From assembly GCA_964651145.1 (NCBI GenBank), contig CAZYVR010000044.1, positions 1 to 23,600 on the forward strand: a DNA stretch of 23,600 bases, in the 5' to 3' direction. This DNA is from an uncultured Victivallales bacterium (GTDB lineage: Bacteria > Verrucomicrobiota > Lentisphaeria > Victivallales > GWF2-45-14). This document shows positions 1-23,600 of the stretch, piece by piece. How positions within the stretch are numbered: the stretch's first letter is position 1; every line of letters starts with the position of its first letter. Made by a program: the position numbers and the translations under genes. Below the pieces are notes generated by a model. That model made no database searches, was not told where the DNA came from, and was given only the letters and a program-made list of their open reading frames with translations.

Positions 1-103
1 GATGGCGTCCGGACAAAGTCCGGTTTTTATTCCGACTCCGTCGGTTTTTTTATTTTTCAGTACTTTTGACAGTTCCGTCGATTTGGACTGTCCGTACAAA
101 GAG
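1..103. repeat. Copy A of an intergenic terminator-like repeat family (truncated by the window edge)
   Basis: Bases 1-70 are ~85% identical to 10636-10705 (gatggcgtccg..aagtccgg..ttttattccg..cgttttttt.tttt.ag.acttttg). Weaker similarity continues to ~103 (..actgtccgtacaaagag vs ..acagtcacgctaaaagtagag). It contains hairpins CCGGAC-aaa-GTCCGG and CCGAC-tc-CGTCGG, each followed by a T-run. It lies downstream of the 3' end of the minus-strand HAD gene. Confidence 0.6.
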
Positions 104-138
104 CCTCCTTATTCATTTTTTGTCCATAGCAAAAATCA

Positions 139-1047
139 TCAGTCAATTTTCCATTGGCTGCCAGCCTCTTTGCCTTTGAATTTTGCTTCAAGCTCAGATG
201 AAATATTAAAAGCCGCGTCTGGGTTTCCAGATACAGCTTCTTTTATGATGCTATTGCCTTTTTCAAAGCATGATTCTTCATCGCCGGGAATTATTGGCAC
301 AAAAATAAGATTCACGTTTTCAGGCGTTTGTTTTTGGGCCAGCTTGGAGGCGCGGCTGTCTTCCACGCTGTCGCCAAACATGAAAACATTCTTGTAGCCT
401 GAATTAGCCAATGCGGAAAGAGCTTCGGTTTTTGTCGCTGTTTCCTGTCCGAAATAACGCTTTATGAAGAATATATCCTCCTGTTCCATTGACGGTCTAA
501 TTGAACTTTCAGTGGCGGTTGACACTAAATAAAAATCCGCTTTGTCTTTGAATGAGTCAAGGATATATTCTTTTATTCCCGGCGTAAGACCAATGCCTGT
601 AAGCTGGGCAACTTTCTTGTCTACTTCTTCGCTCCATCTCAACATCCTTTTAATATCGTTGTCGTCTTTAAACGGCTCAAGGTTTGTTGCGTTTATCTTT
701 AGACCGTCGGAAGTTAGTTTTTTTAGCGCCGCATCAAGTCCAGGGAGTTTGCAGGGATATCCCTTTTCACTCGCTAAATAATTAGCTAAAGCATTGACGC
801 AAAGGAACCGCGCTTTGCCTGCATAGCCTTCTGAGAAGAAATTAATGTATCCATAGGCTTTTTTATATTCTTCAAGTGGAACCTTCTGAAAATCAGAAAC
901 ATGCAAAAAAAGCAAAGTGGACATTATTTGATGTTTGTGCTCAGTGAATAGTTTGCATACTCCGTCAAAATCCAACGCGATGGCAAAGTCATGCACAGGA
1001 ATAACCTGAGCAATTATAGCCTTTATTTGGTCGCTTAATTCTGTCAT
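139..1047 (-). CDS. HAD-superfamily hydrolase (phosphatase-like)
   Basis: 302-aa ORF. HAD motif I DxDGV (IALDFDGV) sits near the N-terminus and motif IV GDSxxD (FGDSVEDS) near the C-terminus. Its ATG overlaps the stop of the upstream GH3 gene (TAATG), indicating translational coupling. Confidence 0.7.
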   Translation of the reverse strand: MTELSDQIKAIIAQVIPVHDFAIALDFDGVCKLFTEHKHQIMSTLLFLHVSDFQKVPLEEYKKAYGYINFFSEGYAGKARFLCVNALANYLASEKGYPCKLPGLDAALKKLTSDGLKINATNLEPFKDDNDIKRMLRWSEEVDKKVAQLTGIGLTPGIKEYILDSFKDKADFYLVSTATESSIRPSMEQEDIFFIKRYFGQETATKTEALSALANSGYKNVFMFGDSVEDSRASKLAQKQTPENVNLIFVPIIPGDEESCFEKGNSIIKEAVSGNPDAAFNISSELEAKFKGKEAGSQWKID

Positions 1048-2750
1048 TATTTCACTCCTTTAAATAGCAATTTGCTGACTGCTTCGAAATTTTCGCGCAT
1101 TAGTCCATAGGACACAATAACTGACCCGATGTCCTCTGGAATTAACAGCTCTTCGTATGGATTGCTTGAAATCATGATAACAGGCTTTCCAAGTCTTTTC
1201 AGTTCACTAATAAACTTTTTGTCGGCATGGTCATGGTCATTTCTGTCAAAGTGCGCCGTAACAACAATACAATCGATTTGATCAATGATTTCGGCTGCGG
1301 CCGCCTTTGCCTTTTCGCGGCTCTTGGGCTGATAGTCTATATATGAAACATTGGGAGAATATTGCATCATAAATTCCCAGAACATAGCCGGATGATTCCA
1401 GGAGTCGTTGCGGCTTAGTTGAGAGAAAATAACCCGATCTATAAGCAAAATATTTTTGTTAGGATCGAGCGGCAAAAGTTTATCGTTGTCGCGTTTTACT
1501 TTTATAACTTTTGCAGCGGCTTCCCTGCCAATTGCCCTGAATTCCTCCTTTTGAATTATTGCCTCAGTTTGGGTTGTGTCCACAATTCCGCCGTTTTCAA
1601 AAAGACCGTAATCCCATTTCAAAGACCACACCCTGCGCAATGATTGATTAATCCTGTCTTCTGAAATGCGTCCGCTTTTTACTGCTCCCGCAAGCGAATC
1701 CAAAAGTTCATAGCGAAGGACATTTTCATCCTTGAGAAGCAGCAAGTCAACTCCTGCTTCGATTGCTTTTATGCACGCCTCTCCAACGCTGTATTTAGCC
1801 ATCAAGCCGCCCATTGTCATTGAATCAGTGGTAATGACTCCGTTATATCCAAGCTCCTCCCGAAGTATGCCGCTGATTATCTTCGGAGACACTGTCGCAA
1901 TCTCCCGACTCTCATCAAGCCCAGGGTAGACACAGTGCGCTGGCATGACGGATGGAATAAGCCCCTCTTGGGCTAGAGCAGCGTAAGGCTTAAGGTGAAT
2001 TTTCATCATCTCTTCTTTGCTGAGATCGATAGAGGACATTCCAAAATGAGCGTCTTCAGCGGTGTCTCCCCTGCCCGGAAAATGTTTCAAGCAGCCTATA
2101 ACATTTGCGCTTTTCAATCCCTCTATAGTGGCCTTGGCGCAATCAATCACCATGTCAACGTCTTCGCTGTATGATCTGGTATAAATTTCCGGGTTTCGTG
2201 GATTCACATTCACATCCACAACCGGAGAGTGAATCCAGTCAATGCCGATTGCCTTGATCTGTTGCCCAAGCGCTGCAAAAGCTCTTTTTACCAAATCAAT
2301 ATCACCGAGATGTCCAAACCCCATGGGGGCTGGAGTCGAAATCAATCCATTCGGCGTAAAGTCACCGCCTCCGTGTTCAAAGTCAGCCACCATATGCATC
2401 GGCAGGCCGCGCTCCCTGTCAAACGCTTTTTTGCGAAGCCCATTCAAAATTTCCGCATATTCTTTCGCGCTCACATGCATCGGCGGAATATCATTGTCAA
2501 ATATCTTTTCTCGCAGCGAAGGTTTGCGCTTTACGTTTTCAACTCCGGGAGACCCTTCCGGCAGATAACGCACAAATTTCCTCGCAAGATGAGGCGAAAG
2601 CCTAAGCCCTCCAAGCCCATATTTTTCGATAAATCCTACAAGTTCCGGTTCAATAAAAGTTCCGGTCAAGCCCAGCACCATCAGCTGCGCCACTTTTTCC
2701 TCAATGCTCAACTTTCCGAGAAGCTGATCTATAGTCTGCTCTTTATTCAT
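1047..2750 (-). CDS. Glycoside hydrolase family 3 (beta-N-acetylhexosaminidase/beta-glucosidase-like, NagZ-type N-terminal domain with a C-terminal extension)
   Basis: 567-aa ORF. GH3 signature KHFPGRGDTAEDAH matches KHFPGHGD. A nucleophile-region motif GYNGVITTDSMTMGG matches GFxGxxxSDxxxM. It is the first gene of a two-gene minus-strand operon with the HAD hydrolase. Confidence 0.8.
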   Translation of the reverse strand: MNKEQTIDQLLGKLSIEEKVAQLMVLGLTGTFIEPELVGFIEKYGLGGLRLSPHLARKFVRYLPEGSPGVENVKRKPSLREKIFDNDIPPMHVSAKEYAEILNGLRKKAFDRERGLPMHMVADFEHGGGDFTPNGLISTPAPMGFGHLGDIDLVKRAFAALGQQIKAIGIDWIHSPVVDVNVNPRNPEIYTRSYSEDVDMVIDCAKATIEGLKSANVIGCLKHFPGRGDTAEDAHFGMSSIDLSKEEMMKIHLKPYAALAQEGLIPSVMPAHCVYPGLDESREIATVSPKIISGILREELGYNGVITTDSMTMGGLMAKYSVGEACIKAIEAGVDLLLLKDENVLRYELLDSLAGAVKSGRISEDRINQSLRRVWSLKWDYGLFENGGIVDTTQTEAIIQKEEFRAIGREAAAKVIKVKRDNDKLLPLDPNKNILLIDRVIFSQLSRNDSWNHPAMFWEFMMQYSPNVSYIDYQPKSREKAKAAAAEIIDQIDCIVVTAHFDRNDHDHADKKFISELKRLGKPVIMISSNPYEELLIPEDIGSVIVSYGLMRENFEAVSKLLFKGVK

Positions 2751-3187
2751 TTCAATTTCCTTAAGGTAAGTTGTAATAATTAATTTCTTTTAATTGAATC
2801 AACATCGATATAGACTCCGCCGAACTAGCGCTCAAGGGATTCGTCTATAATATTATTTATTGCATTATTCCATTTTTTTATAGAAACTGCCTTTCATTTT
2901 ATTTTTCCCCATCAACCCTGTAGAAAAGCCAAAATTTTGCCAGACTGGAGTTAAATCCTTGCATTACATTTCCAGGAACATTTTCCGATAAAATAATGGG
3001 ATTTCTAGAATGCCTTTTTGAAATGCCTTGAGTTTTCATAAACCCTGCCTTGACTTGTGTAACATTTTCATTAATCATGAAGATTTAACATGTTTCTATA
3101 TAATAAAGTGCCTTTCAATTAATGTCAAGAAGGCTTTATGGTCTTATGTGCAAATTTCAAAAAAGCTCTTTTTGTGTACATATATTC

Positions 3188-3216
3188 ATTGACAAATGAG
3201 TTGTTTACATGTATTC
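3188..3216 (+). promoter_or_regulatory. Candidate sigma70-like promoter for the LacI-family regulator gene (TTGACA-17 bp-TATTCT)
   Basis: TTGACA at 3188-3193 and TATTCT at 3211-3216 with 17-bp spacing, ~45 bp upstream of the ATG at 3262. This is a pattern match only. Confidence 0.3.
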
Positions 3217-3232
3217 TCCTATATAATGTAAA
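3202..3232. promoter_or_regulatory. Perfect 8-bp inverted repeat GTTTACAT-N15-ATGTAAAC overlapping the putative -10/TSS; candidate operator
   Basis: GTTTACAT (3202-3209) and ATGTAAAC (3225-3232) are exact reverse complements. The core TACATGTAT...TATAATGTA is shared with the tandem motif upstream of the GntR-type regulator (15148-15188). Confidence 0.45.
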
Positions 3233-3261
3233 CTTTTCACACATCGGAGTATTCATTTAAA

Positions 3262-4251
3262 ATGGTCAAAAGAAAATGCGCAAAAAGCACAATAACGGAA
3301 ATAGCCAAAAGGGCTAAGGTTTCAGTCGCGACAGTATCCCGCGCATTCAGTGGGCACCCTTACGTAAAAGATGAATTGCGCGGGAAAATTTTCAAGTTGG
3401 CAAGAGAGCTAGATTACACACCTAAGGCAAGCGGAAGCAGGGAGCAAAGCACGATAGGAGTCATTATAAACGCATCTAAACGCAAAAAGCTTTCCATGGG
3501 GATTTTTGAATCAACCATGCTTAAAGAGCTCATAAATGAAATTTATTACCGCAACCTGAATCTCGAAATTATAACAGAAGTAAATCATTGTGATCTTGAA
3601 AAAAAATTCATAAAGGCGGCAATAATCCTTGGAGAGCACAAAGAAGAAGCGGGGAGTTTTTGCTCAAAGTGGCCAGGGACATCATTTATAACAGTCAATA
3701 ATTATATAGAAGGCTGCTATTTGGTTGCCTCGGACCACAAAGACAGCGCAAGGCAGGCGATAGAATATCTTATATCAAAAGGCCATAAAAAAATAGGCTT
3801 TCTTGGCTCGCTCCTTGAATCCTGGGGCGTAAAACAGCGATTTGAGGGATATAAAGAAGCCCTCGCTGAAAATTCTATAAAATCATCCCGCGATTATGTA
3901 AAATTCACAAATGGTTCAGAAGCGGTTGAATCCATTCTCAAAATAGCAAGATTTTCCCCGTCTGCTATTTTAGTCTGCGGTGAAAATATGTCAGCGCGAG
4001 CTAACTATGCCTTGTATCTTGCGGGGAATAAAGTTCCTGATGATATATCAATAATCACATATGAAGATTCTAATGTTTCAAAATATATATTCCCGCCAAA
4101 CACAACAATGTGCCAGGATTTTGCTCATCTGGCCAGCCTTGCCGTTGACAGAGCCGTTGAAATCATAAATGGCAATCCTAGTGATGATAAGAATATTTTC
4201 ATAAAAGATCAATTAATAGAAAGGGAATCTGTAAAAGATTTGACTTTCTGA
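3262..4251 (+). CDS. LacI-family transcriptional regulator
   Basis: 329-aa ORF. The N-terminal HTH TITEIAKRAKVSVATVSRAFSG is the LacI-type signature. The rest resembles a periplasmic-binding-protein-like sugar-binding domain. GGAG lies 11 nt upstream of the ATG. Confidence 0.85.
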   Translation: MVKRKCAKSTITEIAKRAKVSVATVSRAFSGHPYVKDELRGKIFKLARELDYTPKASGSREQSTIGVIINASKRKKLSMGIFESTMLKELINEIYYRNLNLEIITEVNHCDLEKKFIKAAIILGEHKEEAGSFCSKWPGTSFITVNNYIEGCYLVASDHKDSARQAIEYLISKGHKKIGFLGSLLESWGVKQRFEGYKEALAENSIKSSRDYVKFTNGSEAVESILKIARFSPSAILVCGENMSARANYALYLAGNKVPDDISIITYEDSNVSKYIFPPNTTMCQDFAHLASLAVDRAVEIINGNPSDDKNIFIKDQLIERESVKDLTF

Positions 4252-4412
4252 CAATAACTTAGAAAAAAGGATTTTGCTCACCTGGCCAGCCTTGCCGTTG
4301 AAATCATAAATGGCAATCCTAGTGATGATAAGAATATTTTCATAAAAGATCAATTAATAGAAAGGGAATCTGTAAAAGATTTGACTTTCTGGCAATAACT
4401 TAGAAAAAAAGG
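4117..4412. repeat. Tandem direct duplication (~153 bp + ~141 bp) of the LacI-gene 3' end plus downstream intergenic sequence
   Basis: 4117-4270 (last ~45 codons of the regulator, the stop and 'caataacttagaaaaaagg') is repeated at 4270-4412. The second copy has a 12-bp deletion between two GCCGTTGA micro-repeats. It also carries two substitutions: catctg->cacctg, and TGA->TGG at the former stop. Confidence 0.9.
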
Positions 4413-4420
4413 AGACACCT

Positions 4421-5641
4421 GTGAATAAGTCATCAAAATCATGGAATAAATACAGGCATAGTATTAAATTTCTTGCTCAAGGGAGCTCAACTTTATCAAA
4501 AGCTCCTCAATTTGAAAATATTGAACCAGCTCAAATTGCTTATGGCAAAGGATGCCGTGTATGGGATTTGGATGGCAATGAATATATAGACTATCGCAAT
4601 GGACTTGGTCCCGTCACGTTGGGGTATTGTGTCCCGGAAATAAACGATGCTATTATTGAGCAATTGAATAAAGGGATTGTTTTCGGGCATCCTCATTCAA
4701 TAGAAGGGGAAGCCGCTGAAATGTTGACAGAAGTAATCCCATGCGCAGAGCGGGTGTGCTTTCTGAAAACTGGCGGAGAAGCGATAGCCGCATGCATCAA
4801 GATAGCTAGAGCTGCAACCGGCAGAAGCAAAATAGTCCAGTGCGGATATAATGGATGGTTAAACAACTTAAGCGCCCCAAAGGGCAATATCCCAGCAGGA
4901 ATAGCGAACAGCCAACCTAATAAAGGAGTTCCATCTCAGATAAGCAGCTTACATCGCTCTCTCAGATGGGCAGACTATGAAGAATGGGATGAAGTATTTT
5001 CGCAAGATGGCGAGAACATCGCCGCGGTTGTTATATCTAGCAATTATCTCGAAATGGAAAAAGGGAAAGAATTTTTCCATTTTATCAGGCATTTGACTGA
5101 GAAATACGGGACGCTGATGATAATAGATGAAATCGTGACCGGATTCAGGCTTGCGCTAGGAGGCGCGCATGAATATTTCGATTTTATGCCAGATATGGCT
5201 GTCTTTGCGAAAGGCTTCGCAAATGGGATGCCCGTTTCCGCCTATCTTGGGAAAGGAAATCTTATTGATTTAACTAAGAAGCTTGGAATATCATCCACGT
5301 TTGCGGGCGAAACTTTGTCGCTGGCGGCAATTAAAGCAGTTATTTCATTCTATAAGAAAAATAATGTTATTGAACACCTATGGAAACATGGGGACATGTT
5401 ATGGACTCAGGTCAACAAGATTTTCGAGAAATATAAAATATCCGCTAGCGCAAAAGGCTATAATGTTTGTCCGCAAATGGCATTCGACAATATTTGTAAA
5501 AAAAATGAATTCTTCAAGAATTGCTACCTTAATGGAGTGTCCTTATATGATGTGTCATATGTTAATTTTTCGCACAAAGATAAAGATATAAATGAAACAT
5601 TGCAAAAAATAGAAAAGGCTGCAGAAATAATTAGCGGCTAA
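4421..5641 (+). CDS. Class-III (GSA-aminomutase-like) PLP-dependent aminotransferase
   Basis: 406-aa ORF with a GTG start preceded by AAAGGAG. The N-terminal pattern (AQGSSTLSK...YGKGCRVWDLDGNEYIDY...LGPVTLGY) is typical of HemL-like class-III enzymes. The PLP-lysine region is DMAVFAKGFANGMP. Specificity is unknown. Confidence 0.75.
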   Translation: MNKSSKSWNKYRHSIKFLAQGSSTLSKAPQFENIEPAQIAYGKGCRVWDLDGNEYIDYRNGLGPVTLGYCVPEINDAIIEQLNKGIVFGHPHSIEGEAAEMLTEVIPCAERVCFLKTGGEAIAACIKIARAATGRSKIVQCGYNGWLNNLSAPKGNIPAGIANSQPNKGVPSQISSLHRSLRWADYEEWDEVFSQDGENIAAVVISSNYLEMEKGKEFFHFIRHLTEKYGTLMIIDEIVTGFRLALGGAHEYFDFMPDMAVFAKGFANGMPVSAYLGKGNLIDLTKKLGISSTFAGETLSLAAIKAVISFYKKNNVIEHLWKHGDMLWTQVNKIFEKYKISASAKGYNVCPQMAFDNICKKNEFFKNCYLNGVSLYDVSYVNFSHKDKDINETLQKIEKAAEIISG

Positions 5642-5671
5642 TTTAATAAAATATAAATATAGAGGATGATT

Positions 5672-7963
5672 ATGAAAATGATAAAGCTGTATTTCTTTTG
5701 CTTTGTTTTGTGTTCTGTTTTATTTACAGGATGCTACTCTGAAAAAAGATATAATCACATCAAAGAAAAAGAATATCCAATAATTCAATTTGGCGCTGAC
5801 GGATCGGACGACAAGGATGATACGGAGGCATTCATAAAATTCCTCAAATCGACAGAAGAGCCTTGTGATTTATTCATACCTCCCGGAATTTATAAAATCA
5901 AAAAATTGATCATACCTGAAAAAATACGTCTTAATTTTGCAAATGGAGCTGTTTTTGATGTAGAACAATCCCTTAAAATAAATGGTCCTATTCAAGCGGG
6001 GATACAACAAATTTTTTCAGGCAATGGAAAAATAAATGGAAATATAAAAACAAACAGAGTTTTCCCACAGTGGTTTGGCGCCGCAGGAGACGGGATACAG
6101 GATGACTCTACTGCATTGCAGAACGCGGCGGATCTGGCCTGGAAGTCATCAGGCAAACTTCTGTTTATACCAGAAGGGAAATATCTTTTTGAGAAGGATA
6201 TTATTTTTCGCTGTAATATTGATTCTAACGGAATATTTTTAAAGAAAATTGAAATAGATGATTCAAAAACCGTTTTTTCTTATGCATCATTCTGTCACAG
6301 GCATTATGCTAAACGTTCTAAAATGTTGATTTTTAAAACTGATACCAAAGCTGTCAATTTGTCCCCCAAAGCTTTTTGGGGAATAAAGGAAAATGATTTT
6401 AAAATCCCCAAATTCAAGGGAATAAGCACCGTTGACGGAAAATCAAAAATAAACCTTGAGGAAGGAGCTACAATTAATTTTTTCAGCTCTGATTTTTTCA
6501 CTGCAAGGCAGCATAAACATGGTGATCAAGTTTATTATAAACGTGATATCTGCCAACTGGTCTCTCCGCGTGGAGATGTGTTTCCTGAATTCATGTTTTC
6601 ATTCTTGGCTCCGCCAAAGGCGGAAAAATGGAGCAAATATAAGAAATATAAAAAAGGCAAGTATTGTTCCTGGCAAGGAAATATTTATAAAGCTGTATTG
6701 CCTTCCGGGCCTGCGTCTGTATATAAGAATAAAAATAGATATAAAGGCACTGTGGAGATAGGACCTGTCTGCCCAAGAAAAAGTATGGAAACTTTTTTTA
6801 AGTTTAAATACCCGAATGGGGGGAATGACAAGATTCGTATCTGGAACAAACTTAAAACAATCGTGTCCTATACCCCTCCTCAAAAACCGTTGACTGTCAA
6901 CGGCCTCATTGTTGAAATATATCTTAAGAATTCCGATGGCAAAAGCAAGCGGATATTTGGTTCGGAAACCGTAAAGGTGGAGCGTAGCAACATGATTTTC
7001 AACAACCTTAGAATTTCATGCAAAAGCCGGGAAGCAACCCTGCCTGTTCTCCTGCGCACACTCGAGTGCTTAAACGTCACCTACAATAACTGTTATTTTT
7101 CAGGAGCATCCAATCATGGCTTAGGGTACAATATCGCTAATGCAAGATGTGCTGCAGTAACATATAATAATTGTATATCTGCTAATTGTCGTGATGGGAT
7201 GGGCGGGAAATTTGGAAAAAACATTACGGTAAAAGGAGGTTTTTATAACAGAATAGACGATCATTACGGGAAAAACTATCTTATTAAAGATGTTGTTATT
7301 AATGCGGTTTCAACTTTTATTCCTGGCTACGGAACACCACAGGCAAATCAGGATAAATGGGGATTTAAACCTCATTATGCCTTTGCCTTCAGCGGAGGAA
7401 ACATTAGAATAGAAAATTGCAGGATATATAATTGCGAAGGTGTTTTCTCCGTCAGAACAGATACTGCGGACATGTTTGGCTCTGTAATATTGAAAGATAT
7501 CGATATAATTTCAGACAGGCCTGTCACGCTGTTTTTACATTCAATATCTAAAGATTATTTTGACTATACAGGAAAATTAAGAGTTCCTTCCCAATTACTT
7601 ATAGAAAACATACACATGGAAAAAGATTTTCCATTAAGGATTATGATCAGGAATTTAGAAGCTTATCCATATGGTCGGATTAGTGTGAGAAACTGTCAAT
7701 ATCTTCAGAAGGTCATGCTTATGAATTCCGGGCAGGCTAATTTTACAGAATGTTCATTCAAAAATACAGTTTTTACATGTTCCCCGAAAGAGTTGCTGTT
7801 TTTCAGAAATTGTATTTTTTCAGGAACAACAAAAGGCCTTGAAAAAAAGAATATTGGCATTTCAACCGGCAATATAGATAAAAATGGAACATTGAAATGT
7901 ATTTTAACAGAACAGACGAATGCTCAAAACTCAGAAACAAATCAATCCTCAAAAAAGGAATGA
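5672..7963 (+). CDS. Lipoprotein with right-handed beta-helix / pectate-lyase-superfamily (PF12708-like) domains; putative polysaccharide hydrolase or lyase
   Basis: Signal peptide plus lipobox LFTGC. There are two copies of the pectate-lyase-3/GH55-type N-terminal motif (FGADGSDDKDDTEAF and WFGAAGDGIQDDSTALQNA). Asn/Gly-rich periodic repeats suggest beta-helix coils. The start is ambiguous (ATGs at 5666, 5672 or 5678); I chose 5672 for RBS spacing after AGAGG. Confidence 0.65.
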   Translation: MKMIKLYFFCFVLCSVLFTGCYSEKRYNHIKEKEYPIIQFGADGSDDKDDTEAFIKFLKSTEEPCDLFIPPGIYKIKKLIIPEKIRLNFANGAVFDVEQSLKINGPIQAGIQQIFSGNGKINGNIKTNRVFPQWFGAAGDGIQDDSTALQNAADLAWKSSGKLLFIPEGKYLFEKDIIFRCNIDSNGIFLKKIEIDDSKTVFSYASFCHRHYAKRSKMLIFKTDTKAVNLSPKAFWGIKENDFKIPKFKGISTVDGKSKINLEEGATINFFSSDFFTARQHKHGDQVYYKRDICQLVSPRGDVFPEFMFSFLAPPKAEKWSKYKKYKKGKYCSWQGNIYKAVLPSGPASVYKNKNRYKGTVEIGPVCPRKSMETFFKFKYPNGGNDKIRIWNKLKTIVSYTPPQKPLTVNGLIVEIYLKNSDGKSKRIFGSETVKVERSNMIFNNLRISCKSREATLPVLLRTLECLNVTYNNCYFSGASNHGLGYNIANARCAAVTYNNCISANCRDGMGGKFGKNITVKGGFYNRIDDHYGKNYLIKDVVINAVSTFIPGYGTPQANQDKWGFKPHYAFAFSGGNIRIENCRIYNCEGVFSVRTDTADMFGSVILKDIDIISDRPVTLFLHSISKDYFDYTGKLRVPSQLLIENIHMEKDFPLRIMIRNLEAYPYGRISVRNCQYLQKVMLMNSGQANFTECSFKNTVFTCSPKELLFFRNCIFSGTTKGLEKKNIGISTGNIDKNGTLKCILTEQTNAQNSETNQSSKKE

Positions 7964-8192
7964 TTCCTAAACTTTTCTATTTTTAAAAAAACATTGAAAA
8001 TATCCCTGAAAGGATCTGGAAATTAAAATGGGGTTATTCGGAACTTGCTGGGAATCTAAAATTTTCAGAAAAAAATATTGAAGGTGAATAATAAAAAAAG
8101 CAATCTCTTTGCATTGCTACATTAAATATATTTATATAGGCTTTCAAACCTATTATAATCACTATTTTTCAAAGAAATTGAAAAGGTTTCAT

Positions 8193-8933
8193 ATGATAAT
8201 TGATATTCATACACATAATATATCGAAAAGTTTAGATTCTCTTTTGGAGGCGGCAGAACGCAATGGAATAAGTAAAATAGTTTTACTTGGAGCTGTTCTA
8301 AAGTATGGCTCTTATCCAAATGAAACGCAGATTAGAGAAATAAACAACCTTACAGGAGAGAATGTCAAAAAATACCCAAAAAAATGCGTAGGTTTCTGTT
8401 TTCTTAATCCCGCACACAATTCTGAATTCATCATCAGTGAAATAGACCATTGCATACAGGATTTCGGTTTTAAGGGAGTAAAGCTTGAAGTTTCTGTAAA
8501 CTGCCGCGACGAAAGGCTTTATCCCATCATGGGGAAACTGGAAGAATATGATGTTCCGTTGCTTCATCATTCATGGTACAAAGCTGGCGGTAACCTTGCG
8601 GATGAATCGAATCCGGCAGACATAGCCTTTTTGGGTGCGAAGTTTCCAAATGTGAAAATAATAATGGCACATCTGGCAGGATGCGGTGTAAGGGGAATAC
8701 TTGACATCGCTCCCTTTGAAAATATTTACATCGACACTTCAGGCGGGCAGCCACATTCCGGTCTTGTGGAATTCGCATTGGAAAAGCTTGGGGCTGAGAG
8801 AATTATTTACGGATCAGATGCCCCTTACAGGGATTTCTCTGTTCAGCTAGGCAGAATAGCGGGAGCAGAAATAAGCGACGAAGCAAAAGAAATGATTTTA
8901 GGCAAGAACGCGGAAAGGCTTTTGGCAATATGA
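8193..8933 (+). CDS. Amidohydrolase-2 (PF04909-like) TIM-barrel metal-dependent hydrolase
   Basis: N-terminal MIIDIHTH (HxH metal ligands). Later His/Asp ligand candidates are LLHHSW, IMAHLAG and IIYGSDAPY. The ATG at 8193 is preceded by AAAAGG. The longer ORF from 8109 has an implausible N-terminus. Confidence 0.7.
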   Translation: MIIDIHTHNISKSLDSLLEAAERNGISKIVLLGAVLKYGSYPNETQIREINNLTGENVKKYPKKCVGFCFLNPAHNSEFIISEIDHCIQDFGFKGVKLEVSVNCRDERLYPIMGKLEEYDVPLLHHSWYKAGGNLADESNPADIAFLGAKFPNVKIIMAHLAGCGVRGILDIAPFENIYIDTSGGQPHSGLVEFALEKLGAERIIYGSDAPYRDFSVQLGRIAGAEISDEAKEMILGKNAERLLAI

Positions 8934-9679
8934 AATTCTTCGATGCAAATGTTCTTTGGGGAAACTGGCAGTTTCAGGGAGTATTCATGCAACCTCCTGA
9001 AAAGCTCGAAAGCGCCTTAACTATAAGAAACATAAATCGCGCTCTCATCAGAATGCCTGATGCCGCAGTATGTCCTGATATTGAAAAATGCAACTCAATG
9101 CTTTTTGAAGCATTCAATAAAAATAAACAATTAATTCCAGTACCGACAATTAATCCGAAACAAGCAGACTGGCAAATACAGATAGAAAAATTTAAATCAC
9201 CCTTCGTTAATCTTTATCCTGGATATCATGGATATAGTCTCCAAAGTAAAGAAGCCTGTGAACTTGCAGAGGTGATTTGCGCCAAAGGTAAAACAATACT
9301 AATAACAATTCGCCTGGAAGATCCAAGGGCATCAAACCAGTATTGCCGTTTCCCGGAAGTCCCTGTTGAAGATGTGAAAAATTTCATTGAAAAATTTCCA
9401 ATGTTGAAAGTAATTGCTCTTAACATTTCTTTTGCAGAAATGAAAAAATTAGCCCAGTATAAATATAAGAATTTTTATATGGATATCGCATACGCTGAAA
9501 TTCTCAACACATTGGAACGCATCATTAGTCTTATTCCCCATGAACAAGTTCTTTTCGGTTCAAATACTCCTCTTTTTTATACTGAAGCCGCAAGTGCCAA
9601 GATTACAAAATCAGTTTGTAGAGAAGAAGTTAAAGAAAATATAGCTTATAATAATTTATCCAGAATTATAACATTATAA
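8930..9679 (+). CDS. Degenerate amidohydrolase-2 paralog (metal ligands replaced; probable pseudoenzyme), translationally coupled to the upstream amidohydrolase
   Basis: ATGA start/stop overlap at 8930-8933. Segment-wise similarity to the upstream protein: FPMLKVIALNISFAE~FPNVKIIMAHLAG, KNFYMDIAY~ENIYIDTSG, EQVLFGSNTPLFY~ERIIYGSDAPY. The metal ligands are changed: HxH->FDAN, H->L/N, D->N. Confidence 0.6.
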   Translation: MKFFDANVLWGNWQFQGVFMQPPEKLESALTIRNINRALIRMPDAAVCPDIEKCNSMLFEAFNKNKQLIPVPTINPKQADWQIQIEKFKSPFVNLYPGYHGYSLQSKEACELAEVICAKGKTILITIRLEDPRASNQYCRFPEVPVEDVKNFIEKFPMLKVIALNISFAEMKKLAQYKYKNFYMDIAYAEILNTLERIISLIPHEQVLFGSNTPLFYTEAASAKITKSVCREEVKENIAYNNLSRIITL

Positions 9680-9762
9680 TTCGCCCAAAAACCTGGATAA
9701 TTGAATAAGATGTAAAATTTCCTTAAATAAGACTAAATCGATGCAGCAAAGAAAGGAGATAT

Positions 9763-10278
9763 TCACCTTTCTTTTCTTCGGGGAATCTCCAATTTTGTAA
9801 TTCCCCAATGTTTATTCTCTTTTTTTCCTAGGAAAATACATTTTATTTTGAAAAATTTTTCTTTGCAATAAATGAAGCTACCCTTTATTTCATTGTCTTT
9901 TAATTTTTCCCATTTCAAATCTTTTATATCTTTTAATTGGGCTAAGGACTCTCCTCTTTTCATGATATTTATACCTATGGGTAAAAGAGGAGTATTTCCC
10001 GCCAAAGAGTCAATTTCATATTCTTTACGATCTTGGGGACTCATCCCTAAGATAAAAGAAGAGAGATTGTGGTCTCCCAATTCTGATTTTAAGTATTTCA
10101 GAATATTTGGCCTGAGTTATGATTCCATTTTTTTTGCCACTTCTTTTATTTTTTGAGGCGTCGCGGAAAATTGAATGACTTTGGCTATAGCATCTTCTAT
10201 TTCCTTTTTTTCCACGGCAAATGAATTAAATTCTAGAAACAATAAAAATGAGAGACAAGCAATAAAACTCTTTTTCAT
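9763..10278 (-). pseudogene. Small secreted protein gene interrupted by a single in-frame TAA (possible pseudogene, or two small ORFs)
   Basis: The ATG at 10278 is preceded by AAGGA and followed by a signal-peptide-like MKKSFIACLSFLLFLEFNSFA. A 53-codon ORF ends at TAA (10117-10119). The same frame continues for 118 more codons to a TGA at 9763-9765, with no RBS and only a TTG start. The region is AT-rich. Confidence 0.35.
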
Positions 10279-10492
10279 AATAAACATTCCTTTTAAATCT
10301 TGAGAGCTCCGAGTTCTTTGCTGTCAAAAGCCGATCTCTTTGTCTGTTAACTTAGCCAATTCCAATGAATAATCAATCGGCACCGGAGCCAGCACAAATA
10401 AATCTTTATATATAAAAGAATTATATTATTACACTTTTTTTTAAATATTAGCTAAGAAATCTAACCCCATATGTGGAAATGCAAGAGTTTTT

Positions 10493-10582
10493 TGCGCTGT
10501 CGCGGCAACTAGATTCAGCTTGTTTTCGCTTCTCGTTGCAACAAGCTGCAAGCTTTTCAATATGTCGTCTGCGCTGTCGCGG
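10493..10582. repeat. 13-bp direct repeats TGCGCTGTCGCGG (x2) flanking a 9-bp-stem hairpin CAGCTTGTT..AACAAGCTG
   Basis: Direct repeats at 10493-10505 and 10570-10582. The hairpin stems are 10516-10524 and 10541-10549, followed by CAAGCTTTTCAA. This is non-coding sequence upstream of thiG. Confidence 0.5.
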
Positions 10583-10635
10583 AATTTTTATATGCCAATG
10601 GCTTTCGCCGTTGGCTACCAGCGATTCAACAGTTG

Positions 10636-10744
10636 GATGGCGTCCGAAAAAAGTCCGGCTTTTATTCCGGCTGCGCCGTTTTTTTTAGTTTTAAGACTTT
10701 TGGCGGAGCCATCTCGCTCAGCGACAGTCACGCTAAAAGTAGAG
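10636..10744. repeat. Copy B of the intergenic terminator-like repeat family
   Basis: See copy A. GATGGCGTCCG...AAGTCCGG..TTTTATTCCGG..GCCGTTTTTTTTAGTTTTAAGACTTTTGGCGGAGCCATCTCGC. The 3' half is also similar to copy C (15056-15108). Confidence 0.6.
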
Positions 10745-10815
10745 TTAGCCAGCGCAATGCGGGTTGAATTTTACCAGCCCAATGCTAAGTTTAAATTTTA
10801 ATTTTTCAACATTTT

Positions 10816-11601
10816 ATGGCAAGAACTATTATGAATAAACTAAAAATAGCAGGCTCTGAATTAAAAAGCAGGCTTTTTCTGGGCACTGGCAAATTTTCGT
10901 CGTCCAAAGCCTTGAAAAACGCCATTGAATCATCCGGAACTGAACTGGTGACGGTGGCTCTGAGACGCGTGGAGTTAAACAACGAACAAGATGAGATATT
11001 ATCGGCAATAGACCGCGCCAAAACGCAAATAATGCTGAATACCAGCGGTGCCAGAAATGCGGAAGAGGCTATCAGAATCGCCGATTTCGGGAAAGCGGGC
11101 GGATATAAATGGATAAAGCTGGAAATTCACCCGGATCCTAATTATTTGCTTCCAGACCCCATCGAAACACTCATTGCCGCAGAAAAGCTCGTCCAAAAAG
11201 GCTTCATCGTATTGCCGTATATAAACGCGGACCCCGTGTTGGCCAAAAGACTTGAAGACGTTGGTGTCCATGCGGTAATGCCGCTCGGAGCCCCCATAGG
11301 AAGCAACCGCGGCCTGGAAACAAAGGCCATGCTTAGAATAATAATAGAGCAGGCGACTGTGCCGATAGTTGTCGACGCCGGCCTAGGATTGCCGTCTCAC
11401 GCGGCGGAAGCAATAGAAATGGGAGCGGACGCCGTTCTTGTCAACACTGCAATAGCCGCGGCCGGGAATCCGGCTGAAATGGCAAAAGCTTTTGCAATGG
11501 CGGTGGAAGCAGCCGAGCTGGCAATAAAAGCCGGTCCAGCCGCAATATCAGCAAAAGCGTCAGCCACATCCCCCATGGGCATTTTTGACAATGCAGTTTA
11601 A
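10816..11601 (+). CDS. thiG: Thiazole synthase ThiG
   Basis: Near-colinear match to the ThiG hallmark blocks: [83 protein letters not shown] and [33 protein letters not shown]. The start could be 10816 or 10831. No obvious RBS. Confidence 0.85.
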
Positions 11602-11637
11602 CGGAAACTGACAAACGAGCCAGGAGAGAAATATTTC

Positions 11638-13023
11638 ATGAGTGGATACTATCAATTTCCAGAATCTTTTTTATGGGGCGCAGCCACATCGTCATATCAG
11701 GTTGAAGGGGCAGTCAAAGAAGGCGGACGCGGCCCTTCCATATGGGACACGTTCAGCCATTCGCCCGGCCGCACCGCAATGGATCAAAATGGAGACATAG
11801 CCGTCGACCAGTATCATCGCTACAAGGAAGATGTTCAACTGATGAAATGGCTGGGCTTGAAAGCATACAGGTTTTCAGTCTCATGGTCGCGGATTTTTCC
11901 AGATGGCTATGGAAAATTGAACGAGGAAGGCTTGAGCTATTACGAAAGACTGATAGACGAACTGCTTGCCAATGGGATAGAGCCCTGGCTGACTTTTTTC
12001 CATTGGGACCTCCCTCAAACACTGGAAGACCGCTTTGGAGGCTGGGAATCAAAGGAAACGGCAAAGTATTTCTCTGAATATGTTGCGGAAACCACAAAGC
12101 GCCTTTCAGACAAAGTCAGCAATTTTTTCACCATAAACGAATTTTATTGCTTCACTGACTCAGGCTATGTAGACTCTAAAATCTACCCTGGGCAAAATCT
12201 GGGAGGGCATTTTCCTCCCGGCAAAAGCCTGTCGGACAAAGGAAGAAATCAAGTGAGGCACAATGCCTTGCTGGCTCACGGAATGGCAGTGAATGCAATA
12301 CGCGCGAACGCAATAAAAACTCCGAATGTTGGCCTGGCCGAAAACTTTTCAACATGCGTGCCGGTCATAGAGACGGAAGAGCACATTGCCGCTGCAAAAA
12401 CAGCCTTCCGCGAGGAAAACCGTCACTTCCTGACCGCCTTCATGGAAGGAGCATACCCGGAATCATACCTGAAAGACGAAGGAGCCAATGCGCCTGAATT
12501 CACCGATGAAGAAATGAAGCTGATCGGCTCGCCGCTGGATTTTGTGGGAGCCAACATTTATGCGCCTACATATATTAAAGCCAACCCCGAAAGCCCTAAA
12601 GGATATTCAGTTATCCAACATCCTGAATGCTATCCGAAGATGGACATGAACTGGCTCTTCGTAGGCCCGCAAATAACTTATTGGGCTCCTCGAATGCTGA
12701 AAGAGATATGGAATGTCAAGGCCGTGTACGTGACAGAAAACGGCTGCGCCTGCAAAGACAGACTGACTGCAGAAAAAGAAATCAATGACACTGACCGCAT
12801 TTTCTATTTGCGCAACCACTTCATTTCAGCCCATCGGGCAGTAAGCGAAGGAATGCCTTTGAAAGGATATTTTGCGTGGAGCCTTCTTGACAACTTTGAA
12901 TGGGCCGAAGGCTACAGCAAACGTTTCGGGCTTGTCTATGTCAACTTTGAAACTCTTGAGCGCATCCCGAAACTCAGCGCGAAATTTTACAAAGAAGTGA
13001 TTGCCGCCAATTCCGTGCTCTGA
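11638..13023 (+). CDS. Glycoside hydrolase family 1 beta-glucosidase (6-phospho-beta-glucosidase-like)
   Basis: 461 aa. N-terminal FPESFLWGAATSSYQVEGA is the GH1 signature. The catalytic nucleophile lies in YVTENG. LLDNFEW is also a GH1 motif. AGGAGAG RBS. Only 36 bp separate it from thiG. Confidence 0.9.
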   Translation: MSGYYQFPESFLWGAATSSYQVEGAVKEGGRGPSIWDTFSHSPGRTAMDQNGDIAVDQYHRYKEDVQLMKWLGLKAYRFSVSWSRIFPDGYGKLNEEGLSYYERLIDELLANGIEPWLTFFHWDLPQTLEDRFGGWESKETAKYFSEYVAETTKRLSDKVSNFFTINEFYCFTDSGYVDSKIYPGQNLGGHFPPGKSLSDKGRNQVRHNALLAHGMAVNAIRANAIKTPNVGLAENFSTCVPVIETEEHIAAAKTAFREENRHFLTAFMEGAYPESYLKDEGANAPEFTDEEMKLIGSPLDFVGANIYAPTYIKANPESPKGYSVIQHPECYPKMDMNWLFVGPQITYWAPRMLKEIWNVKAVYVTENGCACKDRLTAEKEINDTDRIFYLRNHFISAHRAVSEGMPLKGYFAWSLLDNFEWAEGYSKRFGLVYVNFETLERIPKLSAKFYKEVIAANSVL

Positions 13024-13092
13024 CGAGCAATGCGATGGCTTCGGCGTCCAATGCGGTAATCCCTCAGTGAAGCTGGCGCAACTGGCAAGCTT

Positions 13093-13124
13093 AGCTTATT
13101 TCCCGCTTCGCTTTGAAATAAGCT
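13093..13124. other. Perfect 10-bp-stem hairpin AGCTTATTTC-N12-GAAATAAGCT in the GH1/NifU-like intergenic region
   Basis: Exact inverted repeat. There is no T-run after it, so it is not a canonical terminator. GC-rich near-palindromes containing GGCGCGCC lie nearby (13139-13153). Confidence 0.4.
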
Positions 13125-13289
13125 TCAGGCTGTCAATGCGCGCTGGCGCGCCAATCCCAAAAATGATACCTTATTTATTCCATAAGAATTAGACGCGCGC
13201 TGGAATTAATGATATATTCATGATTTTGCCGCTTTTATAAAAAGGAAATAATTTTTTTTAGATAAACAATGAAGGAAGGAAAACTCGTT

Positions 13290-13982
13290 ATGAAGTTTAC
13301 ATCTGAAGTGGAAGGCATGATATGCATTGCACAGGGGCCCAATAATGGGCCGTCCCCCATCCCTGAAGAGGGAAAATGGGTGCAGGCTAGAGAAATCAAG
13401 GATATCTCGGGATTGACTCACGGCGTCGGCTGGTGCGCCCCGCAACAGGGAGCATGCAAGCTTACCTTGAATGTCAAAGAAGGCATAATTGAAGAAGCTC
13501 TAGTGGAAACACTGGGCTGCACAGGGATGACTCATTCCGCCGCCATGGCCTCGGAAATACTTCCCGGCAAGACTATTCTTGAAGCCTTGAACACTGACTT
13601 GGTCTGCGATGCCATCAACGTGGCAATGAGGGAACTTTTTCTTCAAATAGCTTACGGCAGAACGCAAACAGCTTTTTCCGAAGGCGGACTTCCAATTGGA
13701 GCCGGACTTGAAGACCTGGGCAAAGGCCTGATGAGCGTGACCGGAACAATGTACGGAACAAAGGCCAAGGGCCCAAGATACCTGCAGGCTGCCGAAGGAT
13801 ATATTTGCGAGCTTGCGCTTGATGACAATGACGAAATCATCGGGTACAAATTTGTAAAGATGGGCATTATGATGGAGAACATCCAAAAAGGGATGGACGC
13901 GGGCGAAGCTCTCAAAAAGGCAACCGGAACATACGGACGCTTTGCCGACGCAGTAAAAACTGTAAATCCTAGACACCAGTAA
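13290..13982 (+). CDS. NifU/IscU-like Fe-S scaffold domain protein with a ~110-aa C-terminal extension
   Basis: GIIEEALVETLGCTGMTHSAAMASEILPGKTILEALN aligns to IscU [38 protein letters not shown]. All three scaffold Cys positions are kept (GACK, GCTGM, LVCDAI), but the CGD Asp and HCS His are not. The start is 13290 (RBS AAGGAAGGAAAA) or 13269. Confidence 0.65.
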   Translation: MKFTSEVEGMICIAQGPNNGPSPIPEEGKWVQAREIKDISGLTHGVGWCAPQQGACKLTLNVKEGIIEEALVETLGCTGMTHSAAMASEILPGKTILEALNTDLVCDAINVAMRELFLQIAYGRTQTAFSEGGLPIGAGLEDLGKGLMSVTGTMYGTKAKGPRYLQAAEGYICELALDDNDEIIGYKFVKMGIMMENIQKGMDAGEALKKATGTYGRFADAVKTVNPRHQ

Positions 13983-13999
13983 ATTAAGGAGCTCATCAT

Positions 14000-14995
14000 A
14001 TGTTATTTGAAAGTTATGAAAGACGGATAGATCAAATTCTCCCTTTGCTGAAAAAGCACGGGATTGATTCTGTGGAAGATGCTCAGGTCGTTTGCAAAGA
14101 CAAAGGTCTTGACATTTATACTTTGGTAAAAGAAATTCAGCCGATATGCTTTGAAGATGCATGCTGGTCATACATTGTCGGAGCTGCTGTGGCTATTAAA
14201 AAAGGCCAGACAGCCGCCACTGATATAGCCGAAACTATCGGTGAAGGATTGCAGGTTTTTTGCATTCCTGGCTCTGTCGCTGACGACAGAAAAGTCGGAA
14301 TCGGACATGGCAACCTGGCTTCCATGCTTCTCAAAGAAGAAACCAAATGCTTTGCGTTTCTGGCTGGACACGAATCCTTTGCCGCCGCAGAAGGCGCAAT
14401 CGGGCTTGCCAATTCCGCCAACAAGGCTAGAACAGAGCCGCTTCGCGTAATTCTCAACGGCCTGGGCAAAGACGCAGCTCAGATTATCGCCAGAATAAAC
14501 GGCTTCACCCATGTTCAGACTAAATTCGACTACTCCACTGGGGCTCTCGAAATTGTCAAAGAAACGCCATATTCAAAAGGCGACAGGGCGAAGGTCAAAT
14601 CTTATGGCGCAGACGATGTTCGCGAAGGCGTGGCTATTTTGACTTATGAAAAAGTCGATGTTTCCATCACTGGAAACTCCACCAATCCGACGCGCTTCCA
14701 GCATCCTGTTGCCGGCACATACAAGAAAGAATGCGTGCTTGCTGGCAGGAAATATTTCTCAGTGGCTTCTGGCGGCGGAACAGGAAGAACTCTTCATCCT
14801 GACAACATGGCTGCCGGCCCGGCCTCTTACGGGATGACTGACACAATGGGCAGGATGCACTCTGACGCTCAGTTTGCTGGTTCCTCTTCTGTCCCGGCGC
14901 ACGTCGAGATGATGGGCTTAATCGGCATGGGCAACAACCCGATGGTTGGAGCTTCTGTCGCTGTTTCAGTAGCTGTTGAAGGAGTTATGAAATAG
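14000..14995 (+). CDS. GGGtGRT-motif protein (uncharacterised conserved family)
   Basis: 331 aa. The literal motif VASGGGTGRTLHPDNMAAGP is present. I recall, but cannot verify, that 'GGGtGRT protein' is the annotation label of a family of unknown function. A strong RBS TAAGGAG lies 8 nt upstream. The gene is 17 bp after the NifU-like gene. Confidence 0.6.
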   Translation: MLFESYERRIDQILPLLKKHGIDSVEDAQVVCKDKGLDIYTLVKEIQPICFEDACWSYIVGAAVAIKKGQTAATDIAETIGEGLQVFCIPGSVADDRKVGIGHGNLASMLLKEETKCFAFLAGHESFAAAEGAIGLANSANKARTEPLRVILNGLGKDAAQIIARINGFTHVQTKFDYSTGALEIVKETPYSKGDRAKVKSYGADDVREGVAILTYEKVDVSITGNSTNPTRFQHPVAGTYKKECVLAGRKYFSVASGGGTGRTLHPDNMAAGPASYGMTDTMGRMHSDAQFAGSSSVPAHVEMMGLIGMGNNPMVGASVAVSVAVEGVMK

Positions 14996-15027
14996 TTCTC
15001 CGAAACAAGTTTTGGAGCTTTTATTTA

Positions 15028-15068
15028 GGGCGCGCCTTGTTCTTTTCAAGGCGCGCCCGTTTTTTTAT
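15028..15068 (+). terminator. Rho-independent terminator for the NifU-like/GGGtGRT operon
   Basis: 12-bp perfect GC-rich stem GGGCGCGCCTTG / CAAGGCGCGCCC with a 7-nt loop, followed by TTTTTTTATTTTT. Confidence 0.85.
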
Positions 15069-15108
15069 TTTTCAGACTTTCAGCGGCTCCATCGCATTGC
15101 GCATTTGC
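15056..15108. repeat. Copy C (3' core only) of the intergenic terminator-like repeat family
   Basis: CCCGTTTTTTTATTTTTCAGACTTTCAGCGGCTCCATCGCATTGCGC matches copy B 10675-10722 and copy A ~40-95. In this copy the upstream hairpin is replaced by the GGCGCGCC-stem terminator. Confidence 0.5.
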
Positions 15109-15147
15109 AATTATGGATTTTTTTTTTTTGCAAAAGGACTTTACTTT

Positions 15148-15188
15148 TACATGTATATAATGTACTATAGCTACATGTATATAATGTA
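15148..15188. promoter_or_regulatory. Two tandem copies (24-bp period) of the near-palindrome TACATGTATATAATGTA upstream of the GntR-type regulator; candidate operator/promoter
   Basis: Exact 17-mer at 15148-15164 and 15172-15188. Each has TACAT/ATGTA inverted arms and an embedded TATAAT. The same half-sites occur in the LacI-gene promoter (3202-3232). Confidence 0.5.
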
Positions 15189-15210
15189 TTAACCGCTCTT
15201 GGGGATTTTT

Positions 15211-16287
15211 ATGCAAGCGACTATGCCGGAATATATGAAGGTAAGGGCATACCTTTACAAGCTGATAATGAGTTCCGACAGAGAATCTCTCCAAATTCCT
15301 CCTGAGAACGAGCTGTGCCGCCTCTTTGATGTCAGTAGGGTTACTGTTCGCGGAGCAATCAAAGGTCTGGTCAAGGACAAATTTCTGATTCCGCGCCGTG
15401 GCCTCGGCACTTTTATAAACCCGGAAACACTCAATCGCAAAACGCTGCAAATGTCTACAATCGGGGTGACTAAAGGCTACGGGAATCATGTATCCAATAC
15501 ATATGACACAGGCATACTTGAAAGCATCATTCAAAGCGGATTGAATTTTGAGCCTGTGTATCTTCCTGATTCAGGCAAGCCGGATACTCTTTTAGAAATA
15601 ATTAGAAGCAGTTTAAGTGGGATCATATGGGAGAACTCGAGTGTCGATTCTTCTTTTGAAAGCTATATTGACGCTCTTTCAAAAAGTGGAATCCCTGCGC
15701 TTTTGGTGGAGGAGGAAAAGCCTCTGGGCGCAAATGATTATATACTTTCAACCCGCGTCCAAAGAGGACGAGTCATTGCTGATTACATGTATTCCAAAGG
15801 ACACAAGAGAGTTTTATTTATTCATAATGACGATTCTTATGACGCGCATTTCAACCCATCTTCGACCTACGGCGGTTATTGTCAGCGCATGACTGAATTA
15901 TGCGGCGATGAGTGGGGGGCTCTCGAAAATAACATTGTCTCAGCTCAAGACTTTAATCGCAAACTTAAAGCCATCAATTCATTTACAGCTGTTTATTCAG
16001 GCAACTATCTGGTTCCTTTTGCAACTGATGAGCTGGCTTCGGCAGGAATATCCGTGCCGGATGATTTGTCGTATCTTGTGTATGAGGAGTCAAGCCCTTT
16101 CTTCTTTAACGGCCTTCAACCTGACTTTATAGATAAAAAAGAGCCGCTTAAAAAAGCTGTCTTTGAATGGCTGAGTCTTAGAGTTTCTAAAGAGAGAAAA
16201 AAATCGGATATCTTTTGCAGAAATATCGAAGTAAAACCTGTTCCAGGCGAAACAGTAAAAGATTTGAATGGAGGGAAAAATGATTAA
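15211..16287 (+). CDS. GntR-family HTH regulator fused to a LacI/PBP-like sugar-binding domain
   Basis: The N-terminal [38 protein letters not shown] is a GntR winged-helix signature. The C-terminal ~270 aa resembles a periplasmic-binding-protein-type effector domain. An alternative TTG start is at 15199. Confidence 0.7.
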
Positions 16288-17029
16288 TAAAAATAAAAGA
16301 TGTTTTAAGAAATTTACACTCATTGAATTGCTCGTTGTAATTGCCATCATAGCAATCCTGGCGAGCATGCTGCTGCCCGCCTTAAACAAAGCGCGCGAGA
16401 CAGGAAAAAGAATCGCCTGTCAGTCAAATGAAAAGCAATTGGGGCTGGCGTTTCAGATGTATCTGGGTTCGTGGGATGGCTGGTGGTTTGATCCAACCTG
16501 CTCTGATGATGACTTAAAAAAATGGCCGAAAATTCTCATTGAGGAAGGATCCGTAAAACAAGGCAGGCATCCAGTTGACTTTGACCTGCATTGCCCTAGC
16601 CGCCTTTCCCCGGGGCCAGACCCTTACAATTGGGACACTCTTGAGCATGATAATTTTACTGATTACGCTTTGTGCGCCACCAATTACTGGTCAGGAGGAG
16701 GTTTAAAAGGCGTTCATTCTGATTACAGCGGATGCAAAGCCAATCAAATAAATAACCCATCTAATTTTATAGTCCTCACTGAACGTTGGGATAAAAATCC
16801 AAAGACAATCAACAGCACGCTGGTGCGTGATCGAAGATACTGGCCAGGCGGCGCCAATGACACCTTTCTCCATCCATGGATGCATGACAAAAGCAGCAAT
16901 TATTTGTTTGCTGACGGTCACGTGGAGTCTATTTTGGCAAAGCAATTGAGATTGGAAAGGTTTATGCTGGGAACGAATCAAGGATATTATGACGCTAATA
17001 AAGATTTTCAGCCAACTTGTCCATGGTAA
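16280..17029 (+). CDS. Prepilin-type N-terminal cleavage/methylation domain protein with C-terminal H-X9-DG (DUF1559-like) motif
   Basis: [26 protein letters not shown] is the class-III signal/methylation motif. The C-terminal [21 protein letters not shown] contains H-X9-DG. The GGAGGG RBS overlaps the last 8 bp of the GntR gene. Confidence 0.8.
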
Positions 17030-17079
17030 ACAACTAAGATTATGCAAAATAACAATAACAGAACATCAGGAGTTTTTTT

Positions 17080-20000
17080 ATGAGGAAGAGTTGTTACTTG
17101 GCTTTGGCCGCAACGGTATTGACATCGTGCACAATTTTTGATAAGGCTACAGAGAATATTCCGCCAGTCAAAGTGGATAATTCCATTGGCAAAAGAATGA
17201 TAGAAAGACCTAAGTCACCTAGGGTGTTTAATGGCGATTTTGATCTGGGAACAGCCGGCTGGGCATTGAAATATTATGTTAACGCAAAGGGAGCATTTAA
17301 AGACAATATTCCTCAGTTGACCACAGTCCCAACGCCTGAAGGAAAAGGCTCTTGCTTGAAAGCCGCATCTATTTCCGGCGCGCATCTTTATTGGCTTGCG
17401 GGACGTGAAGTTTACCTGAAAAAAGGAGCCAAAGTTGACCTAAGCTTTAGAGCCAAAATAAAGAAATTTCCAGGCTGCGCGGATATAAAAGACTTTTTTA
17501 TAGACTTCAGGAATTTCAACAAACATCATCATGGAATGAGCACGGCTGAAAGATATTGGATTACTGGTGTTAGGTTAAAAAAAGTTTCTGAAAAATGGAA
17601 AACAGCCAGCAAGATTTTGACCATCCCAAGGGATGGCTATTATTTCTTTCGCTTTGTAATTCAGCCCAAAGACAAAAGCAAGCCGTTCCCAGATATCTAT
17701 ATTGATTCTGTAAAACTAACTCCTCTCAATGACAAAGCCAAATCTGCTGGAATCATTCCGCAAATTGCAATTTATGAGAATAAAAACATTCCGGCATATG
17801 GAATAGAAGAAAAAATCAACTATGAGGTCAAAGCGAAATTTTTCGATTCATCTAAGAAAGTTAAAAAAGTTTCAATGGATATAGTTGACGACCAGACTTT
17901 GGAGCCTGTGTTAAGCAGGGAGGTTGAGCTCGTCCGCAAAGGAAATGGCATATACGAAGGCACATGCAGTTTTAAGCCCAACCGCTACGGAAGCTATTCC
18001 ACGCGTGTTCGCAATGATAAAAATTCTGCGCTTGATTGGTTTGGCGGTGATTTCAGCGTTATGCATCCTATTCTTAAGCATGATTCAAATTCCATAGCAA
18101 AAGGGATTGGCATAAACGGAGAAGCGCATGCGCCTGGAAAATTGACGAGCAAAAAATTTCATTTTTATGCAACCTCAGGAACGCTCAAGCGTTATTTTGA
18201 TGTATTGCGTGTAGCTGGCATTGGAAATGTTCGCTCCTGGAATTTTAGATGGAAATTTGTTGAGCCGGAAAAGGGCAAATTTGACTTTTCTCAAACAGAT
18301 ATGATAGTGCGCGAGCACAAGAAGCGCGGCATTGACTTGATCGGCACGCTTGGCTTGGATTTCACCAAACGGAAAGCCATAAAAAGAAAACGAAATATTC
18401 CTGACTGGGTTTTGCCTTTATGCAAAATGCATAAAGTGAGCAAAGCACACAGCATGGAAGCCTTTGTCCCTCCATTCGATTTGTGGGAAAATTACTGCAA
18501 GGCTTTGATGGGGCATTACAAAAACGACATTAAAGTATGGGAAGTTTTCAACGAGCCTAATGGATGGATGACTCCGAAAAATTATTTGGAGTATGTTAAA
18601 GCCGCGCGCAGAGCCGCAGACTCTGTGTCGCCAGACATAAAAATCATTGGGCCATGTCCTACTGGAGATTTTGCGGCTGACCGCTTTGCCGGATGGTCAA
18701 AAGAATTCCTAGCGCTTGGCGGAGAAAAATACATAGACGGCTTTGCCTATCATCCCTATGGAGCTTCAAATGACTTTCAAAATGGGAAATTTTTTGAGGC
18801 AACCGCAACTATTGACTCAATCCGCTCATGGCTGAAAAATAAGTCTTTGCCTCTATACAACACAGAGTGCTATCACTTTCCAAACTCCCTGCTTTTGCGA
18901 ACAACGCAGGGAGATGCATCCACTTTGTTGCGCCATTACCTGATAACTTTGGGCAAAGGCGTAAAAAGCAGCGCGTCTATTGCGGCTCAGCAAATTTTTA
19001 AATTCAGATTGAATCCTCACATTTGCTTGAATATGACTCACAATATGGAATCGGTTCCCGGTCCGATAGCCGCCGCTTTAAACAACCTGGCATTCCAGTT
19101 GAAAGACATGACAAAGACTGAGTCTCTAAAACTTAACAAGTTTATCAACTGCTATGTTTTTTCCGGCGCAAAAGATGAAGGAGCTCTTGCCGTCCTTTGG
19201 GATTTGCGTCCGAACGGCAACCAGTGGACCTCCAAGGCGAGCGCAAGCAATCTGCGCTTTCTGGACATGTGGGGCAATCAAATAAATGCAGACGGCAAAG
19301 GCATTCACTTAGGGCTTAATCCTGTTTATGCTTCCGGCAAGAAAAGTGAAATTGAAAATTACTTGCAGAAATCAAAATTTCAGTTGTCTGCTCCTGTGAA
19401 AATAACAGGGCGTTTTTTCAAGAACGACCTTTATCTCAACGCTAAAAACATGTCGGGCATGTGCTTTGCGCCAGAGGTAGAATTCACTTCTGTTAAAGAA
19501 CTGAATTTGCCCAAATCTGCGCAGTTTGCTTTTGCGAACAATCCAGACTGTTCCGTTTTTTTGCCGGGCGCTGCAAAGGGAACCGCAACTTCTGCGGGCG
19601 CAACGTTTGATGTAATAGTCAAAAACGAAAAAATAGGTTCGGACAAAATAAAATTGCTCCCAAAGAATCCGGCTTATGATCTGCCGTTTGCAGGAGCCAA
19701 GCCGCTGGAGCTGACGCTTCCGGGAGGCTCAATAGCAAAGCTTGTTGCCCAAAAAGATTCTCTGTCAATCACTGTGACAGTCAAAGATAAAAATATAGTG
19801 TCCCCAAAAAAGCATAAGCCCTGGAGTGGCGATGCGGTGGAAGTGTTTGTGGACACTGCTCCGTTTGCAAGTCTTGAGAGAAATCTCATACATGGCGGAG
19901 AAGGCGCGTTGCCTGTGCGTCAGTATATAATCCCGGCAAAACCGAACGCTGGAGAAAAGCAGTTCTGGACCAGCAACAAAAGTCCTGAGTCCCCAACTGT

Positions 20001-20772
20001 CAAAACACAAAAGACATCGGCTGGGTACAAAGTTAACATTCAGATTCCATGGAAAGCCATCAAGCCATCCGGCAATCGCTATGGAATATACGGCATTGAT
20101 ATTGAAGTCGACCATGTTAAGGCTATTGGCGGAAAAAATATCAAAGAAACGCTAAGCGGCAAGCCTGGGCAGTCATACAAAATTCGTCTCCACTATCCGC
20201 TGTTCAGCGTTCCTGAGCAGGCTGAGCTTTATTCAGGCTTTGACGCGCTGGGCGCGGAAAAACTTGTTAATGGATCATTTGAGAAAAAAAAAGAAAAGGA
20301 AAACGAGCCGAAAGGTTGGATGAACAGATGGGATCGCAAAAAAAAAGTGTATGACTATGGGGATTTTGGTTATAACGGGACAAAGGGCGTGACTGTAAAA
20401 CTTGATACGCCGTCAATAAAGCATGTTCAGGGATGGCCTCAAAAAATCAAATGCAATCCAGACGGGAAAACCAATCTGTTGATTGAAGGCTTCGTAAAAG
20501 CGGAAAATATTAAAAAGGCAGAGGGAGAAAAAAGAAGAGCTGGCCTGCGTTTTTTCTGCCATTTTTATAATGATGTCAAAAAGAAACACATGGATAATAT
20601 AGGCATTGGCGTAAACGAAAGCATTACAGGCTCTTTTGGATGGAAAAAAATCCAATGCGTCATTCCTGTCCCCAGAGGCGCTACATCCTGTCAGCTTTCA
20701 TGCGGTTTGAGCCAAGGGGTCACTGGCGCTGTATGGTTCGATGACGTTCATATAAAAACAATAAGCAAATAG
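17080..20772 (+). CDS. Large multidomain glycoside-hydrolase lipoprotein (GH clan-A catalytic domain flanked by CBM-like beta-sandwich domains)
   Basis: 1230 aa. Lipoprotein signal with lipobox LTSC. The clan GH-A acid/base motif is VWEVFNEPNGW. The nucleophile candidate is LYNTECY. The N-terminal region (VFNGDFDLGTAGW) and C-terminal region (LVNGSFE...GW) look CBM4/9/22-like. The DAVEVFVDTAPF segment looks CBM9-like. AGGAG RBS. Confidence 0.7.
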   Translation: MRKSCYLALAATVLTSCTIFDKATENIPPVKVDNSIGKRMIERPKSPRVFNGDFDLGTAGWALKYYVNAKGAFKDNIPQLTTVPTPEGKGSCLKAASISGAHLYWLAGREVYLKKGAKVDLSFRAKIKKFPGCADIKDFFIDFRNFNKHHHGMSTAERYWITGVRLKKVSEKWKTASKILTIPRDGYYFFRFVIQPKDKSKPFPDIYIDSVKLTPLNDKAKSAGIIPQIAIYENKNIPAYGIEEKINYEVKAKFFDSSKKVKKVSMDIVDDQTLEPVLSREVELVRKGNGIYEGTCSFKPNRYGSYSTRVRNDKNSALDWFGGDFSVMHPILKHDSNSIAKGIGINGEAHAPGKLTSKKFHFYATSGTLKRYFDVLRVAGIGNVRSWNFRWKFVEPEKGKFDFSQTDMIVREHKKRGIDLIGTLGLDFTKRKAIKRKRNIPDWVLPLCKMHKVSKAHSMEAFVPPFDLWENYCKALMGHYKNDIKVWEVFNEPNGWMTPKNYLEYVKAARRAADSVSPDIKIIGPCPTGDFAADRFAGWSKEFLALGGEKYIDGFAYHPYGASNDFQNGKFFEATATIDSIRSWLKNKSLPLYNTECYHFPNSLLLRTTQGDASTLLRHYLITLGKGVKSSASIAAQQIFKFRLNPHICLNMTHNMESVPGPIAAALNNLAFQLKDMTKTESLKLNKFINCYVFSGAKDEGALAVLWDLRPNGNQWTSKASASNLRFLDMWGNQINADGKGIHLGLNPVYASGKKSEIENYLQKSKFQLSAPVKITGRFFKNDLYLNAKNMSGMCFAPEVEFTSVKELNLPKSAQFAFANNPDCSVFLPGAAKGTATSAGATFDVIVKNEKIGSDKIKLLPKNPAYDLPFAGAKPLELTLPGGSIAKLVAQKDSLSITVTVKDKNIVSPKKHKPWSGDAVEVFVDTAPFASLERNLIHGGEGALPVRQYIIPAKPNAGEKQFWTSNKSPESPTVKTQKTSAGYKVNIQIPWKAIKPSGNRYGIYGIDIEVDHVKAIGGKNIKETLSGKPGQSYKIRLHYPLFSVPEQAELYSGFDALGAEKLVNGSFEKKKEKENEPKGWMNRWDRKKKVYDYGDFGYNGTKGVTVKLDTPSIKHVQGWPQKIKCNPDGKTNLLIEGFVKAENIKKAEGEKRRAGLRFFCHFYNDVKKKHMDNIGIGVNESITGSFGWKKIQCVIPVPRGATSCQLSCGLSQGVTGAVWFDDVHIKTISK

Positions 20773-20788
20773 CGAAAATTGCTGAATT

Positions 20789-21262
20789 CTATTTTTCCAG
20801 AAGAAGCGCCGCCATTGCTGTGATGCCTTCGCCCCTGCCACAGAAGCCAAGCTGTTCTGTGGTGGTGGCTTTTACTGACACATTGCCGTATTCGCAATCA
20901 AAGACTCGCGCCAGGTTTTCGCGCATTTCAGCGACATGAGGAGCTATTTTCGGAGCTTGCGCTATTATGGTCACGTCAAGGTTTACAAGTTGCCAGGCGG
21001 TGAATTCCGGCGAATCAAGAATTTGTTTAAGAAGCGTCATGCTGTCGGCATCTTTAAGCTTTGGGTCTGTGTCGGGGAACCATTGCCCTATGTCGCCCAG
21101 AGCAAGCGCTCCCAGAAGCGCGTCCATCACTGCATGAACCGCCACATCGGCGTCGCTATGGCCAATGAGTCCTTTGTCATGTGGCAATTTTACTCCGCAA
21201 AGCGTAATCGGCCCTTCGCCGCCCAGTTTGTGAACATCTATTCCTTGTCCTATGCGCAACAT
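20789..21262 (-). CDS. ispF: 2-C-methyl-D-erythritol 2,4-cyclodiphosphate synthase
   Basis: 157 aa, colinear with E. coli IspF: [67 protein letters not shown] and [18 protein letters not shown]. Confidence 0.92.
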
Positions 21263-21329
21263 TATAAATCCAGCCTTTGTTTTTTTAAGTGAAAAATATA
21301 TACAGAATACAGCTCTAAATCAACAAGCA

Positions 21330-21358
21330 AATAAAAAAGGCCGGATTGTCTCCGGCCT
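21330..21358 (-). terminator. Rho-independent terminator downstream of the flotillin gene (minus strand)
   Basis: Stem AGGCCGGA / TCCGGCCT with a 5-nt loop. The plus-strand A6 run upstream becomes TTTTTTATTT after the hairpin on the minus strand. Confidence 0.8.
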
Positions 21359-21385
21359 TTTGCATTGCGTTTCCTGAAAGTGGTT

Positions 21386-22867
21386 TTATGCTTTAGCTTC
21401 CTCCGCTTCAACTTCCTCCACTTTTTCTCCTTTGACTTTGCCGAGGTATCCCGGCAGGTCGATTCCAGCCATGCTTGCCACGTCGTGGATCGGTGGCAGG
21501 CTCTGCATCATGCCGCTGAGAAAATTGGCAGTTGATGTTTTGCCGTCTGCATTGGCGCCGCCTTCCCATACGGTGACCTTATCTATCTTAATGTTTTTGA
21601 TTGCTTCTGTCTGCATCTTGACGAGCTCTTCGAGTTTTTCGACAAGCAACATTTTAGCGGCTGCGTTGGTGTCGTTTGCGCAAGATTCTATTATCATTTT
21701 AAAGCCATCGCCTTTTGCTTTGAGTATTTCAAAGTTTCCTCGGGCTTCCGCATCAAGTTTCGCAAATATTGCGTCGGCTTCGCCTCGGGCTTCGCGACGG
21801 CGCTTTTCGGCTTCGGCTTCGGCGGAAATTTCCACCTGTTCCTTTTGGATTTGGGCAGGAACGATTGATTCGGCTTTTTGTTTTTCCATCTCCATCAACG
21901 CTCTGGCTGTCTGCGCCACTTTTTCCGCGTCATAATGGGCTTTTTCAATTTGCGCTTGCGCAACACGCTGCGAGGACTCAGCCAGTCTGTGGGCTTCCGC
22001 TTCCTGCTCAATGCGAAGCGCATTGGATTTTGCTATTTCAATGGCGGACAAGTTTTCGCCTTCTGTTGCTGTTGATTCCGCCTGCTTTATGGCAATTCTT
22101 CGGTCTCTGTCTGCGTTGGCCTCGCCGGATAGGGCGTCGGCTTCCGCTTTTGAGACAGCTATGCGCTGGAATTTTTTGGCTTCGGCTTCCCCGATTCCGC
22201 CTTTCTTTTCTTCTTCCGCAACTGCGATTTTAGCCTGATTTATGGCTTCCGATGCCGCGCGCTTTCCGATGGCGTTAAGGTACCCGCTTTCATCTGTAAT
22301 GTCGGTTATGTTAACGTTCAGAAGTTGAAGGCCTATTTTATTTAGTTCATCGGTCACGTTTTGCTCAACGTTCCTCAGGAATGTTTCGCGGTCGGCGTTG
22401 ATTTCTTCTATTGTCATTGACGCTATGACCAGACGCAGCTGCCCAAAAATAATATCTTTGGCCAGATTGCTGATTTCATCGGGATGCTGTCCAAAAAGAC
22501 GCTCAGCGGCGTTGCCTGTTATTGACTCTTCGGTGCTGATGCCGACGGTAAAAATCGATGGCACGCTAATGCGGATATTTTGATTACAGAGAGCATTGTC
22601 CAGGTTCACTTCTATTTGCATTGGACGCAGTGACAAGTATCCGTAATCCTGCCAGATAGGCCATATAAATTTGGCTCCGCCGTGTATGCATTTTGCGGCT
22701 TGATGCCCGGCTATTTTCCCGTAAATGACCATTATGCGGTCAGACGGGCATTTCTTGTACCTGCTGGCAAATGCTATTATTGTTGCGAACAGCACAAACA
22801 ATGCTAGCACCAGAAATACTATAAGTCCTGTTACCGTTGATGTTGACGCTGCGATTGTGATTGGCAT
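21386..22867 (-). CDS. Flotillin / SPFH-domain protein (YqiK/FloT-like)
   Basis: 493 aa. An N-terminal transmembrane helix is followed by an SPFH-like region and long Ala/Glu-rich coiled-coil repeats (AEEEKK..EAEAKK..AEADAL..). AGGAGAG RBS. Confidence 0.8.
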   Translation of the reverse strand: MPITIAASTSTVTGLIVFLVLALFVLFATIIAFASRYKKCPSDRIMVIYGKIAGHQAAKCIHGGAKFIWPIWQDYGYLSLRPMQIEVNLDNALCNQNIRISVPSIFTVGISTEESITGNAAERLFGQHPDEISNLAKDIIFGQLRLVIASMTIEEINADRETFLRNVEQNVTDELNKIGLQLLNVNITDITDESGYLNAIGKRAASEAINQAKIAVAEEEKKGGIGEAEAKKFQRIAVSKAEADALSGEANADRDRRIAIKQAESTATEGENLSAIEIAKSNALRIEQEAEAHRLAESSQRVAQAQIEKAHYDAEKVAQTARALMEMEKQKAESIVPAQIQKEQVEISAEAEAEKRRREARGEADAIFAKLDAEARGNFEILKAKGDGFKMIIESCANDTNAAAKMLLVEKLEELVKMQTEAIKNIKIDKVTVWEGGANADGKTSTANFLSGMMQSLPPIHDVASMAGIDLPGYLGKVKGEKVEEVEAEEAKA

Positions 22868-22894
22868 TTTTCTCTCCTAATTGTTTTTTTATTT

Positions 22895-23497
22895 TTAAGA
22901 TATTTTTTTGACTAAATAACGTTTGTCGTCAATCATGTTTTCTATGATAACGGATGTTCCCGTGGGCAGTTCTTCGTCCGAGAGCGCTCTTACTTCACGA
23001 GTCACGCCGCTGACGGACACCGTCACTTTGCCCGCCGAAGCTCTTTGAGCGGGGATTGACAGATAGACAGTGCCGGAGCATCCTATCAGATCCCGCGGGG
23101 CAATGTTTCCGCTGTGTTGCAGTTTCAGCATTGCGAACACCAGAATAGCAGTCATAAACATCATTGCTATGCCGGAGGCAAAAGCTCCAAAAAATCCGCC
23201 CCAGCCTGCGTCTCCCCAAAGTACTCCGCCCCAGCCGAAAAAAGTGATGAAAGCGAAAACTGCGCGGAGCGAGAAAAATCTAAATTCAGCAAAACCTGAG
23301 TCGGCATGTTCCCCGAAAGACACGTCTCCGTCCCCGTTTGCGTCCATGCCTGAGTCTTCGCCTCCGAATCCCAAAAACACCATTATCATTTGTATAAGAA
23401 AAATTGATGAGCCAAACAGGGCAAGGAACCAGTAAATATATCTTACTTGCGCTGTTTTAAGAAACTCTCCGGTCTGGCTGATAAAATCAAGAACCAT
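22895..23497 (-). CDS. NfeD/YqiJ-family membrane protein (OB-fold C-terminus) partnered with the flotillin
   Basis: 200 aa. Multiple TM helices. The C-terminal GKVTVSVSGVTREVRALSDEELPTGTSVII matches the NfeD OB-fold domain. It sits immediately upstream of the flotillin gene, as in the E. coli yqiJ-yqiK pair. GGGGG RBS. Confidence 0.7.
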   Translation of the reverse strand: MVLDFISQTGEFLKTAQVRYIYWFLALFGSSIFLIQMIMVFLGFGGEDSGMDANGDGDVSFGEHADSGFAEFRFFSLRAVFAFITFFGWGGVLWGDAGWGGFFGAFASGIAMMFMTAILVFAMLKLQHSGNIAPRDLIGCSGTVYLSIPAQRASAGKVTVSVSGVTREVRALSDEELPTGTSVIIENMIDDKRYLVKKIS

Positions 23498-23600
23498 AAT
23501 ACCCCCTATCTTCCCGCTGTTTTATTGTGCTTAATATGCTTCAGCTTTCATATTGTTTCAATAGAGAATGTTTTATTTTTCATTGATCTAGATTCTCTCG

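Follow-up and report, generated by a model that had tools for sequence, protein, structure and literature searches.

Correia elements of Neisseria, together with ERIC, RUP and BOX-type repeats, are abundant intergenic sequences with inverted-repeat ends and stable RNA hairpins, and can be terminators, processing sites or promoters when co-transcribed. Correia elements measure ~100-150 bp and are accompanied by a TA duplication. To our knowledge, REP elements possess neither long terminal inverted repeats nor a target duplication, and transposition of the RAYT/IS200 type makes no target duplications. Bacterial MITEs are characterized by defining features that include a size of ~50-600 bp and the lack of a transposase gene (PMC6382973). 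For MITEAba12 of Acinetobacter, the partner insertion sequence ISAba12 was argued from common termini and duplication length, and 40% of the MITE copies keep an intact duplication (PMC6382973).

The 23.6-kb stretch of DNA analyzed here (the window) contains four copies or fragments of a repeat, all on the + strand, which with a probability of roughly 0.85 derive from a non-autonomous DNA transposon, a 244-bp MITE, in an uncultured Lentisphaerota bacterium. The small size, non-coding nature, inverted termini, fixed-length duplication and occurrence at many unrelated sites make the element a bacterial MITE by the defining features of the class (PMC6382973). MITEAba12/ISAba12 is the closest documented analog in logic. 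Both MITEs are small and non-coding, occupy many intergenic sites, have ends in common with an insertion sequence whose duplication length equals their own, and potentially affect neighboring transcription; intact duplications accompany 40% of MITEAba12 copies and 6/15 copies of the present element. However, the candidate parent here is IS1182-like and encodes a DDE transposase of 554 aa, the target duplication measures 6 bp instead of 9 bp, the element is twice the length of MITEAba12 with an interior unrelated to the insertion sequence, terminator-like hairpins are present where MITEAba12 has outward promoters, and the partner is known from related genomes only. The RNA-level signals resemble those of Correia-type repeats as these are generally described, with no sequence relationship between the two; the present MITE differs from Correia elements in its modular chain of ~7 hairpins, its two tandem hairpins with T-runs on one strand, and its 6-bp duplication. 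Like REP, BIME and REPIN sequences it comprises clusters of short GC-rich palindromes that are intergenic and often near gene 3′ ends, but unlike REP it has both terminal inverted repeats and a target duplication. The candidate parents, with a length of ~1.87-1.88 kb and one long ORF, match the IS1182 family best; unlike IS1182 insertion sequences, the MITE encodes nothing. Thus, the MITE is a known kind of element, whereas the present family seems undescribed, and no description of MITEs was found in the literature for Lentisphaerota, nor any paper that mentions sample 3300005932.

The family was delineated with the 21-base core pattern GGATGGCGTCCGNNNAAAGTCCGG, which was matched exactly on 35 contigs in two metagenomes (JGI 3300005932 and Ga0207996) with different flanking genes on each; we infer that all 35 contigs come from one genome. 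A profile HMM derived from 15 full-length copies located outside the window detected ~60 full or partial copies in these contigs, and the search for further copies advocated in an earlier sequence-only reading of the window was rewarded in this way. The core had 0 matches in 185,579 species-representative genomes (GTDB), so that either the source species is absent from the GTDB representatives or its representative lacks the core. Plasmid and phage collections yielded no match to the element. When the 35 contigs were aligned in register, the canonical unit proved to be 244 bp and sharply bounded, with ends that are 20-bp terminal inverted repeats (GACGGAGCCGCCAAAAGTCC ... GGACTTTTGGCGGCTCCGTC) at constant distances from the core (-164 and +60..+79) in 15 copies or more. 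Variants of 252 bp have a different hairpin pair in the middle of the element, in those of 265 bp the final hairpin module is duplicated, and deletion derivatives of ~125-150 bp also were found. The ORFs that overlap copy B of the window gave no Pfam match and the element is without coding capacity. Element positions 166-186 (GATGGCGTCCGGACAAAGTCC) are similar to the left terminus at 16/20 positions when compared by eye. Accordingly, the last 79 bp look like a nested mini-element, and it is exactly this piece that opens the window.

Target-site duplications, which the sequence-only reading had recommended looking for, were 6 bp in length. The 6-nt flanks were identical on left and right in six of the 15 complete copies (GCATTA twice, GCCTTA, GCAATG, TAATAC and TAGTTC) and matched at 5/6 positions in two more, whereas mismatched pairings of left and right flanks were identical in only 3/210 cases (1.4%). 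One further duplication, CAATTT, was observed in L003. A matching duplication is missing in about half of the MITE copies, and no orthologous empty site was present among the loci compared. A loose consensus of G/T, A/C, A, T, T, N is discernible in the flanks and points to a preference in target choice. In copies lacking a duplication (L006, L020 and L094 flanks), the left flank often corresponded to the target consensus when reverse-complemented (TAAGGC, TAAGGT, TAATCG), and the right flank was in the forward sense; the reversed left flanks could stem from a target that is palindromic, from a terminal repeat that is longer but imperfect, or from recombination among copies. At six loci (L003:133-627, L028:2882-3202, L036:2660-2924, L005, L023 and L024), a right terminus that was either full or represented by only the last 12-20 nt preceded the next left terminus by exactly 6 bp, and the same 6-mer recurred after the downstream copy. 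This spacing suggests insertion beside existing ends, or tandem dimers.

The copies in the window are listed in Table 1. The sequence-only reading had compared three of these and had estimated ~85% identity between copies A and B, a value that was reproduced over 1-60 and 10636-10695 (85%, ungapped); the repeat search also tied the T-run core of these two copies to 15054-15075. The likeness had been extended to ~110 bp, ending at 103, 10744 and 15108, but it ceases at 79, 10713 and 15093, beyond which the flanks are unrelated. Copy B is a real copy as proposed, although its start lies ~165 bp further left than had been supposed, near 10471. The third, partial copy suggested near 15056-15108 was recovered in the profile search as copy C, and the composite fragment had escaped notice.

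Table 1. Positions of repeat copies, their termini and hairpin modules (window coordinates unless a contig is named).
Feature	Position	Strand	Basis and remarks
Copy A	1-79	+	nhmmer E = 1e-22, model 166-244; right third of type-1 MITE
Copy A, internal left-terminus-like sequence	1-21	+	
Copy A, right terminal inverted repeat GTACTTTTGACAGTTCCGTC	60-79	+	
Copy A, terminator-like module 1	hairpin CCGGAC-AAA-GTCCGG 9-23, then TTTTTATT; to 31	+	terminator scan
Copy A, terminator-like module 2	hairpin CCGAC-TCC-GTCGG 32-44, then TTTTTTTATTTTT; to 57	+	terminator scan
Copy B	10471-10713	+	nhmmer E = 2e-51 for 10482-10713, model 12-244; full-length, diverged type-1
Copy B, left terminal repeat, degenerate	10471-10490	+	
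Copy B, right terminal repeat AGACTTTTGGCGGAGCCATC	10694-10713	+	
Composite fragment	13037-13156	+	nhmmer E = 1e-7 for 13069-13156, model 23-116
Composite fragment, type-1 left terminal repeat remnant GATGGCTTCGGCGTCCAATGCGG	13037-13060	+	
Composite fragment, sister-element terminal repeat CCCTCAGTGAAGCTGG	13061-13076	+	after TAAT
Type-2 element loci	window 13061-13156 (partial); L033:1935-2100 and L016:4663-4888 minus strand (complete)		
Two hairpins before copy C	14998-15017, 15028-15058	+	terminator scan; directly after stop codon of GGGtGRT-family gene
Copy C	15053-15093	+	nhmmer E = 0.004, model 203-244; solo right end

The left 165 nt of copy A fall outside the window, as anticipated in the sequence-only reading which regarded the copy as cut by the window edge and the unit as longer: two public contigs, L001 and L002, supply 67 nt more of family sequence and this extension aligns with the sequence left of copy B. 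The sequence at copy A is 100% identical to that of L001 (an ENA contig) across 4340 nt, and the minus-strand protein beside it (139-1047) is encoded on both of these contigs, from an ENA and a JGI assembly. The two assemblies break off at an identical position, 67 nt before the first base of the window. Repeats typically break short-read assemblies, and the interruption of two independent assemblies at one base inside common sequence is a signature of a dispersed repeat.

Copy B, ~75-80% identical to other copies, shows 74-85% identity to more than 40 loci in blastn comparisons. Its flanks, CCCCAT on the left and TCGCTC on the right, hold no matching target duplication, and the copy probably is an old insertion. 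It is not located at a gene 3′ end, in agreement with what had been noted before, but in the promoter region 103 nt upstream of thiG (10816-11601). A TPP riboswitch upstream of thiG was ruled out as there was no Rfam match. A CRISPR/tracrRNA-like array, considered because GCGCTGTCGCGG occurs twice in copy B at a distance of 75 bp, also was rejected: only 13 nt are common, and the two occurrences belong to two different hairpin modules.

The composite fragment, in which the stretch 13061-13156 corresponds to the left ~95 nt of a sister element (type 2), is 96-99% identical to L016:4815-4892 and L006:1193-1270, and no right end is present within 13037-13156. The profile match of copy C stops exactly at the last position of the model. 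In this copy the order is T7-A-T5, CAG and right terminal repeat AGACTTTCAGCGGCTCCATC (15074-15093), with GCATTG as the flank; a comparable solo right module is situated behind a co-oriented gene in L028. A fourth T-run match at 22883-22906 was dismissed as chance since the profile was silent there even at E = 100.

The genes of the window include several glycoside hydrolases, a DUF1559/N-terminal-methylation protein and ThiG, for which the best named relatives are from Lentisphaerae bacterium GWF2_44_16 (82%) and Victivallaceae (74-77%), which points to Lentisphaerota for the uncultured host. The window has no tRNA or tmRNA genes. Several other repeated sequences were observed. A sequence of ~150 bp is repeated in tandem at 4115-4409 with 97-99% identity; the duplication takes in the stop codon and 3′ end of a LacI-family gene (3262-4251), and the public contig L001 ends within it. 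A 17-bp imperfect palindrome, TACATGTATATAATGTA, is found twice at 15148-15188, 24 bp apart and just upstream of a GntR-family gene (15199-16287); from their sequence the two palindromes look like operator sites. A run of 12 T residues (15118-15129) separates copy C from these palindromes. The region 16313-16395, which is N-terminal coding sequence of the DUF1559/N-methylation protein (16268-17029), had seven matches with 81-92% identity in the fetched contigs that reflect a multigene family and not a mobile repeat.

The origin of the MITE termini was investigated by scanning the genome collection for the terminal repeat pattern GAYGGNNCCGCCAAAAGTCC. The scan returned 48 places, which is about the estimated chance number, and Lentisphaeria/Victivallales genomes were among those matched. 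The Lentisphaeria/Victivallales matches are not due to chance: a single long conserved sequence starts at three of them in one genome and at one in a second genome. This sequence is exemplified by L045:1736-3615, a 1880-bp insertion sequence with the ends GACGGCACCGCCAAAAGT and GACAGCGCCGCCAAAAGT and a single ORF (1865-3529) of 554 aa. The protein matched the Pfam families DDE_Tnp_1_6 and DDE_Tnp_1, both above cut-offs. The best of the five matching NCBIfam insertion sequence families was IS1182 (NF033551; E = 1.3e-44), with 152.9 bits against a cut-off of 270, and the assignment to IS1182 accordingly is loose and indicates a divergent clade. A protein search produced >1,800 transposase homologs, many on contigs of ~1.9-2.5 kb as expected of repeated insertion sequences. 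Among nine homolog contigs, five (L086, L087, L088, L094 and L095) show both ends in the form GA-C/T-N6-C/T-GCCAAAAG, L090, L092 and L089 show one such end each, and in L091 no insertion-sequence end was detected; the L088 contig is exactly one element long. The homologs bounded by similar ends, and L089, are 72-75% identical and come from other samples. A perfect 6-bp duplication, GAATTA, that fits the target preference of the MITE flanks L095:243-2122; both flanks could be read for five full copies of the insertion sequence, and this is the one clean duplication among them. Lentisphaerae bacterium GWF2_44_16 (L081) carries a solo insertion-sequence end. No partner transposase was traced to the source samples: the nine homologs followed and one cluster listing all led to other samples.

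On the basis of these sequence comparisons, the IS1182-like insertion sequences of ~1.88 kb are the likely parent of the MITE. Mobilization in trans is suggested because the ends and the duplication length are common to the MITE and the insertion sequence: an IS1182-like DDE transposase, supplied in trans, would bind the terminal repeats and would excise or copy the MITE, inserting it with a staggered 6-bp cut. Beyond the terminal 18-20 nt the MITE and the insertion sequences have nothing in common and the interiors are unrelated. Thus, the MITE is not a simple internal-deletion derivative of the insertion sequence. Short elements with the left terminus of the MITE (GACGGCACCGCCAAAAGTCC and GACGGAACCGCCAAAAGTCC) were observed at L043:3886-4050 (~165 bp) in a Victivallales genome and at L047:4821-4910 (~90 bp) in a Sedimentisphaerales genome, respectively; each has an imperfect matching right terminus, and the interiors are unrelated to the present MITE family. 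One transposase clade may have spawned several independent MITEs.

The interior of the element is a chain of ~7 short hairpins between the termini. The hairpins were specified by hand on the alignment of 15 copies, and the structure tested thus was read from the same sequences on which the following values were obtained; the RNAalifold consensus did not recover the local hairpins. Hairpin cells were paired in 92% of cases compared to 18-43% when partners were slid by 1-3 columns, and nine pairs had changed on both sides. The covariation score was 0.183 versus 0.089 in shuffles, a value reached by 0/500 shuffles in a control that ignores relatedness. Compensatory change preserved the pairing of four out of seven helices, most clearly in the first long hairpin, where two subfamilies differ on both sides at three stem positions (A-U to U-A, U-A to C-G and G-C to U-A). 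In the fold of the canonical copy (-104.7 kcal/mol; z = -6.2), the termini pair around the hairpin chain.

A T-run comes after each of the last two hairpins (stems of 6 bp and 5 bp), but only on the + strand of the element. On the reverse strand A-runs precede the hairpins, and any termination hence would be one-directional. The sequence-only reading had described terminator-like hairpins with T-runs in the copies, and the terminator scan bore this out at 9-23, 32-44, 14998-15017 and 15028-15058, and more weakly at 10656-10673 in copy B. In copy A, module 1 folded at -9.9 kcal/mol with adjacent pairs included, and the corresponding helix 6 was 93% paired in the 15 copies; module 2 folded at -5.6 kcal/mol, and in its counterpart, helix 7, one pair was kept through a two-sided change from A-U to G-C. 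The second hairpin before copy C has a 12-bp GC-rich stem and folded at -27 kcal/mol with z = -5.4. The two hairpins (14998-15058) are at the positions of the two hairpin modules of the MITE, but are different in sequence, and they likely are the working terminator of the GGGtGRT-family gene (14000-14995). With each insertion of the MITE, two weak intrinsic terminators that act in one direction are predicted to be introduced. Such terminator activity would be cargo or a by-product of the MITE and not the cause of the resemblance between copies.

The sister element has the termini CCCTCAGTGAAGCTGG ... CACTTTCACTGAGGG and interior hairpin modules in common with the main family; its terminal repeat occurs once in the window. 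In L016 and L025 the type-2 element adjoins a type-1 copy head-to-head across TAAT/ATTA. The same interior modules therefore lie between two kinds of terminal repeat, GACGGAGCC... and CCCTCAGTGAAGC....

These observations bear on whether the repeat is foremost a structured RNA: a multicopy small-RNA gene, or a cis-acting RNA module riding on the transposon, for example a transposition regulator, an mRNA 3′-end stabilizer or an insulator, the interior of which is under RNA-level selection. Such a module is compatible with a MITE and would account for the compensatory pairing in four of seven helices, which is strongest in the first long hairpin between subfamilies, for the z value of the element fold (-6.2), for strand-specific T-runs at the 3′ end, and for one interior between two different terminal-repeat kinds. 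It nevertheless is considered improbable: no promoter was identified, there was no Rfam match at or near threshold, and the hairpins could persist for DNA-level reasons or reflect subfamily history. In the Rfam searches, the window was without matches at gathering scores, and copy B and the canonical copy gave only chance-level matches at relaxed E-values. A related proposal, equally guarded, is that the hairpin chain and one-directional terminators are selected portable cargo, a functional RNA module that is exchanged by at least two transposon systems. The two kinds of terminus, the compensatory pairing, and the excess of copies oriented against same-strand neighbors that is described next (11 anti-oriented versus four co-oriented) are the grounds for this proposal, which is a tentative and rather unlikely extension of the MITE.

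For ~40 copies, the placement of the MITE relative to genes was tallied from crude gene calls that relied on ORFs. The gene 5′ of the element was co-oriented in 10 cases and opposite in 21, and in spacers between same-strand genes the element was co-oriented in four and anti-oriented in 11. Copies were as frequent in divergent spacers and those on the promoter side as they were downstream of genes, and only copy C and the L028 solo module occupy the 3′ end of a co-oriented gene. These counts are opposite to the expectation for copies that were selected to terminate upstream genes, and argue against such selection. The counts are not significant and are only weakly suggestive of purging of polar, co-oriented insertions. 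Where a convergent gene lies to the right of a copy, its stop codon was within ≤50 nt of the right end in 11/17 cases (L004-L037; window 79-139), and some convergent ORFs extend into the terminal repeat.

The sequence-only reading had offered a family of conserved factor-independent terminators as one possible cause of the likeness; each copy would then be selected in place for its upstream gene, without mobility. GC hairpins followed by T-runs do occur in every copy, copy C and the solo module of L028 lie directly behind a co-oriented stop codon, and the stem of the second hairpin shows compensatory changes. However, the likeness spans 244 bp and takes in the 20-bp inverted termini as well as ~165 bp of structured sequence that precedes the hairpins, the unit is flanked by 6-bp duplications, the upstream neighbor is co-oriented in only 10 of 31 cases (10 versus 21) with four co-oriented versus 11 anti-oriented copies in same-strand spacers, and copy B resides in the promoter region of thiG. 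This explanation, already largely refuted by the duplications and the inverted termini, is very unlikely. The alternative of a REP/MITE-like mobile repeat in the same reading stands in respect of the MITE, by virtue of termini, duplications and copy number, but not of REP. Spread of a REP/BIME or REPIN element by a RAYT (Y1, IS200/IS605-like) instead of a DDE transposase is just as remote. In its favor, the intergenic copies do contain short GC-rich palindromes in series, some copies differ by an exchanged or doubled hairpin module (variants of 252 and 265 bp), and head-to-tail and head-to-head clusters are present. However, the element has defined 20-bp terminal inverted repeats common to DDE insertion sequences, 6-bp target duplications and a unit length fixed at 244 bp.

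Overall, the MITE and its candidate IS1182-like partner are additions to the Lentisphaerota, and leave the general understanding of how MITEs act unchanged. If the repeats are a MITE, the host genome is expected to contain an insertion sequence of 1.87-1.88 kb with ends like GACGG..CCGCCAAAAGT. The element explains the assembly breaks at these points in the host organism and provides a marker for contigs of this lineage, and the four stretches in the window are to be masked as mobile repeats before operons, promoters or terminators are predicted. The family also is a natural test of whether a transposon with one-directional terminators reshapes transcription units. If the interior were indeed portable cargo, host transcription boundaries, or a small-RNA family, would be distributed and reshuffled by transposons.

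What the first reader, a model, noticed from the sequence alone, without database searches (positions are those of the whole stretch)
3202..3232. The same palindromic half-sites (TACATGTAT / TATAATGTA) precede both regulator genes in the window
Upstream of the LacI-type gene, GTTTACAT and ATGTAAAC form a perfect inverted repeat. The repeat encloses TACATGTAT...TATAATGTA and overlaps the predicted -10. Upstream of the GntR-type gene the 17-mer TACATGTATATAATGTA occurs twice in tandem, at 15148-15164 and 15172-15188. Sharing of this nearly identical A/T-rich palindrome by two different regulators 12 kb apart suggests a common operator bound by one of them or by a third factor. A conserved promoter architecture peculiar to this lineage (TTTACA-like -35 plus TATAATG -10) is an alternative.
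Basis: seen in the sequence. Interest (0 to 1): 0.55.

Follow-up and report, generated by a model that had tools for sequence, protein, structure and literature searches.

The report
Repressor binding sites in two promoters
The repeated 17-base motif is the binding site through which a sugar-responsive repressor of an uncultured Lentisphaerae bacterium most likely shuts off its own operon, an ordinary arrangement conserved in its relatives. The look-alike in front of the second regulator gene is a split, atypical copy of uncertain function.

Summary
The exact 17-mer TACATGTATATAATGTA lies at 15148-15164 and 15172-15188. Upstream of the LacI gene the same motif appears split by 8 bases (3206-3230), inside the inverted repeat GTTTACAT/ATGTAAAC (3203-3210 / 3226-3233, one base off the reported coordinates).

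About 15 distinct loci from other Lentisphaerae/Victivallaceae carry relatives of the GntR-type gene (36-69% identity). They share one architecture: a -35 box (TTGACA-like), a 17-nt spacer filled by operator O1 (ACATGT-N-T-NNN-ATGTAT), a -10 box fused to the end of O1, then a second operator O2, usually 24 bp after O1. So the tandem 17-mers are most likely the autoregulatory operators of this regulator, which has a GntR N-terminus and a LacI-type C-terminus like AraR. They are not a lineage-specific -35/-10. The TATAAT inside the 17-mer lies in the variable spacer of the operator.

The LacI-upstream copy does not fit the invariant TGT-N6-TGTA geometry. Its two halves flank the LacI -10 box (TATTCT). 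It could be a non-canonical cross-regulation site or a recent remnant; this is unresolved. It does not resemble a LacI-type operator. Overall this is a new member of a known kind, of modest interest.

The parts
15028..15067 (+). Intrinsic terminator of the upstream gene (GGGtGRT family). It isolates the regulator operon, which therefore needs its own promoter.
   Evidence: 12-pair G+C-rich hairpin followed by a T run.
15140..15145 (+). -35 hexamer TTTACT of the regulator-operon promoter.
   Evidence: It aligns with TTGACA/TTGACT/TTTACT in 14 related loci, always 17 nt before the -10.
15148..15164 (+). Operator O1 (TACATGTATATAATGTA). It fills the -35/-10 spacer, and its last bases overlap the -10.
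   Evidence: Exact 17-mer. It scores 22.2 bits with a matrix trained only on other loci, against a shuffle maximum of 18.9. Same position in relatives.
15163..15168 (+). -10 hexamer TACTAT.
   Evidence: It aligns with TATTAT/TATACT/TATAAT in relatives. Inferred; no transcript data.
15172..15188 (+). Operator O2, identical to O1 and 24 bp downstream. It covers the expected transcription start.
   Evidence: Exact 17-mer, 25.1 bits. The 24-bp O1-O2 period recurs in L003, L009, L010, L011, L015, L057 and L058.
15211..16287 (+). Gene for the AraR-like chimeric repressor: GntR winged-helix N-terminus and LacI-type sugar-binding C-terminus. The ATG at 15211 is the likely start; the TTG at 15199 is an alternative.
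   Evidence: Pfam GntR. PDB matches to GntR-family N-terminal domains, including AraR, and to LacI-family sugar-binding domains at residues 125-293. Homologs of 31-69% identity in Lentisphaerae.
16268..20772 (+). Likely co-transcribed targets: a pseudopilin-like protein (N-methyl/DUF1559) at 16268-17029 and a 1230-aa glycoside hydrolase with CBM9 at 17080-20772.
   Evidence: Pfam. The order regulator, pseudopilin, hydrolase is conserved in L004/L183 and L057.
3189..3194 (+). -35 hexamer TTGACA of the LacI-gene promoter.
   Evidence: Consensus scan: TTGACA, 17 nt, TATTCT, 10 of 12 matches.
3204..3214 (+). Half-motif a (TTTACATGTAT), identical to the 5' part of O1 with its flank. Its ATG|TAT junction runs into the -10, in the same register as the 3' end of O1 in canonical promoters.
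3212..3217 (+). -10 hexamer TATTCT, lying between the two half-motifs.
   Evidence: register table. Inferred.
3220..3230 (+). Half-motif b (TATATAATGTA), identical to the 3' part of the 17-mer. It sits at the expected transcription start.
3203..3233 (.). Inverted repeat GTTTACAT-N15-ATGTAAAC enclosing both half-motifs.
   Evidence: pair I4, 100% complementary.
3262..4251 (+). LacI-family regulator gene. It is followed by aminotransferase, GH28-related/pectate-lyase-like, amidohydrolase and unknown genes, up to 9679.
   Evidence: Pfam. No homolog above 29% identity in the protein database.

Best explanation
The two tandem 17-mers are operators O1 and O2 of the adjacent regulator, a chimeric repressor with a GntR winged-helix N-terminus and a LacI-type sugar-binding C-terminus, as in AraR. 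O1 fills the spacer between the -35 (TTTACT) and the -10 (TACTAT) and overlaps the -10. O2 covers the transcription start. Without its sugar effector the repressor occupies both sites, probably as two cooperating dimers. It then blocks RNA polymerase, repressing its own gene together with the downstream pseudopilin-like gene and the large glycoside hydrolase gene. Binding of a breakdown product of the substrate polysaccharide would release it. Each operator reads as a direct repeat, ATGTWT-N3-ATGTAT (core TGT-N6-TGTA). The conserved guanine in each half is probably contacted by Arg43, which aligns with the guanine-reading Arg41 of AraR. The element upstream of the LacI gene is the same 17-mer split by 8 nt, so that its halves flank the LacI -10. 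It is either a weak, non-canonical site that lets the same repressor dampen the LacI operon, or a recent non-functional derivative. Shown here: the sequences, their conservation, their position relative to conserved promoter hexamers, and the domain make-up of the protein. Inferred: which protein binds, repression, the effector, cooperativity, and any role of the LacI copy.
For: (1) Co-occurrence: relatives of the regulator at 36-69% identity, from about 15 distinct metagenome or MAG loci, carry the motif directly upstream. These are L003-L005, L007-L015, L057, L058, L091 and L103. L091 and L103 were retrieved by the DNA pattern alone, and in both the pair lies just upstream of a homolog.
(2) Fixed promoter register: -35, 17 nt containing O1, -10, then O2.
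(3) In L006 the regulator's own upstream lacks sites, but the same promoter with O1 and O2 sits in front of the next gene. The sites therefore mark targets of the regulator, not just its gene.
(4) Specificity: a matrix built without the window scores the window sites at 25.1 and 22.2 bits. The maximum in 200 shuffles is 18.9. In 279 kb of related loci all 32 hits of at least 17 bits lie at these promoters.
(5) The variable spacer inside the operator co-varies between O1 and O2 of one locus but differs between loci, as expected for sites read by one locus-specific protein.
(6) Protein: GntR domain, LacI-type C-terminal domain, and AraR DNA-contact residues conserved (E32, R43, T45, R47, G64).
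(7) Precedent: AraR autoregulates and uses paired operators cooperatively, its N-terminal domains do not touch each other, and it tolerates 6 or 8 bases between core motifs (PMC3592433). Some GntR-family proteins bind direct repeats, for example FarR with TGTATTAWTT (PMC4494728).
(8) For the LacI copy: the two 11-nt pieces are exact, including positions that vary between genomes. The pairing is absent from 100 shuffles. The pieces straddle the -10 and the start site, where a repressor would act.
Against: There is no binding or transcript data; the promoter hexamers and start sites are predictions. The operator is not the 16-bp palindrome of B. subtilis AraR, so the binding geometry (direct repeat versus the short ACAT/ATGT inverted arms) is uncertain. 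Against a function for the LacI copy: the 9-bp half-site period is invariant in all 25 promoter-proximal sites listed, and in the further tandem sites, whereas the period here is 17 bp. The copy scores below 9 bits. No second example of a split site was found in related loci. Orthologous GH28-like operons in relatives are headed by AraC-type or unrelated LacI regulators and have no such sites.
Confidence: 0.85

Rival explanations
1. One repressor, the GntR-type protein, genuinely controls both promoters. The split copy upstream of the LacI gene would then be a working operator whose halves clamp the -10, giving a cascade from the GntR-type regulator to the LacI operon.
For: Exact 11-nt identities in both halves, including genome-specific spacer bases. 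No such pair in 100 shuffles. Both halves overlap the core promoter and start site. The N-terminal domains of AraR bind independently and accept different spacings (PMC3592433). This protein family has a non-conserved stretch of about 15 residues between the two domains (consensus).
Against: Intra-operator spacing is invariant in every canonical site, while here it is 8 bp longer, about three quarters of a helical turn. The matrix score is below 9 bits. There is no comparative support, because the LacI gene has no ortholog and orthologous operons elsewhere use other regulators.
Confidence: 0.4
2. The LacI-upstream element is a non-functional or decaying derivative of the operator. It could have arisen by copying or recombination of operator or promoter sequence, followed by an 8-nt insertion that created the TATTCT -10. 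Only the tandem pair at 15148-15188 would be functional.
For: Deleting 8 nt (TCTCCTAT) restores the exact 17-mer. The canonical geometry is broken. The LacI operon region has a lower G+C content (0.33-0.39) than the rest of the window (0.42-0.51). The LacI protein is an orphan, which suggests recent acquisition or rearrangement. Regulators of this operon are swapped between relatives.
Against: Both halves are intact to the base and sit exactly on the -10 and start site. The flanks extend the symmetry to 8 nt (GTTTACAT/ATGTAAAC), which the canonical operators do not show. Similarity between the two promoters does not extend beyond the half-motifs.
Confidence: 0.4
3. The LacI protein itself, or a third symmetric factor, binds the inverted repeat GTTTACAT-N15-ATGTAAAC. 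The resemblance to the GntR operator would then reflect similar half-site tastes.
For: A perfect 8-nt inverted repeat overlaps the promoter. Most local LacI-family regulators are autoregulated (72%, PMC4052901). No other candidate LacI operator was found in this promoter.
Against: LacI-family sites are contiguous palindromes of 16-22 nt, CG-centred in 1173 of 1303 cases (PMC4052901). A clear example in this lineage is CTTATTATAGCGCTATAATAAG next to the LacI gene of L183. Arms 23 bp apart centre to centre do not fit one LacI dimer. The tandem sites at the GntR gene follow the GntR-type gene in relatives that lack this LacI.
Confidence: 0.1
4. The motif is a lineage-specific promoter element (TTTACA -35 plus TATAATG -10) and not a regulator site.
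For: It is A/T-rich, contains TATAAT, and lies 25-60 nt before start codons.
Against: It is found at only 2 promoters of the window. TTTACA and TATAAT are only 12 nt apart at the LacI gene. In relatives the TATAAT position is variable while separate -35 and -10 hexamers are conserved around it. Other genes in 279 kb of related loci lack it.
Confidence: 0.03

Closest known systems
AraR of Bacillus subtilis (AraR subfamily of the GntR family)
   Same: Chimeric build: a GntR winged-helix N-terminus plus a LacI/GalR-type sugar-binding C-terminus. The guanine-reading Arg and its supporting residues are conserved (E32/R43/T45/R47/G64 against E30/R41/T43/R45/G62). Both are autoregulated, with operators over the core promoter and start site and with paired operators. 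Both are linked to polysaccharide-degradation genes (PMC3592433).
   Different: The proteins are only distantly related: 38% identity over the N-terminal domain, and no direct sequence match of the C-terminal domain to AraR in the PDB search. The operator is ACATGT-N-T-NNN-ATGTAT, which reads as a direct repeat with a 9-bp period, not the palindrome ATTTGTACGTACAAAT. The paired operators are 19-28 bp apart (mostly 24), against 42-43 bp in AraR. H42 and Q61 of AraR are replaced by Val and Arg. The effector is unknown.
GntR-family regulators that bind direct repeats (FarR/MngR TGTATTAWTT, NagQ TGGTATT, NanR TGGTATAW)
   Same: Same type of DNA-binding domain. They bind several head-to-tail copies of a short TGTAT- or TGGTAT-like unit (PMC4494728). 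The unit here is (A)TGTAT.
   Different: Those proteins belong to the HutC or FadR subfamilies and have different effector domains. Their repeat period and copy number differ. Whether the protein here really reads the site as a direct repeat is untested.
LacI-family operators
   Same: The element upstream of the LacI gene is an inverted repeat overlapping a promoter, and LacI-family regulators are usually autoregulated (PMC4052901).
   Different: LacI operators are contiguous palindromes of 16-22 nt, mostly CG-centred (PMC4052901; example in L183). Here 8-nt arms are separated by 15 nt, and the sequence matches the operator of the GntR-type regulator.

Membership tests
AraR subfamily of GntR-family regulators (protein at 15211-16287) | N-terminal GntR-type winged helix-turn-helix domain | tested here: met
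   Pfam PF00392, E = 1.8e-8. PDB matches to the N-terminal domains of PdhR, DasR, NagR and AraR.
AraR subfamily of GntR-family regulators (protein at 15211-16287) | C-terminal effector domain homologous to LacI/GalR sugar-binding domains | tested here: met
   Residues 125-293 match LacI-family sugar-binding structures 4rk0 and 4rk1. 26% identity over 122 aa to the window's LacI protein. Several homologs carry PF13377.
AraR subfamily of GntR-family regulators (protein at 15211-16287) | Conserved DNA-contact residues of AraR (E30, R41, T43, R45, G62) | tested here: met
   They align with E32, R43, T45, R47 and G64, all invariant in 26 homologs. H42 and Q61 are replaced by V44 and R63.
AraR regulon (orthology to B. 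subtilis AraR) | 16-bp palindromic operator ATTTGTACGTACAAAT | tested here: not met
   The consensus here is ACATGT-N-T-NNN-ATGTAT, with no TGTAC/GTACA palindrome.
AraR regulon (orthology to B. subtilis AraR) | L-arabinose as effector and arabinose-utilisation genes as targets | not testable with these tools
   The neighbours are a pseudopilin-like protein and a GH39/GH10-like hydrolase with CBM9. There are no ara genes in the window.
Autoregulatory operator of the adjacent regulator (tandem 17-mers) | The motif is conserved upstream of orthologous and paralogous regulator genes in other genomes | tested here: met
   About 15 distinct loci.
Autoregulatory operator of the adjacent regulator (tandem 17-mers) | Overlap with the core promoter or transcription start | tested here: inconclusive
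   O1 lies between conserved -35-like and -10-like hexamers and O2 follows the -10. The hexamers are predictions and no 5' ends are mapped.
Autoregulatory operator of the adjacent regulator (tandem 17-mers) | Physical binding by the regulator and relief by an effector | not testable with these tools
   This needs gel-shift, footprinting or reporter assays.
Canonical operator of this regulator family (element upstream of the LacI gene, 3203-3233) | Core geometry TGT-N6-TGTA (9-bp half-site period) | tested here: not met
   The halves are 17 bp apart. The matrix score is below 9 bits, against 22-25 bits for O1 and O2.
LacI-family operator (element upstream of the LacI gene, 3203-3233) | Contiguous palindrome of 16-22 nt, usually with a central CG | tested here: not met
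   The 8-nt arms are separated by 15 nt. No CG-centred palindrome was found in 2751-3275. Criterion taken from PMC4052901.

The most novel reading that the evidence does not exclude
The split operator is functional. The AraR-like repressor would bind two half-sites 17 bp apart that bracket the -10 of the LacI promoter, using independently tethered DNA-binding domains. This would wire an orphan, possibly acquired, LacI-controlled polysaccharide operon beneath the resident regulator. It would show that this family can read its half-sites at two very different spacings (9 and 17 bp), giving two strengths of repression.
Probability: 0.3. Interest if true: 0.5.

Novelty: new member of a known kind. 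Interest (0 to 1): 0.3.

Why it matters
Lentisphaerae and Victivallaceae are largely uncultured polysaccharide degraders, and I found no paper describing their transcriptional regulation (one library search). This analysis gives a concrete, testable operator motif and promoter layout for a widespread family of AraR-like regulators. Those regulators sit in front of cassettes made of a pseudopilin-like gene and a giant glycoside hydrolase gene. The motif can be used to predict regulons in these genomes. It also supplies the first usable -35/-10 consensus for the group, TTGAC(A/T)-17-TAT(T/A)(A/C)T. The biology itself, an autorepressed sugar-responsive repressor with paired operators over its promoter, is textbook.

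Tried and rejected
(1) Genome-wide scan. The tandem pattern ATGTNTNNNWTGTA-N(4-16)-ATGTNTNNNWTGTA was run against genome contigs. Only L091 and L103 were relevant.

(2) Orthologs of the LacI gene for footprinting its promoter. There are none above 29% identity. The LacI genes in L181 and L183 are unrelated.

(3) Conservation of cross-regulation through the orthologous GH28-like operon. In relatives it is headed by AraC-type or unrelated LacI regulators and has no matrix hits.

(4) Population variation in the LacI promoter. Two other assemblies (L001, L002) are 100% identical over it, so they are uninformative.

(5) Extra sites in the window. The hit at 7781(-), AACATGTAAAAACTGTATT, scores 13.9 bits, which is within shuffle noise (95th percentile of the shuffle maximum 14.8). 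The TACATGTAT at 15784 is a coding coincidence.

(6) Split half-site pairs in related loci: none found.

(7) A LacI-type palindrome in the LacI promoter: none found.

(8) HutC-type GT-N-TA-N-AC reading of GTATATAA. Rejected because those positions vary in relatives.

(9) An RNA element. Rfam finds nothing in the window.

(10) Reading the LacI promoter as a canonical O1 with a 1-bp deletion (TTGTTT-AC-ATGTAT, period 8). This is possible on paper but has no support.

Full report
**Observation.**
The window reads gttGTTTACATGTATtctccTATATAATGTAAACtt at 3200-3235. It reads ttTACATGTATATAATGTActatagcTACATGTATATAATGTAtt at 15146-15190.

- The 17-mer is exact at 15148-15164 and 15172-15188. Matches with up to 3 mismatches are expected 0.02 times per window.
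- The inverted repeat upstream of the LacI gene is GTTTACAT 3203-3210 / ATGTAAAC 3226-3233, one base off the reported coordinates.
- The pattern TACATGTAT-N(0-30)-ATAATGTA occurs only at these two promoters and in none of 100 shuffles.
- The LacI copy equals the 17-mer with 8 nt inserted: TACATGTAT-TCTCC-TATATAATGTA.

**Context.**
Pfam annotation gives the following gene order.

| Coordinates | Strand | Gene |
|---|---|---|
| 1047-2750 | - | GH3 |
| 3262-4251 | + | LacI-type regulator |
| 4421-5641 | + | aminotransferase |
| 5666-7963 | + | GH28-related / pectate-lyase-like |
| 8109-8933 | + | amidohydrolase |
| 8930-9679 | + | unknown |
| 10816-11601 | + | ThiG |
| 11638-13023 | + | GH1 |
| 14000-14995 | + | GGGtGRT protein |
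| 15211-16287 | + | GntR-type regulator |
| 16268-17029 | + | N-methyl/DUF1559 pseudopilin-like protein |
| 17080-20772 | + | 1230-aa hydrolase with CBM9 |
| 20789-21262 | - | IspF |

- A strong terminator lies at about 15028-15067, between the GGGtGRT gene and the regulator gene.
- Homolog names place the contig in Lentisphaerae.
- The window appears to be a whole 23.6-kb MAG contig.

**What the 17-mer is.**
Homologs of the GntR-type protein at 31-69% identity exist in many Lentisphaerae and Victivallaceae assemblies. I fetched their loci from metagenomes, by exact-protein look-up and, independently, by DNA pattern.

Upstream of the regulator in L003-L005, L007-L015, L057, L058, L091 and L103 the same motif is present. 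Put in register, the promoters read as follows:
- a -35 box, TTGAC(A/T) or TTTACT;
- a 17-nt spacer that contains operator O1;
- a -10 box, TAT(T/A)(A/C)T or TACTAT, fused to the 3' ATG of O1;
- a few bases, then operator O2.

In the window these elements are TTTACT 15140-15145, O1 15148-15164, TACTAT 15163-15168 and O2 15172-15188.

The conserved positions are ACATGT-N-T-NNN-ATGTAT. T7, G8, T16, G17 and T18 are invariant in 19 non-redundant sites. The site is best described as a direct repeat ATGTWT-N3-ATGTAT with core TGT-N6-TGTA.

The intra-operator period of 9 bp never varies. The O1-to-O2 distance is 24 bp in most loci but 19, 22 or 28 bp in others. The spacer bases differ between loci but agree between O1 and O2 of one locus. 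Examples are ATCCGA/ATCCAT in L010, GCTTAG/GTTTAG in L015, and TTTATA in L007, L011 and L057.

A matrix trained without the window scores the window sites at 25.1 and 22.2 bits, against a maximum of 18.9 in 200 shuffles. In 279 kb of related loci all 32 hits of at least 17 bits lie at these promoters.

In L006 the regulator's own upstream lacks the sites. There the same promoter with O1 and O2 precedes the next gene. The gene order regulator, pseudopilin-like, giant hydrolase is conserved in L004/L183 and L057.

**The protein.**
- It has a GntR winged-helix domain.
- Residues 125-293 match LacI-family sugar-binding structures and weakly match the window's own LacI protein. This is the chimeric architecture that defines the AraR subfamily (PMC4494728).
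- Aligned with the N-terminal domain of AraR, the residues that hold and make the guanine contact are kept: E30, R41, T43, R45 and G62 of AraR align with E32, R43, T45, R47 and G64. These are invariant in 26 homologs. H42 and Q61 of AraR are replaced by V44 and R63.
- The AraR sequence I used came from memory; its residue numbers agree with those given in PMC3592433.
- In AraR the two N-terminal domains do not touch. They read one T/A-N-G core each, accept 6 or 8 bases between cores, and paired operators act cooperatively (PMC3592433).
- Direct-repeat sites are known for other GntR proteins, for example FarR with TGTATTAWTT (PMC4494728).

**Mechanism.**
The following is inferred, not shown. 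The repressor occupies O1 and O2 over the -35/-10 spacer, the -10 and the start site. It thereby shuts off its own operon until a sugar effector releases it. This is standard promoter occlusion by an autoregulated local repressor.

**The LacI-upstream copy.**
The best promoter there is TTGACA 3189-3194, 17 nt, TATTCT 3212-3217. Half a (TTTACATGTAT, 3204-3214) runs into this -10 with the same ATG|TAT junction as the 3' end of O1. Half b (TATATAATGTA, 3220-3230) covers the expected start.

Points for a function:
- Both halves are identical to the base with the operator, including positions that vary between genomes.
- The pairing does not occur by chance in shuffles.
- Both halves sit on the core promoter.

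Points against a function:
- The halves are 17 bp apart, not the invariant 9 bp, and the matrix score is below 9 bits.
- No other split site was found.
- The LacI protein has no ortholog for comparison.
- Orthologous GH28-like operons in relatives are headed by AraC-type or unrelated LacI regulators and have no such sites.

The LacI operon has a lower G+C content than the rest of the window. This fits a rearranged or acquired segment.

Binding by the LacI protein itself is unlikely. LacI-family sites are contiguous, mostly CG-centred palindromes (PMC4052901). L183 shows a textbook one next to its own LacI gene (CTTATTATAGCGCTATAATAAG), whereas none is present in 2751-3275.

I therefore leave the LacI copy open. 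A non-canonical cross-regulation site and a recent non-functional derivative each get about 0.4. A site for LacI or a third factor gets about 0.1.

- The 'operator' reading is right for the tandem pair, and the GntR-type protein is the likely binder.
- The 'shared operator' is possible but unproven.
- The 'peculiar promoter' alternative is rejected, because the internal TATAAT is variable spacer in relatives and distinct -35 and -10 hexamers are conserved.

**Limits.**
- There are no binding or transcript data.
- The genome-wide scan failed for technical reasons, so the regulon in this organism is unknown.
- The literature check was a single library search. It returned no paper on transcriptional regulation in Lentisphaerae.

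**Novelty.**
This is a new member of a known kind: an AraR-like autorepressor with paired promoter-embedded operators. Its motif and half-site geometry differ from those of AraR. Interest is modest.

Noticed in passing
window 4153-4271 and 4294-4413: A stretch of about 120 nt covering the last ~33 codons of the LacI gene, its stop codon and 20 nt beyond is repeated 141 nt downstream at 98% identity. The second copy ends just before the aminotransferase start at 4421. The repeat is also present in two independent assemblies (L001, L002), so it is probably real and not an assembly artefact.
   Followed up: partly
window 3001-11000 versus the rest of the window: The LacI operon and the following segment have 33-39% G+C, against 42-51% elsewhere. 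The LacI protein has no homolog above 29% identity, although the GH28-like gene next to it has 56% orthologs in Lentisphaerae. This suggests a regulator swap or a mosaic origin.
   Followed up: partly
L183 3207-3228 (Lentisphaerae bacterium GWF2_45_14, MHBG01000104.1): A perfect 22-bp CG-centred palindrome, CTTATTATAGCGCTATAATAAG, lies just upstream of an unrelated LacI-type gene. That gene is divergent from the ortholog of the GntR-type regulator operon. It looks like a classical LacI operator.
   Followed up: no
L181 1251-1303: A 15-nt inverted repeat, CTTGACACATGTAGC / GCTACATGTGTAAAG, flanks a TATATAAT box between a divergent LacI gene and a pseudopilin/GH28-like operon. It looks like two back-to-back promoters sharing one -10 region, with ACATGT-containing sites next to each -35.
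   Followed up: partly
L179, L180, L181, L182 versus window 3262-9679: The orthologous cassette of amidohydrolase, aminotransferase and GH28-like genes is headed by an AraC-type regulator in three relatives, by an unrelated LacI in a fourth, and by the orphan LacI here. The regulator has been replaced repeatedly in front of the same enzymes.
   Followed up: partly
window 3061-3094, and the 59-aa ORF at about 2899-3078 on the - strand: A 34-nt imperfect palindrome (AACAT...ATGTT, 75% complementary) ends in the 8-bp palindrome AACATGTT. It lies at the predicted start region of the divergent promoter (TTGACA 3128-3123, 17 nt, TATTAT 3105-3100) that would drive a small ORF and the GH3 gene. One extra ACATGT in this intergenic region is not statistically remarkable.
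   Followed up: partly
window 15784-15792 and L057 8691-8699: Inside the regulator gene, the codons for a conserved (I)ADYMYSKGH motif spell TACATGTAT, the first half of the operator. In L057 the same place reads CACATGTTT, which matches that locus's own operator half. This is probably a coincidence of Tyr/Phe codons, but the parallel is curious.
   Followed up: partly
loci L008, L009, L010, L015 (all from metagenome Ga0209467): Four different regulators of this family from one sample each carry operators with a different internal spacer. If they are paralogs in one genome, the spacer may be what keeps their regulons apart.
   Followed up: no
window 9680-10815: A stretch of about 1.1 kb with low G+C content and no confident gene lies upstream of thiG. 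No TPP riboswitch or other Rfam family was detected there.
   Followed up: partly

What the first reader, a model, noticed from the sequence alone, without database searches (positions are those of the whole stretch)
8193..9679. Active amidohydrolase-2 translationally coupled to a catalytically degenerate paralog
The two ORFs overlap by ATGA and share block-wise similarity, but the downstream copy has lost every candidate metal ligand (HxH->DAN, His->Leu/Asn, Asp->Asn). An obligatory enzyme/pseudoenzyme heterocomplex is a reasonable inference. A second inference is that it acts on a product of the adjacent aminotransferase/beta-helix enzymes, for example deacetylation or decarboxylation of a modified sugar acid.
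Basis: partly seen in the sequence, partly recalled or inferred. Interest (0 to 1): 0.55.

Follow-up and report, generated by a model that had tools for sequence, protein, structure and literature searches.

The report
Paired amidohydrolases, one lacking metal ligands
Two overlapping genes encode a normal metal-dependent TIM-barrel enzyme and a diverged copy without its metal-binding residues; the pair is conserved, and sometimes fused, across more than a dozen bacterial phyla, so it is probably an uncharacterised two-subunit enzyme of sugar breakdown.

Summary
A (8193-8933) is a canonical Pfam Amidohydro_2 protein: H6, H8, H126, H160 and D209 are invariant in 119 homologues. B (8930-9679) overlaps A by ATGA. 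It is a true but very distant paralogue (hhalign probability 98%, E 2.8e-13; AlphaFold pLDDT 97; nearest folds are ACMSD-type decarboxylases). Every canonical ligand position is replaced (H6->N7, H8->L9, H160->N165, D209->N212; the strand-5 His falls by R128/L129 or at N135).

This is not a local decay. Among 86 loci, 78 A genes are followed directly by a B gene, and 46 of those junctions are the same 4-nt overlap. At least three independent A-B fusions exist. B keeps its own near-invariant set (D5, N7, H100, R128, D131, R133, K224) at the catalytic face of the barrel, so "degenerate" describes only the metal site.

A PLP aminotransferase (class III or DegT) lies in the held flanks of 45 of 86 loci. 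The beta-helix neighbour is specific to this window.

The best reading is an obligate two-subunit Amidohydro_2 enzyme in cytoplasmic catabolism of glycan-derived sugars. The complex is inferred and the reaction is unknown. No curated family, solved structure or paper covers the pair.

The parts
8193..8933 (+). Gene A: canonical Amidohydro_2 (PF04909) TIM-barrel protein, 246 aa. Complete ligand/catalytic set H6, H8 (strand 1), H126 (after strand 5), H160 (after strand 6), D209 (after strand 8). K97 on strand 4 is also invariant.
   Evidence: Pfam 96.5 bits against a cut-off of 26.4. Residues invariant in 119 and in 75 homologues. Model pLDDT 96.1, pTM 0.94. Nearest folds are gamma-resorcylate/DHB decarboxylases, 3cjp, LigJ, LigY and ACMSD.
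8930..9679 (+). Gene B: diverged Amidohydro_2 paralogue, 249 aa, without the canonical metal ligands (N7, L9, N165, N212). It carries the B-family signature D5, N7, W13, H100, R128, D131, R133, K224.
   Evidence: Pfam 17.4 bits, below the cut-off. hhalign against the A family gives probability 98%. Model pLDDT 97.2 with an eight-strand barrel. 103 of 136 family members hit PF04909.
8930..8933 (+). ATGA overlap: the start codon of B shares bases with the stop codon of A.
   Evidence: Read directly from the sequence. The same 4-nt overlap occurs at 46 of 78 A-B junctions in other genomes, and about 60 of 78 junctions overlap in some way.
8912..8918 (+). Shine-Dalgarno-like GGAAAGG inside the 3' end of A, 11 nt before the B start.
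   Evidence: Read by eye. Not tested.
8131..8159 (+). Promoter-like site (TTTATA-17-TATAAT) in the 229-nt gap before A. The pair may have its own promoter or may be read through from upstream.
   Evidence: Consensus scan, 10 of 12 matches. No terminator-like site lies between 7963 and 8193. This is weak evidence in AT-rich DNA.
4421..5641 (+). Class-III PLP aminotransferase, glutamate-1-semialdehyde-aminomutase-like, 406 aa. It is the recurrent partner of the pair.
   Evidence: Pfam Aminotran_3 E 9.5e-45. 58% identical to the aminotransferase next to the pair in Planctomycetota locus L004. A member of this cluster is present in 29 of 86 loci. Nearest solved structures are GSA aminomutases, 4zm3/4zm4 and C-6' aminotransferases.
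3262..4251 (+). LacI-family regulator at the head of the same-strand gene run.
   Evidence: Pfam LacI plus Peripla_BP_3. Other loci carry AraC, LacI or GntR regulators beside the pair.
5666..7963 (+). 765-aa pectate-lyase-like beta-helix protein with a signal peptide and a lipobox-like LFTGC. It is a neighbour in this window only and is not part of the conserved module.
   Evidence: Pfam Pect-lyase_RHGA_epim E 5.5e-15. No similarity to the large neighbours in L004 or L001. It joins no neighbour cluster. The lipobox was read by eye.

Best explanation
A and B are the two parts of one conserved enzyme module.

A is a metal-dependent Amidohydro_2 barrel of the ACMSD-related branch and does the metal-assisted chemistry. 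B is an ancient paralogue with about 17-21% identity to A. It has replaced the whole canonical metal site but keeps a conserved, largely cationic pocket (R128, R133, K224, plus D5, D131, H100) at the same face of the barrel.

The overlapping stop and start codons favour production of the two proteins together, in step. They most likely assemble into a heteromer. In that heteromer B either binds an anionic part of the substrate or reaches into A's site. A precedent is the ACMSD homodimer, where an arginine from the neighbouring subunit is needed for catalysis.

The module works in the cytoplasm of glycan-degrading bacteria. Its substrate is probably a sugar-derived acid or keto/amino sugar that is made or consumed by a neighbouring PLP aminotransferase. 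The most likely chemistry is decarboxylation, hydration or lactone/C-C hydrolysis rather than amide hydrolysis.

What is shown: homology, ligand loss, the conserved pairing, the overlap and the fusions. What is inferred: the physical complex, the role of B, the substrate class and the reaction type.
For: Homology and ligand loss.

Pairing: 86 loci carry labels from at least 14 phylum-level groups. They hold 78 A-then-B pairs, 2 B-then-A, 1 fusion and only 3 A genes with no B where there was room.

Coupling: 46 of 78 junctions are a 4-nt overlap.

Fusions: P0259 occurs in three separately deposited assemblies (five contigs in all). P0277 is 34% identical to it. L041 6995-8584 is a third. Each has an A-type N-half and a B-type C-half. 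P0279 is a more distant fusion in the opposite order.

B is under selection on its pocket. D5, D131 and R133 are invariant and H100, R128 and K224 are at least 89% conserved in 136-144 sequences. All of them sit in or just after barrel strands in the model.

A is more conserved than B across the same genomes: 47-71% against 26-64% identity.

Context: the loci have AraC, LacI or GntR regulators, GH20, GH123, GH2, heparinase II/III-like proteins, GFO/IDH/MocA oxidoreductases and sugar isomerase-like genes. An aminotransferase is present in 45 of 86 loci and directly adjacent in 30.

Nearest characterised relatives of A are decarboxylases, LigJ hydratase, LigY and ACMSD. The title of PDB entry 4ifk states the role of the neighbouring-subunit arginine in ACMSD.
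Against: - No direct evidence of a complex. Gene fusion and coupling also occur for enzymes of consecutive steps.
- B's conserved polar residues could form an active site of its own, so 'non-catalytic' is unproven.
- D5/H100/D131, plus His at position 212 in 61% of the family, could in principle bind a metal in a non-canonical way. I had no coordinates to check the geometry.
- An aminotransferase is absent from the held flanks of 41 of 86 loci. Among loci with at least 3 kb on each side, only 27 of 45 have one.
- No member of either subfamily has been characterised, so the substrate and reaction are guesses from distant relatives.
- Three A genes lack a B (L057, L066 and the first A of L086).
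Confidence: 0.6

Rival explanations
1. A and B are two separate enzymes for consecutive steps. B is a metal-independent catalyst using D5, H100, D131, R133 and K224, for example as an isomerase, lactonase or hydratase. The genes are coupled and occasionally fused only because the steps follow each other.
For: B's most conserved residues all lie at the catalytic face of the barrel. A metal-independent member of this Pfam family, LigI, is known; this rests on my own knowledge, and LigI-like structures are among B's fold matches. Fusions of consecutive pathway enzymes are common.
Against: LigI keeps the His and Asp residues of the canonical site, which B has lost entirely. The near-absolute pairing and the 4-nt overlap across more than a dozen phyla are tighter than usual for pathway neighbours. 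By contrast the aminotransferase, which would also be a pathway neighbour, is present in only about half of the loci.
Confidence: 0.22
2. B still binds a metal through a shifted ligand set (D5, H100, D131 and His at position 212), so the pair is two active metalloenzymes or a hetero-bimetallic assembly.
For: D5 and D131 are invariant, H100 is 94% conserved and position 212 is His in 61% of the family. Asp on strand 1 is a metal ligand in the amidohydrolase-related dinuclear oxygenases (PMC13154177).
Against: In the window's own B, position 212 is Asn and position 7 is Asn, which leaves few ligands. Two invariant or near-invariant arginines sit beside these residues, which is unusual for a metal site. 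The oxygenase motifs D-x-H and D-x-P-H-x-[DE] are absent from both proteins.
Confidence: 0.08
3. A is an N-deacetylase of an N-acetylated amino sugar, and its free-amine product is taken by the aminotransferase.
For: The aminotransferase association is real. GH20 and GH123 hexosaminidase-type genes lie near the pair in one locus, and NagA/NagB in another.
Against: The nearest characterised relatives of A by sequence and by fold are decarboxylases, a hydratase and a C-C hydrolase. To my knowledge no PF04909 member is a deacetylase. PMC13154177 describes the non-redox members of the family as hydrolases and decarboxylases such as LigI, LigJ and GraF. Locus L007 already has a NagA-type deacetylase.
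Confidence: 0.08
4. B is a decaying duplicate with no function, and the overlap is incidental.
For: Window B falls below the Pfam threshold and lacks all canonical ligands.
Against: 929 representative clusters match the B profile and 449 do so at E <= 1e-10. There are invariant residues across phyla. The model is a confident, complete barrel. Position and overlap are conserved.
Confidence: 0.01

Closest known systems
ACMSD-related decarboxylases and hydratases of Pfam PF04909 (ACMSD, gamma-resorcylate/DHB decarboxylases, LigW, IDCase, LigJ, LigY)
   Same: Same fold and same family for A, with the same strand-1 HxH, strand-5 His, strand-6 His and strand-8 Asp. These are the top sequence and fold matches for both A and B. 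In ACMSD the active site is completed by an arginine from the neighbouring subunit (title of PDB entry 4ifk), which is a model for what B could do.
   Different: Those enzymes are homo-oligomers of about 320-370 aa acting mostly on aromatic or ring-cleavage acids. Here there are two different 246-249 aa chains, one without a metal site, in sugar-utilisation loci. Identity to any of them is only 10-20%.
Enzyme plus dead-paralogue heteromers ('prozymes': trypanosomatid AdoMetDC/prozyme and deoxyhypusine synthase)
   Same: An active enzyme is partnered with a paralogue that has lost catalytic residues, and the partner is required for activity (PMC5201418 and PMC3663545, listed).
   Different: The fold, the kingdom and the genetics all differ: those genes are unlinked and eukaryotic. 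Here activation by B is not shown, and B keeps a conserved pocket.
Inactive members of the amidohydrolase superfamily used as structural partners (the DHOase-like PyrC' subunit of Pseudomonas ATCase; CRMP/DPYSL proteins). This comparison rests on my own knowledge.
   Same: Amidohydrolase-fold proteins that have lost metal ligands yet are retained for a non-catalytic role in a complex.
   Different: Those belong to the Amidohydro_1/DHOase branch and partner with unrelated proteins, not with their own active paralogue.
Amidohydrolase-related dinuclear oxygenases (AROs: SfbO, PtmU3) within PF04909
   Same: Same Pfam family, and an Asp on strand 1 is used (PMC13154177).
   Different: The defining motifs D-x-H plus D-x-P-H-x-[DE] are not both present. 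A has D-x-H but DAPYRD after strand 8. B has D-x-N and SNTPLF. Neither protein is an ARO.
Uncharacterised structural-genomics proteins 3cjp (CAC3332), 3irs (BB4693) and 3ij6
   Same: Short Amidohydro_2 barrels of similar size. They give the only near-full-length sequence matches to the A or B profiles.
   Different: E-values are only 1e-7 to 1e-13, no function is known, and they were solved as single proteins.

Membership tests
Pfam PF04909 Amidohydro_2 (protein A) | Score above the curated gathering threshold | tested here: met
   96.5 bits against 26.4, E 3.1e-27.
Pfam PF04909 Amidohydro_2 (protein A) | Canonical ligand/catalytic set: HxH on strand 1, His after strand 5, His after strand 6, Asp after strand 8 | tested here: met
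   H6, H8, H126, H160 and D209 are invariant in 119 and in 75 homologues and sit at strand ends in the model.
Pfam PF04909 Amidohydro_2 (protein B) | Score above the curated gathering threshold | tested here: not met
   Window B scores 17.4 bits against 26.4. However, 103 of 136 B-family members match at E <= 1e-3 and the profile-profile probability against the A family is 98%. B is therefore a diverged member at family level.
Pfam PF04909 Amidohydro_2 (protein B) | (beta/alpha)8 amidohydrolase fold | tested here: met
   pLDDT 97.2 with eight strands. Foldseek probability 1.00 and TM 0.72-0.78 to PF04909 structures.
Pfam PF04909 Amidohydro_2 (protein B) | Canonical metal ligand set | tested here: not met
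   The window has N7, L9, N165 and N212. In the family HxH survives in 1 of 144, the strand-6 position is never His and the strand-8 position is never Asp.
Enzyme/pseudoenzyme heteromer | The two chains form a stable complex | not testable with these tools
   There is no multimer prediction. Indirect support only: fusions and coupling.
Enzyme/pseudoenzyme heteromer | The partner has no catalytic activity of its own | not testable with these tools
   Only loss of the canonical site is shown. A conserved polar pocket remains.
Translationally coupled gene pair | Stop/start overlap that is conserved in orthologous loci | tested here: met
   ATGA at 8930-8933. 46 of 78 junctions are 4-nt overlaps and others overlap by 1-14 nt. 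Coupling itself is inferred, not measured.
Amidohydrolase-related dinuclear oxygenases (ARO) | D-x-H on strand 1 together with D-x-P-H-x-[DE] after strand 8 (PMC13154177) | tested here: not met
   A has DIH but D209-A-P-Y-R-D. B has D-A-N and S-N-T-P-L-F.
NCBIfam curated protein families | Any model hit for A or B | tested here: not met
   No family at E <= 0.1 for either protein.

The most novel reading that the evidence does not exclude
The A-B pair is a previously unrecognised heteromeric class of Amidohydro_2 enzyme. The ligand-less subunit supplies an arginine/aspartate constellation (R128, D131, R133) that completes or gates the metal site of its partner. Together with a dedicated PLP aminotransferase, the pair carries out an undescribed step in the catabolism of amino- or keto-sugar acids. 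This step would be widespread in Planctomycetota, Verrucomicrobiota, Lentisphaerota, Chloroflexota and other glycan degraders.
Probability: 0.25. Interest if true: 0.7.

Novelty: new variant of a known kind. Interest (0 to 1): 0.55.

Why it matters
PF04909 enzymes are treated as homo-oligomers, and annotation pipelines label both of these genes 'amidohydrolase family protein' or 'hypothetical'. Showing that hundreds of sequence clusters form an obligate canonical-plus-ligandless pair would have three consequences:
- It would add a bacterial, operon-encoded example of an enzyme working with a paralogue that lacks the canonical catalytic site. This example comes with natural fusions that make it easy to express.
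- It would explain why single-gene expression of such 'amidohydrolases' may fail.
- It would flag a missing reaction in the poorly mapped cytoplasmic sugar metabolism of PVC-group and Chloroflexota glycan degraders, where the pair travels with aminotransferases, oxidoreductases and glycoside hydrolases.

There is also a practical point. B's start codon is mis-called in at least one public record, which hides both the overlap and the diagnostic N-terminal motif.

Tried and rejected
- A genome scan with the 8-sequence B alignment failed because it had no conserved stretch to back-translate. I used the A-family profile instead, which also gave an unbiased test of whether B follows A.
- A block-diagonal alignment on the natural fusion P0259 cannot be made with MAFFT. 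The A and B families are homologous, so both align to the same half. No fusion model was run, and the second structure job went to A alone.
- The B-family profiles have no close solved relative. The narrow profile hit nothing significant and the broad one hit only generic PF04909 structures.
- The ARO (dinuclear oxygenase) reading was checked against the published motifs and rejected.
- The large beta-helix neighbour was tested as a conserved partner and rejected.
- Neighbour clusters 2, 5, 8, 11 and 12 are antisense shadow ORFs of GC-rich genes and were discarded.
- Four literature searches found nothing on this pair. The one Verrucomicrobiota paper that mentions COG2159 only equates it with lignin use.
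- Rfam found nothing in the window.
- The hairpin AAGAAAGG-N9-CCTTTCTT at 9749-9773, after B, was seen by eye but did not meet the terminator scan's criteria.
Full report
**What is in the window.** Gene A runs from ATG 8193 to TGA 8933 (246 aa). Gene B runs from ATG 8930 to TAA 9679 (249 aa). They share the four bases ATGA. A GGAAAGG lies 11 nt before the B start, inside A. Both genes sit at the end of a same-strand run: a LacI-type regulator (3262-4251), a class-III aminotransferase (4421-5641) and a 765-aa beta-helix protein with a signal peptide (5666-7963). A promoter-like site lies at 8131-8159 in the 229-nt gap before A. No terminator-like site separates A from the upstream genes. Best matches point to a Victivallales (Lentisphaerota) genome.

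**Checking the observation.**
- A is a clear Pfam Amidohydro_2 protein at 96.5 bits. B reaches only 17.4 bits, below the cut-off.
- Pairwise BLASTP gives E 1e-6 over the last 104 residues.
- A profile of 14 A-family sequences against 8 B-family sequences gives hhalign probability 98%, E 2.8e-13, over 231 columns, which is end to end.
- AlphaFold models are confident for both: B has pLDDT 97.2 and pTM 0.93, and A has pLDDT 96.1 and pTM 0.94.
- Both models hit the same solved structures: gamma-resorcylate/DHB decarboxylases, ACMSD, IDCase, LigW, LigJ, LigY, LigI-like proteins and 3cjp.

B is therefore a real, very distant paralogue of A with 17-21% identity.

The B start at 8930 is right, because the N-terminus FFD[AS]N[VI]LWGNWQFQG is almost invariant in orthologues. 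One public gene call starts 19 codons later.

**Ligand loss.** In 119 A homologues H6, H8, H126, H160 and D209 are invariant, as is K97. In the profile alignment:

| A residue | B residue | Note |
|---|---|---|
| D4 | D5 | conserved in both |
| H6 | N7 | |
| H8 | L9 | |
| H160 | N165 | |
| D209 | N212 | |
| H126 | N135 | gapped alignment; by position after strand 5 in the two models it falls beside R128/L129 |

Across 144 B-family sequences HxH is kept once. The strand-6 position is N, G, C, S or A and never His. The strand-8 position is H (61%) or N (16%) and never Asp.

**The pair is a conserved unit.** A full HMMER scan with the B profile found 929 representative clusters at E <= 1e-3 and 449 at E <= 1e-10. 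I then fetched loci using the A profile only, so that the presence of B was a test and not a selection criterion. This gave 80 genome loci with labels from at least 14 phylum-level groups: Lentisphaerota, Planctomycetota, Verrucomicrobiota, Kiritimatiellota, Chloroflexota, Bacillota/Limnochordia, Spirochaetota, Armatimonadota, Bacteroidota/Rhodothermales, KSB1, Marinimicrobia, Dormibacterota, Omnitrophota and Poribacteria.

With the earlier loci and the window this makes 86 loci:
- 78 A genes are followed directly by a B gene on the same strand.
- 2 have the order B-A.
- 1 is a fusion.
- 4 lie at a contig end.
- 3 have room but no B.

Of the 78 junctions, 46 are the same 4-nt overlap and about 60 overlap in some way.

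Fusions:
- P0259 (533 aa) has an A-type N-half with HxH and a B-type C-half. It occurs in three separately deposited assemblies, five contigs in all.
- P0277 (559 aa) has the same architecture and is 34% identical to P0259.
- L041 6995-8584 is a third A-B fusion.
- P0279 is a more distant fusion in the opposite order.

**B is not simply degenerate.** In 136-144 family members D5, D131 and R133 are invariant. G11, W13, P97, H100, Y102, R128, G210, P214 and K224 are about 89-98% conserved, and N7 is 88%. In the model these residues lie in strand 1 (D5, N7), just after strand 4 (H100), just after strand 5 (R128, D131, R133) and in the helix after strand 8 (K224). These are the positions that carry the active site in this superfamily. 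Position 94 on strand 4 is K or R in 85% of the family. The pocket is thus conserved and largely cationic, which suggests an anionic ligand. I could not obtain coordinates, so I cannot say whether D5/H100/D131 (with H212 in most members) could hold a metal. In the window's B, positions 7 and 212 are Asn.

**Context and function.** Clustering all neighbours in the 86 loci shows two recurrent partners. One is a class-III aminotransferase like the window's (29 loci; 58% identical in a Planctomycetota locus). The other is a DegT/DnrJ/EryC1 aminotransferase (24 loci).
- 8 loci have both and 41 have neither in the DNA held.
- 27 of the 45 loci with at least 3 kb on both sides have one.
- In 30 loci the aminotransferase is directly adjacent to the pair.

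Less frequent neighbours are GFO/IDH/MocA oxidoreductases, an NAD-epimerase-like protein, DHDPS-like proteins and CN-hydrolases. Individual loci add AraC, LacI or GntR regulators, GH20, GH123, GH2, heparinase II/III-like proteins, glucuronoyl-esterase-like proteins, 3-keto-disaccharide-hydrolase-like proteins, and NagA/NagB. The window's beta-helix protein has no counterpart elsewhere. The window's aminotransferase is closest to glutamate-1-semialdehyde aminomutases and to sugar C-6' aminotransferases.

The module therefore belongs to cytoplasmic processing of glycan-derived sugars in which an amino/keto exchange is frequent. The reaction cannot be assigned. The closest characterised relatives of A are non-oxidative decarboxylases, a hydratase and a C-C hydrolase, none of them amide hydrolases. 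I therefore rank decarboxylation, hydration or lactone hydrolysis of a sugar acid above deacetylation, with low confidence.

**Mechanism proposed.** A carries the metal chemistry, and B is made together with it through the overlapping stop and start codons. The two probably form a heteromer in which B binds part of the substrate or completes A's site, by analogy with the neighbouring-subunit arginine of ACMSD (PDB 4ifk). The pairing, the overlap, the fusions and the residue patterns are shown. The complex, the role of B and the chemistry are inferred.

The main rival is two consecutive enzymes, with B a metal-independent catalyst. A non-canonical metal site in B is a smaller rival. A functionless duplicate is excluded by the conservation.

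**Comparison with what is known.**
- Both proteins belong to PF04909 at fold level. A passes every membership feature. B fails the Pfam threshold and the ligand test.
- Neither protein meets the motifs of the amidohydrolase-related dinuclear oxygenases (PMC13154177).
- No NCBIfam model matches either protein, and no solved structure is close.
- Four literature searches found no description of the pair.
- Conceptually the nearest systems are enzyme/dead-paralogue heteromers such as trypanosomatid AdoMetDC/prozyme (PMC5201418). From my own knowledge, inactive amidohydrolase-fold partners such as PyrC' are also comparable.

**Verdict.** B is a conserved, specialised subunit or enzyme and not a decayed copy. 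The conserved partner is an aminotransferase, not the beta-helix protein. I rate it a new variant of a known kind, of moderate interest (0.55). It is a well-defined, widespread, uncharacterised two-gene enzyme family with natural fusions that make it experimentally tractable.

Noticed in passing
window 8930-8989: At least one public gene call for B starts at M20 (230 aa, P0001) instead of the conserved M1 (249 aa, P0274). The short call removes the ATGA overlap and the diagnostic FFDANVLWGNW motif.
   Followed up: yes
L005 3850-5444; P0279 (540 aa): A second, more distant canonical-plus-ligandless Amidohydro_2 pair sits a few kb from the main pair in a Kiritimatiellae contig. P0279 is a fusion in the reverse order, with a B-like N-half (FFDCN) and an A-like C-half (DAHAH). 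The theme may extend to further subfamilies.
   Followed up: partly
L091 4974-6405: A 357-aa Amidohydro_2 gene directly followed by a Rieske protein lies 3 kb upstream of an A-B pair. This is the genomic signature that PMC13154177 uses for amidohydrolase-related dinuclear oxygenases.
   Followed up: no
L057 254-1027; L066 629-1543; L086 3-656: Three A-family genes have room downstream but no B gene: one in Poribacteria, one in Sphaerobacteraceae, and the first gene of an A-A-B tandem. They could show whether A can work alone.
   Followed up: no
window 16268-17029; L001 4429-5112; L089 11727-12476; L090 1782-2543: Short proteins with an N-terminal methylation motif (N_methyl / DUF1559, pilin-like) recur beside the aminotransferase and the pair, and beside GntR-type regulators and large glycoside-hydrolase-like genes. 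In the window the run is 15199-20772.
   Followed up: no
window 13269-14995: A NifU-like protein (237 aa, weak hit) is followed 17 nt later by a GGGtGRT-family protein (PF14057, E 8.8e-190). This is another conserved-looking pair of unknown function.
   Followed up: no
window 9680-10815: About 1.1 kb has no long ORF between B and thiG (10816-11601). Rfam finds no TPP riboswitch or any other family here or anywhere else in the window.
   Followed up: partly
window 9749-9773: Hairpin AAGAAAGG-N9-CCTTTCTT followed by a T-rich run, 70 nt after the B stop. It may be a weak terminator. It has only two G-C pairs, so the scan did not list it.
   Followed up: partly

What the first reader, a model, noticed from the sequence alone, without database searches (positions are those of the whole stretch)
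13269..15068. Compact operon of a NifU/IscU-like scaffold variant plus a GGGtGRT-motif protein, closed by a very strong terminator
Two genes sit 17 bp apart with their own strong RBSs, in a tight operon ended by a perfect 12-bp GC stem plus T-run. The first keeps the three IscU Cys positions but has lost the canonical Asp (CGD) and His (HCS). It also carries a ~110-aa C-terminal extension. The second carries the literal motif SGGGTGRT, matching a family I recall only as an unexplained annotation label. To my knowledge no function is established for this pair. It is embedded here between thiG/GH1 and a sugar-responsive regulator. One hypothesis is that the pair forms an uncharacterised metal- or sulfur-handling module, and thiG is only 1.7 kb upstream. 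This is the best candidate in the window for an undescribed system.
Basis: partly seen in the sequence, partly recalled or inferred. Interest (0 to 1): 0.75.

Follow-up and report, generated by a model that had tools for sequence, protein, structure and literature searches.

The report
Conserved iron-responsive NifU-like/GGGtGRT gene pair
The two genes are real and are one copy of an extraordinarily conserved, abundant, iron-regulated protein pair found in anaerobic bacteria of many phyla; its function is still unknown, but gene neighbourhoods and published genetics now point towards the lower part of glycolysis.

Summary
A 230-aa IscU-fold protein (true start 13290, not 13269) and a 331-aa PF14057 "GGGtGRT" protein lie 17 nt apart, each with a Shine-Dalgarno site, and end at a 12-bp GC hairpin plus T-run.

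The pair is not new as an entity. It is annotated in thousands of genomes and named in papers (B. thetaiotaomicron BT0173-4, C. pasteurianum F502_05012/17), but no function is assigned.

- The IscU-like gene sits directly upstream in 77 of 77 informative loci from over ten phyla.
- No third gene is conserved, so the thiG/GH1/regulator context is incidental.
- Conservation is extreme: mean 81% identity and 163 of 331 residues invariant across 80 species, while synonymous sites are saturated and GC3 follows the host.
- The GGGtGRT protein has no sequence or fold relative beyond a generic Rossmann-like core.
- The partner keeps three invariant Cys but lacks the IscU scaffold hallmarks.
- A divergent clade always clusters the pair with ApgM-type phosphoglycerate mutase and histidine-phosphatase genes. 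Main-clade loci repeatedly adjoin enolase or phosphoglycerate mutase genes.
- Published data show iron-replete expression and a glucose-signalling phenotype alongside pfkA.

Best guess: a two-subunit Fe-S protein acting on a phosphorylated C3 metabolite. Confidence is low to moderate.

The parts
13190..13218 (+). Promoter-like site (TAGACG-17-TATATT with TG extension). Tentative.
   Evidence: Consensus scan. The number of such sites is not above the shuffle expectation, so this is only a candidate.
13272..13279 (+). Shine-Dalgarno-like AAGGAAGG for gene A
   Evidence: Read from the sequence. It lies 10 nt upstream of ATG 13290.
13290..13982 (+). Gene A: 230-aa IscU-fold protein (the 'NifU-like' partner). 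The ORF opens at 13269, but homologues and gene callers use 13290.
   Evidence: 112 homologues are 81-89% identical.
13395..13655 (+). IscU-like domain of A (about residues 36-122). Invariant Cys codons: C49 (13434-36), C77 (13518-20), C106 (13605-07). C56 (13455-57) is Cys in 100 of 112 sequences.
13662..13979 (+). C-terminal domain of A, about 105 aa (beta-sheet plus helices), with no sequence family
13986..13991 (+). Shine-Dalgarno AAGGAG for gene B
   Evidence: Read from the sequence. It lies 8 nt upstream of ATG 14000.
14000..14995 (+). Gene B: 331-aa GGGtGRT protein (PF14057)
   Evidence: Pfam 630 bits, full length. 115 homologues are 81-89% identical.
14345..14770 (+). Rossmann-like alpha/beta core of B (about residues 116-257), with invariant strand-end loops AGHES, NGLGKDAA, GADDVREG and TGNSTNPT
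14768..14791 (+). SGGGTGRT motif (residues 257-264), directly after the last beta-strand of the core
14774..14899 (+). Almost wholly invariant segment (residues 259-300) that AF2 cannot place (pLDDT below 50). A candidate cofactor-, ligand- or partner-binding region.
15028..15066 (+). Intrinsic terminator: 12-bp perfect stem, 7-nt loop, T-run

Best explanation
The two genes encode the subunits of one obligate, iron-dependent protein complex that is a core but conditionally dispensable component of anaerobic metabolism.

Subunit A uses an IscU fold. It has lost the features that make IscU a transient scaffold and probably holds a permanent Fe-S cluster (or metal) on three invariant cysteines.

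Subunit B is the ligand-binding or catalytic subunit. It has a helical bundle and a Rossmann-like sheet. The invariant Gly/Ser/Thr/His/Asp-rich loops at the strand ends, including GGGTGRT, look like phosphate-binding loops.

The most likely substrate or effector is a phosphorylated C3 intermediate of lower glycolysis (the 3-phosphoglycerate / 2-phosphoglycerate / PEP segment). The cluster would serve either as a Lewis acid or as an electron relay.

What is shown: the pairing, the conservation, the fold assignments, the neighbourhoods and the published regulation.
What is inferred: complex formation, cluster binding, the phosphate ligand and the link to glycolysis.
For: Obligate pairing:
- A lies immediately upstream of B in 77 of 77 loci with upstream DNA.
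- The pair is also intact in the most divergent clade, where stop and start overlap, and in Vibrio.

Strong, ancient purifying selection:
- Across 80 species the minimum pairwise identity is 70% and the mean 81%; 163 of 331 positions are invariant.
- Third codon positions are only 35-41% identical. GC3 follows the host from 0.21 to 0.91.
- In the 50%-identity library the family collapses to about two real full-length clusters.

Subunit A:
- IscU fold.
- C49, C77 and C106 are invariant, including in the divergent partner.
- The Asp, His and LPPVK features are missing.

Subunit B:
- Rossmann-like core with conserved strand-end loops.

Iron:
- The B. thetaiotaomicron pair falls 11- to 12.8-fold on iron depletion (PMC10434189).
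- In C. pasteurianum both proteins are 3.7- to 7.1-fold higher with iron, like hydrogenase and PFOR (PMC5395762).

Glycolysis link:
- All 6 divergent-clade members examined cluster the pair with a bona fide ApgM phosphoglycerate mutase (NCBIfam 517 bits against a cut-off of 489) and a His_Phos_1 gene.
- Some of these clusters also carry iPGM or a HAD phosphatase.
- In the main clade, enolase lies within 6 kb in 3 loci, directly upstream in Akkermansia. There is also iPGM in 1 locus, an ApgM-like gene in 1 and His_Phos_1 in 2.
- Transposon hits in BT0173-4 came out of the same glucose-repression screen as pfkA (bioRxiv 10.64898/2026.04.10.717545).

Abundance: the proteins are prominent in gut and rumen (meta)proteomes.
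Against: - No biochemical evidence exists for a cluster, a complex or any ligand.
- The AF2 model of A is poor (pLDDT 65) and no multimer model could be made.
- B has no significant structural relative (no Foldseek hit at E <= 1e-3). hhalign against E. coli PfkA gives probability 0.13.
- Glycolytic neighbours occur in only about 7 of 80 main-clade loci. The enrichment estimate is post hoc and rough. The L046 ApgM-like gene also passes the 'proposed homoserine kinase' model.
- His_Phos_1 is a broad phosphatase family.
- The B. thetaiotaomicron phenotype is modest (2-fold), and the mutants grow like wild type on glucose. A major glycolytic role is therefore excluded.
- In Parabacteroides the pair is flanked by TlpA, OsmC and a nitroreductase, which hints at redox stress instead.
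- The conserved Cys of B (C88, C117, C245) are lost in the divergent clade.
Confidence: 0.35

Rival explanations
1. An alternative Fe-S cluster assembly or delivery module. A would be a scaffold or carrier on which clusters are built or parked. B would be a nucleotide-dependent partner that loads or releases them. This is the sense of NCBI's name 'iron-sulfur cluster assembly scaffold protein'.
For: - IscU fold and three Cys.
- Gly-rich loops in B could bind a nucleotide.
- IscU itself is among the most conserved proteins (general knowledge).
- Expression follows iron supply.
- The source annotations give this name.
Against: - Scores are far below the IscU, NifU and SufU equivalog cut-offs: 15-26 bits against 92-273.
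- The cluster-labilising Asp, the His and the LPPVK chaperone loop are absent.
- No cysteine desulfurase or any other biogenesis gene is a conserved neighbour.
- The proteins are very abundant, which is unusual for an assembly factor.
- C. difficile lists a separate canonical iscR-iscS2-nifU operon.
Confidence: 0.2
2. An abundant redox or stress protein rather than a metabolic enzyme. Examples would be an NAD(P)H-linked Fe-S oxidoreductase, an electron carrier, or an iron/Fe-S buffer that protects anaerobes. It would be dispensable in the laboratory.
For: - The C-terminal domain of A resembles FMN-binding domains.
- Mutants grow normally in vitro.
- The proteins are co-listed with rubrerythrins among commonly expressed proteins.
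- Parabacteroides neighbours are TlpA, OsmC and a nitroreductase.
- The pair is repressed when iron is scarce, as iron-rich dispensable proteins often are.
Against: - No flavin or NAD family is detected by sequence.
- All fold matches are generic.
- This reading does not explain the conserved phosphoglycerate mutase/phosphatase cluster of the divergent clade.
- It also does not explain the pfkA-like screen hit.
Confidence: 0.2
3. A locally acting module tied to its neighbours in this window: thiazole synthesis (thiG), beta-glucoside use (GH1) or the downstream GntR-type regulator.
For: Only physical proximity in this contig.
Against: - The neighbours differ in nearly every other genome; no family occurs in more than 3 of about 100 flanking genes on either side.
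- The operon has its own promoter-like region and a strong terminator.
Confidence: 0.02
4. A nucleotide-binding polymer or cytoskeletal-type protein. GGGTGRT resembles the tubulin/FtsZ signature GGGTG[ST]G, and extreme conservation is typical of polymer-forming proteins.
For: Motif resemblance (my own recall), and the unusually high conservation and abundance.
Against: - There is no Pfam or PDB sequence hit.
- The motif follows the last strand of the sheet, not the position of the FtsZ T4 loop.
- An obligate Fe-S-type partner is not expected for such proteins.
Confidence: 0.03

Closest known systems
GGGtGRT protein family (Pfam PF14057) with its 'NifU' partner, e.g. B. thetaiotaomicron BT0173-BT0174, C. 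pasteurianum F502_05012/F502_05017, C. acetobutylicum AAK80513.1
   Same: - Full-length PF14057 match.
- Same two-gene order.
- 75-89% identity to homologues in many phyla.
   Different: Nothing essential. This is another ortholog, probably from a Lentisphaerota or Victivallis-like organism. The family itself has no assigned function.
IscU / NifU N-terminal domain Fe-S scaffold (PF01592, TIGR01999)
   Same: - 43% identity over 49 residues around the central GC motif.
- Three invariant Cys.
   Different: - Scores fall below all family cut-offs.
- The first and third Cys are displaced.
- Asp39, His105 and the LPPVK loop are absent.
- An extra N-terminal 35 residues and a 105-aa C-terminal domain are present.
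- It is never next to a cysteine desulfurase, and always next to GGGtGRT.
Fe-S enzymes with a three-Cys cluster and an open iron site (aconitase-type hydro-lyases, L-serine dehydratase, class I fumarase). This is an analogy from general knowledge.
   Same: Exactly three invariant Cys on A, repression under iron limitation, and predominance in anaerobes.
   Different: There is no sequence or fold relation. The analogy is mechanistic only and untested.
Phosphate-binding Rossmann-like domains (SIS phosphosugar-binding domains, phosphofructokinase, NAD(P)-binding domains)
   Different: - hhalign against E. coli PfkA gives probability 0.13.
- The motifs are not collinear with any of these families.
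- TM-scores are about 0.24.
- The N-terminal helical bundle and the invariant 259-300 segment have no counterpart.

Membership tests
GGGtGRT protein family (PF14057) | Full-length match to the Pfam model above the gathering score | tested here: met
   630.1 bits against a cut-off of 27; residues 3-327 match model positions 1-325 of 327.
GGGtGRT protein family (PF14057) | Literal GGGTGRT motif in a protein of about 330 aa | tested here: met
   SGGGTGRT at residues 257-264. It is invariant in 115 homologues and in 80 species.
GGGtGRT protein family (PF14057) | IscU-like partner gene immediately upstream (an empirical property of the family found here) | tested here: met
   17-nt gap in the window. 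The same arrangement holds in 77 of 77 informative loci.
IscU/NifU_N Fe-S scaffold (PF01592; TIGR01999, TIGR03419, TIGR01994) | Score above the curated family cut-off | tested here: not met
   Pfam 21.1 against 22. NCBIfam 26.2, 21.5 and 17.1 against 187.9, 192.4 and 92.5.
IscU/NifU_N Fe-S scaffold | IscU fold | tested here: met
   [not shown]
IscU/NifU_N Fe-S scaffold | Three cluster-ligand Cys at the canonical positions | tested here: inconclusive
   C77 aligns with IscU C63. C49 and C56 flank the position of C37. C106 follows NTDL after a deletion of about 11 residues. All three are invariant.
IscU/NifU_N Fe-S scaffold | Asp after the first Cys, His before the third Cys, and the LPPVK chaperone-binding loop | tested here: not met
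   The sequence reads WCAPQQGAC and LVCD. The segment equivalent to AEELELPPVKIH is absent.
IscU/NifU_N Fe-S scaffold | Genomic association with a cysteine desulfurase or other biogenesis genes | tested here: not met
   No Pfam family occurs in more than 3 of the 95 upstream or 113 downstream neighbours.
IscU/NifU_N Fe-S scaffold | Binds and transfers a labile Fe-S cluster | not testable with these tools
   Needs anaerobic biochemistry.
Tubulin/FtsZ GTPases | FtsZ/tubulin fold with the GGGTG[ST]G T4 loop | tested here: not met
   [not shown]
Phosphofructokinase family (PF00365) | Sequence or profile similarity and collinear catalytic motifs | tested here: not met
   Foldseek E 0.0096 and TM 0.24. 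hhalign probability 0.13, with only 16 columns aligned.
FMN_bind domain (NqrC/RnfG type), for the C-terminal domain of A | Fold and sequence match, plus the flavinylation motif | tested here: inconclusive
   [not shown]

The most novel reading that the evidence does not exclude
The NifU-like/GGGtGRT pair is a previously unrecognised class of two-subunit Fe-S enzyme. It would have a repurposed IscU fold and an orphan Rossmann-like catalytic subunit, and would act on phosphoglycerate or a related phosphorylated C3 metabolite. That would make it an iron-dependent side route or control point of lower glycolysis, common to anaerobes of the gut, the rumen and sediments.
Probability: 0.25. Interest if true: 0.85.

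Novelty: new member of a known kind. Interest (0 to 1): 0.62.

Why it matters
- This is one of the most strongly conserved protein pairs without a function. Its conservation is at about the level I would expect of EF-Tu, across Bacillota, Bacteroidota, Verrucomicrobiota, Spirochaetota, Desulfobacterota, Acidobacteriota, Actinomycetota and others.
- It is among the abundant proteins of gut and rumen anaerobes, and it responds strongly to iron.
- Assigning its function would fill a gap in the core physiology of anaerobes and of the human gut microbiota.
- The clues assembled here turn an unexplained annotation label into concrete experiments. They are the obligate pairing, the non-scaffold IscU fold, a conserved phosphoglycerate mutase/phosphatase cluster in a divergent clade, and a hit in the same genetic screen as pfkA.

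Tried and rejected
- **PDB by sequence.** The single sequence of B found nothing and the profile of B found only noise. A found only weak IscU hits.
- **PFK homology.** Suggested by Foldseek and by motif look-alikes (IPGSVADD against LPGTIDND, and MGR). Rejected by hhalign, probability 0.13, and by non-collinear motifs.
- **Natural A-B fusions or longer architectures.** All longer 'homologues' are assembly chimeras or internal duplications.
- **A conserved third gene.** None found.
- **A cis-regulatory RNA in the leader or 3' end.** Only sub-threshold Rfam noise.
- **Archaeal occurrence.** The 'Methanobrevibacter' contig L071 has bacterial-type neighbours, so this is probably bin contamination.
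- **Plasmid or phage carriage.** The hits are large secondary replicons, mislabelled chromosome pieces, or unannotated faecal 'Bacteriophage sp.' contigs.
- **Literature by locus tag.** BT0173, BT0174 and guessed CAC numbers yielded no functional study.
- **Recent horizontal spread as the cause of the high identity.** Rejected: synonymous sites are saturated, GC3 is host-adapted, and genus-level groups are coherent.
Full report
**1. What is in the sequence**

Two + strand ORFs occupy 13269-13982 and 14000-14995.

- The second ORF (B, 331 aa) matches Pfam PF14057 'GGGtGRT protein' over its whole length: 630 bits against a cut-off of 27.
- B carries SGGGTGRT at residues 257-264.
- The first ORF scores just below the NifU_N cut-off (21.1 against 22 bits). 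It falls far below the NCBIfam IscU, NifU and SufU cut-offs.
- Of the 120 best database homologues of the first ORF, 108 are exactly 230 aa and start at its second ATG.
- Gene callers on the same contig do likewise.
- AAGGAAGG precedes that ATG by 10 nt. Gene A is therefore 13290-13982 (230 aa), not 237 aa.
- The A-B gap is 17 nt, with AAGGAG 8 nt before the ATG of B.
- A perfect 12-bp hairpin (10 G-C pairs) plus a T-run at 15028-15066 closes the operon. It folds at -27 kcal/mol with z -5.6.
- No known RNA family is present.

**2. The pair is universal; the context is not**

The 80 best loci come from:
- Clostridia and Erysipelotrichia
- Bacteroidales (Prevotella, Alistipes, Parabacteroides, Muribaculaceae)
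- Akkermansia and Lentisphaeria
- Treponema
- Desulfobacterota, Geobacter and Syntrophobacter
- Myxococcota
- Acidobacteriota (Holophaga, Solibacteraceae)
- Eggerthellaceae

In all 77 loci that have upstream DNA, the A homologue lies directly upstream of B, usually 14-56 nt away.

Clustering of all flanking ORFs found no third conserved gene. Pfam scans of the two nearest genes on each side (95 upstream, 113 downstream) agreed: no family occurs more than three times.

The thiG, GH1, GntR and glycan-degradation context of this window is therefore incidental.

The pair is also present in a facultative marine Vibrio and in Persicobacter. blastn does not detect it in 5,426 E. coli genomes.

A 'Methanobrevibacter' MAG contig carrying the pair has bacterial-type neighbours and is probably bin contamination.

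**3. Extreme conservation under purifying selection**

- The best 120 homologues of each protein are 81-89% identical, although they come from different phyla.
- Across the 80 species, the minimum pairwise identity of B is 70% and the mean is 81%.
- 163 of 331 positions are invariant. These include almost every residue from 222 to 300.
- Third codon positions are only 35-41% identical. GC3 follows the host genome from 0.21 to 0.91.
- Genus-level groups (Prevotella, Akkermansia, Alistipes) are internally coherent.

The genes are therefore old residents of their genomes, not a recent horizontal sweep.

In the library clustered at 50% identity, the family collapses to about two real full-length clusters. 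The rest are fragments, a frame-shifted sequence and chimeras. No distant relatives are visible.

**4. Anatomy**

*Protein A.*
- hhalign against E. coli IscU gives probability 88% and E 3e-6, with 43% identity over A residues 56-104.
- PDB profile hits are all IscU or ISCU, with E values from 1e-4 to 1e-3.
- C49, C77 and C106 are invariant in 112 sequences. C56 is Cys in 100 and Ser in 12.
- All four are kept in the partner from the divergent clade.
- Only C77 aligns exactly with an IscU ligand (C63). The canonical C37 position falls between C49 and C56.
- C106 follows 'NTDL' directly, because the roughly 11-residue loop containing LPPVK and His105 is missing.
- The residue after C49 is Ala, not Gly-Asp.

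In IscU, Asp39 makes the cluster labile, and Asp39Ala traps it (established knowledge). Its absence here therefore argues for a stable cluster rather than a transient one. This step is inference.

*Protein B.*
- The AF2 model has pLDDT 81 and pTM 0.83.
- It shows a helical bundle (residues 7-111) and a seven-stranded alpha/beta core (117-256).
- The strand-end loops of the core are the invariant motifs AGHES, NGLGKDAA (a GxGxxA pattern), GADDVREG, TGNSTNPT and SGGGTGRT.
- An invariant segment at 259-300 has pLDDT below 50. C-terminal helices follow.
- PDB sequence searches find nothing.
- Foldseek has no hit at E <= 1e-3. Its best is T. brucei PFK at E 0.0096 and TM 0.24.
- hhalign against E. 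coli PfkA is negative, probability 0.13.

B is thus an orphan family built on a common alpha/beta theme. Its active-site-like crest is rich in Gly, Ser, Thr, His and Asp, which is typical of phosphate- or nucleotide-binding sites. This too is inference.

**5. Published evidence**

- No paper assigns a function. Several say so explicitly (PMC11204068 and PMC12078515).
- In B. thetaiotaomicron, BT0173 (GGGtGRT) and BT0174 ('NifU') fall 11- to 12.8-fold under iron depletion (PMC10434189).
- In C. pasteurianum, F502_05012 is 7.1-fold higher and the adjacent F502_05017 is 3.7-fold higher with excess iron in early growth. Hydrogenase-1 and PFOR behave the same way (PMC5395762).
- The proteins are prominent in chicken-gut, rumen and human-gut (meta)proteomes. 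GGGtGRT is the antigen of a monoclonal antibody raised against Segatella copri.
- A forward screen in B. thetaiotaomicron looked for loss of glucose-dependent repression of the regulator Cur. It hit only three loci: pfkA, an M16 peptidase locus, and BT0173-4.
- The BT0173-4 effect was about 2-fold, and the mutants grew normally on glucose (bioRxiv 10.64898/2026.04.10.717545).

**6. A new contextual lead**

The one truly divergent full-length cluster, P0266, is 54% identical to the window protein. It lacks C88, C117 and C245 of B but keeps the AGHES motif and everything from GGGTGRT to the C-terminus.

P0266 belongs to a small clade of about 18 sequence clusters. Neighbours such as YodL and SpoVT point to spore-forming Firmicutes.

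The six members I could inspect are P0266, P0403 (more than 45 contigs), P0400, P0394, P0396 and P0404. In every one the pair sits in a conserved cluster:
- An ApgM-type phosphoglycerate mutase. It passes the NCBIfam equivalog cut-off, 517 bits against 489.
- The IscU-like gene.
- GGGtGRT, with overlapping stop and start codons.
- A conserved, membrane-anchored protein of about 320 aa with no family.
- A His_Phos_1 (phosphoglycerate mutase/phosphatase superfamily) gene.
- In some, an additional iPGM (656 bits against 331) or a HAD phosphatase resembling phosphoglycolate phosphatase.

Re-inspection of the 80 main-clade loci found related neighbours in different phyla:
- Enolase within 6 kb in three loci. 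In Akkermansia it is directly upstream on the same strand.
- iPGM in one locus.
- An ApgM-like gene in one locus. This one also passes the 'proposed homoserine kinase' model.
- His_Phos_1 immediately adjacent in two loci.

I estimate that fewer than one such neighbour would be expected by chance. That estimate is rough and was made after the fact.

Together with the pfkA-like screen hit, this points to phosphorylated C3 intermediates of lower glycolysis. It does not prove the link.

**7. Interpretation**

*Best explanation (confidence about 0.35).* A and B form an obligate, iron-dependent complex. The IscU fold has been repurposed to hold a permanent cluster on three Cys. B binds a phosphorylated ligand, most likely from the 3PG/2PG/PEP segment.

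The complex is abundant when iron is plentiful and can be spared when it is not. Other Fe-S enzymes of anaerobes behave the same way.

*Rivals.*
- A non-canonical Fe-S assembly or carrier module (0.2). It is weakened by the missing scaffold features, the absence of desulfurase neighbours and the high abundance.
- An NAD(P)H-linked Fe-S redox or stress protein (0.2). It is supported by the GxGxxA pattern, the FMN-bind-like domain, dispensability in vitro, and the TlpA, OsmC and nitroreductase neighbours in Parabacteroides. It does not explain the mutase/phosphatase cluster.
- A function tied to thiG or GH1 (0.02).
- A tubulin-like nucleotide-binding polymer (0.03).

**8. Novelty and verdict**

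The window copy is an ordinary ortholog of a catalogued but uncharacterised family. I therefore rate it 'new member of a known kind'.

The family itself remains one of the most conserved and abundant function-unknown modules of anaerobes. That keeps the interest fairly high.

The suggested link to thiG or the sugar genes does not.

Noticed in passing
window 15148-15191: A 20-nt direct repeat, TACATGTATATAATGTA(C/T)TA, occurs twice with 24-nt spacing and is partly palindromic. It lies just upstream of the GntR-family regulator gene (15199-16287) and looks like an operator for autoregulation.
   Followed up: no
window 13138-13146 and 13195-13203: GCGCGCTGG occurs only twice in the 23.6-kb window. 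Both copies are in the AT-rich region upstream of gene A and flank the promoter-like site. The expected count is 0.08, and 0 of 100 shuffles reach 2. It may be a regulator-binding site.
   Followed up: partly
window 13093-13124: A perfect 10-bp inverted repeat, AGCTTATTTC/GAAATAAGCT, with a 12-nt loop lies downstream of the GH1 gene. It may be that gene's terminator or a binding site.
   Followed up: no
window 16268-17029 and 17080-20772: One ORF has a prepilin-type N-terminal methylation motif ([16 protein letters not shown]) and a faint SBP_bac_10 (DUF1559-like) hit. It is followed by a 1230-aa protein with a CBM9-like domain. With GH3, GH1, a pectate-lyase-like protein and LacI/GntR regulators, this suggests a glycan-degrading organism related to Lentisphaerota or Victivallis (best named homologue Victivallis sp.).
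   Followed up: partly
proteins P0003, P0006, P0122, P0241, P0250, P0278, P0295, P0305, P0327: Public metagenome protein sets contain many chimeric 'GGGtGRT' or 'NifU-like' ORFs. Some have internal duplications. Others are fused to unrelated proteins such as an ABC ATPase, SusD, Tex or GMP synthase. These look like assembly artefacts at a very conserved gene and could be mistaken for domain fusions.
   Followed up: yes
L084 6992-7972; L087 9005-9958; L091 2067-3065; L093 3808-4770; L097 3124-4101: A conserved protein of about 320 aa lies directly downstream of GGGtGRT in the divergent Firmicute clade. It is membrane-anchored at the N-terminus and has no Pfam or NCBIfam match. Identity to the first sequence (L084) is 43-53%.
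   Followed up: partly
L100 (Parabacteroides distasonis NZ_OY725823.1) 5794-5985: An annotated 63-aa hypothetical ORF sits between the 'NifU' and GGGtGRT genes. Here the pair is flanked by TlpA disulfide reductase and OsmC upstream and a nitroreductase downstream, which is a redox-stress-like context.
   Followed up: no
L071 (contig labelled Methanobrevibacter MAG): The contig carrying the pair encodes SstT, a bacterial-type Dtd, NAD kinase and malate dehydrogenase. The archaeal label is probably a binning error. Another hit is named Methanobacteriaceae (P0492), so archaeal occurrence remains unresolved.
   Followed up: partly
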